Part shown: positions 1 to 64,000 of the stretch, one piece after another | Numbering within the stretch: the stretch's first letter is position 1 | Layout: each line of letters begins with the position of its first letter | Origin: an uncultured cyanobacterium | GTDB lineage: Bacteria > Cyanobacteriota > Cyanobacteriia > PCC-9006 > JAAUQQ01 | DNA: 64,000 nt | Direction: 5' to 3' | NCBI GenBank assembly: GCA_963718615.1 | Contig: OY970368.1 | Location: 992,001 to 1,056,000, forward strand | The notes under the pieces: model-generated | What the model saw: the letters and a program-made list of their open reading frames with translations, nothing else | What the model was told of the DNA's origin: nothing | The model's database searches: none | Translations under genes and position numbers: made by a program

Positions 1-62
1 GGTTTATGCTTGGGCTCCGGGGGAGAAGCGCCTGGGAGAGATTCTTGTAGGACTTGGGTCAT
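1..62 (-). CDS. ctaD: Probable cytochrome c oxidase subunit I, N-terminus only (runs off window)
   Basis: ATG at 62 reads MTQVLQESLPGASPPEPKHK. It lies directly downstream of ctaC on the same strand; the call rests on the usual ctaCDE gene order. Confidence 0.55.
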   Translation of the reverse strand, partial: MTQVLQESLPGASPPEPKHK

Positions 63-148
63 GGGAGCATGGAATAGGCTTTTGCGAGAATAAGCTGGGA
101 TAGGACTAGCGATGGAACTAGTGACGCTGAAGTGAACGGTTTACAGCA

Positions 149-1135
149 TTAGGATCCAGAGCCATGCAGGCTGTGCATCATGGAAGGGCTCATGTCCATG
201 GCCATGGCCTCGGCAAAGGGAGCCAGAAACTCACCCTCAGGATTAGCGGCGATCGCCTCTCCCGCCAGCTCTTCACCGCCATTCAACATCGCCACCTGGC
301 TTTGCACCCAACTGTCATAGGCTTCCGGCGTTTCCACAATCACCTGGGACCGCATTGCGCCATGGTAACTGCCGCAGAGCTCCGCGCAGACAATGGGATA
401 GGTCCCCGGTTCCGTTGGCACGAAGCGCAACTCCGTTTGCCGCCCCGGAATGGCGTCCTGCTTTAGCCGAAACTGGGGTACCCAAAACGCATGGAGCACA
501 TCCTGAGCTGAAAGATTGAGCTGGACATCGCGATTAGCGGGGATGTGGAGTTCACCGCTGATAATGCCATTGGGATAATTAAAAATCCAGGCGTACTGGA
601 GTCCGGTCACATTCACCACCACATCCGCCGGTTTTTCCTCACCCCCCGGTCGAGCCCCGATCCCACCGGCGTACTGGGAATCTTGCGAGGCTGCTTGAGC
701 TTCACCACTGGAGGATTCATAGGCCATCATCTGGGCGGTAGGCGCACTGTGGGCGCTGTGTCCGCCGTGGTTCATGGGGTCGAGACCGCCCATGCGGTTG
801 TAAATGTCAAAGCTGTAAACCGAGACCCCCAAAACCAAGACAGCGGGGATCGCCGTCCAGAGAATCTCTAGGGGAATATTGCCATGGATGGGAGGGCCAT
901 CGGAGTCATCCCCAGGCCGCTGGCGAAACTTGATAGCTGCAATCACAATCAGGCCCTGAACCAACAGGAAGAGGCCCATGGCGATCGCAAACATGACATT
1001 GAACAAACTGTCAAAACCACCGGCATTTTCAGCAGCGGCGAGGGGTAGAAGATTATTATTTTGCCCAAACCAAAGGCTTAGGAGGGTAATGGCAATCCCC
1101 GCAAGCAGGGTCAGGATAGTCGTTGGAATATTCAC
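149..1135 (-). CDS. ctaC: Cytochrome c oxidase subunit II
   Basis: LEILWT transmembrane motif; CuA ligands DVLHAFW and CAELCGSYHGAM. Confidence 0.96.
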   Translation of the reverse strand: MNIPTTILTLLAGIAITLLSLWFGQNNNLLPLAAAENAGGFDSLFNVMFAIAMGLFLLVQGLIVIAAIKFRQRPGDDSDGPPIHGNIPLEILWTAIPAVLVLGVSVYSFDIYNRMGGLDPMNHGGHSAHSAPTAQMMAYESSSGEAQAASQDSQYAGGIGARPGGEEKPADVVVNVTGLQYAWIFNYPNGIISGELHIPANRDVQLNLSAQDVLHAFWVPQFRLKQDAIPGRQTELRFVPTEPGTYPIVCAELCGSYHGAMRSQVIVETPEAYDSWVQSQVAMLNGGEELAGEAIAANPEGEFLAPFAEAMAMDMSPSMMHSLHGSGS

Positions 1136-1737
1136 AGCAGGCGATCGCAGTCTCTACGAACACAATTTGGCAAAATTTGGCCAAGGATTTGGCCCATGAG
1201 CTCTGGCCCATAACTAAACAGATGGGCCAGAGGAGGCAAGCTGTCGTGACCTAGGATTGCCCCCATTTTTTTAAGGTTCGCCTCCAATAAACCGTTCCTC
1301 TCCTACCACGGTAAAACAGTCTTCCGGGTGCGTGGGTGCTAAAACCAACATCTTTAACAATTTATTTCGACGATATTGGTTTTCCAGAGATAAATTTTGA
1401 TCATCCGTCAACCTTGGGGGCATGCTATTGCCTTCTTCATCAGTTTAGGGAGTTTTGCAAATCTTAGGGGGTTCTCAAAACTTAAGAAAAATTTAACTTT
1501 TCTTTTAGCCAATCAACGTGCTGAATAACGTTCTGAATTTTGTAGTGCCCAAATTGTCGCGAAAGTCTGCAAAAAATCAAAAGAAAGCGCGATTTTTCGC
1601 CCTGCTTGAGATTCTCTCGCTACAGTAGGGGTATCCAAAAGTTAAGCGCTGAAGCGAAAACGTTCAAGATCGAGTCGCACCGTATCGCCTTTCCCATCAC
1701 AACCCGTTGTGCTTACGCTTGCAACTATTCCGTCCCC

Positions 1738-2691
1738 ATGACTGAATCTCTTTCCCCTTTTGCCTCTCGGCTTCCTTTATTCTCGATTGTTGCGAAACCC
1801 GCACCGGATCAGGTCCATTGGTTAGCGGGACGATTAGCCGTTGCTACGCTGATTTTGATGGCTATTGGCAGCGCGACCCGTGTGATGAATGCCGGACTCG
1901 CCTGTCCCGATTGGCCTCTGTGCTACGGCCAGTTCCTACCCAGCCAGCAAATGAATGTGCAGGTTTTTTTGGAGTGGTTCCACCGACTGGATGCTTCGGT
2001 GGTCGGCTTTGGCACCATTGCCCTGCTGGGTCTTGCGGTTGGGAAGCGGCGATCGCTCCCTCATTGGGTGCCCTGGGCCGCAGCCTTGGCCTTATTTCTG
2101 GTGGTCTTTCAGGGTATTTTGGGCGCGCTGACGGTGACAGAACTCCTACGGTTTGACCTGGTCACGGCCCATTTAGGCACTGCCCTTTTGTTTTTCTCGG
2201 TGCTGCTGATGCTTACCCTTGGCCTCATGCCCTACCAAGCCGTTGGCTCAGCCGGGCGGCTGCGCTGGTTAGGTTTGGTCGCGACGGTCTTGGTCTATGG
2301 TCAGAGTCTCTTGGGCGGTGTGGTGGCATCCCGCTGGGCGCTGCACCAGTGCTTTGGCGGAGGGGAACTCTGCCTGGTAATGAATAGCCACATTGCTGGG
2401 GTTTTGCCCGCCACCCTGGCGACCCTGGGCCTGGTGGTGTGGACGGGGCGATCGCCTGCCCTTTCCCGGCCCCTGCGCCAGCTTGCCCTAGGAGCCGGAT
2501 TTGCCCTGCTGGCTCAGGTTTGCCTCGGGGTTTTGGCGCTGCGGCTGCGGCTCCAGGTTGAGCCTCTGACCGTCACTCACCAACTGGTTGGAGCCGTTCT
2601 ACTGGGGCTTTTGCTGGCCTTTACGATTTTGGCTTGGCGGGATCATCTCGAAACCCCCACCATTCTGCCCACTGAATCCCCATCCCTCTAA
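1738..2691 (+). CDS. ctaA: Heme A synthase (COX15/CtaA)
   Basis: [15 protein letters not shown] and TAHL motifs; likely start is ATG 1738 inside the ORF 1606..2691. Confidence 0.93.
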
Positions 2692-2705
2692 TTTTTGACG
2701 GCACT

Positions 2706-3698
2706 ATGCAAGAAACGTTTAATGCAGCCCCTCGTCTCCACGCCAACGGCCTGCAAGTTCTTCAAAGCTATTACCAACTGACTAAACCGCGCATCATTCT
2801 TCTGTTGCTGATCACGACCACCGCAGGCATTTGGGTGGCTTCCCAGGGCCAAGTGGATACCACGCTGCTCTTGGTGACGCTGGTGGGAGGAGCCCTGGCC
2901 TCGGGATCGGCCAATGCGATCAACTGCTACTACGATCGCGACATTGATTTCATCATGGAACGCACCCGCTGGCGACCCATCCCCTCGGGCCGAGTGCAGC
3001 CGAGGGACGCGCTGATTTTTGCCGCTGGGTTGGCGATCGCCTCCTTTGGTTTGCTCACCCTGTTTGCCAATCTACTGGCGGCGTTCTTGGCCATGGCCGG
3101 GATCGTTTTTTACGTCTTGATCTATACCCATTGGCTCAAGCGCCACAGTGTCCAAAATATTGTCATCGGGGGAGCGGCAGGAGCCATTCCGCCGTTAGTC
3201 GGCTGGGCTGCGGTCACGGGCGACTTGAGCTGGGCTCCTTGGCTGATGTTTTTAATTATTTTCCTTTGGACTCCGCCCCATTTTTGGTCCCTGGCGCTGA
3301 TGATTCGCGATGACTATGCCTCCGTCGGTGTTCCCATGCTGCCGGTGGTTGCCGGAGAGGAAGAAACCGCTTGGCAAATCTGGGTCTATTCGATCTTGCT
3401 CGTGCCTGCCACGCTTTTGCTGGTGTATCCGGTGGGGAGCAATGGTCTGATTTATGGGGCAAGTGCTCTTCTCCTCGGGGTCCAGCTTTTGGTGAAGGCT
3501 TGGCGATTATTGCGAGACCCGAGCGATCGCGTTCTGGCTCGTGCCCTCTTCAAATACTCGATCCTTTATCTGATGCTGCTTTCCGCCGCCATGGTCGTGG
3601 ATGTCCTGCCTAACATTGCCGCCTACTCCGAGCAGCTCCTCGGCGAAGTTCAAGGGGTGTTGGCCGCCATTCCCATCAATCAATTTCTCAGCCTGTAG
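2706..3698 (+). CDS. ctaB: Protoheme IX farnesyltransferase (heme O synthase)
   Basis: LTKPRI, YYDRDID..MERT..RPIPSG and WTPPHFWSL motifs. Confidence 0.96.
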
Positions 3699-3788
3699 CC
3701 TGAGCCTGTAAAAAGCTGGGGACGAATTGTGATTCGTCCCCAAGGTTCGTTTTTATTGAATTTGATTCTATTGAAGCTAATTCCAGGG

Positions 3789-4340
3789 CTAGTCTTGAAC
3801 CCAGATGAATGTGACTCGCTTGCCTGCGATCGCCTCCAAAATCTCATCGGTCAAAGGCATATCATAGGTTTTGGCCCGAACACCAAACATCTTGCCCTTC
3901 ACGAATACTAATTTACCGCCCTTCAGGTAGGACGTATCCACGGTGGTGCGGCGTAGACGCGTATCTCCATCCTCCGCCTCCAGCGCAATCAGCTCCCGCC
4001 CTGAGGCATCCACCACCCGCACTTCCTTCGCCCAGTCCAGCAGCGAGCGAAAGCCGAGCTCCACCTCCGTTGCCCCTAAATCAGCCTGGGATTCAAACTG
4101 GTATTGAATCTCGTCATAATCACTGAGCAGATCGACCTCACTCAATTTATAAGACCGATTACAACTCAGGTCGCGCCCTAGACAAACATTGGTATTGTTC
4201 AGGTCCTGAAAGGAAATGACTTGATCGGCAAAAGCCGGGGCCTGTCTAACCCCAACAACCAACGTGGATCCCGCCAGGACGCATCCTAGATAACCCAGCA
4301 GATGCAGCGGAACCAACCGAGAGAATGCGCTTCGTTTCAT
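3789..4340 (-). CDS. Hypothetical secreted protein
   Basis: Signal-peptide-like N-terminus (MKRSAFSR...APAFA); no family recognised. Confidence 0.6.
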   Translation of the reverse strand: MKRSAFSRLVPLHLLGYLGCVLAGSTLVVGVRQAPAFADQVISFQDLNNTNVCLGRDLSCNRSYKLSEVDLLSDYDEIQYQFESQADLGATEVELGFRSLLDWAKEVRVVDASGRELIALEAEDGDTRLRRTTVDTSYLKGGKLVFVKGKMFGVRAKTYDMPLTDEILEAIAGKRVTFIWVQD

Positions 4341-4480
4341 AGCTCGTCTCAAATACTTGTCTGAATTAGGAGTTCGCGGTCTGAGATCAGAATGAACTGA
4401 TTTTAGGCGGTTTGTTCCCGCTGGCAAGGCTTTCATCAAACTTAGCCCTAGGCGAACCGGGCTTGCTTCAATATAGATAG

Positions 4481-5781
<1,301 letters not shown>

Positions 5782-5938
5782 TGACTTCTCGCTGAAAAAT
5801 CTTCTGTTCTTCCTTTCTACGTTGTTTTGCCATGATTTATGCACATCCTACAGGTGGATTCTTTCTCCGCCGATTGGCTGAAATCGCAGTATGGCGTTAG
5901 AGAGATACAGTCAGAACAAGAGATCCACGCTACATTAG

Positions 5939-5969
5939 GGTCGCCAAAAGGTCGCCAAAAGGTCGCCAA
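5939..5969. repeat. Short tandem repeat GGTCGCCAAAA x~3
   Basis: Read directly in the nblA-fghA intergenic region. Confidence 0.85.
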
Positions 5970-6002
5970 GAACAGCCGATGTAATGGCTACGCAATTAAA
6001 CT

Positions 6003-6851
6003 ATGTCTAATTCCCCCACGCAACGAAGCGAAACCCGCTGCTTCGGAGGCTCCTTAGGTTTTTATCGTCATTGGTCTATGGTTTGCCAATGCGAAATGAA
6101 TTTTGCGATCTATCTACCTCCTCAAATCAAAAAAGAGCCTGCTCCTGTTTTGTACTATCTGTCGGGGCTCACCTGTACGGAGGAAAACTTTATTACAAAA
6201 GCTGGGGCACAACGCTATGCGGCGGAGCAGGGACTGATTCTCGTGGCTCCGGATACCAGTCCTCGGGGGTTGAATTTGCCGGGGGACGCGGAAGCTTGGG
6301 ATTTTGGGGTAGGAGCGGGCTTTTATGTAGATGCGACGCAAGCGCCCTGGCATGACCATTACCGGATGTACAGCTATGTGGTTGAGGAATTGCCTGGGTT
6401 GATTGGGGCACATTTTCCTGCGGATATCAGTCGCCAGGGGATTTTTGGCCATTCCATGGGAGGTCATGGGGCGTTGATTTGTGCGCTGCGCAATGGCGAT
6501 CGCTACCGTTCGGTCTCAGCCTTTTCACCGATCGCGGCTCCGATGCGATCGCCCTGGGGTCAAAAAGCCTTTACCCATTATCTGGGGCCAGACCCGACCA
6601 ACTGGAAAGGGTACGATGCCAGCGAACTGGTGGGTACGGCTAATTTTGGTGGCAGTATTTTGATTGACCAGGGAACAGCCGATGGCTTCCTGGAAACCCA
6701 GCTCATGCCCCAGGTCTTTAAGCAAGCCTGCGAAGAGGCTGGACAGTTGCTGACGCTGCGGATGCAGCCGGGTTATGACCACAGCTATTACTTCATTGCC
6801 ACGTTTATGGAAGACCATATCAAACATCACGCGACAGCTTTACTGGATTAA
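6003..6851 (+). CDS. fghA: S-formylglutathione hydrolase
   Basis: YLSGLTC, GHSMGG nucleophile motif, YDHSYYFI. Confidence 0.95.
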   Translation: MSNSPTQRSETRCFGGSLGFYRHWSMVCQCEMNFAIYLPPQIKKEPAPVLYYLSGLTCTEENFITKAGAQRYAAEQGLILVAPDTSPRGLNLPGDAEAWDFGVGAGFYVDATQAPWHDHYRMYSYVVEELPGLIGAHFPADISRQGIFGHSMGGHGALICALRNGDRYRSVSAFSPIAAPMRSPWGQKAFTHYLGPDPTNWKGYDASELVGTANFGGSILIDQGTADGFLETQLMPQVFKQACEEAGQLLTLRMQPGYDHSYYFIATFMEDHIKHHATALLD

Positions 6852-6863
6852 AACCTGTGTACT

Positions 6864-7871
6864 TCAGTCAACTCCTGAGGTCAGAATGAGATTGAAAAGA
6901 TATCCTACACTAATGATTCCTAAGGTTGTGATGCTAACAAACAAAGTCAAAAGCTGAGGACGAAGGACCCTCTTGAGAATGATCATTTGTGGCAGGGACA
7001 AGGCTGTGACAGCCATCGTAAAGGACAACACCGTGCCCAAAGGCATACCTTTATTGACTAAGGCTTCTGCAATGGGGAGGACCCCAGCCACGTTGGTGTA
7101 GAGGGGAACCCCCATCAAAACAGCAATGAGCACGGCGAAGGGATTGCTGGGGCCTGCCCATTGGCTAATTAGATCGGTGGGGGCATAACCGTGAATTCCA
7201 GCGCCGATGGCAATGCCGATAACGACATAGGGCCAAACTGAGCTGAGGATTTCAACGGATTGTGATTGAGCACTTTTCCATCGCTGTGCCCAGGTTTCTG
7301 GAGCTAAATCAGTCTCTATGTCTAAGGCTTTCATCTGATAGGTATCCCGAGCTTTTAAGATTAAGGGATCCACCCATTTCTCTAGATTTAACTGACCGAT
7401 GATAAACCCAGAAACAATGGCTAAAGTTACGCCAAAGCCGATGTAGAGAAGCGTTGCTTGGAGACCAAATAAACTCCAAAGCAGAAAGACAGCGATCGCA
7501 TCCACCATTGGTGCCGAAATCAAGTAAGAAAACGTGACACCGAGGGGAACTCCTGCCCCTAAAAATCCGATAAATAAAGGAACAGCAGAGCAGGAGCAAA
7601 AGGGGGTAAATGCGCCCAATAAACCCGCTAGAATATTGCCTGAAATTGTCAATTTTCCCGCCAGAAACTGGCGCACTTTTTCGGGGGAGAGAAAACTTTG
7701 TAGTATCCCAATGACAAAGCTAATGACGACCAGTAAGCTTAAAACCTTCGGCACATCATAAAGGAAAAAATGGAGACTGGCACCGAGTTGAGAGTCAGGA
7801 GATAGCCGAAATACGTAGCTGACAATCTGGGTGGCAAGCCAGTCGAAGGGATAAAAGAGATCAAACATCAT
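6864..7871 (-). CDS. ArsP/DUF318-family permease
   Basis: TPFCSCS motif, GVTFSYLISAP, multiple transmembrane segments. Confidence 0.88.
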   Translation of the reverse strand: MMFDLFYPFDWLATQIVSYVFRLSPDSQLGASLHFFLYDVPKVLSLLVVISFVIGILQSFLSPEKVRQFLAGKLTISGNILAGLLGAFTPFCSCSAVPLFIGFLGAGVPLGVTFSYLISAPMVDAIAVFLLWSLFGLQATLLYIGFGVTLAIVSGFIIGQLNLEKWVDPLILKARDTYQMKALDIETDLAPETWAQRWKSAQSQSVEILSSVWPYVVIGIAIGAGIHGYAPTDLISQWAGPSNPFAVLIAVLMGVPLYTNVAGVLPIAEALVNKGMPLGTVLSFTMAVTALSLPQMIILKRVLRPQLLTLFVSITTLGIISVGYLFNLILTSGVD

Positions 7872-7904
7872 GGACTCCGCAAGCGGGACTCTACAAACTA
7901 GGCA

Positions 7905-8147
7905 CTAGACTTGTAAGAGGGATTGAATCTCTGTGCTGCTCATAACCTTTCCTTTGCTGACGATTTTGCCATTGATCGCTAAGGCTGGGGTGGATAGGAT
8001 GCCACGCTGGGCAATTTCAAGGGGATCGGTAATGTGCAAGACTTCTGCGTCTAAATTGAGGTTGGCGATCGCCTCCTTCGCATTCGCTTCCAGTTGTTGA
8101 CATTTCTTGCAGCCTGTTCCTAATACTTCAAGTTTTAGCTGAATCAT
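7905..8147 (-). CDS. Small redox-active disulfide protein (thioredoxin family, MTH895/ArsE-like)
   Basis: GTGCKKC and STPALAING motifs. Confidence 0.9.
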   Translation of the reverse strand: MIQLKLEVLGTGCKKCQQLEANAKEAIANLNLDAEVLHITDPLEIAQRGILSTPALAINGKIVSKGKVMSSTEIQSLLQV

Positions 8148-8186
8148 GGTTTAACGCCTTGGTTTAACGCTTTGGTTTAATGCCTT
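8148..8186. repeat. 13-bp tandem repeat GGTTTAACGCCTT x3 (imperfect)
   Basis: Read directly upstream of the thioredoxin-like gene. Confidence 0.8.
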
Positions 8187-8228
8187 AGATTGACTGGCGA
8201 GATTAATGAGCAAGATTGACGATTAACG

Positions 8229-8660
8229 CTAAAGCTCTTGGGGGTCTTGCTCTAGAACAATGCATTGATGCTGTGGATCGGGGTGGTCTAGATTTTGAGC
8301 ACATTGTTCAAGGAGCGGAGCCAGTTCGTTGTGGAGAGATTGCAATTGTTGGATTTGCGCTTGAATGGCTTGGGTCTTTTGCTGGAGCCGTTGATATACT
8401 GCTTGACAGGTGAGCGATCGCCCCTCCTTCAGCGCCAGAATTTCCTGGATTTCCCCCAAGCTTAGCCCCAAGGTCTTTGCCCTGGTGATAAATGCCAGCC
8501 GCTCCACATCCGCTGGACTATAGAGCCGATAACCGGATGCATTGCGTTGAGGAATTGGAATGAGGCCGATCCGCTCATAAAAATAAAGGGTCTGCGGATT
8601 AAGTCCTAATTTTTGCGCCACCTCCCCCACTTGAAACATCGATTCTGTTGCTTTACCCAC
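8229..8660 (-). CDS. Heavy-metal-responsive MerR-family regulator
   Basis: N-terminal HTH (TLYFYERIGLI..RNASGYRLY); three C-terminal Cys residues. Confidence 0.92.
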   Translation of the reverse strand: MGKATESMFQVGEVAQKLGLNPQTLYFYERIGLIPIPQRNASGYRLYSPADVERLAFITRAKTLGLSLGEIQEILALKEGRSLTCQAVYQRLQQKTQAIQAQIQQLQSLHNELAPLLEQCAQNLDHPDPQHQCIVLEQDPQEL

Positions 8661-8686
8661 TGTTCCTGCTCACTCCACTCTCATGG

Positions 8687-8719
8687 ATCCTAATCCTTAA
8701 TACCCAGGTATAAGGTCAA
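8687..8719 (-). promoter_or_regulatory. MerR-type promoter/operator upstream of the merR gene
   Basis: TTGACC-N21-TAGGAT containing the dyad CCTTATACC/GGTATTAAGG. Confidence 0.7.
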
Positions 8720-8793
8720 CGCCCATTGATGGCCACTAACCAATTCATGTTTGCACACGGACAGCCTAGACAGGCGAGACTAGATGCATCGTT

Positions 8794-9762
8794 TTAGAGC
8801 AATGAGATTCGGGTTTCATAGAAAGGCTCCACTGGACCATTCACCACCATAGCCCCTACGGGTCCTGCGGCCTGCTTAAAACGAGGGTCGAGATGGGAAT
8901 TTTCGTGGTCCCACACGGACTCCCATACCCCATGCATTAGATAAGCCCTCAAGCTTCCATCGGGAAAGGCATTGCGGAGGATTTCTGTGGTCACAGCTTT
9001 ATGGTAATGGCGATTATTGGGAGCACCGGGAAGCCCGATGCCATCCTGGGTGGTGGTGGGCTGGTAGGTTTGCTGGGCGATCGCGAGCAGTTCTGCGGTT
9101 TTAGCCTCAAAGAGGAGGAGGTCAGCATCTTGGATGAAGACATGATTTTCGACGGTCACATAGCCGCGATCGGGCAAATCTGCGGGACGGCGCAAAAATG
9201 CCAAAATCTCTTCGGGTTGGCGATAAATGGCGTTGCGATCGCCCGCCACCACCGTCTGATAAATCCCTCGATAGGATTCCATCGCCATCGGCGTTTTTTG
9301 AGGACCCTCTGGCGTCTGGCGATAGGCATAGAGGTGAGGGGCAATCACTGTGTCAAACCAGCGATCGACCTGGGCTTTTTGTAAGTGCTCATAGTCCGAA
9401 AACCGCACAAACAGCGAATAGAAATAGGGCAATGACCCATCAGCCACCGCATCCGCATAAGCCGTGGCCAACCTGCCCTTGTAGGCTTCCGGGTAGTTTT
9501 TTACCATCGTCGAGTCCCCCGTCATTTGTTTGAGCGAAAGACTGAGGAAACCAGAGGCCTTTTGTAGCGATCGCGCCTGGGTTTGAATCGCCCCCATCAA
9601 AGCCTGATTCTCCGGGACAGCCACGCGAATTTCTGCATAAAACGTTATGGCTCCCGTTGGGGCCTGAGCCACTGTCTGCGCCGCTTGGGCAGGAGATGTG
9701 ACTGCAAAACCCACAGTGGAGAGTCCAGCACCCGCACACAGAAAATGACGACGATTGAGCAT
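8794..9762 (-). CDS. Tat-exported protein, sulfur oxygenase reductase (SOR)-like fold
   Basis: NRRHFL twin-arginine signal; WxxxWDHENSH...GPVEPFYE resembles the SOR iron-site motif. Confidence 0.7.
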   Translation of the reverse strand: MLNRRHFLCAGAGLSTVGFAVTSPAQAAQTVAQAPTGAITFYAEIRVAVPENQALMGAIQTQARSLQKASGFLSLSLKQMTGDSTMVKNYPEAYKGRLATAYADAVADGSLPYFYSLFVRFSDYEHLQKAQVDRWFDTVIAPHLYAYRQTPEGPQKTPMAMESYRGIYQTVVAGDRNAIYRQPEEILAFLRRPADLPDRGYVTVENHVFIQDADLLLFEAKTAELLAIAQQTYQPTTTQDGIGLPGAPNNRHYHKAVTTEILRNAFPDGSLRAYLMHGVWESVWDHENSHLDPRFKQAAGPVGAMVVNGPVEPFYETRISLL

Positions 9763-9797
9763 AGAACAGTGGCTCCCTTAAATTCAGCATCACCGTG

Positions 9798-9829
9798 ATG
9801 CTAAACCCTATAGTGAGGTACAAGGTCAA
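9798..9829 (-). promoter_or_regulatory. MerR-type promoter/operator upstream of the Tat protein gene
   Basis: TTGACC-N20-TAGCAT with imperfect dyad ACCTTGTA/TATAGGGT; shares TTGACCTTRTACCT with the 8687-8719 site. Confidence 0.72.
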
Positions 9830-9839
9830 CCCCAAGGAC

Positions 9840-9894
9840 CTTAAAGATTTGCTAACCCAAGGTTAAAGATTTCCTTACCTGCGACCGATAGGAT
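9840..9894 (+). promoter_or_regulatory. Pho (SphR) box array and -10 element of phoX
   Basis: Four 8-mers at 11-bp period (CTTAAAGA, GCTAACCC, GTTAAAGA, CCTTACCT) followed by TAGGAT. Confidence 0.7.
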
Positions 9895-9941
9895 GACATC
9901 GTTCCTATCCCTTTGCTTCGGTTCCTCCAGCAGATCTTGCT

Positions 9942-12173
9942 ATGGCGAAAAAACACAGCTTTTCTTCCCGGATTCAAAAGGCCATTCATTCTGAAGATAC
10001 AATTCATAACGGTTCTGCCAACGACTCCTTTGATCAGGTCTTAGCAAGAGCTCGCGTGGGGCGACGGGGGTTTCTCAAAGGCAGTTCATCCCTGGTGGCG
10101 GCTTCTATGCTGGGAACAGGGCTGTCTTTTCTGGCCGACTCAGCCCATCCTGCCCGGAAAGTTGCTCAAGCTACTACAAAGGCTTCTCTGAGCTTCAATC
10201 CAGTGGCCAAGACTATCACTGATAGCCTGACTGTTCCGGAGGGATATACGGCGAGAGTTTTATTGGCAACGGGTGATCCGATTCATCGGGATGTTACTCC
10301 CTATAAGAATGATGGGACCGACGATGACTTCGCAGGGCGGGCCGGCGATCACCATGACGCGATGCAATACTTCGGCATGGACTCCTCGGGTACGAAATGG
10401 GACTCTAAGGGTAGCGATCGCGCCCTCCTCTGTATAAACCACGAAGTTTGTGAAGACCTGGGCTTCATCCATCCCAATGGCCCAACGGACTATGGCCCCG
10501 AAGCGATCGCCCCTCGTCCTCCCACAGAAATCGATAAGGAAGTTGATGCCCATGGAGTGAGCGTGATTGAAATCCTGCGGCAGGGTGACACTTACCAGAT
10601 CAATCGTGACTCCCGGTACAACCGACGAATCACGGGCACAACCCTTTTTGAAATCACGGGGCCTGCTCGTCGCAGCCCGATGATGGCGACCGTTTTTTCT
10701 CCCAGTGGCGAACAGACCCGTGGAACCCTGAACAATTGCGGACATGGATACACGCCTTGGGGAACCTTTCTCAGTGGCGAAGAAAACTGGGCTGGATATT
10801 TCCATCGTCGCGAAGCGGATACGGCCAGAACCACCAAGGACGTAGCCTCGTTCAAACGCTACGGTATTGGTTCAGCGACTTCGGGGCGTTACAACTGGTC
10901 ACGAGCTGGAGCCACCGATAGCACCGACCACTATCGCCGTTGGGACGTCGGACAAACAGGCAGCAGCGCTGAGCAAGATTTTCGGAATGGGGCCAATGCC
11001 TTTGGTTGGGTTGTGGAAATTGATCCCTTTCATCCCAATGCTACTCCTAAAAAACGTACTGCCCTAGGTCGATTCGCCCATGAGGGAGCCTGGTCTGCTC
11101 CAGTGGTTGCTGGACAGCCCCTTGTGTTTTATATGGGCGACGATGCTCGCAACGAATACATCTATAAATTTGTTTCCGCCGCTGCCTGGGACCCTCAAGA
11201 TGCCACCAGAGGGCTGGAGGCTGGCAACAAGTATCTGGATGCCGGTACATTGTATGTGGCCCAATTTCAGGATGATGGGACTGGGGAGTGGTTGCCCCTA
11301 ACCCTCAACAATCCCAAGATTGCCAACTACACGACCTATCCCTTCGCGGATGAAGCTGATGTGGTAATCAATGCCCGTATCGCCGCCGATGCCGTTGGAG
11401 CCACGAAGATGGACCGTCCTGAGTGGGGCGGGGTCAACCCGGCCAATGGAGAGGTTTATATCACGCTGACCAACAATGTCTCAAGCAGTAATGGGCGAGG
11501 GTTTAAGACTCCCCTTGATGCCGCTAATCCCCGTTTCTATGGGGACGAGAAAGGCTCCAAAACCACTCAGGGGAATGTTAACGGCCACATCCTTCGTTGG
11601 CGTGAAACCGCTAGCAACTCTGCCGCGCTGTCCTTTTCCTGGGATGTTTATCTATTTGGAGCCCAGGCCGACGCAGAGGCGGACGTCAACCTTTCGAATC
11701 TCACGGATGAAAACGATTTTTCAAGCCCTGATGGCCTTTGGTTTAGCGAAGCAGTACCCGGTTTGCTATGGATTCAAACCGATGATGGTTATTACACCGA
11801 TCGTACCAATTGCATGATGCTAGCGGCAATCCCCGGAGCCGTGGGGGATGGTGGCACAAAAATGGTGACCAATAAGGCTGTACCCACGAATAGCAATTCG
11901 GATCAAACCCTCCAAACCTACCTGGGGCAGCCCGCTAGCCCAATGGTGTTACGGCGCTTTTTGGTTGGTCCTCGGGATTGTGAAATCACTGGCATCACTG
12001 AATCGCCCGATGGCAAGGTCCTTTTCGTGAATATTCAGCACCCCGGCGAGAATAGCCCCTCGGTTACTGATCCGAGTCAATTTACAAGCCATTGGCCGGA
12101 TGGGGGAAATGCGCGTCCCCGCTCTGCAACGGTCGTGATTACGCGCAATGATGGCGGGAAGATTGCGGTTTAG
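9942..12173 (+). CDS. phoX: Alkaline phosphatase PhoX (Tat-exported)
   Basis: GRRGFLK Tat motif; NNCG..TPWGTFLSGEEN, GRFAHE, MDRPE, SPDG, NIQHPGE motifs. Confidence 0.94.
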   Translation: MAKKHSFSSRIQKAIHSEDTIHNGSANDSFDQVLARARVGRRGFLKGSSSLVAASMLGTGLSFLADSAHPARKVAQATTKASLSFNPVAKTITDSLTVPEGYTARVLLATGDPIHRDVTPYKNDGTDDDFAGRAGDHHDAMQYFGMDSSGTKWDSKGSDRALLCINHEVCEDLGFIHPNGPTDYGPEAIAPRPPTEIDKEVDAHGVSVIEILRQGDTYQINRDSRYNRRITGTTLFEITGPARRSPMMATVFSPSGEQTRGTLNNCGHGYTPWGTFLSGEENWAGYFHRREADTARTTKDVASFKRYGIGSATSGRYNWSRAGATDSTDHYRRWDVGQTGSSAEQDFRNGANAFGWVVEIDPFHPNATPKKRTALGRFAHEGAWSAPVVAGQPLVFYMGDDARNEYIYKFVSAAAWDPQDATRGLEAGNKYLDAGTLYVAQFQDDGTGEWLPLTLNNPKIANYTTYPFADEADVVINARIAADAVGATKMDRPEWGGVNPANGEVYITLTNNVSSSNGRGFKTPLDAANPRFYGDEKGSKTTQGNVNGHILRWRETASNSAALSFSWDVYLFGAQADAEADVNLSNLTDENDFSSPDGLWFSEAVPGLLWIQTDDGYYTDRTNCMMLAAIPGAVGDGGTKMVTNKAVPTNSNSDQTLQTYLGQPASPMVLRRFLVGPRDCEITGITESPDGKVLFVNIQHPGENSPSVTDPSQFTSHWPDGGNARPRSATVVITRNDGGKIAV

Positions 12174-12314
12174 GGTATCCCTAACTACTGACGGTCTTTT
12201 TTTGAGGACACTTCTTTTCCTAAGAGCTTGATCGAGTTAAGGTCGAGCTCTTTTCTTAATTCTGAATGGGCTCGATTAAAATGGACAAGAGTTTGTTCAT
12301 CCTCATACAATCCT

Positions 12315-13340
12315 ATGGCTCCCGCAATTCTCATTGAGAAGCTTCAAAAATCCTACGGTTCGGTGCAGGCCGTCAAAGACGTCTCGCTCCAGGTGGAAGC
12401 GGGGGAGATTTTTGGACTATTGGGTCCTAACGGTGCGGGCAAAACAACGACGCTGCGCTGTCTCTGTACCTTGAGCACGCCCGACGCGGGTAAGCTGGAA
12501 GTCAGTGGGGTGTCGGTTGTGGCGCAGCCGAAGTTGGCGCGGCAGAAGCTGGGCTATGTGGCCCAGGAGGTGGCGCTGGATAAGGTTTTAACGGGGCGGG
12601 AACTACTGCGGCTTCAGGCGGCGCTGTATCACTTGCCGAAGCAACGGATTGGCGATCGCGTCCAACAAGTCATCGATCTCCTCGGCATTGGCGATTGGGC
12701 GGATCAAAAGACCGGCACCTACTCTGGCGGCATTCGTAAACGCCTAGACCTGGCGGCGGGATTGCTACACCAACCTAGCGTTCTGGTTTTGGATGAACCA
12801 ACGGTGGGTCTGGATATCGAGAGCCGCACGGTGATTTGGAATTTTTTACGCGGTCTAAAGGCCCAGGGGATTACGGTTTTGCTGACCAGCCACTATTTGG
12901 AGGAAGTGGATGCCCTGGCGGATCGGGTGGCGATTATTGACCGGGGGCAGGTAATTGCGGTAGGGACGCCGTCGGAGTTGAAGGATCGGGTGGGGGGCGA
13001 TCGCATCACGCTCCGCATTCGTGAATTCACCCCTGACGAAGAAGCCCACCAAGTCAAGCAGATGCTTGAGCAACTTCCCTTGGTGCAAGAGGTGATCCTT
13101 AATGCGGCCCAGGGCAATTCTTTAAACCTTGTGGTTGATCCCCAAGCAGATGCCTTAGCAACGGTGCAGCAAGCTTTGCGGGAGGCGGGGTTGCCGACGT
13201 TTGGGATAGCCCAGGCGCGACCTAGTTTGGATGATGTCTATTTGGCGGCGACGGGACGGACGTTGATGGATGCGGAATTGGCGGCGGCGGGGAGTCGGGA
13301 TTTGAAGAAGGAGAAGAAACAGGCGATGAAGGGTTTGTAG
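12315..13340 (+). CDS. ABC transporter ATP-binding protein (DrrA-like)
   Basis: GPNGAGKT, YSGG, LVLDEPT; likely start ATG 12315. Confidence 0.93.
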   Translation: MAPAILIEKLQKSYGSVQAVKDVSLQVEAGEIFGLLGPNGAGKTTTLRCLCTLSTPDAGKLEVSGVSVVAQPKLARQKLGYVAQEVALDKVLTGRELLRLQAALYHLPKQRIGDRVQQVIDLLGIGDWADQKTGTYSGGIRKRLDLAAGLLHQPSVLVLDEPTVGLDIESRTVIWNFLRGLKAQGITVLLTSHYLEEVDALADRVAIIDRGQVIAVGTPSELKDRVGGDRITLRIREFTPDEEAHQVKQMLEQLPLVQEVILNAAQGNSLNLVVDPQADALATVQQALREAGLPTFGIAQARPSLDDVYLAATGRTLMDAELAAAGSRDLKKEKKQAMKGL

Positions 13341-13390
13341 GGGCATGGGGCATGGGCATGGGGCAAGGGACATGGTGGTGGGGACATGGC
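13341..13390. repeat. Degenerate heptamer tandem repeats (GGGCATG-like, STRR type)
   Basis: Read directly after the ABC gene stop codon. Confidence 0.6.
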
Positions 13391-13459
13391 ATTGCCATAT
13401 CCCTACTCTCGTCTTCTGTGAATTCCTGGAACAATACCCCGATGTACAAACGGCACAAG

Positions 13460-13672
13460 CTAGGACTGAGACCCAACTGACACAGTTCTTTCGGGGAGGA
13501 GCAAGGAAGCAGTTTGAACTTCAAGTGTTCCTGGAACAGGAGGATCAATATTTACAAGTTCACGACATACAACTTTAGGGATAATGACCTGATTATAGAG
13601 TTGAGGTAAAAGTTGTAAGTGATGAATTGCCGCCAGATTCGTCAGCATCGATGTATCACTGATAACGATTAA
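13460..13672 (-). pseudogene. Truncated DUF3368 (PIN-domain) toxin
   Basis: IVISDTSMLTNLAAIHHLQLLPQLYNQVIIP..V..EL; no intact start codon; homology lost after ~55 aa. Confidence 0.7.
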
Positions 13673-13858
13673 AGCCGTCCCAACTCCTGCAAGTTTTTCA
13701 AGTCTATTGCAAAATCTTCCACGTCGTAGGAGTAGAGAGGTATGTTTTGCTGCTTAAGGAGTTGACGAAAAGCATTCAGGGGCACTTCTGCTAGCTTACT
13801 AGCATAACCTATCGTCAGATAACTAGTTTGGAATAGATGTAGGGCAATGCAGATTAGG
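13669..13858 (-). pseudogene. UPF0175-family antitoxin fragment
   Basis: Manual translation IALHLFQTSYLTIGYASKLAEVPLNAFRQLLKQQNIPLYSYDVEDFAIDLKNLQELGRL*; N-terminus missing; overlaps the DUF3368 fragment. Confidence 0.7.
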
Positions 13859-13917
13859 TCTCTATCTTGTTGCTCGATTGAACTGCTTTAGGTTTTGAAT
13901 AAATCAAATACGAAGAT

Positions 13918-14058
13918 GGCTCTGATAGCTCAGTTCGGCTGACAATCAAAACTGAGTATCAGGTGGTTGGGGCTGGCTTAAATTCGCTCAAACATTACTT
14001 TAGAGTTGTTTTTCACTTTCTCTATTGATCCCGTCCGACTCAGGACCTATGTTAGGTG
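13918..14058 (-). other. Degenerate attC site of the distal cassette
   Basis: On the minus strand CACCTAAC follows the gene stop; CTGAGTCGG...CCGAACTGAG arms are present; the far core is decayed (ATCAGAG). Confidence 0.55.
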
Positions 14059-14096
14059 TTTTCTTATGCATCCAGCTTGTTATAAAGACAATGCTA

Positions 14097-15779
14097 CTAT
14101 ACGGGGCTTAATTGCTTGCTAATTTTGTACATCTCATCATGATTTAGCTTTAAGAGAGGCATACGAATTAAACTCCCATTTAGAGAGATGCTTCCTTGTT
14201 CCCACTCTACTACTGATCTGTTGTAGATATCTATTAAAAGTCTATCTGTAACCGTCTTAACGTCTGCAAGATTCAAGTTTTCGGAGGATAGGATTCTATG
14301 TACGACTCCGTTAAGCAATTGAAGATTAAGCACAGTAATATCTTTTTTTAGCTTCCAAACTGAATGAGTGCCAAGACCAGCACGGCACAATAGTACACTT
14401 ACACATTGAACGTTCTCGACTCTTATTTCAAATATTTCCGATATTACAGAATCACGCTCATCTTGAGGTAAATCTTGAAAACGGTTAAGTTGCTCTATTC
14501 CCTCTTTTGAACGATTTTCAACAGCTTTTGTCATTCTTGCACCTTGTGGTGGAATAGCTGCTTTCGCTTGAATATGTACCACTGTATTAGCGCTTGATTG
14601 ATAGATGAGTAAATCAAATTCTCCCTTGCTCCAATTTTTATTAGAGACGATCCTTAAACCTGGTAGTCTTTCCCATATTTCTAAAGCTTGCTTTAAAAGT
14701 GTGGGTTCAAGATGCTGTGAAACAATATTGTTGAATTGAGTCGTATTGCATCTGTTAAGAACATAGAAAATGTTTCTTGTTGCCAACATTGATCGAAGAA
14801 TATATGGGCTAAATAAATAAGAATGCGAATAATCTATTAAAGGTGGGAAAAAACCTTCACCAGAATTTTCAAAATTCTGATTGACAACATCAATAGTGAA
14901 GAAATTTAATATATTTTCAATTGCAGAACTTTTAACGTTTGTTAAAGCCATTAATAACCTTATAAAAAAGCTTTTAGCATTAAAAACTGCAACCCATTCG
15001 TAAAATTCGTGAAATAGAGTTTCCTTTCTTGTTTCACTGCTTTCATTAAGCCAAAGAAATTCTAAAGCATTTGCAAGACCAATACTGTAGTCTGCATATG
15101 CGAATAGTGCAGCCCTGATCTTACAAAACTCTTCCCATGTTGTCCCAATAGATATTTGGAAAGCGTTTGGCTCTAAAATTGGTATTTCCTTAAAACTATT
15201 TAAACGATATTGAAATAGATCGGCTAATACTCTACACATCAAAGCCATATTAATATTAGGAAGTTGATCCGCTAGTTCAATAAATTCTTGCTTTAAATTA
15301 GGAGCTTCACCAACTAAGAACGTTAAGCTAAGTTCAGTTAAAAGAACATCGTACTCTTCAGCTCTTGAAAATTCTTCATTGGGATGTATAAGCTCAAACC
15401 CTTCCTCGATTTTTCTGACCTCATAGTAACCGCGCCGTACTTCAGGCATAAGTTCGCAAAAATGGGCATAGGATACTAGCTCTCGAAAATCTTTGACGAA
15501 CAGTGCAGTAGCTGAAAAAGCATCGATTGCGCTAACTCCTATTTGTGAAGTGCATTTTCTCAGCAAAGGGATTAAGTAAGAAAGTCTACTACTTAATGCT
15601 TCACCTTCTGCTTGATTCTTAGATATGTTGTGACCAAAGCGCTCACCCTGAATCAGAATGTCGATTACCACAAATAAGCTTGTTAAAACACTCCTAAGCG
15701 GTAACTGAAACATATCAGACTGAACAATTTTGTTGTCAATTTCACCTTCGAAAGAAAAAAGATCATCTCGATCGCTCAT
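14097..15779 (-). CDS. Cassette-borne hypothetical protein with C-terminal PD-(D/E)xK-like nuclease motif
   Basis: AT-rich 560-aa ORF; E...GEFDLLIY...VVHIQAK. Confidence 0.6.
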   Translation of the reverse strand: MSDRDDLFSFEGEIDNKIVQSDMFQLPLRSVLTSLFVVIDILIQGERFGHNISKNQAEGEALSSRLSYLIPLLRKCTSQIGVSAIDAFSATALFVKDFRELVSYAHFCELMPEVRRGYYEVRKIEEGFELIHPNEEFSRAEEYDVLLTELSLTFLVGEAPNLKQEFIELADQLPNINMALMCRVLADLFQYRLNSFKEIPILEPNAFQISIGTTWEEFCKIRAALFAYADYSIGLANALEFLWLNESSETRKETLFHEFYEWVAVFNAKSFFIRLLMALTNVKSSAIENILNFFTIDVVNQNFENSGEGFFPPLIDYSHSYLFSPYILRSMLATRNIFYVLNRCNTTQFNNIVSQHLEPTLLKQALEIWERLPGLRIVSNKNWSKGEFDLLIYQSSANTVVHIQAKAAIPPQGARMTKAVENRSKEGIEQLNRFQDLPQDERDSVISEIFEIRVENVQCVSVLLCRAGLGTHSVWKLKKDITVLNLQLLNGVVHRILSSENLNLADVKTVTDRLLIDIYNRSVVEWEQGSISLNGSLIRMPLLKLNHDEMYKISKQLSPV

Positions 15780-15937
15780 TACTCTTACCCGCTAAATATA
15801 TAGGCTAACCTAGTCTAATATAAAGGGAGCCACCAGAGGCTTGTTACAGTTCACAACTGACACCTAACGACCTCGTTAGACTGATTGGCAAGATAGCTGG
15901 CCCTTAATTTGTTCAACGCATCCTGGTAAATCATGGG

Positions 15938-16341
15938 GGTAGTGCCTTTAGCTGGGGGATGAGTATGGTGTGGCCATTAGAGAAAGAAAAAGCAAACTGG
16001 GTAAGACCCTTCTGTGCCAATTGCAATGACTCAAGAGCTGCTTCATTGTCCTAACTGTCTATCTGAAGATATCAGCCGTAACGGCTTCAACGATCGCGGT
16101 ACTCAAAGCTATAAATGTCGAGATTGCCGTCGCCGGTTTGTCCTGACTCCGAAATCCCTTCCCTTGAGCGATCTGCGGCAAAGGGTGTCGCGCTTGGTGC
16201 GAAAGGCGCTCTCGTTTTCAAAGAAACAAGAGAACCACGAGGCTGCGATCTGGAATTTCGTTCACCATTACAACCAGCCATTGCGCCTTAAGCAGGCACA
16301 TGCCGCTTCATTCTCTCCAGCACCCACATAATTGGACTACC
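15938..16341 (+). mobile_element. Internally deleted IS1-family element
   Basis: Imperfect terminal IRs GGTAGTGCCTTTAGCTGGGGG / GGTAGTCCAATTATGTGGGTG. ORF 16014..16331 fuses an InsA Zn finger (CPNC..YKCRDC) to an InsB C-terminus (LRQRVSRLVRKALSFSK). Confidence 0.85.
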
Positions 16342-16727
16342 CTAAATTGTATGGGCCAATTCCTGAGTTAGATGGGTGGTTGAGGCGACGAATTCGGATG
16401 TGTTATTGGAAACAATGGCGCAGACCGAGGACTCGCATCAGTAACCTGTTGAAGTTGGGGACACCGAAGCAGCACGCTTTTTCTACTGGCTTGAGCCGGA
16501 AGGGATATTGGCGGTTGTCGCGGACGTTGGCCACGCAGACGGGTATGACAAATGAGTGGTTGGCACAACAGGGATTGCTTTCGATTCGTGACCTATGGAT
16601 GAAAGTCCAGGGCTACGAAGAGAAGCCTGTCAGTTTGTCTAGCAGTTAGGTTGAGAACCGCCCATTGCGGAGCCGCACGATGGGTGGTGTGGGAGGGGGG
16701 ATTCGTGAGGATTCTCCCTATCCCGAT
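16342..16727 (+). mobile_element. 3' remnant of a group IIC-attC intron (maturase C-terminus plus domains V/VI)
   Basis: ELDGWLRRRIRMCYWKQW...SRKGYWR; domain V GAACCGCC..CGGAGCCGCACGATGGGTGGTGT; ends CCTATCCCGAT and is followed by the attC core remainder TGGGCTGC. Confidence 0.88.
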
Positions 16728-16846
16728 TGGGCTGCTGGCAAGACACTCAAGTTAGCGGCAATGCCATAAACTCTGCTTTTCTAGTCGCAATGTTCTGGTG
16801 TTGTTTGTCAACACAAAAATGGAATCGTACTCTGCCGAAATTCCTC

Positions 16847-18427
16847 CTATAACCTGCACGCTTCTAAGCGAGAGAAAAGACTTGGCACTCCTCTAACCCA
16901 ACCTCCCGGTCGGGGTAAATGTCCTAACGGAGCCGATGAATCAAAGATCAAATCATAATACGGTATCCAAATACTTTTTAATCGCCATCCGACGCGGTCG
17001 CCAAACTTTTCATAAGTACTATCATCATAATTGTCATCAAGCTTGCCACCACATTCTAGATAAATTTGCTTCTGAATACTGAAACCAAATTTACCGCTAC
17101 TGTATTTCACCCACAATTCATCAAGGGTGCGGAGATCTAAACAGGGGAACTGTCTTATTTCTTCCTCCCTAACCCAGTCGCTTTCTCTCCGACCAATAAG
17201 CTTGAGTATGATCTTATAAGTTTCATAATCAGCTTCTTTCCATCTCCCAGCCTTTAACAAATCTCGGAGTAAAGTATAGTCCAAACCCCGCTCAGAACTA
17301 AGGTTATCGTGGGATGCTTCAACAGTCAAAGATGAATGTTGGGTGGAAGCAGACTGCTCAGCAACTACCTGTGCTTCAATTGCTGCAATATCTTCATCTC
17401 GTAAACCTAAATATTGCCGATAGTCTTTCAGATCCCTTAGAGATCCTTCACTTATAGGATTCTCCACCTGCATTACCTCAAGCAATGCCTCTTTATATTC
17501 TTGCAGTTTGCGTCGGTACTCTCGATGAGGTTGTAAAACCTCAACCTCAATTGCATGTGCCTCCGCTTCCGACAAGCCAAGTTGTTGTTTCAATACGTGC
17601 AAGACTCTACGAGCTACAGAGGATAATTCATCACGACTGGCAAAACGTTGTAATTCTTTGCGATATCTTAGTTTTGAATTGTCTACAGGTACTTTGGCTA
17701 GCAGAATCTTGTAACCTTCCGCAGCAGTGTAAAACATAGGAGTCATTGCTGGAGCAGCCGCTCTCACTTTGGCTTGAACGTACTCATGTAATTCATCAAC
17801 AGCAATAAAACCATCACTATCTAAATCGGCTGCTCCCGTTGCAATCCCCTCAACTAAATAACGGGTATAAAGTGACAGGTCAGATTCCTCCTGCCAAAAA
17901 GCATACTGGGTAGAGCTAGAGGAGGTTAGAATAGCACGTCCAACACCACCTAACTGTGCCCGGATATCGATATGGTCGTCGTCTCTGACAGGTAAAATCT
18001 TTACATCTCGACCAAATGTTCCACTAAAATCGCAATCTAAAATGACTACCTGTCTACGAGAACGACCATTACTCATCATCTCTTGAATGAATCTAGCTGA
18101 AACAGCAGTAGATTTTGCGAATCTATCCTTATCCTTTCGAGTGTTCCGAGTAGCTAAATAAATCTCTTCATTGTCGTCTTTAATTCCATGACCAGAGTAA
18201 TAGAATAATACCAAATCATTATTCTGGCTCTTAGAAAATAAATCATCTATGGCTTCTTCCATCTCTTGTCTACTTGGATTAGCTAGTAGAGAAGCCTGGT
18301 CAAATCCACCTACTTCGGGGTCTCGTAAAACGCGAGCCATTGCCTCGGCATCTACTCCTGCGCTTGGGAGTGGATTTAACCCCAGTTCATACTCACTCAC
18401 CCCTATCAATAGTGCAATTTTAGCCAT
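16847..18427 (-). CDS. Caspase-like (peptidase C14) plus helical linker plus GUN4-domain protein
   Basis: KIALLIGVSEY, YYSGHG, ILDCDFSG; C-terminal GUN4 motifs (LRDLLKAGRWKEAD.ET, LW..YS.GKFGFSIQK.IY, APLGHLP). Confidence 0.85.
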   Translation of the reverse strand: MAKIALLIGVSEYELGLNPLPSAGVDAEAMARVLRDPEVGGFDQASLLANPSRQEMEEAIDDLFSKSQNNDLVLFYYSGHGIKDDNEEIYLATRNTRKDKDRFAKSTAVSARFIQEMMSNGRSRRQVVILDCDFSGTFGRDVKILPVRDDDHIDIRAQLGGVGRAILTSSSSTQYAFWQEESDLSLYTRYLVEGIATGAADLDSDGFIAVDELHEYVQAKVRAAAPAMTPMFYTAAEGYKILLAKVPVDNSKLRYRKELQRFASRDELSSVARRVLHVLKQQLGLSEAEAHAIEVEVLQPHREYRRKLQEYKEALLEVMQVENPISEGSLRDLKDYRQYLGLRDEDIAAIEAQVVAEQSASTQHSSLTVEASHDNLSSERGLDYTLLRDLLKAGRWKEADYETYKIILKLIGRRESDWVREEEIRQFPCLDLRTLDELWVKYSSGKFGFSIQKQIYLECGGKLDDNYDDSTYEKFGDRVGWRLKSIWIPYYDLIFDSSAPLGHLPRPGGWVRGVPSLFSRLEACRL

Positions 18428-20333
18428 TGTCTATCTCATGAGTAACAAATGCTAGTAAACTGTGAATCTCATCATTATCAGACTCTATATCTAATGCCTT
18501 TCTGAGTTGCTCCTTTGCTAGTTCAAACTCTTTTTGCAGTCTCAAATCTCGACCGTACCCTAACAGTGCTTGAATATAGTTTTCTTTAGTTCGTACTGAA
18601 TCAATCTGAAATCCCCTTGCATAAAGTGCTGACGCTTTACCAAAATCCTCAATCTCTAAGCACGCTGCTGCCATATTAAGTAGAGCACTAAAATGATTGG
18701 GGTTTAAATCTAGTACCTGACTGTATAGATCAAGCGTAGTTGTCATCTCACCCTTCTGATGCAACTCCATTGCTCCTTGATAAATACGATTAGCCTCTGG
18801 CTCCAACTTCTCCAACTCTCTTATTTCCTGGCGGAGTGGATAACGTTTGATTAACCAACGGCGGACAAGTTCAATTTTTACTTTATATGCGGGTGCTTTG
18901 GAATCTTTTATAAAATCTAGGAAATTCCATTCAACCAGTCGTTTTTCAGCATCAACTAATGGTTTAGTCCGAACAACTCCATATCCCTCCAACAACTCTA
19001 GTGGTAGAACTAATTTAGATTCTACTCTGGGTAGCCCAAGTGTTAGAACCTGTCCCACACGAACGTGCTGTAATTCTGTACTGACTACAACTGCCCCTAG
19101 TCTTGGATCATAGGAAGCGATCCAGGCTGTAGAGGGTAACTCACGCATCAGATAGCTATATAACCAGGTTGGAGCACGACCCGTAATGACTATTCCAATG
19201 TTCGTATCAATCTCTTCAGGTAGCTCTAGATTTACGAGATCCTGCGGCTCGATAACCCCACTTTCAGAGAGAAGTTCTATGGTTAACCACTGATATCTTA
19301 AACCTTCATAATCTTGCTGTTCACTTAATTGAAAGCGAACTGAGGCATTAGATGTTTGACTAATGTTACTTTGAATATCTAAATCACTGACTTCTTTGTT
19401 GGCTTTCTTTTGAGCTTCTGCTACAGCCGAAAAGACAACCCGTTCAGGAATGGGCAACCCATCTCGAAACCATGCTAAACCCGCTTCACCAATCTCAATT
19501 GCTCTATCTACAATTCTTTCTACATTTTCACAAATAATTTTCCAGCTTTGTTGCTCTCGTGCGTATCCAAAAAGCGTAAAACATATTAATTGTGTAAAGT
19601 AAGGATGTCCTGCTGAGAGGTTAAGAATTGCTTGTATAGCTGCTGAATCGTACTCTAATATTTCTTTAGCAGGTTCAACAATTAAACGCTTCGCACTCGT
19701 TTCATCAAGCAAACCAATCTCTTGACTAGGCGCTTCTTTGAATAAACTGAGTAACTTTGGCATGTCATCCAGTCGTCGTCCCACAACCGGAATGAGAAAA
19801 AGTTGTTTCTGTCGATGAATGATTGACTGTAAGTAGGGAAAAAAGTGTTCAACTGCTGTCTCTGGGTTATAGCTACTTAAGACATCAAACTCATCCATTA
19901 ACAAGACTAAGTTTCTGCCTCGCAATGCTTCATAAACTTGAGACAGAAAAATGCGAGAGAAAGCACTTGAATCTTCTTTCAGTTCCGTTGCTGAAGGTAA
20001 TGTTATCTCTTCTAATGGCAGTTCAAGTTGATCGACAATTTCCATAGCAAGATAGTGCAACACATCACTAAGAGGTGTTTTGCTTCTATCTTGAAGATCA
20101 AAGAGTACAAAAGAAAACTCGTTCAATCCGACACACCTTGGAATTTGAGAGAGTACAGAAGATTTGCCAATACGCCGTTGACCATGCAGCAAAATAACTT
20201 TTGCACCTGACTTCAGATTATCCTTAACGAATTGAAATAAATTTTCTCGCCCAAAAAACAGATCTGGCTTGTCGATCGGACTGCCAATGTCATAAGGATT
20301 TCTCCGAGATTGTGGAGACATCATAATCATCAA
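18420..20333 (-). CDS. P-loop (STAND/AAA-like) ATPase with inserted Csx3-like domain and C-terminal TPRs
   Basis: NPY..G.P..FFGRE, GQRRIGKSS, LLMDEFD, SAGHPYFTQ; Csx3-like GIVITGRAPTWLY..WIASYDPRLGAVVVST at ~19040-19350; TPR tail. Confidence 0.85.
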   Translation of the reverse strand: MMIMMSPQSRRNPYDIGSPIDKPDLFFGRENLFQFVKDNLKSGAKVILLHGQRRIGKSSVLSQIPRCVGLNEFSFVLFDLQDRSKTPLSDVLHYLAMEIVDQLELPLEEITLPSATELKEDSSAFSRIFLSQVYEALRGRNLVLLMDEFDVLSSYNPETAVEHFFPYLQSIIHRQKQLFLIPVVGRRLDDMPKLLSLFKEAPSQEIGLLDETSAKRLIVEPAKEILEYDSAAIQAILNLSAGHPYFTQLICFTLFGYAREQQSWKIICENVERIVDRAIEIGEAGLAWFRDGLPIPERVVFSAVAEAQKKANKEVSDLDIQSNISQTSNASVRFQLSEQQDYEGLRYQWLTIELLSESGVIEPQDLVNLELPEEIDTNIGIVITGRAPTWLYSYLMRELPSTAWIASYDPRLGAVVVSTELQHVRVGQVLTLGLPRVESKLVLPLELLEGYGVVRTKPLVDAEKRLVEWNFLDFIKDSKAPAYKVKIELVRRWLIKRYPLRQEIRELEKLEPEANRIYQGAMELHQKGEMTTTLDLYSQVLDLNPNHFSALLNMAAACLEIEDFGKASALYARGFQIDSVRTKENYIQALLGYGRDLRLQKEFELAKEQLRKALDIESDNDEIHSLLAFVTHEIDNG

Positions 20334-20408
20334 TCCTGAGCCATGAGATCGAAGAGAAGACAGTAAAACAACTATAAGTAGAACACGTACTCTATACTCA
20401 ACAAGCAG

Positions 20409-21707
20409 CTAACCTGACACAAACCCTTTGGGAATGGCACTAACTAGCTTGCTAACCCATTCAATAACAGAGGGCACTTCGTCCTTATGCTGCCACAAAT
20501 ATCGAATCCCAGTTTTAACTTGCTCTGCTTGCTTGCTGCTCATTAGGTTGAGAAAAACCTTTTGGCGTTGTTGAAGTTCCTCCTCGTTGCTATTCTCGAT
20601 TTCTTTAATTACCCACCACTCCATCATTGACGAGGCAAATGCATAATTTGGTCTGCCCTGTTGCATAGTTCGGATAATTACTCCCCGTTGTTCCAAATCT
20701 GTCAATTCACGCTCTCGTTGACTAAAGACGATGCTGATGTCGCCCAAGTCATAATTCTTACGCTGTAAACGACCTTTTAGATTAGATAGAGCAATCAACA
20801 TTAGAAGTGTCTGTTCCTCCTGATTTGACATTTCCCAGGTTTGTTGGAAAAATTGTTCAGTTGCACTCAGGAAGTCTCGCGTGAATGCTTCAGGATCGGG
20901 CATCTGCCCAGTATGGAGTTTGTCATATAAAAGATAACCAGCATGTTGAATCAGTGCTGGATGTCCATCAGTAATTTCTCGAATCCCCTCCCGCAGTGCC
21001 GTTGTCATTGGCATACAACCTAATAAAGTATCAATTTCACTATCAGTAAATGGTTTGAGAGGTTGAAATAGGTAGTGATTATACCACGGAGACTTATCTG
21101 GCGAGAGCTTGGGTCCAAGTTCGTTGAGCCGACGAAATGAAGTCACGATCATTGAGAGACAACCTTTACTCTGAACTGCCAGGTTACGAGTCTCGCTCAG
21201 GAATATCTCTATGCTGCTCTCCTTATACTGATCATGCGGACGGAAAGCAGCATCATAGTTATCTAGCAGCAGCAGTAGAAACTTATTTTGTTTTCCTATT
21301 TGCTTCAAGAACTGACGTAAGTCATCCTTTGTTGCTTCAGCCTTCCTAAGGGATTGGTCGATCCCAGTTTGTAAAAGGTCATCATCAACAAGTTCGTCCT
21401 TGATCAAGCTTAGGATCTCTCGCCAGAAGGTAGCTGGTAGAAAGGGCATTATGCCCAAGCAGTCCAGGTAGATAATGATAGATTCAGAATGTTCACATCC
21501 ATAGTGTTGCCAAACTTGAGGAGAAATCAGCAGTTCCAAAAAAGATGACTTACCCATCCCCGCTCCACCCCAGATGGCTAAACTGCTACGACTAGCGATT
21601 CGATCAAAAGCAATACCAATTTCAGATGCCCATCCGACAAAGCTTTCTGAAGAAACTAACTTTCCAGGAGAAAAGGGATTTTTTGACATGGCATTCGCTG
21701 AGTCCAA
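20409..21707 (-). CDS. P-loop (STAND/AAA-like) ATPase
   Basis: NPF.PG..FVG, GGAGMGKSS, Walker B LLLLDNYD, TDGHPALIQ. Confidence 0.85.
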   Translation of the reverse strand: MDSANAMSKNPFSPGKLVSSESFVGWASEIGIAFDRIASRSSLAIWGGAGMGKSSFLELLISPQVWQHYGCEHSESIIIYLDCLGIMPFLPATFWREILSLIKDELVDDDLLQTGIDQSLRKAEATKDDLRQFLKQIGKQNKFLLLLLDNYDAAFRPHDQYKESSIEIFLSETRNLAVQSKGCLSMIVTSFRRLNELGPKLSPDKSPWYNHYLFQPLKPFTDSEIDTLLGCMPMTTALREGIREITDGHPALIQHAGYLLYDKLHTGQMPDPEAFTRDFLSATEQFFQQTWEMSNQEEQTLLMLIALSNLKGRLQRKNYDLGDISIVFSQRERELTDLEQRGVIIRTMQQGRPNYAFASSMMEWWVIKEIENSNEEELQQRQKVFLNLMSSKQAEQVKTGIRYLWQHKDEVPSVIEWVSKLVSAIPKGFVSG

Positions 21708-21900
21708 AGGTCTTGATTAGGAGTTTTCCTTTGACTAGCTTAGCCCCACTGATACTTTTTGAGTACTACTCCTACAAATAACGAGAAGCAGCCCAACGTC
21801 GTAGCTGAGCCGCACCCGTCAATCTGCCAATACTGGCGACAACGTCGTCAGGACGGCTCGCTGAGATGTGAATGCTGTCGTGTCGGCTCCAGCGCAGTGT

Positions 21901-22370
21901 GTACGCCCAGCATGGGCGTGAGCTAATGGGGTGAAAGTCCCCTGTGGGAGAACCAGCCATCCAAATGCTCGTATTAATTGGAGCCGAGAGATGGACAACC
22001 ACTAGCCTAAGGCAAGGGCGTCTTCGCGAGAAGGGGTCGGTCGGAAACCAGACTTTTGGATTGCGTCTGCTTTCGGGTAAGTCGCTTTTCTAGGCTCTGT
22101 TTCACCGTGGGAACTCCCTATTAGCGCCAGTGTCACTTGCAATGAGTTTCTGATTGCGCCCAGCTCCTAGCTTCGATCTCCCGAATTCCGAGTCGGGTCA
22201 TCGTGGGCAGATCAGGAGTCACATCCGAGTTTGATGGAAGGGACTTTCACCCTCATCAAGAGGACAGTTCAGCTCTTGAGAGTGCTTCATGTTTGGAAGC
22301 CAAGCTGGCAGAGTTATTTATGGGCTTGCACCGTTATTCATCTGCAACGAATCGCACCCCCTATCCCGAT
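21901..22370 (+). mobile_element. ORF-less group IIC-attC intron remnant (5' end plus 3' tail)
   Basis: Begins GTACGCCCAGCATGGGCG..GGTGAAAGTCC and ends CCTATCCCGAT; inserted at GT|TAGGT. Confidence 0.8.
22046..22357 (-). mobile_element. 5' fragment of a second group II intron (different class, probably IIB/CL) nested in antisense orientation
   Basis: Minus strand begins GTGCGATTCGTT and contains GGGTGAAAGTCCC; the left boundary is approximate. Confidence 0.65.
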
Positions 22371-22406
22371 TAGGTGTTGCTTAGATGTCACTTATCTAAG
22401 AACACT

Positions 22407-23234
22407 TTAAACATTTGCTTGCTGTAAAAGCTTTAAAATAGAAGTTGAACGGGTCATATAGGAAAGCCCAGTATGATGAAACATTGGTGGCACAGATGTT
22501 TCATCCCAAAAATGACCAGACATGATTCCCGCAAGCAATGCAGGTCGCCAAGTCGGATCGTCTATATCCCCGCCAGGACGAAATCCTCTCGCTGGCAAAA
22601 AGACCGGGCTACCACTTGATCCAGAAAAAGACAATCCTGATACAAGAATTATATCGTCTGTCTTTATTTGGTCGTTAGTGAATGATATCTGTGGCAGAGA
22701 AGCTACTGTACATTGACGGGCTACAGGAAGTTTCCATTTTTCATCCCACCAGTGCCGGCCATTCTTCCCTGGAAAACCGATAAAGAAGGATGTTTCCATC
22801 GGTCCAATAATTAGACTATTGGCAAAGTTTTTCTCATCAATAAGGTTTTCAAACTTAAGAATTTCTCTATTTGGATCGAATGGGGTTTCTTCATGGAATA
22901 CAGGTTCAACAAGAATAGAGCAGTCAGAAGATGGGGAAGAGAATAAACAACTTTCTATATTTGCCACATCAAAGAAATCTGTATTCTCTGCAGGCTGGTT
23001 TGATTCATAATATCGTAACTCTATAGAAATCCTATCGAGCTTTAATCCTGGCTTGTCGGGGAATCTTATAGATGGATCAACATTATGTTTGTTGGTGACA
23101 AAAATATTCTTTCCAGTCTGGGAAATCATCCAAAATCCAGTACCACAACCAGATTTTTCGTTTCCTATATCATCCGTAAAATTTACTTTGATGCGGTGGA
23201 TCATCCAAAAAATCTTTGGGTTAAGACCAAGCAT
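22407..23234 (-). CDS. Cassette-borne trypsin-like serine protease
   Basis: GTGFW, VTNKHNV (His), SDCSIL (Asp), SGSSGSPVF (Ser). Confidence 0.82.
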   Translation of the reverse strand: MLGLNPKIFWMIHRIKVNFTDDIGNEKSGCGTGFWMISQTGKNIFVTNKHNVDPSIRFPDKPGLKLDRISIELRYYESNQPAENTDFFDVANIESCLFSSPSSDCSILVEPVFHEETPFDPNREILKFENLIDEKNFANSLIIGPMETSFFIGFPGKNGRHWWDEKWKLPVARQCTVASLPQISFTNDQIKTDDIILVSGLSFSGSSGSPVFLPARGFRPGGDIDDPTWRPALLAGIMSGHFWDETSVPPMFHHTGLSYMTRSTSILKLLQQANV

Positions 23235-23299
23235 ATGGCTGTTCTCAAACTTATTTATCTAAAAAACTAGGTTAGATCTAATACTTGTTGAACTGACTA

Positions 23300-23545
23300 C
23301 ACCTAACAATTTATTCTCATGCACGATGCCTGATAACTCCCTCCTCTCGCTATTCTCAAGTATCAGCGCCGTATAATCCCCAGCCATGACCTATTACCCA
23401 TGCAATTATGCTGGATAACATCCCTGGTTAGGTATTATCAGGCAACGCCGCATGATAACAACCCATTTCCAGGCATTATCCCCGCACAGCCGCCGGATAA
23501 CATCCCTGAGCAGGTATTATCAGGCATGTCTCAGTATAATCATCC
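23300..23545. repeat. First-cassette core plus ~41-bp periodic array of GATAA..TTATC dyads (attI-like region)
   Basis: CACCTAAC at 23300; ATAA at 23333, 23373, 23415, 23455, 23497 and 23536; near-identical 32-mers at 23413 and 23495. Confidence 0.65.
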
Positions 23546-23717
23546 CCTTTGAGTCAGCGTAGAAAATTACAAAATCTTCACCCCCGAGTCAGGGAATCCA
23601 AAGGCTTCAGCCTCGCTTTCCATGCAAACCCAGCCGCCCCAGACACTGTCCCAAAACTGACTCTAGCCAGGGATGCTTCTGTGACATTACACCCATGACG
23701 ACTCCCCGATTCATTGG

Positions 23718-25205
23718 CTACGCCCCCAAAACCGCCTCACCCTGCCGATACAGCTCCCGCGCATAATCCGTCCATTGTCCCTGGCCCCAGTAGCGAAAAC
23801 AGCTAGTTTCTAACAACAGCACATACAAAAGCGCCGCTTGATAATCCGAACGCTGCGTCATCGCAGGATCAGCCGCCACGAGGGCGTCGTATTTTTGATG
23901 AAACTGAATGCTCAAGCGCTGCATCGGTTCAAGGACGTTTTCATAACCCTGGACCCAGCTCAGATCATTCGTCCAGGATGCCCCGTCGAGGTGAAATTGG
24001 GGGTCTGTGTCGCGCAGGTGCTGGATGGCGATCGCCACCCCCTCCGGCGTCACAGAGTCTGTCCCCAGGTGCTGCCAAATCCTATGCTGATGCACCGCCT
24101 GACAGACAGGATAATCCTCAGGCTTAGCGCCTAGGGCTTCAATCAACTCCAAATATTCCGTCCCATTCATCGCCACCGTTCCCGCAGCATTGCCCCCCCC
24201 ATCCCGAATTTCGTGATACACCCGGAAGAGATCACGGGGATACTCGTTCATCATCACACCGCCGTTTTCACCATCCGCAATCTGAGACACCAGCGACGGA
24301 ACTTCAACCTCGCCTAACCGCTGACGGCCCCAGCCCTTGGCTTCAAAATAGGGCTGCATCTGAGCCACTAGCTTGGTGTCCGATCCCTGGGTTTTAATTA
24401 ACGCCGTGATGCTGATACTTTCTCCTTGAGCGTTGCGAGCCACTAAACGGTTGGGCAAATACTTGTCAGATTGATGCAAGCCCGAGCCATCTAGCCGCTC
24501 AACGGAATGCTCTTGCACCAACAACCAGCGATAGCCACAGTCCTTCAGGGCTTTGATATATTCATACAAAACATCGGGATGATTGGGCAAATGCATCTCC
24601 GGCGGCGAAAAGCCCTTGACCCGAGCCAGGGCTGCGGTGCCAAAGGTTGCCGCAAACTGGTGCTGCCAAGCCTGAATATGAAGCTTCAGATCCGGCACTG
24701 GCGTTGAAGGAACAACCGCATGGCTCCACATCGTCCCCAACCATTCCACCTGGAGCTGATAGCGCTGATCGCAGGCAATTCGCCGCAGCTTGTCGAGAAT
24801 GTCTTGCCGCTGCATCTGTTCCAACGCCCAAAGCAAATTGCCCGAATAGTCGAGCATAATGCGGGGATTACAGCCCTGGTCAATCAGTGCGGGGATAAAG
24901 TCCCCCATGCGTCCATAGCAATCTGCAAAGACCCCGGCGTTGTGATTGTCGCCATCGTGGGGATGCTCGAACATGTGTTGCAAATTGGAAATCAACGCAC
25001 CTTCAGGACCCGCCGGAATCGTCGGCTGATGCATATGCAGCGCGCAAGCGAAGCCAGACTGGAGGCGATCGCCCTCTAAATTCGTCCTCCCCAGAAACAC
25101 TGGCTCCGTTCCCTGAACCCAATCCCGCAACTCCGCCTCTCGGCCCGCAATGGGGGGCAAGGATTGACACAGGGCCGGCAACTGAGATGTAGTTTCAGCA
25201 ATCAT
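23718..25205 (-). CDS. Glycoside hydrolase family 57 protein
   Basis: ALHMHQP, GFSPPEM, IADGENGG motifs. Confidence 0.85.
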   Translation of the reverse strand: MIAETTSQLPALCQSLPPIAGREAELRDWVQGTEPVFLGRTNLEGDRLQSGFACALHMHQPTIPAGPEGALISNLQHMFEHPHDGDNHNAGVFADCYGRMGDFIPALIDQGCNPRIMLDYSGNLLWALEQMQRQDILDKLRRIACDQRYQLQVEWLGTMWSHAVVPSTPVPDLKLHIQAWQHQFAATFGTAALARVKGFSPPEMHLPNHPDVLYEYIKALKDCGYRWLLVQEHSVERLDGSGLHQSDKYLPNRLVARNAQGESISITALIKTQGSDTKLVAQMQPYFEAKGWGRQRLGEVEVPSLVSQIADGENGGVMMNEYPRDLFRVYHEIRDGGGNAAGTVAMNGTEYLELIEALGAKPEDYPVCQAVHQHRIWQHLGTDSVTPEGVAIAIQHLRDTDPQFHLDGASWTNDLSWVQGYENVLEPMQRLSIQFHQKYDALVAADPAMTQRSDYQAALLYVLLLETSCFRYWGQGQWTDYARELYRQGEAVLGA

Positions 25206-25225
25206 AGACAGGTCCAGGTAGATGT

Positions 25226-25525
25226 TCAGAGGAAGCGACGTTCCATAAAATCGACGATCGGCACCAGAGGGTCAGACACTAGCCCAACCCCCGCAAAGCC
25301 CCAGCGATCGATCAAGGGCTTGAGCTGCGCCACGGCATTATGTTCGACGGCAAAGCGATCGCTCAATCCCGCCGCATGGGCATTGAGATAGCTTAAGGCT
25401 TCATGGTCTTGATGAAACAGCAACAGGTAGCGCTGGAGGGGCTCATCTGCCGTCTTCGCCGGTTGCCGCGCCGTCAAAAACTCGCCCGTTTGTCGCGATC
25501 GGATGACATAATAGCTGCCCTCCAT
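25226..25525 (-). CDS. Conserved cyanobacterial hypothetical protein
   Basis: YLLLF...EALSYLNAHA..RWGF.G.G.V.DPL pattern; co-oriented with neighbours. Confidence 0.7.
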   Translation of the reverse strand: MEGSYYVIRSRQTGEFLTARQPAKTADEPLQRYLLLFHQDHEALSYLNAHAAGLSDRFAVEHNAVAQLKPLIDRWGFAGVGLVSDPLVPIVDFMERRFL

Positions 25526-25569
25526 TAAAGACTCCTCGTAACGGTTCGTGGGCTGAGGGTTGGCACAAT

Positions 25570-26535
25570 CTATCCCCGAGTCAATTCCGCCAGGGCCGTT
25601 TCTGGCTCCTGAAACATCGGCGTACTGAGATAGCGTTCGCCAAAGCTCGGCTGAATCATCACAATCAACTTATTCTGATTTTCCGGACGCTTCGCCACTT
25701 GAATGGCCGCACAGAGCGCCGCGCCAGCGGAAATTCCCGACAACAGACCTTCCTCTCGGGCCAACCGACGACCGTAGGCGATCGCCTGCTCATCACTCAC
25801 CCCGATCACCTCATCCAGTAACTCAGGCCGCAACACCGCCGGCACAAACCCCGCTCCAATGCCTTGAATTTTGTGAGGGCCAGGACGTCCGCCGGAAAGC
25901 ACAGGGCTGTTCGTAGGTTCAACGGCGATCGCCTGAAATCCCGGTTTCCGCGCCTTCAAGACCTCAGCCACGCCCGTAATCGTACCGCCCGTCCCAACCC
26001 CCGCGACCAAAATATCAACTTGGCCATCACTATCCTGCCAAATCTCCTCGGCGGTGGTTTCCCGGTGAATTTTGGGGTTGGCCGGATTCTGAAACTGTTG
26101 CAGCATAAATGCATCCGGCAGGCTTTCCACAATCGTCTGGGCTCGCTGAATACAGCCCGACATCCCCTCCACACCGGGCGTCAGCTCAAGCTCCGCGCCA
26201 TAGGCCCGCAACATCGACCGACGCTCTGAGCTCATCGTATCCGGCATGGTCAAAATCAGCCGATAGCCCTTAGCTGCCGAAGCCATCGCCAAGGCAATCC
26301 CTGTGTTGCCTGAGGTTGGTTCTACAAGTACGGTTTTGCCGGGTGTAATTAGACCGTCGCGTTCCGCTTGCTCAATCATGCTGATGCCAATGCGATCCTT
26401 TACCGAAGAAGAGGGATTCATACTTTCCATCTTCACGATAATCTGAGCAACGCACCCCTCTGCAACGGGGATTCGATTGAGGCGCACAAGGGGAGTACGG
26501 CCAATAAGCTGCGTGATGTTGTCGGCAATCCGCAT
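25570..26535 (-). CDS. cysK: Cysteine synthase A
   Basis: [11 protein letters not shown] (PLP lysine), [27 protein letters not shown]. Confidence 0.97.
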
Positions 26536-26601
26536 GGTAAATTCCTCGCTTTATCTCCTCAATGGTAAGGGGTCAGGGTCAGCGCGATCGCACCCCTGTC
26601 G

Positions 26602-27039
26602 TCAGATGTAATACATCAAATCGAGTTGTTGTTGGGCATCTCGGCGTTCTGCCAAATCCTGAAGGGTGTATCCCTGCAAAACTGCTTCCTTCGCCTGTCG
26701 AGCCTCCTGCCAAACTTCGAGGATGACTCCACCCTCTGTGGTTTTGGGACTATCTTTGACCTCTCCCACCGACGGCTCAGAGCCCTCAATACATTTAACA
26801 ATTTCCAGCAGCGTAATCTGCCAAGGTTCACGCTTGAGTAAATAGCCCCCCTTGGCACCCCGCTGGCTACGGACAAAACCGGCCCGCCGCAGCGCTGCGA
26901 GCAGTTGTTCCAGATAGCGATCGGGAATGTCTTGCTTGGCTGCAATTTGGCGAATTTGCAAGGGCTCTCCTCCACGGTAATGGGAGGCTAGCTCTAACAA
27001 CGCCAACAAGGCATATGCAGTTTTACAGGAAAGTTCCAC
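26602..27039 (-). CDS. Rrf2-family transcriptional regulator (CymR-like)
   Basis: YLEQLL..LRRAG.V.S.RGAKGGY; lies upstream of cysK. Confidence 0.92.
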   Translation of the reverse strand: MELSCKTAYALLALLELASHYRGGEPLQIRQIAAKQDIPDRYLEQLLAALRRAGFVRSQRGAKGGYLLKREPWQITLLEIVKCIEGSEPSVGEVKDSPKTTEGGVILEVWQEARQAKEAVLQGYTLQDLAERRDAQQQLDLMYYI

Positions 27040-27113
27040 CGTTCCACACAGTCATCGACTAGGGTGCTCCTAGTATATCCCGGTTCTCCACTTGGGTTTG
27101 CGGGATTCCCCGT

Positions 27114-27914
27114 CTATTCCTGAACGTCGGTGGCAATCACAACCACGGTAATGTTGTCCCGTCCGCCGTTGTCCTTGGCGGAGGCGATCAGCTTGGTGGT
27201 AACTTTTTCGCAGGCTCGGGTGTTTTTCAAGAGTTCGGCGATTAGGTGATCCGACACCTCTTCGGTTAAGCCATCGCTACAGAGCAGGAGGCGATCGCCC
27301 GGCTGCAATTCCAATTTCTGAATGCTGATATCCGCCAAATCAGGACGCCCCAGACATTGGGACAGAACATGCCGCCAGGGATGGGTTTTCACCTGGTCGA
27401 GGCTAATCACCCCCAGCTTACTGGCTTTATTCACCCAGGTATGGTCTTCCGTAATCTGATCTAGCGTCGCCCCCCGCAATCGATAGAGGCGAGAATCTCC
27501 CACATGGGCACACCAGGGTTCGACCGTTTCCAAAGATAAGCCGTCCAGGGGAGCCGTTGCCGGATTATCGAGATCCTCGGGCGGCAGCGTGCGGTGCCGG
27601 AAAATGACCGTCACCACCGTGGTTCCCATATCCGACCGCTCAGGATGATCCTGTTGGTCTTGAATAATGACTTGGTTCGCCTCGGAAAGCGCCGCTTTAA
27701 GCAACTCGGGAGACGTCATCTTCTCTTCCCAAGCCTCCTCCAGAAAGCCCCGAATAGCTTCCGTGGCCAAGCGACTCGCTTCCTCGCCGCCGGCATGACC
27801 ACCCATGCCATCAGCCACGATAAAAAAGCGACCCTCGGGATCGATGTAATAGGCGTCCTGATTTGCCGAACGGACCAGCCCGGTATCAGTCGCTCCATCG
27901 AAATACAGCTTCAT
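27114..27914 (-). CDS. PP2C-family Ser/Thr phosphatase (PphA-like)
   Basis: R..NQD, VADGMGG, HVGDSR, LCSDGL, GGRDNIT. Confidence 0.93.
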   Translation of the reverse strand: MKLYFDGATDTGLVRSANQDAYYIDPEGRFFIVADGMGGHAGGEEASRLATEAIRGFLEEAWEEKMTSPELLKAALSEANQVIIQDQQDHPERSDMGTTVVTVIFRHRTLPPEDLDNPATAPLDGLSLETVEPWCAHVGDSRLYRLRGATLDQITEDHTWVNKASKLGVISLDQVKTHPWRHVLSQCLGRPDLADISIQKLELQPGDRLLLCSDGLTEEVSDHLIAELLKNTRACEKVTTKLIASAKDNGGRDNITVVVIATDVQE

Positions 27915-27945
27915 CAGCCTGCGATCCTCTCTAGATTCCTGACGC

Positions 27946-29688
27946 TTACAGACGGTCTAGGCGGTTGAGACGCAACATCAACCGAATAAAGGCGATGCCA
28001 ATCCCAAGCGCCGCAATAAACAAGATCACGGCAAAGGGAAGCTTACCATAGACCAATAGAATTGATGCCGAAATTGTAAACGCCCCGAGTAATACGGCAT
28101 AGCTGGTCCCCATCTGAATACTACCCAAACGGCGGAGAAGGCGATCGCTTTCCGTCGACCGCACGCGCACGCGCACATCTCCCTGTTCCAGCTTGTCTAG
28201 GGTATCTTCAATCCGTCGCGGTAGCCCCAGGGCGGTGCTACTGACTTGCGCCGCTTGGCGACCGAGCTCATCGAAAAAGCCTGAATTGGAAGAACCGCCG
28301 TTGGTCATGATGTCGAGGGCAAAGGGTTTGGCTACCTCCATAAAGTTAAACTCGGGATCGAGCCCCTTGCCAACCCCTTCAAGGGTAGAAAAAGCCCGCA
28401 TCACAAATGTAAAGGTCGCAGGAAACCGAAAGGGCTGACCATAGGCAACCTCGTAGAGGTCATCGCTGATCGTTTCAATAGACTGCTCCTCAAAGGGCTT
28501 GTCCATGAAATGGTCGAGCATGTATTGAATGGAGCGACGGACCGGTCCCATATCCCCGGTGGGCACCAACGCCCCCAGCTCAATCAGGGAGTTCATGACC
28601 TGTCCGGCGTCTTTCTGGGCAATGCCAAAGAACGTTGACAGGAGCTTTTGACGCATATCTGAGCGAATCCGCCCCATCATGCCAAAGTCATAAAAAATTA
28701 ATGAGCCATCGGCACTCACGGCCAAATTGCCGGGATGGGGATCCGCATGAAACAGACCATAGTTTAAAATCTGCCGCAGGTAGGCCTCGGCTCCCATGCG
28801 GGCCAGCAGTTTGCGATCGAGTCCTGCGGCTTCGAGGGCCTGGTAGTGGCTAATCTTGATGCCGGGCATATATTCCAGCGTCAACACCCGAGGCGAGGAG
28901 TAGCGCCAGTAAACCCGAGGAACCTTGACCCAGGCCTGTTCTCGAAAATTGCGCCGGAACGAGTCAGCGTTGCGCCCTTCATTGAGATAATCGATTTCCT
29001 CCCAGAGGATTCGGCTACATTCTTCGTAGATTCCTAGCCAGTCCCGTCCTTGGCCCCAACGCGGATGACGCTGGAAGTAGCGCGCAATGCCCCGCAAAAT
29101 TTTGAGGTCAATCTCAAACAGCCGCCGCAATCCATAGCGCTGGATCTTGATGGCCACTTCCTCGCCGGAATGCAGTTGGGCTTTGTGGACTTGCCCGAGA
29201 CTGGCGGCGGCGATGGGCGTTGGCTCAATTTGCTGGAAGAGCACCGATACATCTTTGCCCAGATCCTGCCGGATAATCTGACAGGCCGACTCAAACGAAA
29301 AGGCCGGAACCCGATCCTGAAGCTTGGAGAGTTCCTCCACATATTCTACGGGAAACAGATCGGCCCGAGTGGAAAAGAGCTGACCGACTTTAATAAAAGT
29401 TGGCCCCAAATTCAGAAACGATTCCCGAATCCAAATCGCCAGTATCCGTCTACGGGCGGCCTTATTTTCCTCCGTGGGTCCATCTAAATAGGACCAGTCC
29501 TTGCCATCTCGCCACAGTCGAGCCGTGAGCAGCAGCACAAAGGACCAAATTTCGACAAAACGACGCTGGGACGAGTAGTTGCCTCGGTTCCAGCGATATT
29601 GGCTGCCATAGTCTCGCTCAGCCGAAGGGGCGATCGCCTTTGACGGGGGCAAAGATTTAAGATGGCGCTCAGACATTCCAGAACTCAT
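27946..29688 (-). CDS. AarF/ABC1/UbiB-family kinase
   Basis: LGPTFIKVGQ, AAASLGQVH, HADPHPGN, YDFGM. Confidence 0.94.
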   Translation of the reverse strand: MSSGMSERHLKSLPPSKAIAPSAERDYGSQYRWNRGNYSSQRRFVEIWSFVLLLTARLWRDGKDWSYLDGPTEENKAARRRILAIWIRESFLNLGPTFIKVGQLFSTRADLFPVEYVEELSKLQDRVPAFSFESACQIIRQDLGKDVSVLFQQIEPTPIAAASLGQVHKAQLHSGEEVAIKIQRYGLRRLFEIDLKILRGIARYFQRHPRWGQGRDWLGIYEECSRILWEEIDYLNEGRNADSFRRNFREQAWVKVPRVYWRYSSPRVLTLEYMPGIKISHYQALEAAGLDRKLLARMGAEAYLRQILNYGLFHADPHPGNLAVSADGSLIFYDFGMMGRIRSDMRQKLLSTFFGIAQKDAGQVMNSLIELGALVPTGDMGPVRRSIQYMLDHFMDKPFEEQSIETISDDLYEVAYGQPFRFPATFTFVMRAFSTLEGVGKGLDPEFNFMEVAKPFALDIMTNGGSSNSGFFDELGRQAAQVSSTALGLPRRIEDTLDKLEQGDVRVRVRSTESDRLLRRLGSIQMGTSYAVLLGAFTISASILLVYGKLPFAVILFIAALGIGIAFIRLMLRLNRLDRL

Positions 29689-29771
29689 GCGAGACCTACA
29701 GGCACGCTATCACTCCCTAACTTGCATTTCCCGAACTTACAGCCGTGGCATCTATAGCCTCGATCATCTCC

Positions 29772-30086
29772 CTAGCGGTGCTGGTTGCGATATTCCTGAA
29801 GCTTGGAGCGCAGCAGTGCCACCTCAGCTCGCAGATCGTCAATCGTTTCCTGAAGATCGCCACTACTGGGCATTCCCCCCGGTGAGGTCGAGCCTCCCCG
29901 TTCGCTGCTCGCTTGCGCGGCTCGATTCAGCACCTGCTCTGAAAAGGTCCGCAGTTTTTCTCGCTGTTCCGCATCAAATTTACCCAGATCACTGAGGGCA
30001 TTGGATAATACAGCTTCGACCTGCTCATTCAGGCCCTCTGCCAGAGCGCGTCCAACAAAGAAGGCTTGTAGCACCGGATTCGTCAT
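29772..30086 (-). CDS. Conserved cyanobacterial protein (DUF6825-like)
   Basis: NPVLQAFFVGRALAE..LQETIDDLRAEVA.LR; upstream of the ABC1 kinase. Confidence 0.75.
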   Translation of the reverse strand: MTNPVLQAFFVGRALAEGLNEQVEAVLSNALSDLGKFDAEQREKLRTFSEQVLNRAAQASSERGGSTSPGGMPSSGDLQETIDDLRAEVALLRSKLQEYRNQHR

Positions 30087-30178
30087 GGTTTGCAGGCATC
30101 AGGAGGCGTAAAGGAATATAAAGAATTATAACCTGAGCCGCTTCGGCCTGTGGCGTCAAACCCTAGCTAAAACCATCC

Positions 30179-31750
30179 CTAAAACGATTCCGGCGTCGTT
30201 TCCAGCGGCAATCCCTCGTTGGGCAGCAGCGGCGGAGGCTCGGGAGCCTGTAGCTCTGGTTCCGGCAAGGACTCCAGCGGTTGCTCTACGGGGGACGGTT
30301 CAACAACGGTAGGTTCAGGTTCGGGGGCCGGTATGAACGCTTCGGGGACGGGGGCGGGTTCGGGAGCGATGGCTGCGGGTTCCTCCGGGGCCACAAACTC
30401 TCCAGGATCCGGCGATACAGAATCATGGGTAGAATCCTGCAAGATCTGCGGCTCAGGCTCACGCGGAACCGCTCGCAGGGGCGGCTCCGTCGCATCGTCG
30501 GGGATGACCTCTCGCAGGGCTCCCTCCTCCGGCAAGGCATTTTGCCAGCCTTCGAGCTGCTGTTCTGGCGGGGGTACGTCCTGGGGCAAGGTTTCTGCAC
30601 TGGAACTACCGGGCCAGCTTTCCTCTGGAAAACTCTGAGGACGACCCAGACCCGACAACCCTGCCACGGAAGCGGGGTTGGAGATGCGGAGAATGGTTCC
30701 CCCAAAGGCTCCGAGGGTTGCGGCAATGCAGCCAATGCCAATTAGGGTTTTCATGGGATTAAAATTGGGCGTCGGGAGAGTGGGACGGGAGACCCCTGAG
30801 GGGGAGGGCGATCGCGGTTTTACGGACTGGACCTGAACCGGCTCCTGAACCGGCTTGACCTGAACCGGCTGAGTCTGCACCGCTTGCGTCACCGTGATCG
30901 GCGTGGGTCGAGAGACAGGTTGAGAGACGGCTTGAGGAACAGCGGCTGGAGCCGGTGTCGCCACGGCCTCCGGCAACAAACTCAACCATGCACCCATGCT
31001 GGGAGGACGCACCTGGGGATCCGGCTCCATACCCTGCAAAATTGCCCGTTCCAGCACCGCACTTAAACGGGGCTGAATCTGACGGGGCATAATCAAGGCC
31101 GACTGCGCGCGCAACGCGGCATGGACCGGCGGCTGGCCCGTGACCAAGGCATAGAGGGTAGCCGCTAGGCCATAGACATCCAGTCCGGGATTAAAAGGAC
31201 CGCCGGGCTGAAATTGCTCGGGTGCAGCATAGCTGGAGGCACGGTTGGCCGGGAACAGCGAAGGTTGCAGGCCCCAATCTACTAAGACGGGACGGTTGAT
31301 GCCGGTGCGATAAATAATATTTTCTGGCTTGAGATCGCGATGAATAAGACCTTGGCCATGGATGCCGGTGAGGGCGATCGCCACCTGACGAATCACGGCG
31401 ATCGCCTGGGCTTCGGTCAAGGGCTTTTGATGCAGCCGTTGACTCAGGGGAATCCCAATAACTTCCTGCTGAACCAAAACCGGCAGTCCCTGGGTTTCAA
31501 AATAGTCCAGAATTCTGGCACGGTTGGGATGATGGAGCGAGGCGAGCCCTTGAACCACCCGCTGCATCCAAACCGCTTGAAACTGAATGCCCTGGGAGTT
31601 TTGCCGAGGCAGCTTCAAGATCACTGGTTGCCGGTCGCTCAAGCTATTGGCCCGCAGGGTCAGACTCCACTGTCCGCGACTGATCAGTTCACGGATGACG
31701 TAGCGATCGCCCAGGATCGTACTGGGTTGCAGAGAAAAGGGTTCAGCCAT
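30179..31750 (-). CDS. Hanks-type Ser/Thr protein kinase with Pro-rich linker, transmembrane helix and acidic tail
   Basis: HRDLKPEN, DWG, YAAPEQ, DVYGLA. Confidence 0.88.
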   Translation of the reverse strand: MAEPFSLQPSTILGDRYVIRELISRGQWSLTLRANSLSDRQPVILKLPRQNSQGIQFQAVWMQRVVQGLASLHHPNRARILDYFETQGLPVLVQQEVIGIPLSQRLHQKPLTEAQAIAVIRQVAIALTGIHGQGLIHRDLKPENIIYRTGINRPVLVDWGLQPSLFPANRASSYAAPEQFQPGGPFNPGLDVYGLAATLYALVTGQPPVHAALRAQSALIMPRQIQPRLSAVLERAILQGMEPDPQVRPPSMGAWLSLLPEAVATPAPAAVPQAVSQPVSRPTPITVTQAVQTQPVQVKPVQEPVQVQSVKPRSPSPSGVSRPTLPTPNFNPMKTLIGIGCIAATLGAFGGTILRISNPASVAGLSGLGRPQSFPEESWPGSSSAETLPQDVPPPEQQLEGWQNALPEEGALREVIPDDATEPPLRAVPREPEPQILQDSTHDSVSPDPGEFVAPEEPAAIAPEPAPVPEAFIPAPEPEPTVVEPSPVEQPLESLPEPELQAPEPPPLLPNEGLPLETTPESF

Positions 31751-31782
31751 GCGGGTTGCGTTCGGTTCAGTGGGTGGAGGGC

Positions 31783-33129
31783 TTAGGTCGTATATTCGGC
31801 ATTAATCTTGACATAGTCATAACTCAAGTCACAGCCCCAGGCGACCCCCTGTCCCAGACCGGCTCCGACCCCAACTTGGATAACGACGGGATGTTCTAGA
31901 TTCCTGGCTTCTAGGGCTGGACGGCGCTGGGCTTGGGTCGGTTCCGTTGTCGCATCCAATAGGGCATTGGCTGACTCGGAGCTGGCGATCGCCTCAGGTT
32001 TAGGCAACGTGCTGCGCTCGGACTGCTGGCAGAGATAATCGTGAGCGGCATCTCGATCAAATTCCAAGGGTTGACCCTGGTCCATCAGGACGATATCTCC
32101 TAAAACAATCTTCAGGTCCTCTTGATCAAACGCCACCCCAGCACGACCCGCAGCGGCAGCAATACGCCCCCAGTTGGGATCGCGACCAAAAATGGCGGAT
32201 TTGAGCAGCGCTGAACCAGCGACGGTCCGGGCAATTTGTCGAGCAGCGGCATCGTCGGCGGTGCCAGAAACCTGGACTTCGATTAAGCAGGTAGCCCCTT
32301 CGCCATCGCGGGCGATCGCCTGGGCCAAGTATTGACATACCGCCGTCAGCATTGCTTCGAGCTTCTCGGCTTCAGGACCAGGTTCCGTAATCGCAGGGGT
32401 ACGGGATTGACCGTTAGCCAGAGCCATGAGCGAATCATTCGTACTGGTATCGCCATCAACGGTGATTTGATTAAAACTTCGGTCCGCCGCTCGGGTCAGC
32501 ATCTCCTGCCAAAGGTGGGGGGAGACCGTGGCATCGCAGGTTACAAACGCCAGCATCGTCGCCATATTGGGATGGATCATCCCCGAACCCTTGGCAATGC
32601 CACCAATCCGAACCGGGCGATCGCCAAACATCCCTTCTACAGCGATCGACTTGGTGACGAGATCCGTGGTGGCGATCGCCTGGGCCGCGTCATCGGAACC
32701 GTCGTCCGTCAGGGCCTGAACAATTCGATCGATCCCCGTGCGCATGGGCTCCATGGGAATTTGACGCCCAATCACGCCGGTAGAAGCAATCAACACCGCA
32801 GAATCCGGAATGCCTAGGGCCTGAGCCACCCGCTGCGCCGACTCTACAGTATTTGCCCATCCTTGGGTGCCGGTGCTAGCGTTGGCCTGCCCCGAATTGC
32901 AGAGAATCGCCTGGGCCGCTGCCTTCTGCTTGAGCTGCTGGCGACAAAAATCAACACAGCCCGCACGAACATGGCTGGTGGTGAAGACCCCAGCGGCGAT
33001 CGCCTCCCCCTCCGAAACAATCAACGCCAGATCCGGCAAGCCCGAAGGCTTTAAACCCGCCACGATTCCAGCTGCCTGATATCCCTTAGGAGCGGTGACT
33101 CCCCCTGGAATGCTGTGCCAATCCGCCAT
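31783..33129 (-). CDS. argJ: Bifunctional ornithine acetyltransferase/N-acetylglutamate synthase
   Basis: KGSGMIHPNMATML, DGDTSTND, DGEGAT, DPNWGR, YVKINAEYTT; start taken at MADW. Confidence 0.96.
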   Translation of the reverse strand: MADWHSIPGGVTAPKGYQAAGIVAGLKPSGLPDLALIVSEGEAIAAGVFTTSHVRAGCVDFCRQQLKQKAAAQAILCNSGQANASTGTQGWANTVESAQRVAQALGIPDSAVLIASTGVIGRQIPMEPMRTGIDRIVQALTDDGSDDAAQAIATTDLVTKSIAVEGMFGDRPVRIGGIAKGSGMIHPNMATMLAFVTCDATVSPHLWQEMLTRAADRSFNQITVDGDTSTNDSLMALANGQSRTPAITEPGPEAEKLEAMLTAVCQYLAQAIARDGEGATCLIEVQVSGTADDAAARQIARTVAGSALLKSAIFGRDPNWGRIAAAAGRAGVAFDQEDLKIVLGDIVLMDQGQPLEFDRDAAHDYLCQQSERSTLPKPEAIASSESANALLDATTEPTQAQRRPALEARNLEHPVVIQVGVGAGLGQGVAWGCDLSYDYVKINAEYTT

Positions 33130-33297
33130 AGCCCCTTTCCAACCCATTTCTGAATGTTCGATATGTTCGATATAGCAGGAAAATCGGTTAAATGGCCTGA
33201 TTTTTCTGTTTGCCGGTTCTTTTGCCGGTTCCATTGTTACAGGTTTCCGGGGCAGATTGAGTACCAGGGAGGGCGGACAAACTTTTTTGCGATCCTT

Positions 33298-33382
33298 TCC
33301 GGAAGTATCATTAGGCACCAGTATAAGTGAATGGTAGATGCACCCTGACTCAATCAAACCTCGGCCTTCGGTCGAGGTTTTT
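33298..33382 (+). ncRNA. nsiR1: NsiR1-like sRNA unit 1 (promoter, RNA, terminator)
   Basis: TCCGGA-N17-GTATAA; GGTAGATGCACCCTGACTCA; hairpin plus T run. Confidence 0.75.
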
Positions 33383-33453
33383 CTTTGTAATTTGGGTATT
33401 GAAGCTATCAGGATGGGGAGGTGCGATCGCCCCAAACAAAAATTCTTTTAGTT

Positions 33454-33540
33454 TCCGGAAACGTCGTATCAATTCAGTATAAGTGAATGGTAGATGCACC
33501 CTGACTCATTTAATCCCCAGCCTAGGCCGGGGATTTTTTT
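33454..33540 (+). ncRNA. nsiR1: NsiR1-like sRNA unit 2
   Basis: Same architecture; terminator AATCCCC...GGGGATT-T5. Confidence 0.75.
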
Positions 33541-33638
33541 ATGGCTTTTAATTTAGAGCAACGGCTCTTTGAATCAGCGCCTTAGACCAACATAGATTAA
33601 CCGTTCAACTGTCCCATAGAAAGAAAAGTTAGCTCAAT

Positions 33639-33723
33639 TCCGGATGTGCCCTAAAGCACTCGTATAAGGGAATGGTAGATGCACCCTGACTCAATTAAAC
33701 CTCGGCCTTCGGTCGAGGTTTTT
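33639..33723 (+). ncRNA. nsiR1: NsiR1-like sRNA unit 3
   Basis: Same architecture; terminator identical to unit 1. Confidence 0.75.
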
Positions 33724-33739
33724 CTTTTTTCTGATACTT

Positions 33740-33832
33740 TCCGGAACCGATCGAATGAGCCAGTATAAGTGAATGGTAGATGCACCCTGACTCATTTAAT
33801 CCCCCGGCCACAAGTGGTTTTGGGGATTTTTT
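33740..33832 (+). ncRNA. nsiR1: NsiR1-like sRNA unit 4
   Basis: Same architecture; longer variant hairpin. Confidence 0.75.
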
Positions 33833-33996
33833 ATTGGCGCGATCGTAAGAAGTCAAAAAGGACTGGGGAAGGACTTAGGGTCGAGGCTTCAATATCTTTT
33901 TCAAACCTTTTCAGGCATAAATCTACTGGCGACTTGCTCCAGAATAAAATTCCTTGAGGATACCCAAAATCGCGAGCAAACTAACTGCAATTCTCT

Positions 33997-34083
33997 TCCG
34001 GAGACACCGTATCAATTCAGTATAAGTGAGTGGTAGATGCACCCTGACTCATTTAATCCCCGGCCTAGGCTGGGGATTTTTTT
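33997..34083 (+). ncRNA. nsiR1: NsiR1-like sRNA unit 5
   Basis: Same architecture; terminator of the unit 2 type. Confidence 0.75.
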
Positions 34084-34119
34084 GGGGACTATTCAAACCA
34101 CTAAATGGGTCACACTCGC

Positions 34120-37100
34120 TCAAAAGGGAACATCATCATCTTCGCCTTCAGCCTCTGTCGAACCCTCATCCGGTTCTAGCAGAATTTCCATGGAGGCTGC
34201 GGTGGCGATCGCACTCTCCGAATCCAGGCTTGCCATCCCCGCCACAAAACCATCATCCGTCACAATCTCTCCATTAAAAAACTGCGCCAAACTCTTCGCC
34301 GCCCGCATCAATTCATTCTCATCCCACGTGGGCCGCAGCGGTGCGACTGCCGCTAGCCTTGATTGATCCGATGTCCCATTGAACGTTGCTTCATTGAACG
34401 CCACCGCGTCGAGGGTCGAGCCCTGAACGCCAACTACCGTCTGAACCGCAGCGCGTGAGACCATCGCCTCAGGCTGGACGATCTCTGACTGGACGAGCGA
34501 CGACGCTGGAGGGGGCGTTAATTCCGGGGGCAGAGCCTGGGCGATCGCGGTGGGTTCATGAACCGGACGGGGGGGAGAAGCTGGGACGGGGGGCGCAGGC
34601 GCAGGCCGCGCAGGTGCTGGTTGCGGAGGTGCCAGGTGAGGAGGCGCAGACTGAGAAGACACCGATTGAGAAGACACCGATTGAGAAGGCGCAGTCTGGA
34701 CCATCCCTTCCGTCTCCACCGAAGGAATAACGGGCTCTAATTTAACTTTGATGGGTTGGCTCGCCACACGGGCAAAGGCGGCTTCAATGGCCGGTAGTTT
34801 GCCTTGAATATTGCCCATCCACTGGGCCGTAATCCCTACGATCGCTGCGGTGCCGGTAAATTTGAGCAACTGTCCTTGCTGCCGCATGAGCATTTGGGTG
34901 CTGCGATACTCGACATTGGCGATCGCCCGCTGCCAGATATCCTCTAAATCAAACTCAGACTGCGGCACGGAATGGGGCTGAGCCGCCTGCGGCACGGAAT
35001 AGGGCTGGGCCGCTGGGGGAGGTTCAACCGTGAGGGCAACCGCTGGATGAGACGCAGGTGCAGAAGAGAGGGATGAAGCGACTGGAACGGCAGGGATAGT
35101 TGCCGCCGCTGGCACCACAGATTGCTGCACAACTGTGGGCGGTGGCGGTGGCGCTGGGACAACTACAGGGGTTGCAGGCGTTGAAGAAACGGAAACAGGT
35201 GCCGCTGATGCAGCAAATCCCCCCGTAGATGGAGACACAACCGGTTGAGCTGACTGCATTGCTGAAGGCAAGAGCCCCATTAGGGTGACCTCCAGCCAGA
35301 GTCGAGGCTGTGTCGTATTCTTAATTTGGACTTCGCTACTCCGCAGATGCTGCTGTCCCCGCAGAATCGTCCCGAGGTCGAGGTGCTGGGCAAATTCGAT
35401 GAGCTGCTCCCAAGTGCTGGGTGTAATAGCAACTAGATCATTGCGCGTGGGTGCAGTTTTAGCAATGAGCAGATCTCGATAGAAGCTAGCGAGATTTTGT
35501 AGAACAATGAGGGGTTCACGGCCTCGGTTCATCAGATGACGGGCGCGATCGAGGACGGTTTCGGGATGGTTGGTGGCGATCGCCTCAACCAAACTAAACA
35601 AATCCCGCTCAGGCACAGCACCCACCAAATCCCAAACGGCATCAATGCTGACGGGCGGAGGCAGCAAGCTCAGTTGGTCCAGCAGACTTTCAGCATCCCG
35701 CAGCCCCCCTTGGGCAACCTGGGCAACCAGCGTCAGCGCTTCCGGTTCAATTTGAATGCCTTCGGCGGTCGCAATCATGCCCAAGTGATCCACCATGGAT
35801 TCAAGCGGAATCCGGCGGTAATCAAAACGCTGACAGCGGGAAATGATTGTGGGTAAGACTCGTTGGGGATCGGTAGTCGCCAGCACAAAGACGACGCGAT
35901 CGGGTGGTTCTTCTAGGGTTTTAAGTAGCGCATTGAACGCCGCACTACTGAGCATATGGCAATTATGCACCAAAAGACCATTAGCTACAAAATTGTGGTT
36001 ATCTTCAACCTCGATATCGTAGACCTGCTCGATTGTTGACCTCTCAACAGAAAGGACCTCCTCGAAACTTGTACTCCATTGAGGGAATTGCGTAGATTTG
36101 ATGGTCTCGCAACCATCTTCGTGCTGATTGAGCTCCCAAGGAGATGTAGTAATAGCGTTTTTGTGTGTTGGATCGCAAGTAAGACTTCGCTTTTGCTGTA
36201 TATCCCAAGCCCGAGAGCCAAGCTGCGACCAGCTCTGTTTCGGATTCTGAAAAGCCTTCTGTGTGGAATTGAATAGCGGGGCTACCTGCAGGTGTGATGG
36301 AGAGTGATCCGTCATCCATGTACCACCATGCTCTTCCCTCTGGAGTGATTCTATCCAGCCAATTCGGGGTGATCCGCTTGCATGTCCCCTCTGGCTTAAC
36401 CACACGGTAGATTTCACACAATTGGGGATGACAGGCGGTGCTACAGCACACAGATAGAGTGCCATATCCACGATTTGTGGCCAGCCGTATCTTGGGCCTG
36501 AGGATAGACAGTCGGTTGGCTTTGTGTTCCATCCATGCTTTTTGCTCTGCTCCGTGGGTCCATGCCAACCGTGGGAAACGGCTGTGGGCATTGGGATAGG
36601 AAATAGAGCCGTCGCCAAGTAGGGTGCCGTAAATGAGTCCTTGGATACAGGGAGAGAGATGGCCAGAACGTTCTGTGAAATTGTCCGTTCGTTTATCCCA
36701 AATTCCATGACCTTTTTTATAGGGATGTCTACCCCAATAGGAATTAATGCTCTGAATCCCTTTTCCCTTCTCTTGCAGAAATTTTGGGATTGCAAGTAGT
36801 TCTCCGCATCCACAGGCACAGAACGGTCGTAGTGATTCTGCTTGCCGAAGAATGGCTTGAAGATCGTAGTCCCGTTGGCCGTACTGATTTCCTCGAAATT
36901 GGTGCCCTGCGGAAAATCGACGCTCTCGCCCATCAACACCGAATTGGTAGATAAGCACCCCACATCCACAGGCACAGGGGATAGTATTCTCGTTTTTTCT
37001 TTTACGTCCTTTGCTGCTACCCATCCCTGATCGGTTCTGATGAGATGATTCCCTGTGCACTGAATTGTGCGGTGGGTGGTTTTAATGAAGAGTGTTTGGC

Positions 37101-37638
37101 GCTCACCCTGATCGAGCCAACGCACAACAGGCTTGTACTCCCATTCTTCTGAGGATTCGTTGTAGCTCAGGACTCGTTGACCCTGAAGCTGAGGATCATC
37201 GATCCTCACTAGCCCATCTTGGGTTTGCACCAAGGTATCGCCCGTCAGGCACTCGTCGATGACATAGACCTTAAACCGACACTGCACTGGTGCAAACTGG
37301 GCTTTCTCGATCAGCTCCCGGATATTGTCCACACCGGTATTGCTCGCCGCATCAATTTCAATCACGTCCAGCGCATTGCCCCGCACAATCGAGCGGCAGG
37401 CTTCGCAGGTGCCACAGGGCTGAGGCGTCGGGTGGTCGCCCGCTTGACAGTTGAGCGACTTGGCCAAAATCCGCGCGCTAGAGGTTTTTCCCGTGCCTCG
37501 GGGACCTGTGAACAGATAGGCCGGCGCGATGCGCTCTTGCAGGATAGCGTTCGTTAGCGTCGTTGCGATCGCCTCTTGACCCACCAGGTCCCGAAACGTC
37601 TGCGGTCGATATTTGTGGTGGAGCGGTTCGTAGGCCAT
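34120..37638 (-). CDS. dnaX: DNA polymerase III subunit gamma/tau, intein-containing
   Basis: MAYEPLHHKYRPQTF, GPRGTGKT, EIDAASN, VYVIDE|intein|CHMLS..AFNALLKTLEEPP, SRC, C-terminal DDVPF. Confidence 0.96.
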   Translation of the reverse strand: MAYEPLHHKYRPQTFRDLVGQEAIATTLTNAILQERIAPAYLFTGPRGTGKTSSARILAKSLNCQAGDHPTPQPCGTCEACRSIVRGNALDVIEIDAASNTGVDNIRELIEKAQFAPVQCRFKVYVIDECLTGDTLVQTQDGLVRIDDPQLQGQRVLSYNESSEEWEYKPVVRWLDQGERQTLFIKTTHRTIQCTGNHLIRTDQGWVAAKDVKEKTRILSPVPVDVGCLSTNSVLMGESVDFPQGTNFEEISTANGTTIFKPFFGKQNHYDRSVPVDAENYLQSQNFCKRREKGFRALIPIGVDIPIKKVMEFGINERTISQNVLAISLPVSKDSFTAPYLATALFPIPMPTAVSHGWHGPTEQSKKHGWNTKPTDCLSSGPRYGWPQIVDMALYLCAVAPPVIPNCVKSTVWLSQRGHASGSPRIGWIESLQREEHGGTWMTDHSPSHLQVAPLFNSTQKAFQNPKQSWSQLGSRAWDIQQKRSLTCDPTHKNAITTSPWELNQHEDGCETIKSTQFPQWSTSFEEVLSVERSTIEQVYDIEVEDNHNFVANGLLVHNCHMLSSAAFNALLKTLEEPPDRVVFVLATTDPQRVLPTIISRCQRFDYRRIPLESMVDHLGMIATAEGIQIEPEALTLVAQVAQGGLRDAESLLDQLSLLPPPVSIDAVWDLVGAVPERDLFSLVEAIATNHPETVLDRARHLMNRGREPLIVLQNLASFYRDLLIAKTAPTRNDLVAITPSTWEQLIEFAQHLDLGTILRGQQHLRSSEVQIKNTTQPRLWLEVTLMGLLPSAMQSAQPVVSPSTGGFAASAAPVSVSSTPATPVVVPAPPPPPTVVQQSVVPAAATIPAVPVASSLSSAPASHPAVALTVEPPPAAQPYSVPQAAQPHSVPQSEFDLEDIWQRAIANVEYRSTQMLMRQQGQLLKFTGTAAIVGITAQWMGNIQGKLPAIEAAFARVASQPIKVKLEPVIPSVETEGMVQTAPSQSVSSQSVSSQSAPPHLAPPQPAPARPAPAPPVPASPPRPVHEPTAIAQALPPELTPPPASSLVQSEIVQPEAMVSRAAVQTVVGVQGSTLDAVAFNEATFNGTSDQSRLAAVAPLRPTWDENELMRAAKSLAQFFNGEIVTDDGFVAGMASLDSESAIATAASMEILLEPDEGSTEAEGEDDDVPF
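35962..37251 (-). mobile_element. DnaX intein (430 aa)
   Basis: Starts CLTGDTLV; block B CTGNH; ends VYDIEVEDNHNFVANGLLVHN followed by Cys+1. Confidence 0.94.
36044..37024 (-). CDS. LAGLIDADG homing endonuclease encoded in an alternative frame inside the intein
   Basis: Two CACGCG motifs; LIYGTLLGDGS and AWWYMDDGS motifs; C-terminal MEYKF. Confidence 0.88.
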   Translation of the reverse strand: MGSSKGRKRKNENTIPCACGCGVLIYQFGVDGRERRFSAGHQFRGNQYGQRDYDLQAILRQAESLRPFCACGCGELLAIPKFLQEKGKGIQSINSYWGRHPYKKGHGIWDKRTDNFTERSGHLSPCIQGLIYGTLLGDGSISYPNAHSRFPRLAWTHGAEQKAWMEHKANRLSILRPKIRLATNRGYGTLSVCCSTACHPQLCEIYRVVKPEGTCKRITPNWLDRITPEGRAWWYMDDGSLSITPAGSPAIQFHTEGFSESETELVAAWLSGLGYTAKAKSYLRSNTQKRYYYISLGAQSARRWLRDHQIYAIPSMEYKFRGGPFC

Positions 37639-37727
37639 GACATCCGAGCATCTTCCTTCATCACTATAAGCAATGGAAGAAAAACTTCGGCAAGCGAGTC
37701 GCAAGCCTTACAAATCCTCAACTTCCA

Positions 37728-37799
37728 TGGGCGATACTGGATTTGAACCAGTGACGTCCTGCTTGTAAGGCAGGCGCTCTACCGCTGAGCTAATCGCCC
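37728..37799 (-). tRNA. trnV: tRNA-Val(UAC)
   Basis: GGGCGATTAGCTCAGCGGTAGAGCGCCTGCCTTACAAGCAGGACGTCACTGGTTCAAATCCAGTATCGCCCA folds into a cloverleaf. Confidence 0.97.
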
Positions 37800-37833
37800 G
37801 AAAACTATCGCTGTTCGCAGCGACTGTAGCAGT

Positions 37834-38643
37834 CTAACACAAAAGAGTGAGCAAACAGAGCAATAAAGCCTCCGTCCATTCCACAACCGCACCGTAGGTA
37901 TCTCCGGTATGGCCCCCCAGCTTGCGGTTAAACCAAGAGCCGGTATTGAAGGCGATCGCAAACCCCCCAAACAACATCCCTAGCGCCAACATCCAATGAT
38001 GCAAATACAGTCCCCCCAAAAGTCCACTGAGACCAACTAGAAGCAATAGCCCCGGCCACAGATCACCCGGTTGAAACTCAGCTTTATGAAATGCCCCCTT
38101 GCCTTCGGGTTTGAGATAGGGATAACGAGCGATCGCCAAGACCTGCCCCCACCGCCCCCAGCCTGCCGCCCCCATCAGGGCTGCGGTTCTGGCAATGGGG
38201 TCTAGGGGAAGCGCCATAAGGGCGGAGAACTTCAGCAGTAGGAGGGCGATCGCCGCCATCACCCCAAACGCACCGGCCACACTATCCGCCATCACTGCTA
38301 GTCGTCGCTTAGGATCCATTACCGACAGGCCATCCGCCGTATCCATCGCCCCATCCAAATGCAGCCCCCCTGTAATCGCAATCCACAGCACAACCACCAA
38401 CGCCGTGCGGCAAATCAAAGGCATTTGTAGCTGAGCTAAACCCAAATCTAATAATCCCAACCCCAGGCCCAACCCCACACCAATTAAAGGGGCAAATCGT
38501 GCAATGCGGCGAAAATCAAAGGACTCAACCTGAGGCAAGGGCAGCGCTGTATAAAAGGTCAAACTCGCGAGCAACTGCGAAACCTCCGTCTGAAGCCATC
38601 GACCGAGTCCTTGCCCTTGCTTCAATCGAGGTTGTCCTGACAT
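37834..38643 (-). CDS. cobS: Adenosylcobinamide-GDP ribazoletransferase
   Basis: [34 protein letters not shown]. Confidence 0.93.
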
Positions 38644-39148
38644 TTCCTGAGTCTCCTTAGCACGGTTACCCCTGGTTTCTCTGACCGTACTTTTACGGAT
38701 TTTCATAAGTACGCAAACTCAAAATCCCGTAAAACACCCCTAACGCACTGCTTAAAAGGCTTCTAGCACAATTTTTGGCAGCACAATCCAACCCTCAGAT
38801 TAAACCTTCTCCGCATTTTAGCGGAACCGACTCACCTTAATCCCGAGCCATAATGAATTCACGACCCCACAAAGACCTTTGTGACCTAAACTTCGCCCTT
38901 TGGCCTATACGGAGGTGCAACCCCTTTTAAGGGTTTATAGTGAGATAGCATTGAGTTTTGTCCTCATGAGGCAATTCTTTATTGTTTCTCTTCCGTGTTA
39001 TCCCTGATTCCGCTTTATCTTTCCCCCAAGATAGTGCGCTCAGGATTCTGCCCCAAAGTATCAAGCCACGGTATCGAGTCCAGGAATTAAGTCCAAGGAT
39101 CGAGCGAAGTGTTTCGACCAAGCCCCCTTTTCATTGGGTTTTGTTGGC

Positions 39149-39182
39149 GTCGGGGTCTTGAAACTGTCGGGGTCTTGAAACT
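39149..39182. repeat. 17-bp direct repeat GTCGGGGTCTTGAAACT x2
   Basis: Read directly. Confidence 0.8.
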
Positions 39183-39258
39183 TAGGTTTCAGGGTTGCTT
39201 CCAGAGCTCTCTCTTTGCTGCACTGTGTTAGTCGCCGTTCGCGCAACTTCTTCGGCCT

Positions 39259-42208
<2,950 letters not shown>

Positions 42209-42375
42209 CTCCCCTCTTTTGCCAGGTTGTCAAGCCGGTTGAATAAACAAGTATTGGGGATGATTGTTAATTTCCTACGAACAATCCTATGGTCGGGGGA
42301 TTGCTTTGTACCCTAGTTACTGATGTAGCATGAAGAACCATCGCCTCTCCACATCAGAGAGTCACATCACCACGT

Positions 42376-43080
42376 ATGACCGGAATTCAGCTTCCTGTTT
42401 TTCGCAATGCGACATTATTAGAGCAAGCACTGACCCATCGCTCTTATATTCACGAACACCCCGGAAGCGGCAAGCACAATGAGCGCCTGGAGTTTTTGGG
42501 GGACGCAGTTTTAAACTTTTTGAGTGGAGAGTATCTTTTTCAACGATACCCGGAGAAACCTGAGGGGGAGTTGACCCCCTTGCGCTCTGCCCTCGTCGAT
42601 GAATTCCAGTTGTCTAAGTTTGCGAGTCAACTGGACCTAGGGGAGCGACTGCGACTGGGGAAAGGCGCACAGCGCCAAGGAGGACGTCAAAATCCCAATC
42701 TCACGAGCTGTGCCTTTGAAGCCGTCATCGGAGCCTATTTTTTAGACCAAGACTCCAAAATGAGCCCCGTCCGTCAATGGATCATTCCCTTCTTTGATAC
42801 GGTTGTGGATGAGATGGCCCTCGTTGCGCCACTGCTCAACACCAAGAGCCTACTGCAAGCGGAAACCCAACGCCGCGTTCAAGAGAATCCAACCTATCGC
42901 ATCGTGGACGAATCCGGTCCTGACCACAACCGTCAGTTTGTGGCCGAGGTCTGGGCAGGTGGCCTATGTCTGGGGCGGGGCCAAGGCAAACGCAAGCAGG
43001 ATGCCGAAAAAGCCGCCGCCAAAGACGCCCTAGAGCGGCTGGGGTTTGATGCCTCGCTGCCTTCGACCGCTCCCCGTTAG
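42376..43080 (+). CDS. rnc: Ribonuclease III
   Basis: [12 protein letters not shown]; dsRBD with GPDH. Confidence 0.93.
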
Positions 43081-43607
43081 GAAACTTGGGAAATCTGGGC
43101 CTGAAACGACTTGAGAAATTCGGTATTCACACCGGATTCTCGGGTCAGGGCAATCTTCCCGGTGCGCGCGATTTCGCGAATGCCAAAGCGTTGCAGAACC
43201 TGGACGATCGCCACCATCTTGCCCGGATCTCCCACGACTTCGATGGTCACCGAATCATCGGAGACGTCGACGATCTTGGCGCGAAAAATTTGTACAAACT
43301 GCAACACTTCCGATCGCGTTTTGCTATCGGCATTGATTTTCAACAACATCAGCTCCCGTTCTACTGCCGGGAGTTCGGTAATGTCATTCACCTTGATCAC
43401 ATTCACCAATTTATAAAGTTGTTTGGTGAGCTGCTCAATGATCTGATCATCCCCTGGGACCACCATGGTGATGCGCGAGACACCGCCCTGTTCCGCAGGT
43501 CCTACAGCTAAGCTTTCGATGTTAAAGCCCCGGCGGGCAAACAGGCCCGCAATGCGAGAGAGAACTCCCGCTTCATCTTCCACCAATACAGAAAGGGTGT
43601 GTTTCAT
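43077..43607 (-). CDS. ilvN: Acetolactate synthase small subunit
   Basis: [23 protein letters not shown]; EIARTG. Confidence 0.96.
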
Positions 43608-43652
43608 GGTTGGTGCGATCGCCCCGGTACAAAATTCGTCAGACTCCCTATT

Positions 43653-44687
43653 CTACGGCAAGGCCCCAGGGAGATTGCTAGGATTTTGGGATGAATCTTG
43701 ATGATGAACATCAGCCGACCGCTCACCCAGTTGGTTCAGCCAATCCAGCAAGAGACCATTGACCTGCTCCGGACATTCGTCATGGGGACAATGGCCTGCG
43801 TCTTCCAGTTCAACCCAGCGAATGCGAGGATTGAGCGCCGCCAGCTTAGGAGCCAACAAGGGCGGTACCAGCAGATCCTGTTTTCCCCAGATCAAGAGCA
43901 TCGGTACAGTGAGCTGGGGCAAAACCGATCGCGCCCGGTACGGCGCAGGGACATTGCCCACAAATCGCGTCATGGCCCGCAGCGCCTGTCGAGAACCGCG
44001 ATGGTAAGGGGGAAGACCCAAAATATCCATCAGTTCCGGATCCACGACGGTGGGGTTGCGATAGGCTTTCTTGGCCCAAAACGTCAGAATTTGGCGGCGG
44101 CGAATGGCGATCAGCAGGGGATTAATCACCAGGGGCGAGGTAAAGACATAGCGCAGCGGGCGGGTCAGCGGACTGAGCAGTTGGAAAAACAGACGCCGCA
44201 GCCTTTGGCCACCGAGGGACAGGTCCGGCCCCAGGACGGAGGAATCTGGTAAATTAATCCAGGCCAGCGCCTGAACCATGGCAGGATAGCGAGCGGCGAC
44301 CATCATCGCCGTCACGGAGCCCAGGGAGTTCCCAACGAGGATAGTAGGTTGGTCAATAAAGGTTTGCCAAAAATCATGGACCTGTTCTGCCCAGAAGAGT
44401 GGACTGTAGGGGGCGTGGGCCTTTTCTGAGTTCCCAAACCCCAGGAGATCTAAGGCATAAACGGGGTGGTGTTGGCTTAAGGCTTCTAGGTTATAACGCC
44501 AATGCCCAAGAGCAGCCCCAAATCCGTGGATGAGCAAGATAGGTGGGGCTGCAACTGTGACCTCTCGGGGGCGAAGAAAGGTATACCGAACCCGTCGCCC
44601 ACGCCAGTACCAATCTCGCTGATACCCCAATCGAGGAATCGGTAATTCGGATTGAGGAAAGTGTGAGGAGAAAGTTACGGAGGTCAT
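43653..44687 (-). CDS. Alpha/beta hydrolase
   Basis: HGFGA, DLLGFG, GNSLG, AGHCPHDE. Confidence 0.9.
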   Translation of the reverse strand: MTSVTFSSHFPQSELPIPRLGYQRDWYWRGRRVRYTFLRPREVTVAAPPILLIHGFGAALGHWRYNLEALSQHHPVYALDLLGFGNSEKAHAPYSPLFWAEQVHDFWQTFIDQPTILVGNSLGSVTAMMVAARYPAMVQALAWINLPDSSVLGPDLSLGGQRLRRLFFQLLSPLTRPLRYVFTSPLVINPLLIAIRRRQILTFWAKKAYRNPTVVDPELMDILGLPPYHRGSRQALRAMTRFVGNVPAPYRARSVLPQLTVPMLLIWGKQDLLVPPLLAPKLAALNPRIRWVELEDAGHCPHDECPEQVNGLLLDWLNQLGERSADVHHQDSSQNPSNLPGALP

Positions 44688-44714
44688 CACTCTAGTGTGC
44701 CACAAAGGGAGGAG

Positions 44715-45935
44715 TTAACGATTGGCCAGGAGGCGATCGAGGCGATCGGCATAGCCGGTGAGTTCGACATAGCCTTGGGCCGTGACGGGCTGGGTGTGGA
44801 TCTGACCGCTAAAGGCCACGGCCCCTTCCCAATAGGTTGCTGTGGCGGTGTTGAGCTCCTGGTCTGCCAGTTGGGCCTGTCCTTGCAAATCAAGGCCCCA
44901 TTGGGGGAGGGCGATCGCCCACCGAGCCGGATAAATCGCCCCACTTCTCGGACTTTTCCAGGTTTTTTGCACATCGATCTGCCAGTCTCCAGGGCTGAGC
45001 TGAACCGTCGAGCCATCCGCCTGGATCAACGTCCCGCCGGAGGTGGGCTCCAAGCTGCCGTCTTGATGCCGCAGCCCATAGAGCATGAGCGCCATGCCAT
45101 TGTCCAACTGTAGCGAAAACCAATCCCAGCCCACGGTGCCAGCACTCAGGGCACTGGTGGAATACTCGTGGTCCTTCCAGGTAATTCCGCTCACGGGGTA
45201 GGTTTGGTCACCGACCGTAATTTTCCCGGTGGTGGGCTGCTGGACCATGGAGTAGTAATACGAAGCATTCCCCGATTCGCGCCCCTTCTGGCTGAGGCCG
45301 CGATCGCCCTGTAAAATCGGCGGCAAGGTTTGGCTGACGACCAGATCGATGGCCGTTGCTGCGGACTGAGCCTGGAGGCGGACTTGGTTGGGGGCGATCG
45401 CCTCAGCGGACCAGTCCTCTAGCCACACTTGATAGGGATCTGCTGCGGCACCGGCCAAGCCAACAGCGCCTCGGCTATAGCGCTCGTAGGGATAGAACTG
45501 CTGAGCTTCGATGTCGCTGAGGGTGAAGTGGGCGGAGTAGAGTTGGGGGGTGCGCCAGGGGGAGGGGGATTGGGGGGGTGGGGGGGCGATCGCTGAGCGA
45601 AAGAATGTGAGCTGATAGCCGAAGGGGCGTCCGGTTTCCGTCTTGAGGTTGCCGGTGTAGTACCACCACTCGGTTTGAAAGTCCGCATGGGGACCGAGAT
45701 CCCGAGGAAATTGGATTTGGTTGGGCTGAGTTGCGTGGGTAAAGCGTTGGGTTTGAAGGGAGGGTTGATTCAGCCAGGTGAGCTGTTGGTTTCCGGCCCA
45801 GACTAATGGGGTTCCCCCCAGGCCCCAGGCGAAGAGTGTGAGCAACAGCAGGGCGCAGGAGCGCCGCCACAGCCGACCGAGCAGCGACTCTGATATCAGC
45901 CCAGGTAAACGAAAAAGCAACCGACATAAAACCAC
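44715..45935 (-). CDS. Secreted lipocalin-like/AttH (CrtC-like) protein
   Basis: FPRDLGPH..FQTEWWYYTG, GWDWFSLQL, YWEG, GYVELTGY. Confidence 0.85.
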   Translation of the reverse strand: MVLCRLLFRLPGLISESLLGRLWRRSCALLLLTLFAWGLGGTPLVWAGNQQLTWLNQPSLQTQRFTHATQPNQIQFPRDLGPHADFQTEWWYYTGNLKTETGRPFGYQLTFFRSAIAPPPPQSPSPWRTPQLYSAHFTLSDIEAQQFYPYERYSRGAVGLAGAAADPYQVWLEDWSAEAIAPNQVRLQAQSAATAIDLVVSQTLPPILQGDRGLSQKGRESGNASYYYSMVQQPTTGKITVGDQTYPVSGITWKDHEYSTSALSAGTVGWDWFSLQLDNGMALMLYGLRHQDGSLEPTSGGTLIQADGSTVQLSPGDWQIDVQKTWKSPRSGAIYPARWAIALPQWGLDLQGQAQLADQELNTATATYWEGAVAFSGQIHTQPVTAQGYVELTGYADRLDRLLANR

Positions 45936-46330
45936 GGTAACGATCCCCTAGCAGCAGCAACAGCGCATTTCCTTTATTATTTTAGGGAGCTTTACGAAGA
46001 AATGCTGAACGACGACCATGGCTGAGCTACGGACTTTGAGTATCAATAGCCTTATCAAAACTCGTAAATCTCACATTTTTGAACAAGCAGAGCATCGTAA
46101 ATTCTCGATGAATTGAGCCAAATGACTATCGGCATTTAGGGTTGAAACAAGCAACTACTTTAGCTTGAAAAATGAGCCCGAAAAAATCAGATTAATAGGA
46201 TTTCAAGCTTGAATGGGCTCAGGAAATTAAGCTGAAATGCTTTCAAAAAGTTTTTGGCGGATTTGATTCGGGCATGCTGAAGAAAGATAAGTTCATGAAC
46301 CATTGGCCTTGCATTTCTCCTGAGGATTGA

Positions 46331-47275
46331 ATGATGTTGATGACCCAGCAAAAGTATCGCCTTGTCACACGCAGTGACTTTGACGGTTTAGTCTGTGCGG
46401 TTCTCCTTAAAGACCTGGGAATGATCGATGAAATTAAATTCGTTCATCCTAAGGACATGCAGGATGGCAAGGTTGAGATTAGCGATCGCGACATCACCAC
46501 CAACCTGCCCTACGTTCCGGGTGTCCATCTGGCCTTTGATCACCATGCCAGTGAAACAATCCGTAATTTTGGCATTGAAAAAGACCAGTATGTGATTGAC
46601 TCTGAAGCCCCGTCAGCGGCCCGCGTTGTCTATGAGTACTTTGGGGGAGCCGCAGCATTTCCCAATATTTCTAGAGAAATGATGCTCGCCGTAGATAAGG
46701 CTGATGCGGCACAGTTTTCGATTGAGGAAATCCTTAATCCTAATCAGTGGGTATTATTAAACTTCTTGATGGACGCCCGCACTGGTTTAGGCCGATTCAA
46801 GGATTTCCGTATTTCTAACTATCAACTGATGATGGAGTTGATTGACTATTGTAAATCCCACACTATTGATGAGATTCTAGCGCTACCGGATGTTCAAGAA
46901 CGGATAGAGCTCTATTTTGAACAGGATATCAAGTTCAAGCAACAGGTTCTGCGTTGTGCAAAGATCTATAAAAACTTAATTGTCTTAGATCTGCGTCAAG
47001 AAGAACTCATCTATGCCGGGAATCGGTTTATGGTGTATGCGCTTTTCCCCTATTGCAATATTTCAATCCATGTTCTGTGGGGATTACGGCAGCAAAATAC
47101 AGTCTTGGCTGTGGGTAAATCCATTGTTCGGCGCACCTCTCACACCAACATTGGCGATTTGATGCTGGAGTATGGAGGGGGTGGACATGCCAATGCGGGC
47201 ACTTGCCAGATCGAAAATGACCAGGCGGAGACGGTTTTGCAGGCGTTGATTGCCCAAATTAATGCGGAAGGTTAG
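46331..47275 (+). CDS. DHH-family phosphoesterase (NrnB/exopolyphosphatase-like)
   Basis: TRSDFDG, FDHH, GGGH..AGTC. Confidence 0.88.
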   Translation: MMLMTQQKYRLVTRSDFDGLVCAVLLKDLGMIDEIKFVHPKDMQDGKVEISDRDITTNLPYVPGVHLAFDHHASETIRNFGIEKDQYVIDSEAPSAARVVYEYFGGAAAFPNISREMMLAVDKADAAQFSIEEILNPNQWVLLNFLMDARTGLGRFKDFRISNYQLMMELIDYCKSHTIDEILALPDVQERIELYFEQDIKFKQQVLRCAKIYKNLIVLDLRQEELIYAGNRFMVYALFPYCNISIHVLWGLRQQNTVLAVGKSIVRRTSHTNIGDLMLEYGGGGHANAGTCQIENDQAETVLQALIAQINAEG

Positions 47276-47338
47276 TCGCGGGTTAGTCGCGGGTTCGCCA
47301 TTGCAGGCTGCAACCCCAAACTGTGATAAAACCTAGGC

Positions 47339-48526
47339 ATGAAATTCCATGCCGTGATCCAAGAGGCGATCGCAACCGCGATCGCAGCCGTTCATCCGGG
47401 TTTAGCGATTCAGCGTTATCTTCGGCGGGATGGCGATGTGCTATGGGTGCAGGACAAATCCTATTTGCTGTCGGAGCTGGATGTTCGCCTAGTTGCCGTG
47501 GGCAAAGGTGCCATCCCCATGGCTGAAGCCCTGGCTGAGCTCGTGGGGGATGTGGTGAGTCAGGCCCTTGTCATTACGAAATCTGATCATATTGGCCAAG
47601 TGCAGTTGCCGTCCCACTGGCAAGTTTTAGAAGCGGCCCACCCGGTGCCCGATAAAAATAGCGTTTTGGCGGGCGATCGCGTCATGCAGTTAATTCGCGA
47701 TTGCACCGAGCGTAGCTTGATCATTGCCGGGATTTCCGGGGGGGCATCCGCCCTACTGGTTGCGCCGGAGCCCCATATTTCCCTCAAAACGCTGCAAACG
47801 ATTAATGAGGCTTTGCTCAAAAGTGGGGTTGATATTCAGGAAATGAATGCGGTTCGCTCACGGCTCGATCAACTCAAGGGCGGTGGATTCGTCCAGCTTG
47901 CTCAGCCGGGACAGGTGCTGGGATTCATTTTATCGGATGTGATCGGTGACGCCATCCCGGTCATTGCCTCCGGATTAACCCACCATCCTAAGGCTCAGAA
48001 TTGGCTGGTGGGCAATAATGCCCAGGCTTGTATGGCGGCAGCTCAAGTCTTTGAACGCGAGGGCTATCAGGTAAAGATTGTGACAACGGACCTAGCGGGA
48101 GAAGCCCAGGCGCGAGGTCGAGACATTGCCCAGCAGATTGTCCAACAGCCAGCGGGGACGGTGCTGATTTATGGGGGTGAAACGACGGTCACGATTCCAC
48201 CAGAGTCCCAGGGACGGGGGGGACGCAATCAAGAGTTGGCTCTAGGGGCAGCGATCGCCCTCGGTCAACAGTCCATCCCGGCAACCCTCGTCACCCTCGC
48301 CACGGATGGAACCGATGGACCCACGGATGCGGCAGGAGCTATAGTTGACACCACAACGATTAGCCAAGCTCTGAATCAGGGCCTCGACCCGCAGTCTGCG
48401 CTGGAACAGCACGATAGCTATCCGTTGCTGGCCCAACTGGGTTGTCTGATCAAAACCCACCCCACGGGTACAAATGTTGCAGACCTTGCGATCGCCATCA
48501 CGCCCCAGGGCAACGAACCGGTCTAA
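47339..48526 (+). CDS. Glycerate kinase, class II (DUF4147/MOFRL)
   Basis: AVGKG, HPVPD, SGGASAL, LSDVIGD, GGETTV, GGRNQE, TDGTDG, TGTNV. Confidence 0.9.
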   Translation: MKFHAVIQEAIATAIAAVHPGLAIQRYLRRDGDVLWVQDKSYLLSELDVRLVAVGKGAIPMAEALAELVGDVVSQALVITKSDHIGQVQLPSHWQVLEAAHPVPDKNSVLAGDRVMQLIRDCTERSLIIAGISGGASALLVAPEPHISLKTLQTINEALLKSGVDIQEMNAVRSRLDQLKGGGFVQLAQPGQVLGFILSDVIGDAIPVIASGLTHHPKAQNWLVGNNAQACMAAAQVFEREGYQVKIVTTDLAGEAQARGRDIAQQIVQQPAGTVLIYGGETTVTIPPESQGRGGRNQELALGAAIALGQQSIPATLVTLATDGTDGPTDAAGAIVDTTTISQALNQGLDPQSALEQHDSYPLLAQLGCLIKTHPTGTNVADLAIAITPQGNEPV

Positions 48527-48683
48527 ACCGTACCCCCCCAAACGTTAAAAAACGTACCGTTTCGCCACAGTCCTCAGTCCTACGGCCTATAACGGAAGAG
48601 GGAGGGTTGAAGTTCGATTTTGGCGATTTGCCGATGCCGCTTCAGCGTCCGTCGAATCATAAGGAGCCTTAGGAGCCCTGAAA

Positions 48684-50081
48684 ATGGGAATTGCCAGCAT
48701 TAACCCAGCGACCGGGCAGGTGATGCGCGAATTTACACCCTTGAGCGCGACTGCGTTAGAGGAGAAGCTAGAACGCGCTGCCCGAACGTTTCAGACCTAT
48801 CGCCAAACCTCGTTTGCTGAGCGATCGCAATGGCTCAATCAAGCTGCTGATCTCCTGGAGGCCCGTCAACAGGCATTGGCCACCACCATGACCGAGGAAA
48901 TGGGAAAACCGCTGAGGGCAGCGATCGCAGAGGTCGAAAAATGCGCCTGGGTCTGTCGCTTCTATGCCGACCAGGCCGAAACTTTCCTGGCGGATGCCCC
49001 AGCCTCAACCGATGCCAGCCAAAGCTTTGTGCGCTATCTGCCCCTGGGGCCAGTGCTGGCCGTCATGCCCTGGAATTTTCCCTTTTGGCAGGTGTTTCGG
49101 TTTGCCGCTCCGGCGCTGATGGCTGGGAATGTGGGCTTGCTCAAACATGCCTCGAATGTCCCTCAATGCGCCTTGGAGATTGAAGACATTTTTAAGGCAG
49201 CGGGCTATCCGGAGGGCGCGTTTCAGACGCTGCTCATTCCCGGTGATCAAGTCGCCGCTGTCGTTGCAGATGATCGCATTGTCGCAGCAACTTTAACCGG
49301 TAGCGAAGCGGCGGGGGCCAGTCTGGCAGCAGCGGCGGGGAAGGCTTTGAAGCCAACGGTGTTGGAGCTGGGCGGCAGCGATCCCTTTATTGTGACGGCG
49401 AGTGCAGCGTTAGAGGAGGCGATCGCCACTGCCGCCACCGCCCGCTTGCTCAACAATGGTCAATCCTGCATCGCCGCCAAACGCTTTATTTTGCTTGAAC
49501 CGATCGCGGCAGCCTTTACCCAAGGCCTAGTCGAAAAATTCCAAGCCCTGCGCCTGGGTGATCCGATGGAGGCAACCACAGACATCGGCCCCCTAGCCAC
49601 GCCCGAGATTGCAAAGGAGTTGGCGACACAAGTACAAGCCTGTGTTGACCAAGGGGCTGAGGTTTTAGTGGGAGGTCCTGTTGCCCTAGAAAGTCTTGCC
49701 TCGCAGCTTTCACCGGAGTTAGTCACCAACAATTTCTATCCCCCGACGATTTTGCATCAGCTACCACCGGGTTGTCCGGCCTACCAGGAGGAGTTCTTTG
49801 GACCCGTGGCGCTGCTGTTTACGGTGGCGAGCTTGGAGGAGGCGATCGCCCTCGCCAATTCCACCCCCTTTGGTCTCGGAGCCAGCGCCTGGACCCAAGA
49901 CCCCGCCGAACAGGAGCGCTGCATCAATCAACTGGAAGCCGGTGCGGTGTTTATTAATGGCTTGGTCAAATCCGATCCGCGCCTGCCCTTTGGCGGTATT
50001 AAGCGCTCCGGCTATGGTCGGGAACTCGCTGGCGAAGGGATTCGCGCCTTTGTCAATGCCAAAACCGTTTGGGTGAGGTAA
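48684..50081 (+). CDS. gabD: Succinate-semialdehyde dehydrogenase (SsaD/GabD)
   Basis: MPWNFP, LELGGSD, GQSCIAAKR, EEFFGP, FGGIKRSGYGRE. Confidence 0.92.
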   Translation: MGIASINPATGQVMREFTPLSATALEEKLERAARTFQTYRQTSFAERSQWLNQAADLLEARQQALATTMTEEMGKPLRAAIAEVEKCAWVCRFYADQAETFLADAPASTDASQSFVRYLPLGPVLAVMPWNFPFWQVFRFAAPALMAGNVGLLKHASNVPQCALEIEDIFKAAGYPEGAFQTLLIPGDQVAAVVADDRIVAATLTGSEAAGASLAAAAGKALKPTVLELGGSDPFIVTASAALEEAIATAATARLLNNGQSCIAAKRFILLEPIAAAFTQGLVEKFQALRLGDPMEATTDIGPLATPEIAKELATQVQACVDQGAEVLVGGPVALESLASQLSPELVTNNFYPPTILHQLPPGCPAYQEEFFGPVALLFTVASLEEAIALANSTPFGLGASAWTQDPAEQERCINQLEAGAVFINGLVKSDPRLPFGGIKRSGYGRELAGEGIRAFVNAKTVWVR

Positions 50082-50122
50082 GGAATTCAGTCGGGAATTC
50101 AGTCAGGAATTCAGTCGGAAAT
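50081..50122. repeat. 12-bp tandem repeat (A/G)GGAATTCAGTC x~3.5
   Basis: Read directly between gabD and the next gene. Confidence 0.8.
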
Positions 50123-50152
50123 CAAGTCTTTAGGATCAAGGAACTCGGCAAA

Positions 50153-51790
50153 ATGAATACAGCGGAACTGTTGGTGGCCTGTCTGGAGAATGAAGGCGTA
50201 GAGTATATTTTTGGGGTGCCGGGCGAAGAAAATTTGCACGTTCTTGAAGCGCTCAACGGCTCTAGCATTCGGTTCATTACCACCCGCCATGAGCAGGGGG
50301 CGGCATTTATGGCCGATGTCTATGGGCGCTTGACCGGGCGAGCGGGAGTTTGTCTTTCGACCCTAGGACCAGGGGCAACCAATTTGATGACCGGTGTTGC
50401 AGACGCAAATTTGGACGGGGCTCCACTGGTGGCGTTGACCGGGCAGGTGGGCACGGACCGGATGCATATCGAATCCCATCAATATCTCGACTTGGTGGCA
50501 ATGTTTGCTCCGGTAACCCGGTGGAATACGCAAATTGTGCGGCCCAGCAATACGCCGGAAATTGTGCGGAAGGCCTTTAGGCGATCGCAATCCGAAAAAC
50601 CCGGTGCGGTCCATATCGATTTGCCCGAGAACATCGCCGCGATGGAAGCCCTTGGTAAACCCCTCCTCATTGAAACCCCAGAAACCACAGTTGCTCCCGA
50701 GCGTAGCCTCAATGCCGCTGCCCATCTGATTTCCCAAGCGAAACATCCCCTAATTTTGGCGGGCAATGGCGTGATTCGCAGTCAAGCCAGCGCGGCCTTG
50801 ACGGTATTTGCTAACCAGCTCCAGATTCCAGTTGTCAATACATTTATGGGCAAAGGAGCGATTCCCTACGAGCACCCCCTGTCCCTCTGGACCGTTGGGC
50901 TTCAGCAGCGAGATCATATTAACTGCGGGCTCGATCGCGCCGATTTGATTGTAACCGTCGGGTATGACCTGATCGAATATTCCCCCAAACGCTGGAACCC
51001 GGATGGGACTTTACCCATTCTCCACATTGCCGAAGCCCCTGCCGAGGTAGACAGCAGCTACATTCCGAAAGTGGAAATTGTTGGGGATTTATCGGATGCG
51101 CTGGCGGAATTGTTGAAACGGAGCGATCGCCCCAGTCAACCTGACCCCTACACCGCCCAACTGCGCCGAACCCTGGTGGAAGACTACGAGCAATACGCCC
51201 TAGACGACGGCTTCCCGGTCAAGCCCCAGAAAATTATTTATGATCTCCGCACGGTTCTGGGTCCTGAAGATATTGTGCTTTCCGATGTGGGGGCACACAA
51301 AATGTGGATGGCGCGGCATTACCACTGCACAAAACCCAATACCTGTCTGATTTCCAATGGTTTCGCTGCCATGGGGATCGCGATCCCCGGTGCTCTGGCG
51401 GCGAAGCTGGTTTACCCCGATCGCAAAGTGGTTGCGGTCACGGGGGATGGCGGCTTTATGATGAACTGTCAGGAGCTAGAAACAGCGCTGCGGGTGGGAA
51501 CGGCGTTTGTGGTGCTGATTTTCAACGATGGAGGCTATGGCCTGATCGAATGGAAACAGCAAAATCAATTTGGTCACGCATCCCACGTTCATTTTGGTAA
51601 CCCTGACTTTGTCCAATTCGCCCACAGCATGGGCCTGATGGGCTATCGAGTGGAGACCGCCCAGGAACTGTTGCCGACGCTCAAGGAGGCCTTAGCCCAG
51701 TCCGTGCCTGCCATCATCGATTGCCCGGTGGATTACCGCGAGAACCTCAAGTTCAGCCAAAAGGCCAGCCAGTTAATTTGTCAACTCTAG
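50153..51790 (+). CDS. ogdA: TPP-dependent enzyme, probably 2-oxoglutarate decarboxylase (acetolactate synthase large-subunit family)
   Basis: FGVPGEEN, RHEQGA, TLGPGATN, GDGG; adjacent to SSADH as in the cyanobacterial TCA bypass. Confidence 0.8.
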   Translation: MNTAELLVACLENEGVEYIFGVPGEENLHVLEALNGSSIRFITTRHEQGAAFMADVYGRLTGRAGVCLSTLGPGATNLMTGVADANLDGAPLVALTGQVGTDRMHIESHQYLDLVAMFAPVTRWNTQIVRPSNTPEIVRKAFRRSQSEKPGAVHIDLPENIAAMEALGKPLLIETPETTVAPERSLNAAAHLISQAKHPLILAGNGVIRSQASAALTVFANQLQIPVVNTFMGKGAIPYEHPLSLWTVGLQQRDHINCGLDRADLIVTVGYDLIEYSPKRWNPDGTLPILHIAEAPAEVDSSYIPKVEIVGDLSDALAELLKRSDRPSQPDPYTAQLRRTLVEDYEQYALDDGFPVKPQKIIYDLRTVLGPEDIVLSDVGAHKMWMARHYHCTKPNTCLISNGFAAMGIAIPGALAAKLVYPDRKVVAVTGDGGFMMNCQELETALRVGTAFVVLIFNDGGYGLIEWKQQNQFGHASHVHFGNPDFVQFAHSMGLMGYRVETAQELLPTLKEALAQSVPAIIDCPVDYRENLKFSQKASQLICQL

Positions 51791-51824
51791 GGATAATGGA
51801 TTGCGGACGTTCCGCCGAACGTCC

Positions 51825-52586
51825 CTAGCGTTTGCGCCGAGCCACGCGCCGCCCTAACCCGGCAATCCCCAAAAGACCCAGCACCGCCGAAGGTTCTGGC
51901 ACTTTGGTCGGACCGTCATCGGGCCGCATATAGGCATACTTAGACGTAGATCCAGGTAAGGGGCTGGCCGCTCCGAGGGTGACATTATCGAAGCCAATGC
52001 GCCGTGCTGCCCCTTCAAAGCTCACCGAGTAAGCAACGCCCTCAAAACTGGTCCCCGCCGGGAGAAACGGACTAAATTGTCCGGTGGGATCAGGAGCCCC
52101 ATTCAGCGGAGTTTTGGGTAAATCAAAGCTGGCGAGCAGATTGCCTGCGCCATCAAGACCGTCATAAATATTCACCTTGCCGGGGAGGGCGATCGCCGAA
52201 TAATACAGCGAAAACCCCTTTTGAAACCCGCTCTCCATATTCATGATGGCAGCGGGACCGGACCGAAAGAACAGCACCGTGTCTGGGGTTGCCTCACCTC
52301 CAAAATTACCCGATTGCCCCCCGTCGTCGGCATCGATCAAGGCTAGGGCGTTTTCACTGAAGGTAATGCCAAAATCGAAACCCGAGTAGCTACCGGAGCC
52401 GCCGGGACCTCCAGCATAAAACTCACCAATGGTTTCAAAATCGGCTAGACCTTCAAAATCTAGAACGAACGGGTTATTCGGAGGAGCGGCGATCGCCAGC
52501 TCGGAACTTGCTGTAATGGCCACAGCTAGGCCAGCACAAGAGCGAACTAAAGAGAGGATCAGGCTTTGTCTATTGGGGGGGCTCAT
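51825..52586 (-). CDS. PEP-CTERM sorting-domain protein
   Basis: Signal peptide; C-terminal VPEP, hydrophobic helix, RRVARRKR. Confidence 0.88.
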   Translation of the reverse strand: MSPPNRQSLILSLVRSCAGLAVAITASSELAIAAPPNNPFVLDFEGLADFETIGEFYAGGPGGSGSYSGFDFGITFSENALALIDADDGGQSGNFGGEATPDTVLFFRSGPAAIMNMESGFQKGFSLYYSAIALPGKVNIYDGLDGAGNLLASFDLPKTPLNGAPDPTGQFSPFLPAGTSFEGVAYSVSFEGAARRIGFDNVTLGAASPLPGSTSKYAYMRPDDGPTKVPEPSAVLGLLGIAGLGRRVARRKR

Positions 52587-53301
52587 CGTGTGGCAAACAA
52601 GAAATGAGAACTCAAGCGCTTGGTAGACATCTCACCTGAAACGGCTTTTTGACACCCCGTCGAAGGAAAATAACCTTCGACGACCCCGTTAAACTACGGA
52701 GAAAATTTGACACAAAGTCCAAAATCAAGGCTAGCCTTTCCCAACGAAGACCTACAATGGCTTTCCCGAATCTTGACAAAACCTTCATCGAAGGCTTTAC
52801 ATTCTGGAAAAATGTTTTATGAGCGTTCCTCGACTCAACTTGTGGGGAAAGCTCATAGAACAATTAAGGTCGCACCCGATTACTCATTTCCCTTCAAAGA
52901 CGATCCATCCGCTTAAAAGTTTCAAAATAGTTTTCTAGGGCTCAAGTAAATTTTGAAAGGGCGATCGCTAACAGCCCCCTTAAACCCTTCAAGAAACCCT
53001 TCAAGAACATCTCTAGAAATGTTCTTAAAATTACATCGCGATCGCCAACCTCATCAGTATTTTCTCAACAATAATCGCGTCAGTTGACCAAGGATAACTT
53101 GAGTCAAAATGCAAGCATCTAAGGGATGACATTGCAACGAGATGTCTATGCCCTAAACATTTTGTAGAAATTCACGTAACATCCTGTAGAAAAACGAAAA
53201 ATTTCATGGTCCTGGCTTTTCTTAAACAGGCGATCGCGCTTCCTTAATCTGAAAGTGATAATTTTCACCTCGGCACTGAAAGACTGAGGAGTCTGGGTTA
53301 C

Positions 53302-56300
53302 ATGGCATTCGATACAAACCAACCGGCTCAAATAAGTGGGCTAAATGGCTATACTGTCAACCCGATTGTGACGATTGGTGACACGATCGGCGACTACACC
53401 CCGCCAGGGATTCCTGATGGCGTCGGGGCTTATGAATTGGATGACAATACCGTTCGAATTCTGGTTAACCACGAACTGGGTGCAACCAGTGGTTATGCCT
53501 ATTCCTTGGCTAACGGCACAGAATTAGCCGGGGCGCGGGTTAGCTATTTTGATATTGACAAATCGAGTCGAACTGTAGTAGCAGCGGGTCCAGCCTACGA
53601 CACGATTATCAATCGCCAGGGCGAAGGGGTTGATGAAGCTTCAGATTTAGAATTTGGTGGCATTCAACGCTTGTGCTCGGCCCAATATGTACCCGCCCAT
53701 CAATTTGGTGAGGGCATGGGTCTGGTGGATGGGCTTTTCTTCACGGGCGAAGAAACCGCTGGAGGAACGGAATACGTCGTTGACCCGGCAACCCAAACGC
53801 TCTACGCCGTGCCCTGGATGGGACGAGCGGCTTGGGAAAGCGTCACTGAGCTCAATACAGGATCGAGCGACACCGTGGCACTGCTCGCTGGAGATGACCG
53901 AGCAGGTGCTCCCCTGTTGCTGTACATCGGTGAGAAAAATGCCCAGGGAGATGGCAGTCTGCTCGATCGCAATGGACTTGCCCAAGGCAAGCTCTATGTC
54001 TGGGTTTCAGCCAATGGAGACCTTGATCCCAGTCAGTTTAACGGCACCGGCCAAAACCGCGATGGGCGATTTGTTGAAATTGACTTCTACCGGCCAGACT
54101 TGGCCAGTGCCGATGGCTCGTCGGGGTACGATGCCCAGGGCTTTGCCACCCAAGCCCAGCAGGATGTCCTATCCGCAGCGGTGGGAGCGTTCAAGTTTTC
54201 TCGACCGGAGGATGTTAGCACTAACCCAACCAATGGCACCCAGGCTGCTTTGAACTCGACGGGTCGGGGTCAACTCTTTGGCGGAGCCGATACCTGGGGA
54301 ACGACCTATCGCATTGACGTGGACTTCAGCGACCTGAGCAATATTGGAGCCAACATTGACGTCTTATATGACGCGGATGATGCGGGAGCGGGCCAATTTG
54401 CAGGGCCAGACTACGGCTTACGCAGTGCGGACAACATGGACTGGGCCGATGATGGCTATCTGTATCTGCAAGAGGACCGCTCCACTAGTCCCGAAACCTT
54501 GTTTGGGGAAACCTCGGGGGAGGAGGCTTCAATTTGGCGTTTGGATCCCAGCACGGGCAAACTGACTCGCATTGCCCAGATGAACCGCGATACAGGCGTT
54601 CCGACGGGGCAAACCGATGGGGCGATCGGCGAGATCGGCAACTGGGAATCCTCTGGCATTCTGGATGTTTCGATACTGTTTGATGCGGCACCGGGAAGCT
54701 TGTTGATTGCGACAACCCAGGCCCACAGTTTGGTGGATGGGGCGATCGCCGACCAAGGATTAGTCGAAGGCGGCCAAATCTACTTCCTCTCCGGCCCCGC
54801 CACCCTAGAAGGCTATGCGTCACTGCCCGCAGATACCTTTGCGGAAGGTCCCCCGACGGGCGAAGGCATTTCTGGCAATGGCCGGACCGGTCCCTTTGAA
54901 GGACCTCCGGTGCAGGGCTTTAGTGGTGTGCAGTTTGCCCCCGGTGGTGACGGCAGCAACTACTGGTTCCTTTCGGATAACGGCTTTGGTGCCCAGACCA
55001 ATAGTGCTGACTATCTGCTGCGCCTCTATCAGGCCGATCCCAATTTTGCGGGGTCTGAAAATGGCGATGGTTCCGTTGAGATCCAGGGCTTTGTGCAACT
55101 GAGCGATCCTAATAATCTAGTTCCCTTCGATATTCAGAACGGCGCGACCGCCGAGCGGAATCTGACCGGTGCCGACTTCGACATCGAATCCTTCGTGATT
55201 GATGGCAAAGGCGACATCTGGGTCGGTGAAGAATTTGGCCCCTATGTGCTTCACTTTGACAGCACGGGCAAACTGCTGGAAGCACCCATTCCCACGCCAA
55301 ATCTCGCTAATCTCAACACCCTTAATGGTCAAGCTCCGGTTGTAATTGGTCACCGAGGAGCGAGCGGTAGCCGTCCGGAACATACCTTGGCTTCCTATGA
55401 GTTGGCGATCGAACTGGGTGCCGACTTCATCGAGCCGGACCTCGTGGTGACCAAGGACGGTGTCTTGGTTGCCCGCCACGAAAACGAAATCTCCGGCACG
55501 ACAGATGTGGCAGATCATCCTGAGTTTGCCGATCGCCAAACCACAAAGGTGGTTGATGGTACATCCCTCACAGGCTGGTTCGTCGAAGATTTCACCCTGG
55601 CTGAACTGAAAACGCTACGGGCAAAGGAACGGATTCCCGGCACCCGCCCCGACAATACCCAGTATGACGGTCAGTTTGAGATTCCCACTCTAACGGAAGT
55701 CATTGACCTGGTGAAATCCGTTGAAGCAGCAACCGGCAAGACAATCGGCATCTACCCTGAAACCAAGCATCCTACATTCTTGGCGAAGGAAGGCGCTTAT
55801 CTGGACGGTACACCGATCAATCAGGACACCAGCCAGCTTTTGGTGGATACGCTGATCGCCGAAGGGTTTACCGACCCCAGTCGCATCTTCATCCAGTCCT
55901 TTGAAGTTCAAAACCTGATCGAAATTCAGACCCGTCTGGATGCGGAAGGCTTAGGCGACATTCCCCTGGTGCAGCTCTACGGCGACACCACAACGGCGGC
56001 AGACCCGACCGATCCCTTCTCCTTCCCCTACGACATTCGCTATAACGTCGCCCAGGGCAATGACCTAGTTGCTATCTACGGTCAAGATTTCCTTGATGCG
56101 GCAGAAAATCCGCTGTCAGCTGACACGGTCTACGGCGATTTAGACAATGCCACAATTCTGCAAGTCATTAGTGACCAGTATGCCGAGGGCGCAGGTCCCT
56201 GGAAGAACAACTTCTTGCTGCGGGAATCGATTGATCCCAAAGTCGATGGCAACGGCGATGGCAAGGCCGAAATCGGCTCCCAGCTCACGGGCGAAGTCAC

Positions 56301-59247
56301 CTCCTTTGTGGAGGATGCCCATGCCGCTGGGTTGCAGGTGCATCCGTACACGCTGCGGGCCGAGGAAGGTTTCCTGACGCTGAATGCCGAGGGTACGCCG
56401 CAGACCCTGGCTGATGAGATTGTGCAACTGACCCAAATTGGCGTTGATGGTTTCTTCACGGACTTTCCTGGGATTGGGGATGAAGTGCGCGATCGCCTCG
56501 TCGATGATTTCGTCCGCGCCCCACAAAACCCCACGGTTCAGTCGGGTGAAGCGGTAAGCAACCTAGGTGGGTCCAAAGGTTACGAAGGCATGGCCTTTAG
56601 CCCCGATCGCCAGACGTTGTATCCACTCCTAGAAGGCACGGTGTTCGGCGACCCTGCGGGGTCCCTACGCATCTATGAATTTGATACGACCACGAGCGTC
56701 TTCGAAGCACTGGTCGGTCTTTATCAGATGGATGCACCGGACCATGCGATCGGCGATTTCACCCCGGTTAACGACCATGAATTCCTCATCATTGAACGGG
56801 ACGGCGGCCAGGGAGAGACCGCTGAGTTCAAGAAGATCTTCAAGATTGATATCTCAGCTGTCAACGACAGCGGTTTTGTCAAAAAAGAAGAACTGGTGGA
56901 TCTACTCAACATCAGCGACCCCAGCGATCTCAACGGTGATGGCAGCACAACCTACGCCATGCCCTTTGTCACGATCGAAAACGTCTTGGTCCTGGATGAA
57001 GATACGATTTTGGTTGCCAACGACAACAACTATCCCTTCTCCGTGGGTCGTCCTCCGGCCATCGACAATAACGAGATTGTTCAAATCAAGCTGAACCAGC
57101 CCCTGGATCTGGATCCACGCCTAGGCGTTGCAGGGTTGAACAACGTGGGTACAGCGGGTCAGCCCTTTGACACCAGCGCTCCGGCTCAGATGCAGGGCCT
57201 CAATGGCTACACAGTTGATCCCCTCTTCACCGTGGGTGAAACCTATGGCGGTTTTACTCCCACCGGTATCTTTGATGGTTTAGGAGCCTTTGCCCTCGAC
57301 GATGATACGGTTCGTGTCTACGCCAACAGCGAACTGGGGGCTAGCACAGGTTATGCCTATGAGCTGGCTAGCGGTGCAGCGTTGACTGGCGGTCGGGTGA
57401 GCTACTTCGATATCGATAAGGATAGCCTTGCAATTGTCGATGCGGGCTTGGCCTACGATACGATTATCAACCGGGCCGGTGAGGTCGTGGATGAAGCCTC
57501 TGATCTGGAATTTGAGGGTATCGATCGCCTCTGCTCCGCCCAGTACATCGAAGCATACCAGTTTGGCAATGGCATCGGTCTTGAAGATGCGCTCTTCTTC
57601 ACCGGAGAAGAAACCGATGGCGGCACCGAGTTTGTCCTTGATCCAGATACAAACACTCTCTACGCAGTGCCCTGGATGGGTCGTGCGGCCTGGGAAAGTG
57701 TCACCGAACTCAACACCGGTACCACGGATAAAGTTGCTTTGCTGATTGGTGACGATCGGGGTGGTGCTCCGCTCCTGCTCTACATCGGTGAAAAGCAAGC
57801 GGGGGGTAATCTGCTGGAACGCAATGGTCTGGCGGCGGGTAGGCTCTACGTCTGGGCTGCGGATAGCGGTGAGCTCAGTCCCGAAGAATTTAACGGTACC
57901 GGTGAAGACCGCAATGGGACTTGGAACGCGATCGACTACTATCGCCCCGACTTGGCAGGTAACGGTCAGTACGATGCGCTAGGCTTTGCAACCCAGGAAC
58001 ACCAAGACGCTCTGGCGGAAGCCGCAGGTGCGTTCAAATTTTCCCGTCCTGAGGATGTTGCCACCAATCCCGAGGATGGAACCCAAGCGGTGCTGGCTTC
58101 CACGGGACGCGACAGTCTCTTCCCTTCTGATGCTTGGGGGACCACCTACCTGATCGACACCGAATTTGGGGCGGACGGCACACCTGTTGCGGCCAATGTC
58201 AAGGCCATTTACGACGGTGATGATGCTGGAGCTGGTCAGTTTGCTGGACCCGATTACGGCTTGCGTAGCCCAGATAATCTGGATTGGGCCGACAATGGTT
58301 TGATCTACATCCAGGAAGACCGCTCCATCGATTCCTTTGGCGAGGTTTCCGGCGAAGAAGCCTCGATCTGGACTTTAGATCCGGCCACTGGCAAATTGAC
58401 CCGTGTGGCGCAGATGGATCGTTCGGCAGTGCCTGCGGGCCAGAGCGACCCCAGCCCCACGGATATTGGCAACTGGGAATCCTCCGGCATTATTGATGTC
58501 TCGGGTCTGTTTGACAAAGCACCGGGTAGTCTCTTTCTCTTCGGTACCCAAGCCCACAGCCTGCGCGATGGTGTCATCGCCAGCGAGAATCTGGTTCAGG
58601 GGGGACAGTTATCCTTTCTCGTTGCTCCTACAAGTTCTGATAGTTCTGGTGGTGGCGGGAGTCAGAATCTCATAAAGCCTCTAGTTTTATCGGGAACTGT
58701 GGCTTCAGAGACCCTGTTTGGCGGCGAGGGGAATGACATCCTCTATGGCAACGGAGGGGGCGATCGCCTCATCGGCAATGGGGGAGATGACATCCTCTAC
58801 GGCGAACCCGGTGCAGATACCCTCATCGGTGGTGCAGGCAACGATATCCTCTACGGCAACGGCGGTGAAGACCGACTGATTGGCGATGGCGGCAACGACA
58901 TCCTCTACGGCGAAGCGTCATCAGAAATCATCATCGGGGGTACCGGCAATGACACGATCTATGGCAATGGTGGTGGGGACTACATTGATCCCGGCACTGG
59001 CCTAGATTGGGTGTGGGTCGGCCAAGCGGGTGGAGCCACTGTGGTTCTCCATGAAGGCGAAGGATATGTCACCGTGGTGGGCTTCAAAGCCGGGACGACC
59101 CAGTTTGCCCTGGGTTCCAGTCAGCTTCAACCCAGTGATTTAACCTTTGGCCAAGAGGGCAGCCATGCTCGTATTCTCCATGGTTCTGATTTACTGGCTG
59201 TTGTTGAGTGGACGTCTCCTCAGACCGTGAGCAGTGCTTTTGCATAA
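53302..59247 (+). CDS. Giant multidomain phosphoesterase: PhoX-like x2, phytase-like domain with inserted GDPD, RTX repeats
   Basis: Duplicated ~490-aa module (LCSA, FFTGEE, GRAAWE, FSRPED, QED, WESSG); LSDNGFG..DIES..EEFGP and G.EGMA..NDNNYP halves; IGHRGASG..PEHT..DGFFTDFP; GGxGxDxLxG repeats. Confidence 0.88.
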   Translation: MAFDTNQPAQISGLNGYTVNPIVTIGDTIGDYTPPGIPDGVGAYELDDNTVRILVNHELGATSGYAYSLANGTELAGARVSYFDIDKSSRTVVAAGPAYDTIINRQGEGVDEASDLEFGGIQRLCSAQYVPAHQFGEGMGLVDGLFFTGEETAGGTEYVVDPATQTLYAVPWMGRAAWESVTELNTGSSDTVALLAGDDRAGAPLLLYIGEKNAQGDGSLLDRNGLAQGKLYVWVSANGDLDPSQFNGTGQNRDGRFVEIDFYRPDLASADGSSGYDAQGFATQAQQDVLSAAVGAFKFSRPEDVSTNPTNGTQAALNSTGRGQLFGGADTWGTTYRIDVDFSDLSNIGANIDVLYDADDAGAGQFAGPDYGLRSADNMDWADDGYLYLQEDRSTSPETLFGETSGEEASIWRLDPSTGKLTRIAQMNRDTGVPTGQTDGAIGEIGNWESSGILDVSILFDAAPGSLLIATTQAHSLVDGAIADQGLVEGGQIYFLSGPATLEGYASLPADTFAEGPPTGEGISGNGRTGPFEGPPVQGFSGVQFAPGGDGSNYWFLSDNGFGAQTNSADYLLRLYQADPNFAGSENGDGSVEIQGFVQLSDPNNLVPFDIQNGATAERNLTGADFDIESFVIDGKGDIWVGEEFGPYVLHFDSTGKLLEAPIPTPNLANLNTLNGQAPVVIGHRGASGSRPEHTLASYELAIELGADFIEPDLVVTKDGVLVARHENEISGTTDVADHPEFADRQTTKVVDGTSLTGWFVEDFTLAELKTLRAKERIPGTRPDNTQYDGQFEIPTLTEVIDLVKSVEAATGKTIGIYPETKHPTFLAKEGAYLDGTPINQDTSQLLVDTLIAEGFTDPSRIFIQSFEVQNLIEIQTRLDAEGLGDIPLVQLYGDTTTAADPTDPFSFPYDIRYNVAQGNDLVAIYGQDFLDAAENPLSADTVYGDLDNATILQVISDQYAEGAGPWKNNFLLRESIDPKVDGNGDGKAEIGSQLTGEVTSFVEDAHAAGLQVHPYTLRAEEGFLTLNAEGTPQTLADEIVQLTQIGVDGFFTDFPGIGDEVRDRLVDDFVRAPQNPTVQSGEAVSNLGGSKGYEGMAFSPDRQTLYPLLEGTVFGDPAGSLRIYEFDTTTSVFEALVGLYQMDAPDHAIGDFTPVNDHEFLIIERDGGQGETAEFKKIFKIDISAVNDSGFVKKEELVDLLNISDPSDLNGDGSTTYAMPFVTIENVLVLDEDTILVANDNNYPFSVGRPPAIDNNEIVQIKLNQPLDLDPRLGVAGLNNVGTAGQPFDTSAPAQMQGLNGYTVDPLFTVGETYGGFTPTGIFDGLGAFALDDDTVRVYANSELGASTGYAYELASGAALTGGRVSYFDIDKDSLAIVDAGLAYDTIINRAGEVVDEASDLEFEGIDRLCSAQYIEAYQFGNGIGLEDALFFTGEETDGGTEFVLDPDTNTLYAVPWMGRAAWESVTELNTGTTDKVALLIGDDRGGAPLLLYIGEKQAGGNLLERNGLAAGRLYVWAADSGELSPEEFNGTGEDRNGTWNAIDYYRPDLAGNGQYDALGFATQEHQDALAEAAGAFKFSRPEDVATNPEDGTQAVLASTGRDSLFPSDAWGTTYLIDTEFGADGTPVAANVKAIYDGDDAGAGQFAGPDYGLRSPDNLDWADNGLIYIQEDRSIDSFGEVSGEEASIWTLDPATGKLTRVAQMDRSAVPAGQSDPSPTDIGNWESSGIIDVSGLFDKAPGSLFLFGTQAHSLRDGVIASENLVQGGQLSFLVAPTSSDSSGGGGSQNLIKPLVLSGTVASETLFGGEGNDILYGNGGGDRLIGNGGDDILYGEPGADTLIGGAGNDILYGNGGEDRLIGDGGNDILYGEASSEIIIGGTGNDTIYGNGGGDYIDPGTGLDWVWVGQAGGATVVLHEGEGYVTVVGFKAGTTQFALGSSQLQPSDLTFGQEGSHARILHGSDLLAVVEWTSPQTVSSAFA

Positions 59248-59291
59248 ATTGCTTTGCATAAATTGCTTTGCATAAATTGCTTTGCATAAAT
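59239..59291. repeat. 14-bp tandem repeat TTTGCATAAATTGC x~4 spanning the stop codon
   Basis: Read directly. Confidence 0.85.
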
Positions 59292-59442
59292 CGCCTAATC
59301 TCGCCCCCAATACGCCTCAATCCTCTTTCGTTGGACAGGTGTTTGGGGGCTTTTCTATCAGTTTTTAGGTTTAATGCTGCGATCGCCCCATCCCGGTCCC
59401 AAAGCTTGCTATGGTAAACAGCAGAAGAGTTCTAACATTAGG

Positions 59443-60708
59443 ATGCAAATTCCCTTACATCAGCAAACTCTATCCTTGGATCATGCTGCGTTTTCAAAGA
59501 TTTTGAGTAAAACCAGAAACTTACTCGTGATTCAAGATTTGGATGGCGTTTGTATGGAATTAGTCAATGATCCATTAGATCGAATCATCGACCTCAACTA
59601 TCTTCAGGCCACGCAAATATTTGCACAGCACTTTTATGTGCTTACAAACGGTGAACATATTGGAAAACGCGGCGTCAATAGAATTGTCGATCGTCTTTAT
59701 CATAGTATTCAATCCCAGGAGAATCCAGCGCCCAAACCGTCTTATCTCCCAGGCTTAGCGGCTGGCGGCGTGCAATGGCAAGAACGGGATGGAGAGGTAT
59801 GCCATCCAGGGGTTAGTGATGCCGAATTAAATTTTTTAGCAGCCGTTCCCGACCGCATCCGGATGTGGATTCATAAGTTCTTTCGCGATCGCCCCCAGCC
59901 CCCCAACCTCGAACCTGCCATCGAAGCCTCAGTTTTAGACAACATCGCCTCGCCCACCGCCAATCTCAATACGTTCTATCAAATCCTTGAAGGCGATACG
60001 AAAACCTATATCGCCCTACAACAATCCATACAGCAACTGATGAATTCGCTCTTAGCTGATGCCAAGCAGCAAGGTTTAGCGGATTCATTTTTTGTGCATT
60101 ATGCGCCTAATTTGGGCAAAGATGAGCAAGGTCAAGAAGTGCTTTGGTTCAGCCAGTTGGGGGAGTCAGGAACGACTGATTTTCAGTTTATGCTGCGAGG
60201 GGCGATCAAAGAAGCCGGAGTTTTAGCCTTGCTCAATCGCTATTACCGAACTCACTTTGGAACCTATCCCTTGGGAGAATGCTTTAACGTTCGTCAAGCT
60301 CCCCATTCGGTGGAAGTCTTGGCTCAGTTAGCTCAAACTCATTTTGATCCAGCATTGATGCCTTGCATCATTGGCGTGGGTGATACGGTTACGAGCCAAA
60401 CTCAGGTTTTGGAGGAACAAACGGTGATCCGACGAGGGGGGAGCGATCGCAATTTTCTCCAACTTATTCAAACCCTTGGGCAAACCTTTAATACCGAAAA
60501 TCTAGTGGTTTATGTGGATAGCAGCGGCGGAGAACTCAAAAACCGTAAGCCTCTAAAACTCGAAACCCGAAAGGGTTCTCCAGTGGTGATTGAGGGACCG
60601 GGCGATCGCGACGATCCTCTCCAGATTAATGTTGCCTTTCCCGGTGGACATCACGAATATTGTCAGTGCTTTCAAAGGGCCGCAAGCCTCCGTCAGACAG
60701 AGCTCTAA
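59443..60708 (+). CDS. stpA: Glucosylglycerol 3-phosphate phosphatase
   Basis: IQDLDGVCM, VLTNGEH.G.RGVN, GTTDFQFML, GVGDTVTS, RGGSDR.FL. Confidence 0.92.
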   Translation: MQIPLHQQTLSLDHAAFSKILSKTRNLLVIQDLDGVCMELVNDPLDRIIDLNYLQATQIFAQHFYVLTNGEHIGKRGVNRIVDRLYHSIQSQENPAPKPSYLPGLAAGGVQWQERDGEVCHPGVSDAELNFLAAVPDRIRMWIHKFFRDRPQPPNLEPAIEASVLDNIASPTANLNTFYQILEGDTKTYIALQQSIQQLMNSLLADAKQQGLADSFFVHYAPNLGKDEQGQEVLWFSQLGESGTTDFQFMLRGAIKEAGVLALLNRYYRTHFGTYPLGECFNVRQAPHSVEVLAQLAQTHFDPALMPCIIGVGDTVTSQTQVLEEQTVIRRGGSDRNFLQLIQTLGQTFNTENLVVYVDSSGGELKNRKPLKLETRKGSPVVIEGPGDRDDPLQINVAFPGGHHEYCQCFQRAASLRQTEL

Positions 60709-60719
60709 CCCACAGAGCT

Positions 60720-61496
60720 CTAACCGACTGCAATTTGAGCCGCTTGAAGTTGTTTTAAGAGCTGGAACGTTTCCTGATAGCCTCTTTCTAAACCCTGCTG
60801 CTTAAACCTATCCATGGCTTGTTGTAAATCGGCGATCGCCAAGTCAGGCCGATGGCTTACCCCATAGGCAATTCCTCGATCCCTATAGACTGCCGCCAAA
60901 CAATCTTGCAAGGGCTGTGGGCAATTGATCAAGGACTGGGTGTAGTCGGCGATCGCCGCTTCATAGTTTTCTAGGGCAAACTGGGCAAGACCACGATTGT
61001 AATAGGCTCGGTAATCTTTGGGTTGCTGCCACAAGAGTTGATCATAGTTTGCGATCGCATTGCCATAGTCAGCCAATCGATAATGGGCTAAACCTCGATT
61101 AAGATAGGCTTCTAAATTATTAGGATTAAATTGAAGGGCTTGGGTACAGTCGGCGATCGCTGCAACATAGTCTTCCAGTTGAATATAAGATAAGCAACGA
61201 TTACTATAGGCTGCCGCATTCTCAGAATGATTCTTTAAAAAGAGATCAAATGCATTTTTTGCTTTTATATACTGTTCTCGTTGATAGGCTTGAATACCTA
61301 AATCAAAGGCAGAGAATTCAACATCAAATGAGGTTGGAGTCTCTTTATTTTTAGCAGCAGAGTTAGCAATGGCATCAGATTGTACGATATTGGGCTGTGC
61401 AATCGCATCAAAAACTACCAGACAGTTAAATGAGATCAAATAAAGTGAAAGTGAAAGAAAAACATAGATAAGAATACTTCTGGTTCGCAAATTCAT
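60720..61496 (-). CDS. TPR-repeat protein
   Basis: Repeated AY.NRG.A..L.DY..AIADY..AL; N-terminal hydrophobic segment. Confidence 0.88.
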   Translation of the reverse strand: MNLRTRSILIYVFLSLSLYLISFNCLVVFDAIAQPNIVQSDAIANSAAKNKETPTSFDVEFSAFDLGIQAYQREQYIKAKNAFDLFLKNHSENAAAYSNRCLSYIQLEDYVAAIADCTQALQFNPNNLEAYLNRGLAHYRLADYGNAIANYDQLLWQQPKDYRAYYNRGLAQFALENYEAAIADYTQSLINCPQPLQDCLAAVYRDRGIAYGVSHRPDLAIADLQQAMDRFKQQGLERGYQETFQLLKQLQAAQIAVG

Positions 61497-61868
61497 TGTA
61501 GCAATTCCTGTAACGTCAAGCAGTTCTTTTAGAAAAAACTGCCCTAAGATCTTAGAATTGTCAAAAGACAAGTCGTAAAATTGACTGACTTGTCCACAAA
61601 ACTTAAACTTTCATGGATTTCAGTAAGACCGACATAAGTCTCTAAGCATGAACGAAGTTAATCTTAGAATTATTGTCGAAAAGAACTATCGTCCAATAAT
61701 GTCACTCAGATCATGAATTCCTAAAGGAACACGAATCCAGCTAATAGCTAAGAAAAATACAGTTCCCAAGAGTGGTAACCAATATCAACGACTTGGGTTA
61801 TTTCAATAGGGCATCTGGACATTATAAGAAGGATTTAACAAGTTGCATAGCAGATACTTAACATCAAA

Positions 61869-62378
61869 TTATAGATTTAGACCTCCCTTAACCGTTGCTG
61901 GAGCTGAGAATAGGACATACAAGACACCTGCACCCATTAAAACAACCACTAAGCTAAAAAGCACAACCCAACGGTTATTAGGCTGATAAGTACTATTCTC
62001 AATAGCCTGAAGAACACTAAAATAGTGCCAGGTGGACAGGAGCACAGTGATTAGACCAATCAAAACCAGAGCTAATCCCAACAGCCATCCTTGCCCAGTT
62101 CCCATAACCTGCGGGGAAACAAGATAACGCGATCGAGCAATTAGCACACCAAAACCAATGAGAGCAATGGCTGTCCGCATCCAAGCCAAATAAGTCCGTT
62201 CGTTTGCCAGATGGTCTCGGGTTCGCGACCCTGACTTTGGTAAGTGCTGCGAAGACAACATGGATAGTGAATTTAAATCACTAGGATTAATTGATCCTGA
62301 GCAATCGCTAAGTGATTCTTCAGGCAAAGGTAGAATTAGATCCGAAGGCTGAAAGAATTCATGCATAAAACTATCCAT
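61869..62378 (-). CDS. YidH/DUF202 membrane protein
   Basis: RDHLANERTYLAWMRTA. Confidence 0.9.
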   Translation of the reverse strand: MDSFMHEFFQPSDLILPLPEESLSDCSGSINPSDLNSLSMLSSQHLPKSGSRTRDHLANERTYLAWMRTAIALIGFGVLIARSRYLVSPQVMGTGQGWLLGLALVLIGLITVLLSTWHYFSVLQAIENSTYQPNNRWVVLFSLVVVLMGAGVLYVLFSAPATVKGGLNL

Positions 62379-62734
62379 AAAAAGAGATTGACTAAAAGTT
62401 TCTCTACTCCAGTTCTTCTCAACCTAAAGCCCTTTGAATTAGCTTAACTGTTTTCTTATCCATAATTTTTTGAGCTATTCTCTGTACTATCTTCAGAAGA
62501 AGGGTAAGTAGGTTCACAGGTAAACAACCATTTTAAGACTAGCTGCTCAGACATCAGTTTATTTACTATGCTATTAGCAGCTGTAACATGAACTTCGGGG
62601 GAGGTAGCATATAACGAGAAACTAATCAATATTATTCTAAGAGTCATAAGTTACTGCAAGACTGGAACTAATGATTGACTTGAAAAAGCCAGATTTTCCT
62701 ATCTGACTTTAGATACTCGAAATAAAAAAAGTCG

Positions 62735-63700
62735 TCAAGCTTCTGGATCTCGGCCTACTTCAATAGGTAAATCTGCTTGAGCGGAGTATTCGGTCCAAGA
62801 GCCTTCATAAACACGAACTCTAGGATAGTTCAGTAAGTGCTTGAGAACAACATATTGTAAAGTCGCTTCTCGTCCAGTACTACAGCTTATCACAATATCA
62901 TCTTGAGGTTTAATGCCACGGCGGTTCACCAGAGCCTGAATTTGCTCCAATGGAAGCAGTTGGTGTAGGTTATCTTTGCCCACCGTCAGAGATTGCCAAG
63001 GAATATTCTTCGCACCAGGTATGTGACCATTACGAATGAAGACATCCTCTTCACCAGCAAAGAGAGAAGCAGGACGAGGATCAATCAGAACAAGATTACT
63101 CTTTTGGCTAACATGTTGGCGTATTTGCTGTAAGTCAACCCTTGTGTCCAAATTTTCGTTTACTGTGAAATCACCTAGGCTGTAAGATGGGTATTCTTTT
63201 GTTACTGGCAGTCCAGAAATTTTGTATCCTTTATAGCCACCATCTAAAACTGATACTCGTGAATGCCCACTACGCTCTAATAAATAGGCGATCATTGTTG
63301 CTCCTAAAACGTTTGCATCATCAGAATAAACAACAACATGGCTACCTTTGTTAACACCAGCTTGTTGAAAGAGAGACTGGATCTTCTGCTGGTCCCAATA
63401 TTGAATGGGTAGGCGTCCATTAGGCCCTCGAAACGTATTGTCGGCAATGTGAACGGCATTAGGGATGTGTCCATTAATATAATCAAGGGGGTTAATGCGC
63501 ACATCAAGAATTCTGACATTACGATCGTTGGCATGATTATTCAGCCATTCAGGAGCAACAAAGTCTAATTGAGAAATTTCTCTACTATTGGCAAGTTTTG
63601 GTGCTACAAAACCTGATAAGCCTAGAACAGCTATCAATGTCAGCAGAAATATAGCTAGCTGATTTTTCCGGCGATTAACTTCATAACTTAATACCAGCAT
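62735..63700 (-). CDS. Tandem-domain sulfurtransferase (rhodanese) with signal peptide
   Basis: GHIPNA, LDGG, GHIPGA, active loop CSTGRE, YEGSWTEY. Confidence 0.92.
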   Translation of the reverse strand: MLVLSYEVNRRKNQLAIFLLTLIAVLGLSGFVAPKLANSREISQLDFVAPEWLNNHANDRNVRILDVRINPLDYINGHIPNAVHIADNTFRGPNGRLPIQYWDQQKIQSLFQQAGVNKGSHVVVYSDDANVLGATMIAYLLERSGHSRVSVLDGGYKGYKISGLPVTKEYPSYSLGDFTVNENLDTRVDLQQIRQHVSQKSNLVLIDPRPASLFAGEEDVFIRNGHIPGAKNIPWQSLTVGKDNLHQLLPLEQIQALVNRRGIKPQDDIVISCSTGREATLQYVVLKHLLNYPRVRVYEGSWTEYSAQADLPIEVGRDPEA

Positions 63701-63814
63701 TTCAATCTCCTTTGAATCTGCTTTTTTCAGATTTATTTACGCTCATCTGTATCACCCTTACAGAGCTCCATTCCCTCAGGATATCGATGTCACTTTCATT
63801 TCTAATAGATTATT

Positions 63815-64000
63815 TTAGAGTAGCATCGCTACTTGGTAAGTATCAAGCCAATGCCTATAAAACTGCTTAATGGGAGGATGATCTACAGTAAATCCATGAG
63901 CTTCAACTCGCTTAATAAATTGCTCAGCGGTCAATGACTGTTCGACGGCGATCGCCATCAAAACCAAAGCGATCGCTCGATAGCCTCCTCGGCAGTGAAC
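63815..64000 (-). CDS. C-terminus of a DUF442/Blh-like (HCX5R) sulfurtransferase or phosphatase-like protein (partial)
   Basis: Manual translation VHCRGGYRAIALVLMAIAVEQ...VAMLL*. Confidence 0.6.
   Translation of the reverse strand, partial: VHCRGGYRAIALVLMAIAVEQSLTAEQFIKRVEAHGFTVDHPPIKQFYRHWLDTYQVAMLL

Follow-up and report, generated by a model that had tools for sequence, protein, structure and literature searches.

A predicted Tat-exported CT0912-family protein with a sulfur oxygenase reductase-type metal motif, encoded in a putative MerR-controlled metal(loid)-stress cluster of a cyanobacterium

The window, a 64-kb stretch of DNA from an uncultured cyanobacterium, contains 85 HIP1 octamers, several of which lie within the gene studied here; they identify the host as cyanobacterial. 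This gene (8794..9762, minus strand) is an open reading frame that starts from ATG and encodes a protein of 322 amino acids; a Shine-Dalgarno-like AAGGGAG (9773..9779, minus strand) is found ahead of the ATG. Three genes are located downstream on the same strand. The first (8229..8660) encodes a predicted metal(loid) sensor of the MerR family, 143 amino acids in length, which in NCBIfam comes closest to MerR, CadR, ZntR and CueR, in each case with a score under the cut-off; its cysteines Cys85, Cys120 and Cys133 are invariant in five of five cyanobacterial orthologues. The second (7905..8147) encodes a thioredoxin-like protein of 80 amino acids which belongs to the MTH895/ArsE family (TIGR00412, 92.7 bits against a cut-off of 62). 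The third (6864..7871) encodes a permease of the ArsP_1 family with 335 amino acids, which clusters with PF03773 proteins and shows weak matches, below cut-off, to the NCBIfam SaoE and SO_0444 Cu/Zn efflux families. An earlier note on this DNA had described the surroundings of the gene as a metal/arsenic-type cluster, which agrees with these three genes as well as with the ars genes found next to relatives elsewhere (see below). In one metatranscriptome, in which a fraction of 0.07 of the sampled words was present, two contigs of 151 nt lie on the permease gene (7409-7691) and none on the gene of interest.

A scan for standard sigma-70 promoters, with a spacer of 16–18 nt, found none upstream of the gene, which is expected since the spacer there is 20 nt long. 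MerR-activated promoters were recognised by the presence of -35 and -10 hexamers, a spacer of 19–20 nt containing a dyad, and an adjoining merR gene. All of these features are present at 9798..9829 (minus strand), where TTGACC and TAGCAT are separated by a 20-nt spacer with an imperfect dyad, and the same layout (TTGACC-20 nt-TAnnAT) is conserved upstream of the homologue in five other cyanobacterial loci. A near copy of this element, a putative second MerR-type promoter/operator, is located in front of merR (8687..8719, minus strand). In the whole 6.1-Mb genome, the operator word TTGACCTTRTACC-N4-TA has just two occurrences, one at each of these promoters, and it is absent from the reversed control. 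Because the word is confined to the two promoters, co-regulation of the gene and the merR-thioredoxin-permease genes by the local MerR appears well supported at the level of sequence.

The N-terminus of the protein (MLNRRHFL, with RRHFL at residue 4) is followed by a hydrophobic core and by AQA-A, with a putative cleavage site between the last two alanines. This fits a twin-arginine signal peptide comprising residues 1–27 (9682..9762, minus strand), and the pLDDT of the AlphaFold2 model is below 50 at residues 1–30. The Pfam TAT_signal model does not match the 322-amino-acid protein at E<=10, and it matches 19 of 66 relatives at E<=1. An RR-x-hydrophobic-hydrophobic motif is found in the N-terminal extension of 106 of the 132 full-length relatives; in 12 of the 132 the extension is shorter than 15 residues. 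TatC is encoded in the host genome (221.7 bits). Based on the RR motif, the hydrophobic core, the AxA site and the Tat machinery of the genome, we infer that the protein is Tat-exported; as the host is a cyanobacterium, the predicted target may be either the periplasm or the thylakoid lumen. The sole cysteine, C9, lies within the signal and the mature part is cysteine-free, as it is in 106 of the 132 relatives. Further motifs are YAEIRV at residue 42, LQKASGFL at 66 and GDS at 82, and, towards the C-terminus, W280 followed after three residues by WDHENSH (284-290) and, after exactly 18 residues, by GPVEPFYE (309-316). The earlier note had named the twin-arginine signal, the cysteine-free mature region and these motifs from the letters alone; all are present in the open reading frame, the motifs in the order and with the spacing it gave.

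Looking at the sequence as a whole, the protein is a clear member of the known CT0912 family, which combines PF21931 and PF22087, and its fold is not new. The N-terminal ABM-like, ferredoxin-like domain (PF21931, residues 38–125; 9388..9651, minus strand) scores 127.3 bits (E 3.3e-37) and the C-terminal CT0912-like_C domain (PF22087, residues 171–318; 8809..9252, minus strand) scores 202.8 bits (E 3e-60), the gathering threshold being 27 bits for both. PDB entry 3GN6 is matched by phmmer with an E-value of 1.9e-100 over residues 28–318 (291 aligned residues). The AlphaFold2 model, built from 66 relatives, has a mean pLDDT of 89.7, and Foldseek places it on 3GN6 with E 1e-42, TM 0.84/0.90, an rmsd of 1.7 and 55–57% identity. 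3GN6 is CT0912 of Chlorobium tepidum, described as an "ORFan protein with a ferredoxin-like domain repeat"; membership in this named and crystallised family had previously been overlooked. A full-text literature search for CT0912 and 3GN6 returned no paper on the protein; the one match for CT0912 concerns the OXA-10 beta-lactamase and is unrelated by its title. In the papers listed for 'SOR-like', this term denotes true genes for sulfur oxygenase reductase (SOR). NCBIfam contains no model for the CT0912-family protein.

Concerning the extent of the family, a word-indexed protein search found 343 relatives at E<=0.001; among the 120 matches listed, all contain both domains and all are named hypothetical, with the exception of one automatic label. 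A profile search of 1.84 billion cluster representatives found just 51 at E<=0.001, the short ones among which (43–250 amino acids) match the profile only partially, and it found no bridging family, no other architecture and no SOR. Judged from these searches, the CT0912 family appears compact and isolated. The family diverges to 34% identity. K95, R120, N206, H207, E260, D285, E287, H290, D292 and R294 are present in all 132 relatives and H286, E312 and H277 in 131 of them, and all 13 residues are found in the cyanobacterial protein. In total, about 30 polar residues, including lysines and arginines, are extremely conserved over both domains.

The C-terminal domain contains a SOR-type metal motif at residues 277–316 (8815..8934, minus strand), consisting of H277, W280, D285-H286-E287-N-S-H290 and E312. 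By profile comparison, the C-terminal half is a remote homologue of the iron-binding N-terminal half of SOR, with the ligand residues kept. Starting from the true SOR genes of two genomes in which a CT0912-like gene is also present, we gathered relatives, of which 35 were aligned; the later sets comprised 132 family members and 117 SORs. A whole-family hhalign comparison gave one local match, of residues 278–317 to SOR residues 79–120 (P 3.8e-5). With the halves separated, the P-value of the C-terminal half against the N-terminal half of SOR was 2.8e-6, and with the sets of 132 and 117 sequences it was 5.7e-8, at a probability of 94.7% over 115 columns; reversed-profile controls gave P 0.15–0.55. 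In all 117 SORs, the HMM of the C-terminal domain outscores each reversed or shuffled control, the match lying at SOR residues ~78–125 every time; conversely, the HMM of the SOR N-terminal half outscores the controls in 122 of the 132 family members, with matches at residues ~277–317 throughout. Weak reciprocal Pfam matches are also found (SOR in 12 of 66 members, CT0912-like_C in 15 of 35 SORs). In the cyanobacterial protein itself, PF07682 (SOR) scores 12.4 bits, below its gathering threshold of 25, and covers residues 277–318 only.

In the alignment, D285-H286-E287-N-S-H290 falls on S-H-E-E-M-H of SOR and G309-P-V-E312-P-F-Y-E on G-P-W-E-P-Y-Y-E; the SOR motifs cited in the earlier note are indeed found in real SOR sequences. 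H286, H290 and E312 are aligned to the SOR iron ligands His86, His90 and Glu114, which, together with Cys31, are described as essential in SOR in PMC7398979; this agrees with the catalytic cysteine that the earlier note had also named. Cys31, Cys101 and Cys104 of SOR are without counterpart, the aligned positions being V208/F209, A299 and V302. Because Cys31 is missing, SOR activity proper is very unlikely. At the level of structure, SORs are the next PDB matches after 3GN6 in the Foldseek search (E 3.4e-10, TM 0.57), with two-domain ABM monooxygenases close behind (E 3.4e-9 to 5e-7). Once the protein's own families are left out, its nearest neighbour in the ESM-Atlas is a SOR cluster (0.92), which we take as a lead only.

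The N-terminal half was compared with SOR in the same way. It aligns in register with the SOR C-terminal half over 101–108 columns, at P-values (0.045–0.063, as against 0.15–0.55 for the reversed controls) which are not significant, and out of register with the SOR N-terminal half (P 0.055–0.069). The HMM of the N-terminal domain exceeds the best null in just three SORs, 80 of its 90 best matches being in the SOR C-terminal half; in the reciprocal direction there was no signal. The segment YAEIRV...GAI...SGFL, which had been read as specifically related to the SOR C-terminal half, is better matched by generic ABM: in 24 of 66 relatives, PF03992 falls on this beta1-alpha1-beta2 unit (best E 7.2e-7), at residues ~35–76 in all five located matches, and this part of the earlier reading does not stand. 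Pfam ABM also matches 23 of the 35 SORs; in eight SORs examined, it is located in the C-terminal half in six of the seven located matches and in the N-terminal half once, and one protein has no match.

A profile comparison of each half with SOR, the check which the earlier note had proposed, is therefore positive for the C-terminal half and not significant for the N-terminal half. The earlier note had also held that the two halves of SOR are swapped in this protein. The position of the ABM likeness and the homology of the C-terminal half support this as a description, since in both families one half carries the metal site and the other resembles ABM, and the order of the two is reversed; a strict circular permutation is no more than possible. 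We see an even chance that two different barrel subunits were fused independently in the two families, once in each order, and that the families did not arise by duplication and truncation of one fused gene. Independent fusion is favoured by the N-terminal half, whose likeness to the SOR C-terminal half is no better than the generic ABM level, and by the lack of any intermediate architecture among the 51 representatives. The in-register course of the weak alignment and the concentration of the best N-domain matches within the SOR C-terminal half point, however, to a common fused ancestor.

Among species genomes, 78 loci encode a relative of the protein. Most of the hosts oxidise sulfur or live in acidic, sulfidic or soda environments, and they include Thiotrichales, Acidithiobacillus, Thiomonas, Halothiobacillus, Chromatiaceae, many Campylobacterota, Hydrogenothermaceae and Sulfobacillus; a few are cyanobacteria, mycobacteria and Bacteroidota. 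None of 300 other sampled genomes of Cyanobacteriota contains the gene, which is thus a rare accessory gene in this phylum. Using tblastn on the fetched flanks, an ArsP-like permease was found in 28 of the 78 loci and the thioredoxin in 26. When the count is restricted to the 38 loci whose flanks extend at least 4 kb on either side, the permease is present in 20, the thioredoxin in 18 and both in 17; the two genes are nearly always co-directional with the CT0912-family gene, and the permease is absent from about half of these well-flanked loci.

The wider neighbourhoods were surveyed by clustering the open reading frames of 68 loci, including the window, and by running Pfam and NCBIfam on the cluster representatives; the cluster of antisense frames of the gene itself was dropped before counting. 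The most frequent neighbours are rhodanese (16 loci), CMD-family proteins (14), ArsR/SmtB regulators and CDF transporters (13 each) and HlyD (10). An enzyme of the ArsI/CadI family, above the NCBIfam cut-off, is found in eight loci, an ECF sigma factor in seven, and RND and OsmC proteins in six each. ArsC-like phosphatases, SQR-like flavoproteins and chromate-transporter-like proteins are found in five loci each, and Acr3-type SBF proteins and ArsB in four each. Thiophilic metal(loid) and sulfur stress is the theme of these neighbourhoods, and some loci lean towards cation efflux. Across phyla, the gene counts tie the CT0912 family to ars genes and to the pair of permease and thioredoxin, and this genomic context points to a role in detoxification. 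Since CDF, HlyD and RND genes are among the neighbours and a Cu/Zn efflux family is among the weak matches of the permease, the theme may be cation rather than arsenic or sulfur.

Taking the motif, the signal and the context together, our preferred reading, to which we give a slightly better than even chance, is that the protein is an oxidoreductase or oxygenase of the CT0912 family which acts outside the cytoplasm, is induced by metal(loid) stress and has an Fe(II) or Mn site. What we infer of its compartment, metal, catalysis and substrate is the following. The protein would be exported by the Tat system; its mature part consists of two ferredoxin-like (dimeric alpha+beta barrel) halves fused to one another. 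H286, H290 and E312 would form a mononuclear site for Fe(II) (or Mn), presumably loaded before export; E287, beside the first histidine, is likewise kept from the SOR site. Tat export of His/carboxylate metalloproteins allows weakly competitive metals to be loaded in the cytoplasm. The enzyme is predicted to act, without a protein persulfide, on a small, soluble and probably anionic substrate, with which the invariant K95, R120, R294, N206 and H207 are consistent. The three-cysteine MerR sensor would drive the gene and, apparently, the merR-thioredoxin-ArsP_1 permease genes, and our best guess for the substrate is whatever the permease handles, possibly a trivalent (methyl- or thio-)arsenical or a reactive sulfur compound. 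The family is found in the strict anaerobe Chlorobium tepidum and in anoxygenic phototrophs, including purple sulfur bacteria; this speaks against a reaction with a strict need for O2.

The strongest of the other functional readings is that the protein is a non-catalytic periplasmic buffer or chaperone in a Zn/Cd/Cu-type efflux module, whose His/Glu site binds the stressing cation itself. The regulator, which resembles MerR, CadR and ZntR most, the weak SO_0444 likeness of the permease and the recurrence of CDF, HlyD and RND genes nearby are consistent with such a role. The many polar residues conserved over both domains, including lysines and arginines, are however more typical of an enzyme pocket; as a general principle, Tat export suggests that the metal is loaded before export and not captured outside; and ArsI/CadI, ArsB, Acr3 and ArsC-like genes are equally frequent neighbours. 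We regard a metal buffer as unlikely, though still as a serious rival. Less probable still is a generic two-domain ABM-type cofactor-free oxygenase, or another alpha+beta-barrel protein, in which the SOR-like motif is an ancestral relic that binds no metal: the PF03992 matches and the Foldseek matches to two-domain ABM monooxygenases would fit it, but the three ligand positions and the adjacent glutamate are invariant or nearly so despite the divergence of the family, and only the other domain resembles ABM. A genuine circularly permuted SOR, disproportionating elemental sulfur outside the cytoplasm, is highly improbable. In its favour, the iron ligands and their neighbouring residues are kept, the domain order is opposite to that of SOR, sulfur oxidisers are the main hosts of the family and there are SOR homologues that bear Tat-like signals (P0218, P0235). 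Against it, the essential Cys31 has no equivalent in the cysteine-free mature protein, the SOR Pfam score is below cut-off, the similarity of the N-terminal half to the SOR C-terminal half is not significant, and a true SOR coexists with the family gene in two of five genomes tested.

Returning to the exported oxidoreductase or oxygenase, a bolder form of the proposal can be stated, which we put forward tentatively and consider rather unlikely as a whole. The family may form a new class of SOR relatives that work outside the cytoplasm and do without cysteine. They would have originated by domain-order permutation of the SOR scaffold and would act as Tat-exported non-heme iron enzymes that cleave or oxidise a toxic trivalent (methyl- or thio-)arsenical, or sulfane sulfur, immediately after its expulsion by an ArsP-type permease. 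If true, this would add a missing periplasmic step to arsenic and sulfur detoxification in sulfidic habitats. SOR has hitherto been treated as an isolated family, defined by its iron site and its cysteine persulfide. The motif of this iron site survives, nearly invariant, in a compact, apparently exported and largely cysteine-free family for which a crystal structure has already been solved, and the ties of the family to metal(loid) sensors, an ArsP-type permease and ars genes suggest a possibly new detoxification chemistry. It may also serve as a case study of a catalytic barrel scaffold re-used with its halves in reverse order. For the 64-kb window alone, the outcome is the annotation of a putatively MerR-controlled CT0912-family gene.

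Compared with known systems, the closest is CT0912 (3GN6) itself, with which the cyanobacterial protein shares the two-domain architecture and all of the invariant residues; unlike CT0912, the cyanobacterial copy has a MerR-type promoter in front. SOR (PF07682; PDB 2CB2, 6QPA, 6M35) has the same two-half alpha+beta barrel fold, and both families contain a His-x3-His...Glu site with flanking W..(D/S)HE..H and GP.EP.YE. The metal half is however N-terminal in SOR and C-terminal in the CT0912 family. SOR is a cytoplasmic hollow sphere of 24 subunits and possesses Cys31, Cys101 and Cys104, whereas the CT0912-family protein lacks all three cysteines and has a Tat-type signal, which makes a place in the cytoplasm unlikely. 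Two-domain ABM-type monooxygenases (PDB 3MCS, 5F9P, 3F44, and 9KDP, PenE) contain the same fused double ferredoxin-like barrel at 9–13% identity; the ABM likeness concerns the N-terminal domain of the CT0912 protein, and we know of no conserved His/His/Glu site in these monooxygenases. The C-As lyase ArsI and persulfide dioxygenase are non-heme Fe(II) enzymes with His/carboxylate sites; their substrates are small arsenic or sulfur compounds, and no protein persulfide takes part in catalysis. ArsI has the VOC fold and persulfide dioxygenase the metallo-beta-lactamase fold, and both are cytoplasmic; with folds unrelated to that of the CT0912-family protein, they offer a functional analogy only, and genes of the ArsI/CadI family adjoin the CT0912-family gene in the eight loci counted above.

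True sulfur oxygenase reductase (SOR) and a CT0912-like gene, i.e. a homologue of the target gene (8794-9762, -), are found together in two of the five genomes tested (G002 and G004; loci L080-L082, L038 and L052), and G002 has two SOR copies; therefore, neither family is a substitute for the other. SOR is regarded as cytoplasmic. Two of the 35 aligned SORs are matched by the Pfam domain TAT_signal. Twin-arginine-like signals are located at the N-terminus of P0218 (TAT_signal E-value 0.0013) and P0235, which are full SOR-family proteins of 344-345 amino acids. Since both also retain Cys31, Cys101 and Cys104 as well as the iron ligands, these sequences may represent exported SORs. With the target's own families excluded, its top ESM-Atlas neighbour is a cluster of 345-amino-acid SORs.

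The target gene shares a 179-bp intergenic region with a divergently oriented gene (9942-12173, +) encoding a PhoX alkaline phosphatase of 743 amino acids (PF05787, E-value 6e-127), whose own signal is RRGFLKG. At the other loci, PhoX was not found adjoining the target's homologues. A perfect inverted repeat, GCATCAC-G-GTGATGC (9787-9801, -), overlaps the -10 hexamer of the target promoter as well as the beginning of the 5' leader. It may serve as an additional operator or form a hairpin in the leader.

Concerning the other genes of the window, a zinc alcohol dehydrogenase (4514-5623, +) and an adjacent S-formylglutathione hydrolase (6003-6851, +; TIGR02821, 457 bits) look like a formaldehyde-detoxification pair, which abuts the ArsP_1-family permease (6864-7871, -). 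COX15/CtaA is in tandem with a UbiA-family gene that is heme O synthase-like (1606-3698, +); both are cytochrome oxidase assembly genes of the ordinary kind.

Elsewhere, at some loci of Campylobacterota and at others, the homologue adjoins a gene for an SQR-like flavoprotein together with one that is chromate-transporter-like (loci L055, L056, L057, L009 and L003). Operons co-regulated by sulfide and arsenic have been described in cyanobacteria, and the gene layout at these loci recalls them.

Follow-up and report, generated by a model that had tools for sequence, protein, structure and literature searches.

A probable chromosomal integron remnant, with attI and captured cassettes kept and the integrase lost, in an uncultured cyanobacterium

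The window analysed here (the whole 64,000-nucleotide stretch of contig OY970368.1) contains an island of minus-strand genes in which GC content falls to 0.35-0.46 over 14-23 kb, against ~0.48-0.60 in the flanks. The HIP1 motif (GCGATCGC), with 8,800 occurrences in the genome and 85 in the window, has no site between 12997 and 24028. The region had been described as AT-rich and HIP1-free; both points hold, and together they indicate a foreign composition. No empty site was found, the two flanking core genes being neighbours in none of the relatives searched.

The genes fall into three blocks. Cassette 1 (~1.0 kb without its intron) encodes a 275-residue trypsin-like peptidase (23234-22407) with a weak Pfam match to Trypsin_2 (E 0.007) and a match to the PADLOC candidate PDC-S45 (E 1.1e-15). 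Cassette 2 (~5.1 kb) encodes an AAA/NACHT-like NTPase (21707-20409), a STAND NTPase-Csx3-TPR protein (20333-18420) and a caspase C14-GUN4 protein (18427-16847), spaced by a 75-base gap and an 8-base overlap. The third block carries a 560-residue protein of an unnamed family (15779-14097) with a PD-(D/E)xK-like C-terminal motif, in which E387, D389 and K406 are invariant and Q404 nearly so among 19 homologues. From these domain matches (STAND NTPase, Csx3, caspase, PDC-S45 and the PD-(D/E)xK-like motif), a defence-like role for all of the cargo is plausible. Further downstream lie a UPF0175 antitoxin fragment (13830-13669; Pfam E 2.5e-11, profile positions 33-75 of 75) and a short PIN-like open reading frame (13648-13460; weak PIN_4 match, E 0.086), a toxin-antitoxin remnant that may be the leftover of a fourth cassette.

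Table 1. Features of the island and the evidence by which each was placed (positions are those of the window).
Feature	Position	Strand	Basis
intI stub	23622-23642	+	ATG and six codons (M Q T Q P P Q); aligned with two paralogous intI loci elsewhere in the genome
attI region and intI-proximal intergenic sequence	23307-23621	-	~87% identity to DNA abutting intI pseudogenes
Cassette 1, coding part	22407-23306	-	Start TTAGGTG at 23306 abuts attI
attC of cassette 1	21791-22377	+ (bottom strand of cassette)	R2 and R1 models, in silico fold
ORF-less 470-base group II intron, class-IIC type	21901-22370	+ (antisense to cassettes)	Likeness of 5' and 3' ends to relatives' and own copies
Cassette 2	16728-21796	-	Start TTGGGCTGC at 21796; R'' remnant TGGGCTGC at 16728-16735
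Second IIC-type intron, 3' remnant (end of maturase ORF, putative domains V-VI)	16342-16727	+	Likeness to G024 intron, Pfam GIIM
IS1-family element, internally deleted, no target-site duplication	15938-16341	+	Likeness of ends, Pfam
Possible attC 5' part (R' ACCTAAC and arm), severed by the IS	15862-15937	+	Core and position
Proposed cassette 3	14051-15867	-	8-base inverse match to own start; putative R'' GTTAGGTG at 14051-14058
Decayed toxin-antitoxin pair, downstream of cassette 3	13460-13830	-	Pfam

The original prediction had read a cassette array from GTTRRRY cores, and every motif that it named was located where it had been placed: CACCTAAC at 23300-23307 and 15861-15868, TAGGTG at 22371 and GCAGCCCAAC at 21788-21797, besides the two R'' motifs listed in Table 1. 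Each cassette start is, as claimed, complementary to its own inverse core, over 8/8 bases in cassette 1, 9-10 bases in cassette 2 and 8/8 bases in cassette 3; such complementarity is the signature of a circular intermediate. GTTAGGTG is present in four copies within 13918-23307 (9.4 kb), against a mean of 0.186 in 2,000 dinucleotide shuffles, one of which reaches three or more. Counting the motif or its complement across the 64-kb window gives four occurrences, all within 14051-23307; shuffling the whole window gives an expectation of 1.12, and four is reached in 3 of 100 shuffles. The copy at 17947 is intragenic and presumably a chance occurrence.

Two covariance models were used for the attC family: R1, built solely from eight hairpins located in relatives next to the 5' ends of introns, and R2, built from 28 attC sites, none of them from the window. 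R1 finds 26 sites (E < 1e-3) in the genome, clustered beside intI/attI loci and on the strand predicted from the orientation of intI; because the sites cluster there, it is unlikely that the family represents mere terminators. In the family alignment, which is model-fitted, 93.3% of cells pair, and 81 cells are changed on both sides compared with 25.4 in shuffles (0 of 500 reach the observed value). Within the window R2 gives a sole significant match, at 21796-21898 on the plus strand, with 25.3 bits (E 2.9e-5) over model positions 6-79 of 80; the runner-up has 9.7 bits. R1 scores the same site at 15.4 bits.

This is the attC of cassette 1, and its proposed reconstruction from 21791-21900 and 22371-22375 proved exact to the base. 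R' is GCCCAAC (21791-21797), the stem with its two extrahelical bases extends up to 21900, and R'' is GT|TAGGT, split by an intron (21899-21900 and 22371-22375). Removing the intron in silico yields a 12-bp stem, GCTGAGCCGCAC / GTG-T-CGGCT-C-CAGC, with single-base T and C bulges in the 3' arm (plus strand); this two-bulge hairpin agrees with the family model, and the two extrahelical bases that had been predicted are real. The folding energy of the reconstructed site is no better than that of shuffles (-18.2 kcal/mol with DNA parameters, z = -0.27), and a minus-strand terminator-like call overlaps 21788-21813. Three attC sites had been proposed. That of cassette 1, on the plus strand, is the one of the three with a significant R1 or R2 match, and it alone combines R' and R'' cores (RYYYAAC / GTTRRRY), an L-box stem, extrahelical bases and a variable loop; the site at 15862 scores at noise level (R2 8.2 bits, E 6.1; half-site HMM E 11), and the one at 14051, the end of cassette 3, has no match to R1 or R2.

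The introns that had been placed in the array are real. The 470-base intron sits in the setting ...GTGT|intron|TAGGTG, and over its opening 144 bases it matches the 5' end of a 1,980-base intron in relative G024 at 93% identity. The 5' end is conserved at the relatives' loci, where an attC hairpin abuts it in 8/8 cases, and the 3' end is shared with six other copies in the same genome. The base following the intron 3' end is T in 9/9 genomic cases, and with the exon GT it makes GTTRRRY in 6/9. We place the insertion point at GT|T because intact family sites read ...GTT-GTTAGAC. Introns of the IIC-attC group are described as inserting at TTGT/T of the attC bottom strand, antisense to the cassettes (PMC7923331, PMC3001079); the same habit is seen here: the window has GTGT|intron|TAGGTG, and relatives have GGGTTGT|...|T.

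The reverse transcriptase fragment of a relative's full-length intron has its best match to the GsI-IIC enzyme (E 4e-90, 305 bits), with 135 bits for LtrA and 90 for a IIB enzyme, and so supports a class C assignment; the copies in the window have no intact intron-encoded protein. In a search of 12000-25000 at E values up to 1, Rfam detects no domain of a group II intron. The second intron is represented by a 3' remnant that aligns with G024 intron positions 1572-1980 at 86% identity, matches Pfam GIIM (E 2.6e-5) and terminates ...CTATCCCGAT|TGGGCTGC. A domain-V-like hairpin can be picked out by eye in 16650-16700.

Cassette 2 had been described as a single three-gene unit of 5 kb, and the tight packing of its genes agrees: the gaps are too small to leave room for an internal attC, and neither R1 nor R2 matches inside it. 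Metagenome contigs of 93-99% identity span 16727 to ~21770, and in one of them the match starts at 16727, the R'' boundary, preceded by 135 unmatched letters. The further suggestion that such a cassette is unusually large does not survive, as 3/9 attI/attC intervals in three other arrays of the same genome exceed 5 kb. Searches for attC near homologues of the NTPase pair in relative G016, and near caspase-GUN4 homologues at 18 metagenome loci, found none. Cassettes 1 and 2 are well bounded, and the proposed cassette 3 is delimited by its core matches alone.

Between cassettes 2 and 3 lies the defective insertion sequence. Its ends are 97-99% identical to those of ~850-base copies elsewhere, with GGTAGT... 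ends in common, and Pfam matches to the InsA zinc ribbon (PF03811, E 1.3e-8) and DDE_Tnp_IS1 (PF03400, E 9.5e-5) assign it to the IS1 family. Together with the second intron remnant, it has destroyed the attC of cassette 2. The site at 15862 coincides with the proposed start of cassette 3, with the crossover at 15868|15867.

Full copies of the element carry 7-9 base target duplications whereas this one has none, so a deletion or rearrangement may have carried in the DNA to the left of it (cassette 3). Taken further, only cassettes 1 and 2 would be integron-borne; everything up to 15937 would have been joined by IS-mediated deletion or rearrangement, and the GTTAGGTG cores would derive from an unrelated array fragment or from chance. 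We regard this as rather unlikely. It gains from the internally deleted, duplication-less IS copy, from the want of an attC model match at 15862 or 14051, and from the homologues of the 560-residue gene, none of which lies beside an attC at 12 loci of other organisms; DNA likeness to the closest such locus breaks off at 15818 and at the stop codon, both of them within the proposed cassette. Yet the 8-mer, rare in the genome (51 copies in 6.1 Mb), stands exactly before the gene and again 39 bases after it, in the right orientations; the block opens with bases like those that begin cassette 1 (GTTAGGTGT..TCAGTT); strand, low GC and HIP1 absence are the same as in the rest; and a simple adjacent deletion within one array would yield an identical picture. 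Both cassette 3 and the toxin-antitoxin remnant probably represent additional cassettes, with attC sites that are not recognisable.

At the opposite end of the island, window positions 23302-23642 are ~87% identical to genome positions 3859325-3859665 and 4713823-4714161, directly upstream of two intI pseudogenes. The alignment begins exactly at the core ...YYTAAC|AAYTTATTCT and continues through the intI ATG for seven codons, after which likeness to the pseudogenes ends, giving a deletion end-point at ~23643. On the cassette side of the YYTAAC core the DNA is unrelated in five comparators (two from the same genome and three from one relative, one of these five clipped by the contig start). 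Homology thus identifies a putative attI at the head of the array, with its crossover placed at G|TT, between 23307 and 23306. The region has repeated GATAAC / GGTATTATCAGGCA motifs and a promoter-like site (23461->23434; 9/12 matches) facing the cassettes, of a kind found 13 times against 19.1 expected from shuffles.

TIGR02249 has no match in the 64-kb window and eight in the genome. The absence of an intI gene from the window had been foreseen; the seven-codon stub and attI at 23307-23642 had been overlooked. The nearest match, at genome positions 948656-949594 and ~56 kb from the array, is an intact intI from a different lineage. Neither its upstream region nor its N-terminus aligns with the stub region; the stub belongs to the lineage of the two pseudogenes.

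The original prediction of an integrase-less, CALIN-like array therefore stands in its first part. A complete integron has intI beside the array, where seven codons are found here. A CALIN comprises two or more attC sites and no integrase nearby (PMC4889954); the nearest integrase is indeed ~56 kb away, and one of the three proposed attC sites is significant with R1/R2. Because attI and the first seven intI codons remain, the locus is better described as an integron with a deleted integrase than as a strict CALIN. A true CALIN, with cassettes that entered at a secondary site or broke away from the 948-kb integron by rearrangement and never had an integrase of their own, would fit the lack of intI in the window and the intact gene at that distance; we consider it highly improbable, since attI and the seven codons are still joined to the first cassette and the stub is of the pseudogene lineage. 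An ordinary horizontally acquired defence island, with chance cores and introns lodged behind terminator-like hairpins, could appeal to the targeting of terminators also described for class IIC introns (PMC7923331), to the unexceptional stability of the hairpin and to the terminator-like call across it, but it is close to refuted by attI homology that breaks at the core, a significant match to an independently built attC model, enrichment of the core motif and the extended complementarity of the cassette 2 ends.

The island (13.3-23.7 kb) is, with good confidence, what is left of a chromosomal integron whose integrase was lost while attI and captured cassettes stayed. The cassettes lie on the minus strand and lead away from attI, as in the classical layout, and we infer that they were captured singly at attI through IntI-mediated attC x attI recombination. 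The attC that closes cassette 1 belongs to the family of the genome's other integrons. A class-IIC-type intron retrohomed into the bottom strand of this attC, within R'' at TGT|T. The remnant of a second intron at a like site marks the 3' end of cassette 2, a defective IS having later truncated both intron and attC, and intI was deleted apart from its first seven codons. Lacking intI and with its two internal attC sites broken, the array would be frozen as a static, horizontally acquired and probably defensive island.

A broader proposal is that integrons of this lineage routinely capture and move 5-8 kb multi-gene operons as single cassettes, that cassette 2 is a mobile three-gene defence cassette circulating among biofilm cyanobacteria, and that standard finders miss such arrays. 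We put this forward tentatively, as possible though doubtful; the finders would fail because intron and IS insertions and wide attC spacing hide the arrays.

The survey of Cury et al. (2016) includes cyanobacteria in its list of integron hosts and notes intI pseudogenes close to 15/279 CALIN (PMC4889954). As in the chromosomal integrons and CALIN described there, the order is attI-cassette-attC, the cassettes are directed away from intI, and loss of intI leaves an array; unlike those CALIN, the island retains attI and a seven-codon intI stub and has one attC recognisable with R1/R2, and cassettes reach 5-8 kb with several genes. The introns resemble the group IIC-attC introns reported for S.ma.I2 and relatives (PMC3001079, PMC7923331) in their bottom-strand, antisense insertion into R'' at TTGT/T (here GTGT/T) with the attC hairpin upstream, in the closeness of the relative's reverse transcriptase to class IIC enzymes, and in the occurrence of 5'-truncated and ORF-less copies. 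They differ from the introns of those accounts in their cyanobacterial host, and the window copy is ORF-less, 470 bases long and without an Rfam ribozyme match. Phage-defence integron cassettes (BRiCs; bioRxiv 10.1101/2024.07.02.601719) offer a parallel as presented there, with defence systems carried as cassettes and the integron acting as a defence island; here, by contrast, defence is suggested by domains, cassette 2 has three genes and the array is immobilised.

The locus provides an example of integron decay in a cyanobacterial chromosome, the integrase being reduced to seven codons and attC sites disabled by attC-homing introns and an IS. Introns of class-IIC type that target attC are at work in cyanobacterial integrons. 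Multi-gene cassettes of at least 5 kb in this genome stretch the picture of one small gene per cassette, and rules that require two attC sites within 4 kb easily miss such arrays. Within the cargo, the STAND NTPase, into which a Csx3 domain is inserted, and the neighbouring caspase-GUN4 protein form a candidate conflict system.

The island around 13918–23307 is best called a decayed integron. It comprises an intI stub and an attI site, core-bounded cassettes, introns that home to attC, and one attC of the family used elsewhere in the genome. GTTRRRY cores open the minus-strand gene blocks (GTTAGGT 23307–23301, GTTGGGC 21797–21791 and GTTAGGT 15868–15862), and complementary inverse cores follow the last gene of each block on the forward strand (TAGGTG 22371, TGGGCTGC 16728 and GTTAGGTG 14051), all where the original prediction had placed them. 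Counting both strands, the 6.1-Mb genome holds 51 copies of GTTAGGTG, four of them inside 13918–23307 (local dinucleotide shuffling yields 0.186 on average, and at least three in 1/2000); one of the four, at 17947, is intragenic. The predicted AT-richness and absence of HIP1 sites are borne out: GC is 35–46% versus ~48–60% in the surroundings, and the stretch between 12997 and 24028 is devoid of HIP1 sites, of which the genome has 8800. The host is accordingly a cyanobacterium, and the island foreign DNA. Low-GC stretches (0.37–0.46) also occur at 33000–34000, 46000–47000 and 61000–64000, in none of which do the attC covariance models described below (R1 and R2) find a site. Short GGGCATGGGG-like repeats lie in a run at 13340–13400, the junction of an ABC-transporter gene and the island.

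Features of the island, in window coordinates
Feature	Position	Strand	Description
Cassette 1	23306 to 21797	minus	1510 bases (1040 without its intron); one gene
Intron 1	21901–22370		470 bases, without an ORF
Cassette 2	21796 to R'' core at 16728	minus	5069 bases; three genes
Intron 2 remnant	16342–16727		last 386 bases; 86% identical to G024 intron 1572–1980; ends ...CCCGAT|TGGGCTGC
IS1-family element	15938–16341		internally deleted; cuts intron 2; no target duplication, unlike full copies
Cassette 3 (proposed)	15867 to ~14051	minus	gene for a 560-aa protein

Searching relatives and the organism's own genome showed that 23302–23642 is ~87% identical to genome 3859325–3859665 and 4713823–4714161, both directly upstream of intI pseudogene fragments (integron-integrase model TIGR02249). 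The alignment starts at ...YYTAAC|AAYTTATTCTCATGCACGATGCC, continues past the intI start codon (23622) for seven codons and ends at ~23643; beyond the core to the left, the sequences at these loci (the window's and the other two) are unrelated to one another. The same break at the core recurs in three further copies from a relative (G003), one of them cut by a contig start. Judged from sequence, this is what an attI site with differing first cassettes should look like, and the end of similarity within intI shows that the gene was deleted at this locus. The lineage of the stub is that of the two pseudogenes, not of the intact intI at genome 948656–949594 (443.8 bits, TIGR02249 cut-off 265), ~56 kb from the array; the upstream region of the intact gene does not align with the window attI region, and no homologous attI was seen there. 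About nine GATAAC/GTTATC-type motifs (for example, GCCTGATAAC and GGTATTATCAGGCA) lie within the attI region at 23320–23560, conserved across all attI copies of this genome and of G003, and may be additional binding sites for the integrase or a regulator. One promoter-like site in attI is directed at the cassettes, such sites not being enriched. The relatives offered no empty site, the flanking core genes lying on different contigs or far apart wherever both were found.

Apart from the intact gene and the window stub, the genome has four further intI remnants (3859666–3860405, 4712672–4713822, 4646232–4646402 and 1907122–1907277), each with attC sites on the expected side; one of its integrons is therefore intact and several are decayed. 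Only ~270 bases separate the intact intI from a 109-base site of the attC family (42 bits) on its upstream side, at genome 948280–948388, with a near-identical copy sharing the same 3' flank at 5045049–5045157.

Relatives conserve the 5' end of intron 1, and in 8/8 of their loci examined it adjoins a hairpin starting with an xxxTAAC core. Aligned, these eight hairpins form a common stem of 12 bp whose 3' arm has two bulged bases, and compensatory changes are found in 9/12 pairs. R1, built from them, detects 27 genome sites at E ≤ 1 (26 at E < 1e-3). These cluster by intI and attI loci, and their strand is the one predicted for cassettes reading away from intI; the best window match of R1 is 21804–21893 (15.4 bits, E 0.019). 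R2, built from 28 sites (20 of this genome and 8 of relatives, none from the window) and run on both strands with filters off, gives a sole significant match in the 64 kb, at 21796–21898 on the forward strand (25.3 bits, E 2.9e-5, model positions 6–79 of 80), with a runner-up of 9.7 bits. The structure of the family is well supported: in its alignment, fitted to the model, pairing holds for 93.3% of cells, and double changes occur in 81 cells versus 25.4 in shuffles (0/500). Intact members read ...GGGTT-GTTAGAC, placing the intron at GT|T within the R'' core, and the attC originally reconstructed from 21791–21900 + 22371–22375 is correct. The evidence for this site is family resemblance rather than stability, its thermodynamic stability being no better than that of shuffles (z = −0.27).

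Exact RYYYAAC...GTTRRRY pairs with constrained folding were of little use genome-wide, GC-rich repeats dominating, and a relaxed pair scan returned nothing within the window. Half-site HMMs of the 5' and 3' arms, trained on sites of relatives and of this genome, ranked the 5' arm of the cassette 1 attC top, at non-significant E values of 2.3 and 0.2; the proposed site at 15862 scored E 11 and that at 14051 was not found. The predicted left boundary coincides with a strong hairpin of 13 bp in which a single G is bulged (CTGATAGCTCAGTT...AACTGAGTATCAG, 13922–13962); as a cassette 3 attC it was rejected, having its bulge on the wrong arm, no cores and no model match. Nor is there a tRNA-like start at 13918, where ARAGORN finds no tRNA. 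In 6/26 genome attC sites (1919952, 2245121, 3852927, 4717584, 4836370 and 3845696), the R'' core after the stem's ...GTT is replaced by a conserved (T)ATGGGG(G/A)GAC(G/A)GG... sequence, perhaps the terminus of a different element targeting the same attC spot or a shared cassette end.

The predicted introns are real. Over its first 144 bases, intron 1 has 93% identity to the beginning of a full-length, 1980-base intron in the relative G024, and its 3' end is common to six other copies in the genome. A T follows 9/9 of the 3' junctions examined in the genome, and GTTRRRY is formed with the exon GT in 6/9. Among the reverse transcriptases (RTs) compared, those of class IIC lie nearest to the RT fragment from the G024 intron, GsI-IIC RT being the closest (E 4e-90, 305 bits); LtrA (135 bits) and a IIB RT (90 bits) are far from it. 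Rfam gave no match at all over 12000–25000 at E up to 1, group II intron domains included. Group IIC-attC introns, as described in PMC3001079 and PMC7923331, insert into the bottom strand, antisense, at a TTGT/T site in R''; the window introns match in strand, antisense orientation and R'' site. Since the IS1-family element cuts intron 2 with no target duplication, an adjacent deletion or rearrangement probably removed the 5' part of the intron together with the 3' arm of the attC at that site.

The product of cassette 1 is a trypsin-like protein of 275 aa that matches the PADLOC candidate PDC-S45 (E 1.1e-15). Cassette 2 carries genes for an AAA/NACHT-like NTPase, a STAND NTPase with inserted Csx3 and TPR repeats, and a caspase C14-GUN4 protein. 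Spaced by 75 bases and then overlapping by 8, these genes leave no room for an attC between them, and R1 and R2 find none there. The proposed three-gene, ~5-kb cassette is supported. Its ends are anchored independently, one by the attC model match and the other by the intron junction, and are complementary over 9–10 bases (chance ~1 in 1000 given the core consensus, by our estimate). Metagenome contigs of 93–99% identity span 16727 to ~21770, and in one the match begins at 16727, preceded by 135 unmatched letters, a boundary at the predicted core; that the contigs compared give no cover to cassettes 1 and 3 or attI is not counted as evidence. R2 had no match at 18 metagenome loci with ~50% homologues of the caspase-GUN4 protein, nor in the relative G016, which carries the NTPase pair. 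Within the STAND NTPase (18420–20333, minus strand), the Csx3 domain is inserted at residues ~330–435 and separates the NTPase part from the TPR repeats. In the G016 homologue (8444–9832 of locus L065), which is 58% identical over the NTPase part and 46% over the TPR part, precisely this insert is missing, and the adjacent AAA/NACHT-like gene is retained.

Within this genome, the size of cassette 2 is not the anomaly that it was first taken to be. Nine attI/attC intervals in three other arrays of the genome measure ~0.96, 5.3, 7.2, 8.2, 3.0, 0.94, 3.4, 0.97 and 1.4 kb; three exceed 5 kb, although attC sites of other families may lie unseen inside. The long intervals hold several ORFs.

The putative boundaries of cassette 3 have as their whole basis the 8-base cores, their position and a start resembling that of cassette 1. 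The inverse core lies 39 bases past the stop codon, and none of R1, R2 and the half-site HMMs finds an attC at either end. The 560-aa protein belongs to an unnamed, sporadically distributed family (64 matches), in whose alignment E387, D389 and K406 are invariant and Q404 nearly so, a pattern that we take to resemble the motif of PD-(D/E)xK nucleases; the name given to a homologue by one source agrees with this, as does a weak Atlas lead to NERD. The gene has no match at E ≤ 1e-5 in 400 other genomes of the phylum. A later search of genome contigs gave 12 loci with homologues, at none of which R2 matches, and DNA similarity to the closest homologue covers 15818–14097 only. Downstream lies a decayed toxin–antitoxin pair (UPF0175 fragment, E 2.5e-11; weak PIN); such pairs are a common kind of cassette in chromosomal integrons.

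We infer that the cassettes were captured at attI by the IntI of a now pseudogenised lineage, and that the introns retrohomed into single-stranded, bottom-strand attC hairpins; IS insertion with adjacent deletion, and deletion of intI, would have come later. With both internal attC sites disrupted and the local integrase gone, the cassettes are expected to be immobile, despite the intact IntI of another lineage encoded nearby.

The observation behind the original prediction is confirmed and its interpretation is largely right, with refinement. Its CALIN-like array does consist of integron cassettes without an integrase gene, but it keeps an attI and an intI stub, and R1 and R2 do not find the two attC sites of a strict CALIN; with intI missing, neither is it a complete integron. 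The closest descriptions are those of chromosomal integrons and CALIN in PMC4889954, of group IIC-attC introns in PMC3001079 and PMC7923331, and of defence cassettes in integrons in bioRxiv 10.1101/2024.07.02.601719. No paper devoted to cyanobacterial integrons whose cassettes hold several genes came up in our literature search, a weak negative. The main interest of the locus lies in its multi-gene cassette and in its clear record of integron decay.

What the first reader, a model, noticed from the sequence alone, without database searches (positions are those of the whole stretch)
16847..21707. Putative new conflict/signalling module: ATPase + ATPase::Csx3-like::TPR + caspase-GUN4, mobilised as one cassette
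Seen: three co-oriented AT-rich genes, the last two overlapping by 8 bp. The middle ATPase carries a ~100-aa insert (~19040-19350; YQWLTIEL..GVIEPQDL..L.LP..ID...GIVITGRAPTWLY.YL......WIASYDPRLGAVVVST). Established: this pattern matches my recollection of cyanobacterial Csx3/Crn3, a cA4-binding ring nuclease normally found in type III CRISPR loci; STAND ATPase-TPR sensors coupled to caspases are an NLR-like architecture. Inference: a cyclic-oligonucleotide-responsive STAND/caspase system acting outside any cas locus. No cas gene or CRISPR array is in the window.
Basis: partly seen in the sequence, partly recalled or inferred. Interest (0 to 1): 0.85.

Follow-up and report, generated by a model that had tools for sequence, protein, structure and literature searches.

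The report
Dead Csx3 sensor inside STAND-caspase cassette
A rare, horizontally moved three-gene cassette in a cyanobacterium joins two NLR-like ATPases to a caspase, and one ATPase carries a CRISPR-derived Csx3 domain that looks built to sense, not destroy, the CRISPR alarm molecule cA4.

Summary
Three minus-strand genes (A 20409-21707, B 18420-20333, C 16847-18427) form a low-GC cassette, and B and C overlap by 8 bp. B is an nSTAND1-type NTPase with a winged helix and TPRs. It carries a clean insertion of about 130 aa that is a true Csx3/Crn3 domain (Pfam E 9e-26; Foldseek to AfCsx3, TM 0.67-0.85). C is an EACC1-type caspase fused to GUN4. A is a distant paralogue of B's NTPase module.

New here: the insert keeps the cA4-binding "D69 face" but has lost the three histidines (H57, H60, H80) needed for ring cleavage. 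No other Csx3 in the genome can supply them. I therefore read it as a sensor, not a ring nuclease.

The genome has two complete type III-B loci with GGDD-intact Cas10, 1.2 and 4.2 Mb away, and no CBASS cyclase was found. The fusion is very rare: 5 proteins, and 2 clusters among 1.84 billion representatives. The one other genome with visible context has the same three genes, the same overlap and unrelated flanks.

Most likely mechanism (inferred): cA4 made in trans drives STAND assembly and caspase activation. This is a new variant of known kinds, and it is untested.

The parts
20409..21707 (-). Gene A: P-loop NTPase plus helical and winged-helix module, with no repeats and no Csx3. It is a distant paralogue of B's NTPase module. 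The likely ATG start is at 21689. Walker A reads GGAGMGKSS. Walker B reads LLLLDNYD, the minority 'DN' variant.
   Evidence: ORF and translation. Pfam hits are sub-threshold (AAA_22, AAA_16, NACHT, nSTAND1). hhalign of the A family against the B family gives probability 97.4%, E 1.1e-11, over 339 columns, and the Csx3 insert falls in a gap. The A family has 523 proteins at E<=1e-30. Walker B is DD in 97 of 120 listed relatives, DN in 5, no motif found in 14, other in 4. Identity to the L049 copy is 83%. dN/dS is 0.067.
19401..20333 (-). Gene B, residues 1-311: nSTAND1-type NTPase and helical domain. Walker A is GQRRIGKSS, Walker B is LLMDEFD, and the GHPYFTQ motif is present. The likely ATG start is at 20324.
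   Evidence: Pfam nSTAND1 scores 31.1 bits against a cut-off of 27.1. The motif residues are invariant in 9 aligned homologues. In the AF2 model most 10-residue blocks here have pLDDT 84-98; the blocks at residues 1-10, 151-160 and 191-200 are lower (50, 65, 78). The best Foldseek matches to solved structures are archaeal AAA+ proteins 2qen and 2fna and Orc1/Cdc6.
19005..19400 (-). Gene B, residues ~312-443: inserted Csx3 domain with a leader and flexible linkers. The Pfam core is residues 358-430 (window 19044-19262). G385, R386, D409 and R411 are kept, matching Af G45, R46, D69 and R71. R397, P400 and E420 replace Af H57, H60 and H80.
   Evidence: Family matches. Match to AfCsx3 chains at E 1e-13. 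Insertion boundaries. The full-length model has low-confidence linkers at 321-326 and 421-435. The domain model has pLDDT 86.3 and matches 6yud, 3wzi, 3wzg, 3wzh and 6vjg at Foldseek E 1e-9 to 2e-8, TM 0.64-0.85. Residue table. Residue roles from PMC7371418 (passages read).
18819..19004 (-). Gene B, residues ~444-505: winged-helix segment shared with Csx3-less homologues.
   Evidence: Alignment. tblastn identity is 42-61% in 54 Csx3-less loci. The model shows helices and strands at 444-497.
18420..18818 (-). Gene B, residues 506-637: TPR repeats and stop codon. The last 8 bp overlap gene C.
   Evidence: Pfam TPR_11, TPR_19 and TPR_12 score above their cut-offs. The model shows paired helices at 512-635 with pLDDT 86-98 per 10-residue block.
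17678..18427 (-). Gene C, residues 1-250: caspase (Peptidase_C14) of the 'EACC1-associated type'. The catalytic pair H80 and C132 is present.
   Evidence: Pfam E 1.1e-20 and NCBIfam NF047832 162.4 bits against a cut-off of 140. H80 and C132 are invariant in 44 aligned homologues.
17312..17677 (-). Gene C, residues 251-372: helical linker with an internal repeat. It is the least conserved part (48% identity to L049).
   Evidence: Translation, dN/dS 0.21, and similarity to two genomic paralogues.
16847..17311 (-). Gene C, residues 373-526: GUN4 (tetrapyrrole-binding) domain and stop codon.
   Evidence: Pfam GUN4 E 5.7e-40, 137 bits. The C-terminal part of the PADLOC PD-T4-6 model also matches at E 6.7e-43.
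21708..21806 (-). About 100 bp upstream of A that is conserved with the second genome. It probably holds the promoter and 5' UTR. A terminator-like hairpin for upstream transcription lies at 21813-21788.
   Evidence: The blastn block runs from window 16848 to 21806 against L049 7521-12493. The terminator-like site is; it is a consensus match only.

Best explanation
The cassette is an NLR-like, three-protein conflict module. It was built by recombining three pre-existing parts.

(i) The first part is a two-gene pair of paralogous nSTAND1-type NTPases, widespread in cyanobacteria. A is the bare NTPase and B is the NTPase with TPRs.
(ii) The second part is a Csx3 domain copied from a type III-associated cyanobacterial Csx3-AAA protein. 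It was inserted into the linker before B's winged helix.
(iii) The third part is a caspase-GUN4 of the type that normally follows a small EACC1 gene.

Shown:
- The anatomy, the insertion and the homology.
- The loss of the Mn/catalytic histidine face of Csx3, with the cA4-binding face retained.
- Purifying selection on all three genes.
- Conservation of the trio in a second genome.
- Two cyclase-competent type III-B systems in the same genome.

Inferred:
- The insert is a non-cleaving receptor for cA4 made in trans by type III-B CRISPR on detection of foreign RNA.
- Csx3 binds ligand as a dimer, so binding would pair or stack B protomers and license ATP-dependent A/B oligomerisation.
- The oligomer would activate caspase C by proximity, through B's C-terminal region.
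- C would then cleave cellular targets, causing dormancy or death. GUN4 may direct or gate this through tetrapyrrole metabolism.
For: Csx3 identity:
- Pfam E 9.2e-26, TIGR02579 84 bits, and PADLOC Csx3 models.
- AfCsx3 chains match at E 1e-13.
- Foldseek to 6yud and 3wzi gives TM up to 0.85 and rmsd 1.5-3.3 Å.

Sensor rather than nuclease:
- Af H57, H60 and H80 align to R/Q, P and E/Q/R in 5 of 5 fusion proteins. All 28 correctly read canonical cyanobacterial Csx3 domains keep the three histidines. Thirty loci were taken; one gave no frame and one was read in the wrong frame.
- G45 and D69 are kept in 5 of 5. R46 is kept in 4 of 5. R71 is R in 4 of 5 and K in 1.
- AfCsx3 H60A is catalytically dead yet binds cA4 and polymerises. 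The D69 face makes most of the ligand contacts (PMC7371418, passages read).
- No second Csx3 exists in either host genome to supply a histidine face.

Signal source:
- Two type III-B modules are present: Cas10b at 619 and 674 bits, with Cmr3-6. One also has Cas1, a CARF-HEPN Csx1 and a CARF-WYL protein.
- Both Cas10 proteins carry YAGGDDF.
- No SMODS/CBASS cyclase was found in the complete genome.
- The second host also has a GGDD Cas10b. This Cas10b type occurs in 51 of 400 other sampled genomes of the phylum.

Module integrity:
- The same A-B-C order and the same 8-bp overlap occur in L049, at 83%, 78% and 61% identity.
- dN/dS is 0.07, 0.18 and 0.15 for A, B and C.
- Homologues of C are found in 0 of 54 Csx3-less B loci, whereas A is found in 44 of 54.
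- C's third-closest homologue, P0134, sits on a 326,273-bp contig, the same length as the contig of the third fusion protein, P0008.

Caspase link elsewhere:
- The two longer fusion proteins carry a C-terminal CHAT-like domain.
- P0365 is a direct fusion of caspase, Csx3, Csx3 and AAA.

Co-fold of B and C:
- Co-folding B residues 440-637 with C gave 'weak support'. The median score was 0.58 (runs 0.67, 0.58, 0.54) and the best of 3 controls was 0.00.
- The mark was reached by 58 of 80 solved complexes and 2 of 110 mismatched pairs. At 0.60 or under it was reached by only 7 of those 80 solved complexes and by both mismatches that passed.
- The runs agree in at least 61% of contacts, and the partner's pLDDT is at least 73.
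Against: - No binding, cleavage or phenotype data exist.
- Only two genomes show the context, so co-occurrence with Cas10 (2 of 2) is weak. Large filamentous cyanobacteria often have type III systems; in one family, 17 of 46 genomes had this Cas10b type.
- The cassette lies 1.2 and 4.2 Mb from the cas loci.
- The closest homologue, P0007, has Pro in place of Af R46. Af I49 is replaced in 4 of 5 fusions.
- The Csx3 segment has the highest dN/dS in B: 0.31 against 0.14-0.19 elsewhere, on 80 codons. Ligand binding may therefore be relaxed or retuned.
- H80 is also Asn in four of five nearest Csx3-AAA relatives, so it is not universally conserved.
- In P0365 the caspase His is Tyr and the second Csx3 is degenerate.
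- The co-fold support is weak and gives no interface.
- The Csx3-less A+B systems lack any conserved protease or other third gene; the most common extra gene family occurs in 6 of 55 loci. How the parent system signals is therefore unknown.
Confidence: 0.5

Rival explanations
1. The Csx3 insert no longer senses type III cOA. It either binds a different ligand (an RNA oligonucleotide, another nucleotide, or a phage product) or serves only as a dimerisation or structural module. The cassette would then be an ordinary STAND-caspase system triggered through its TPRs.
For: - The cassette is unlinked to the cas loci.
- R46 is Pro in P0007, and I49 varies.
- The insert has the highest dN/dS within B, at 0.31.
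- AfCsx3 also binds an RNA tetranucleotide at the same face (PMC7371418, passages read).
- Other long Csx3 fusions, such as P0494, have degenerate residues on both faces.
- The parent A+B family works without Csx3 in 54 loci.
Against: - D69, R71 and G45 are conserved across fusion proteins that are only 48-78% identical.
- dN/dS stays well below 1.
- Both hosts encode cyclase-competent type III-B systems, and G000 also has a CARF-HEPN Csx1.
Confidence: 0.3
2. The insert is an active Crn3-type ring nuclease, as in the first reader's label. It would degrade cA4 to switch off or buffer type III signalling, or make B self-limiting.
For: - The insert scores above the NCBIfam equivalog cut-off for 'ring nuclease Crn3/Csx3'.
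- D69 and R71, which are needed for catalysis, are present.
- The genome has no other recognised Csx3.
Against: - H57, H60 and H80 are lost in 5 of 5 fusions.
- AfCsx3 H60A has no detectable activity, and H80A is strongly impaired (PMC7371418, passages read).
- The active site is composite, and no other Csx3 exists to supply the histidine face.
Confidence: 0.05
3. The cassette is not an anti-phage system. It would be a stress or developmental programmed-cell-death or proteostasis switch tied to tetrapyrrole status through GUN4, with Csx3 and the NTPases as regulators.
For: - GUN4 is a porphyrin-binding regulator, and Kaur et al. suggest it senses photosynthetic status (PMC7159879, passages read).
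- Caspase-GUN4 proteins are common in cyanobacteria: 2395 at E<=1e-20.
- Neither A nor B gives a significant match to a PADLOC defence model outside the Csx3 domain.
Against: - The cassette sits in a low-GC island with transposase debris and other defence-like genes, including a PDC-S45 protease.
- A and B are more alike between the two hosts (83% and 78%) than a flanking core protein (59%). This points to horizontal transfer, which is typical of defence genes.
- Csx3 is otherwise a CRISPR type III accessory domain (PMC6546367, passages read).
Confidence: 0.1
4. The Csx3 domain is an RNase effector. This is how Kaur et al. 2020 read Csx3 in the VMAP ternary systems.
For: Csx3 was first described as a Mn-dependent deadenylase. 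Kaur et al. list it among the RNase effector domains of conflict systems (PMC7159879, passages read).
Against: The same histidines are required for RNA cleavage: H60A is inactive, and H57A and H80A have reduced activity (PMC7371418). All three are absent here. The domain sits inside the NTPase module, where a sensor or regulator would be expected, not at a terminal effector position.
Confidence: 0.03

Closest known systems
Csx3/Crn3 ring nuclease (A. fulgidus AF_1864; PDB 3WZI, 6YUD, 6VJG) and cyanobacterial Csx3-AAA proteins (Shah et al. 2018, cluster 35; Slr7080 in Synechocystis)
   Same: The fold and family are the same. The D69 ligand face is kept. The nearest relatives, at 55-59% identity and including the leader strand, are the N-terminal Csx3 domains of ~325-aa Csx3-AAA proteins. 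Like Csx3-AAA, the domain is joined to a P-loop ATPase.
   Different: H57, H60 and H80 are lost, so no ring-nuclease site is expected. The domain is inserted inside an unrelated (nSTAND1) NTPase instead of preceding the small AAA domain. It is not next to cas genes, and it is paired with a caspase.
nSTAND1 NTPase systems and the EACC1-caspase two-gene system (Kaur, Burroughs, Iyer & Aravind 2020 and 2021)
   Same: B passes the nSTAND1 model. C passes the 'caspase, EACC1-associated type' model. GUN4 fused to caspases, and nSTAND1 within EACC1 systems, are noted in those papers (passages read). The cassette has a mobile, island-borne, NLR-like design.
   Different: No EACC1 gene precedes the caspase here; B takes that position. 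The papers mention Csx3 only as an effector domain of VMAP ternary systems, not inside a STAND NTPase. The A+B paired-paralogue core resembles their 'two STAND NTPase' operon (nSTAND2), but both Walker A motifs are intact here.
Type III-B SAVED-CHAT / PCaspase cascade (Haliangium ochraceum; bioRxiv 10.1101/2023.06.23.546230), with CalpL (SAVED-Lon) as a second cOA-activated protease recalled from search listings
   Same: In that system a type III-B cOA signal binds a sensor domain, drives oligomerisation, activates a caspase-fold protease and causes abortive infection (passages read). The model proposed here follows the same logic.
   Different: The sensor here is Csx3, not SAVED or CARF. An ATP-dependent STAND pair lies between sensor and protease. 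The protease is a separate orthocaspase-GUN4. The module is unlinked to the CRISPR locus. The expected ligand is cA4, not cA3.
Avs and other bacterial NLR-like STAND defence proteins with protease effectors (Evans et al. 2025, bioRxiv 10.1101/2025.11.14.688446)
   Same: A STAND NTPase with a repeat sensor controls a caspase-like protease (passages read).
   Different: Those sensors bind phage proteins through their repeats. Here a small-molecule-binding domain is embedded in the NTPase, and none of the known protease substrates (EACC1, MBL, Pepco) is encoded in the cassette.

Membership tests
Csx3 domain family (PF09620 / TIGR02579) | Sequence profile score above the curated cut-off | tested here: met
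   Pfam gives 90 bits against a cut-off of 21, and TIGR02579 gives 84.3 bits against 55.4.
Csx3 domain family (PF09620 / TIGR02579) | Csx3 fold | tested here: met
   The AF2 model of the insert has pLDDT 86.3. Foldseek to 6yud, 3wzi and 3wzg gives E about 1e-9, TM 0.67-0.85 and 33-35% identity.
Crn3 ring nuclease (functional class) | Ligand-face residues G45, R46, D69 and R71 (Af numbering) | tested here: met
   These align to G385, R386, D409 and R411 in the window protein. Across the 5 fusions the counts are 5/5, 4/5, 5/5 and 4/5 (plus one K).
Crn3 ring nuclease (functional class) | Histidine face H57, H60 and H80, needed for Mn-dependent cleavage | tested here: not met
   The histidines are replaced by R397, P400 and E420, and none is kept in any of the 5 fusions. 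All 28 correctly read canonical domains keep them. Residue roles come from PMC7371418.
Crn3 ring nuclease (functional class) | cA4 binding and cleavage | not testable with these tools
   This needs biochemistry.
Type III CRISPR accessory gene | Encoded next to a type III cas module | tested here: not met
   The Cas10 genes are at 2.184 and 5.232 Mb, and the window is at 0.992-1.056 Mb.
Type III CRISPR accessory gene | A cyclase-competent Cas10 in the same genome | tested here: met
   Two Cas10b proteins carry GGDD, with full Cmr3-6 sets. The second host also has one.
STAND NTPase, nSTAND1 (PF20703) | Profile above the cut-off, Walker A and B motifs, and a winged helix after the helical domain | tested here: met
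   B scores 31.1 bits against 27.1, and its motifs are invariant. The model shows an AAA+ fold with a winged helix, closest to 2qen, 2fna and Orc1/Cdc6. A alone is sub-threshold at 18 bits, but it is tied to B by hhalign at 97.4% probability.
EACC1-caspase two-gene system | Caspase of the EACC1-associated subfamily | tested here: met
   NF047832 scores 162.4 bits against a cut-off of 140. H80 and C132 are invariant.
EACC1-caspase two-gene system | A small EACC1 gene immediately 5' of the caspase | tested here: not met
   The upstream gene is B, overlapping C by 8 bp. No similar small ORF lies in the cassette. Two paralogous caspase-GUN4 genes elsewhere each follow a 143-aa ORF with a patch of small residues. 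No model confirmed those ORFs as EACC1.
GUN4 (PF05419) | Profile above the cut-off | tested here: met
   137.2 bits against a cut-off of 29.2.
SAVED-CHAT / CalpL-type cOA-activated proteases | A SAVED or CARF sensor fused to the protease | tested here: not met
   No SAVED or CARF match was found in A, B or C. The sensor candidate is Csx3, and it lies on a separate protein from the protease.

The most novel reading that the evidence does not exclude
An adaptive CRISPR signal is wired into an innate, apoptosome-like machine. cA4 from type III-B interference would act as the activating ligand of a bacterial NLR-type STAND pair, through a Csx3 domain that has evolved from an enzyme (ring nuclease) into a pure receptor. 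The STAND assembly would then fire a caspase whose GUN4 domain couples the response to chlorophyll/tetrapyrrole metabolism. The whole unit would be portable, usable in trans by any host that has a type III system.
Probability: 0.3. Interest if true: 0.85.

Novelty: new variant of a known kind. Interest (0 to 1): 0.62.

Why it matters
If the reading is right, three things follow.

- It would be the first case of Csx3 used as a sensor instead of an off-switch.
- It would be the first cyclic-oligoadenylate input into a STAND/NLR-type ATPase.
- It would be a type III effector encoded far from any cas gene, and locus-based surveys (within a few kb of cas10) miss such genes by design.

It also gives a compact, testable system of three genes. 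The predicted separation-of-function residues are D409/R411 for ligand binding, K57 for ATP and C132 for proteolysis. With these, one could ask how small-molecule binding licenses STAND oligomerisation and caspase activation in bacteria.

If the reading is wrong, the cassette is still a clean natural example of domain insertion and catalytic-site loss in a CRISPR accessory domain.

Tried and rejected
The contigs of P0008, P0009 and P0010 could therefore not be read. For P0008, only the equal contig length (326,273 bp) links it to the caspase-GUN4 P0134. No A homologue from that contig appeared among the 120 listed of 523.
- The metagenome scan found no further fusion. None of 24 loci matched beyond query residue 115 of 159, and all were Csx3 or Csx3-AAA proteins.
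- An empty insertion site was sought in the same-family genomes. The two flanking genes lie on different contigs in those fragmented assemblies, so they gave no information.
- A 16-nt direct repeat flanks the cassette at 16716 and 22359 and looked like a target-site duplication. Its 13-nt core occurs 51 times in the genome and not at all in L049. I rejected it as an att or duplication site.
- Rfam found nothing in 12500-24500 at E<=0.1.
- The promoter scan found no more sites than shuffled sequence: 9 found against a mean of 10.1.
- Sequencing runs: no RNA holder is listed. Four DNA runs from one biofilm-metagenome study hold 0.07-0.21 of the sampled words.
- Pfam and NCBIfam did not confirm the 143-aa ORFs beside the paralogous caspases as EACC1.
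- The PD-T4-6 literature search (listing only) gave nothing on the GUN4-like C-terminus.
- Direct BLASTP of A against B was not significant (E 0.23). The relationship rests on the profile comparison.
- Supplementary files of the papers could not be opened. The source-data tables of Kaur et al. may list this architecture.
- Papers linking Csx3 to STAND or caspase were sought. I found none describing a STAND-embedded Csx3. The Csx3 hits in the type III-E papers are Csx30/Csx31.

Full report
**Observation.** The window holds three co-oriented minus-strand ORFs:
- A: 20409-21707, 432 aa.
- B: 18420-20333, 637 aa.
- C: 16847-18427, 526 aa.

B and C overlap by 8 bp (18420-18427). Database records suggest ATG starts slightly inside the ORFs: A is 426 aa and B is 634 aa. 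GC is 0.39-0.43 across the genes against about 0.55 outside a low-GC island at roughly 13.5-23.5 kb.

**Domains.**
- B matches nSTAND1 at 31.1 bits (cut-off 27.1).
- B matches Cas_csx3 at residues 358-430 with E 9.2e-26 (90 bits, cut-off 21).
- B carries several TPR families at 515-633.
- B also matches TIGR02579, 'ring nuclease Crn3/Csx3', at 84.3 bits (cut-off 55.4), and five PADLOC Csx3 models.
- C matches Peptidase_C14 (E 1e-20) and GUN4 (E 6e-40). It also matches NCBIfam 'caspase, EACC1-associated type' at 162.4 bits (cut-off 140).
- H80 and C132 of C are invariant in 44 aligned homologues.
- A gives only sub-threshold P-loop matches. A profile of 13 A-family proteins nevertheless aligns to a profile of 9 B-family proteins with 97.4% probability, E 1.1e-11, over 339 columns. 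The alignment covers the NTPase, helical and winged-helix parts, and the Csx3 segment of B falls in a gap. A is therefore a repeat-less, Csx3-less paralogue of B's core. Direct BLASTP of A against B was not significant (E 0.23).

**The insert.** Aligned with six Csx3-less homologues, B residues ~312-443 are a clean insertion in what is otherwise a ~10-residue linker. That linker lies between a conserved helix and the winged-helix segment.
- The AF2 model of B has pLDDT 87.5 and pTM 0.79. Low-confidence linkers at 321-326 and 421-435 bracket the domain.
- The NTPase core is closest to archaeal AAA+ proteins 2qen and 2fna and to Orc1/Cdc6.
- The insert modelled alone has pLDDT 86.3. It matches AfCsx3 structures (3wzg, 6yud, 3wzi, 3wzh, 6vjg) at Foldseek E 1e-9 to 2e-8, TM 0.64-0.85 and rmsd 1.5-3.3 Å.
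- The next-best match is the cA4-bound CARF-TIR protein Cat1, at E 2e-5.
- By sequence, the AfCsx3 chains match at E 1e-13.

**Enzyme or sensor.** Athukoralage et al. 2020 (PMC7371418, passages read) describe two faces of the AfCsx3 dimer.
- cA4 is bound mainly by the 'D69 face': I22, S44, G45, R46, I49, D69 and R71.
- Cleavage also needs the 'H60 face' of a second dimer: H57, H60 and H80.
- H60A is inactive but still binds cA4 and forms filaments.
- H60A and D69A complement each other when mixed.

I mapped these residues through the HMMER alignment and a MAFFT alignment.
- The five fusion proteins keep G45 (5/5), R46 (4/5, Pro in P0007), D69 (5/5) and R71 (4/5, Lys in one).
- H57 is replaced by R or Q, H60 by P (5/5), and H80 by E, Q or R.
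- I took 30 canonical cyanobacterial Csx3 loci. 29 gave a translation, one of those in the wrong frame. All 28 valid ones keep H57, H60, H80, D69 and R71.
- Against strict conservation, four of the five nearest Csx3-AAA relatives have Asn at the H80 position.
- Each host genome has only this one Csx3, so no partner can supply a histidine face.

I conclude that the insert cannot be a Crn3-type ring nuclease and most likely keeps ligand binding only. The segment is under purifying selection, but it is the least constrained part of B. Its dN/dS is 0.31 on 80 codons, against 0.14-0.19 elsewhere in B.

**Origin of the insert.** Its nearest relatives, at 55-59% identity and including the N-terminal leader strand, are the Csx3 domains of ~325-aa cyanobacterial Csx3-AAA proteins. 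This is the type III accessory family of Shah et al. 2018 (PMC6546367, passages read). The Synechocystis member is Slr7080 (PMC9676260, passages read).

**Rarity.**
- In the 5.8-billion-protein collection, 999 proteins matched B, and 120 were listed. Only five list Cas_csx3: the window's own, then P0007 (78%), P0008 (58%), P0009 (49%) and P0010 (48%). The rest match only the NTPase half and carry TPR, WD40, kinase or PBP-like tails.
- An exhaustive HMMER search of 1.84 billion cluster representatives, using the insert plus winged-helix profile, gave 477 hits. Only two representatives (P0007, P0009) covered all 159 positions.
- Among 401 sampled genomes of the phylum, 65 have Csx3. Apart from the window's genome, none has it in an open frame longer than 503 aa.
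- None of the 60 other relatives searched has the fusion. That set includes the 7 same-family genomes, which are 62-93% complete.
- In 185,579 species genomes, only one other locus (L049, a Leptolyngbyaceae MAG) matched the full query.
- None of 24 metagenome loci did.

**Operon conservation and mobility.**
- L049 has the same A-B-C order and the same 8-bp overlap. Protein identities are 83%, 78% and 61%.
- blastn homology is one block of 4,994 bp at 76% identity. It runs from window 16848 to 21806 against L049 7521-12493, with nothing in the flanks.
- The cassette is GC-poor relative to its surroundings in both genomes.
- In both genomes its 3' end abuts transposase debris of unrelated kinds. 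The window has an IS1 InsA fragment and a group II maturase fragment at 16014-16649. L049 has a split ISAzo13-type transposase.
- A flanking core protein is 59% identical between the two hosts. The same protein is 74-78% identical in same-family genomes that lack the cassette. A and B are thus more alike than expected for vertical descent. This rests on one comparator gene.
- dN/dS is 0.067 for A, 0.176 for B and 0.149 for C.

No mechanism of movement is evident.

**What is common and what is special.**
- tblastn over the 54 Csx3-less loci found an A homologue in 44. Ten lack one, and several of those loci are short or cut.
- No relative of C's caspase, linker or GUN4 was found in any of the 54.
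- ORF clustering found no conserved third gene; the most common extra family occurs in 6 of 55 loci.
- The A family has 523 proteins at E<=1e-30.
- Caspase-GUN4 proteins number 2395 at E<=1e-20.
- The window's genome has two paralogues of C at 49% identity. Each follows a conserved 143-aa ORF, a candidate EACC1 that no model confirmed.

The cassette therefore recombines a common NTPase pair, a CRISPR-derived domain and a caspase taken from another system. Kaur et al. describe nSTAND1, EACC1-caspase pairs and GUN4-caspase fusions. They also describe a mobile two-STAND operon, and they mention Csx3 only as an effector in VMAP ternary systems (PMC7159879 and PMC8195603, passages and one section read). 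Their supplementary tables could not be opened.

**Signal source.** The genome (one contig, 6.10 Mb) has two type III-B modules.
- At ~2.183-2.190 Mb: a membrane accessory gene (Mem_02/C3a55), Cas10b and Cmr3-6.
- At ~5.225-5.235 Mb: Cas1, a CARF-HEPN Csx1, Cmr6-3, Cas10b and a CARF-WYL protein.
- Both Cas10 proteins have YAGGDDF.
- No SMODS cyclase was found.
- The second host also has a GGDD Cas10b on another contig.
- With this query, 51 of 400 other sampled genomes have such a Cas10b. Finding it in 2 of 2 fusion hosts is consistent with a link but weak.

**Links between Csx3 and caspases elsewhere.**
- P0009 and P0010 end in a CHAT-like domain (Pfam 24 and 19 bits against a cut-off of 24). 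It keeps the His but not the Cys.
- P0365, the third-best hit to the insert profile, is a fusion of caspase, Csx3, Csx3 and a partial AAA domain. Its first Csx3 also lacks H60 and H80. Its caspase has Tyr at the His position.
- P0494 has the order Csx3, AAA, TPR, WD40, with a degenerate Csx3.

These show repeated coupling of non-catalytic Csx3 to caspase-fold and NLR-like parts.

**Co-fold.** Co-folding B 440-637 with C gave 'weak support'.
- The median score was 0.58 (runs 0.67, 0.58, 0.54), and the best of 3 controls was 0.00.
- The mark was reached by 58 of 80 solved complexes and 2 of 110 mismatches.
- At 0.60 or under it was reached by only 7 of those 80 solved complexes and by both mismatches that passed.
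- The runs agree in at least 61% of contacts, and the partner's pLDDT is at least 73.
- No interface was given.

**Mechanism.** Most likely (about 0.5): cA4 made by type III-B in trans binds a Csx3 dimer formed by two B protomers. This licenses ATP-dependent A/B assembly, which activates caspase C. C then cleaves host targets, with GUN4 gating or aiming the response. The anatomy, the residue pattern, the selection and the co-occurrence are shown. Ligand identity, assembly and proteolysis are inferred. The closest worked example is the type III-B SAVED-CHAT/PCaspase cascade (bioRxiv 10.1101/2023.06.23.546230, passages read).

The rivals are:
- a retuned or purely structural Csx3 (0.3);
- a non-defence cell-death or tetrapyrrole switch (0.1);
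- an active ring nuclease (0.05);
- an RNase effector (0.03).

**Verdict.** I class it as a new variant of known kinds (cOA-sensor effectors and STAND-caspase systems). Literature searches found no description of a STAND-embedded Csx3. Interest is 0.62.

Noticed in passing
window 14097-15779 (-): A 560-aa ORF in the most AT-rich stretch (GC 0.35) has no Pfam, NCBIfam or PADLOC match. Its protein-atlas neighbours are ~540-565-aa hypothetical proteins, mostly from Pseudomonadota. One related cluster carries NERD in 10% of its members. The C-terminus has a nuclease-like D...QxK pattern, judged by eye only.
   Followed up: partly
window 22407-23234 (-): A 275-aa trypsin-like protein lies just upstream of the cassette. 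Its Pfam Trypsin_2 match is sub-threshold, but it matches the PADLOC candidate defence family PDC-S45 at E 1e-15. With the ORF at 14097-15779, this suggests that the whole 13.5-23.5 kb low-GC stretch is a defence island.
   Followed up: partly
window 16014-16649 (+): Two 105-aa ORFs are debris of mobile elements. One is an IS1 InsA zinc-ribbon with a DDE_Tnp_IS1 fragment. The other is a fragment of a group II intron maturase (GIIM). They lie immediately 3' of the caspase gene.
   Followed up: yes
window 16716-16731 and 22359-22374; genome-wide: A 16-nt direct repeat flanks the cassette. Its 13-nt core, allowing one mismatch, occurs 51 times in the genome against roughly 7 expected, so it is a dispersed short repeat. 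It is absent from L049.
   Followed up: yes
G000 5049897-5052307 and 5884682-5887200 (L135, L136): Two paralogous modules each consist of a 143-aa ORF followed by a caspase-GUN4 gene. The small ORFs are 90% identical to each other and contain a 'KSGAAAFLMGVL' patch of small residues. This fits the published description of EACC1, but no Pfam or NCBIfam model matched them.
   Followed up: partly
proteins P0365, P0366, P0416, P0494 (one search hits): Other long Csx3 architectures exist: caspase-Csx3-Csx3-AAA; a Csx3-AAA-Csx3 protein of 447 aa; Csx3-Csx3-GTPase-like; and Csx3-AAA-TPR-WD40. Several of their Csx3 copies have lost catalytic or ligand-face residues.
   Followed up: partly
proteins P0009 and P0010, C-terminal ~190 aa: The two longer STAND-Csx3-TPR proteins end in a CHAT-like caspase-fold domain. 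It keeps the 'SGHG' histidine but has Gly or Thr where the catalytic Cys should be, so it may be an adaptor and not a protease.
   Followed up: partly
window cassette vs L049: Synonymous divergence differs between the three genes: dS is 1.35 for A, 0.71 for B and 1.86 for C. This hints at recombination within the cassette, or at saturation effects.
   Followed up: no
G000 2183006-2190071 (L130): The first type III-B locus has a membrane accessory gene (Mem_02/C3a55). No CARF or SAVED effector was found among the 10 ORFs tested around it. The second locus has a CARF-HEPN Csx1 and a CARF-WYL protein.
   Followed up: partly
window 23413-23521: A 41-nt tandem repeat (2.7 copies, 70% matches) lies in the non-coding stretch at the GC-rich edge of the island.
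   Followed up: no
window 58728-58975, inside ORF 53302-59247: A 1981-aa ORF carries 27-, 54- and 108-nt tandem repeats. By eye, their consensus reads as glycine/aspartate-rich nonapeptide-like units.
   Followed up: no
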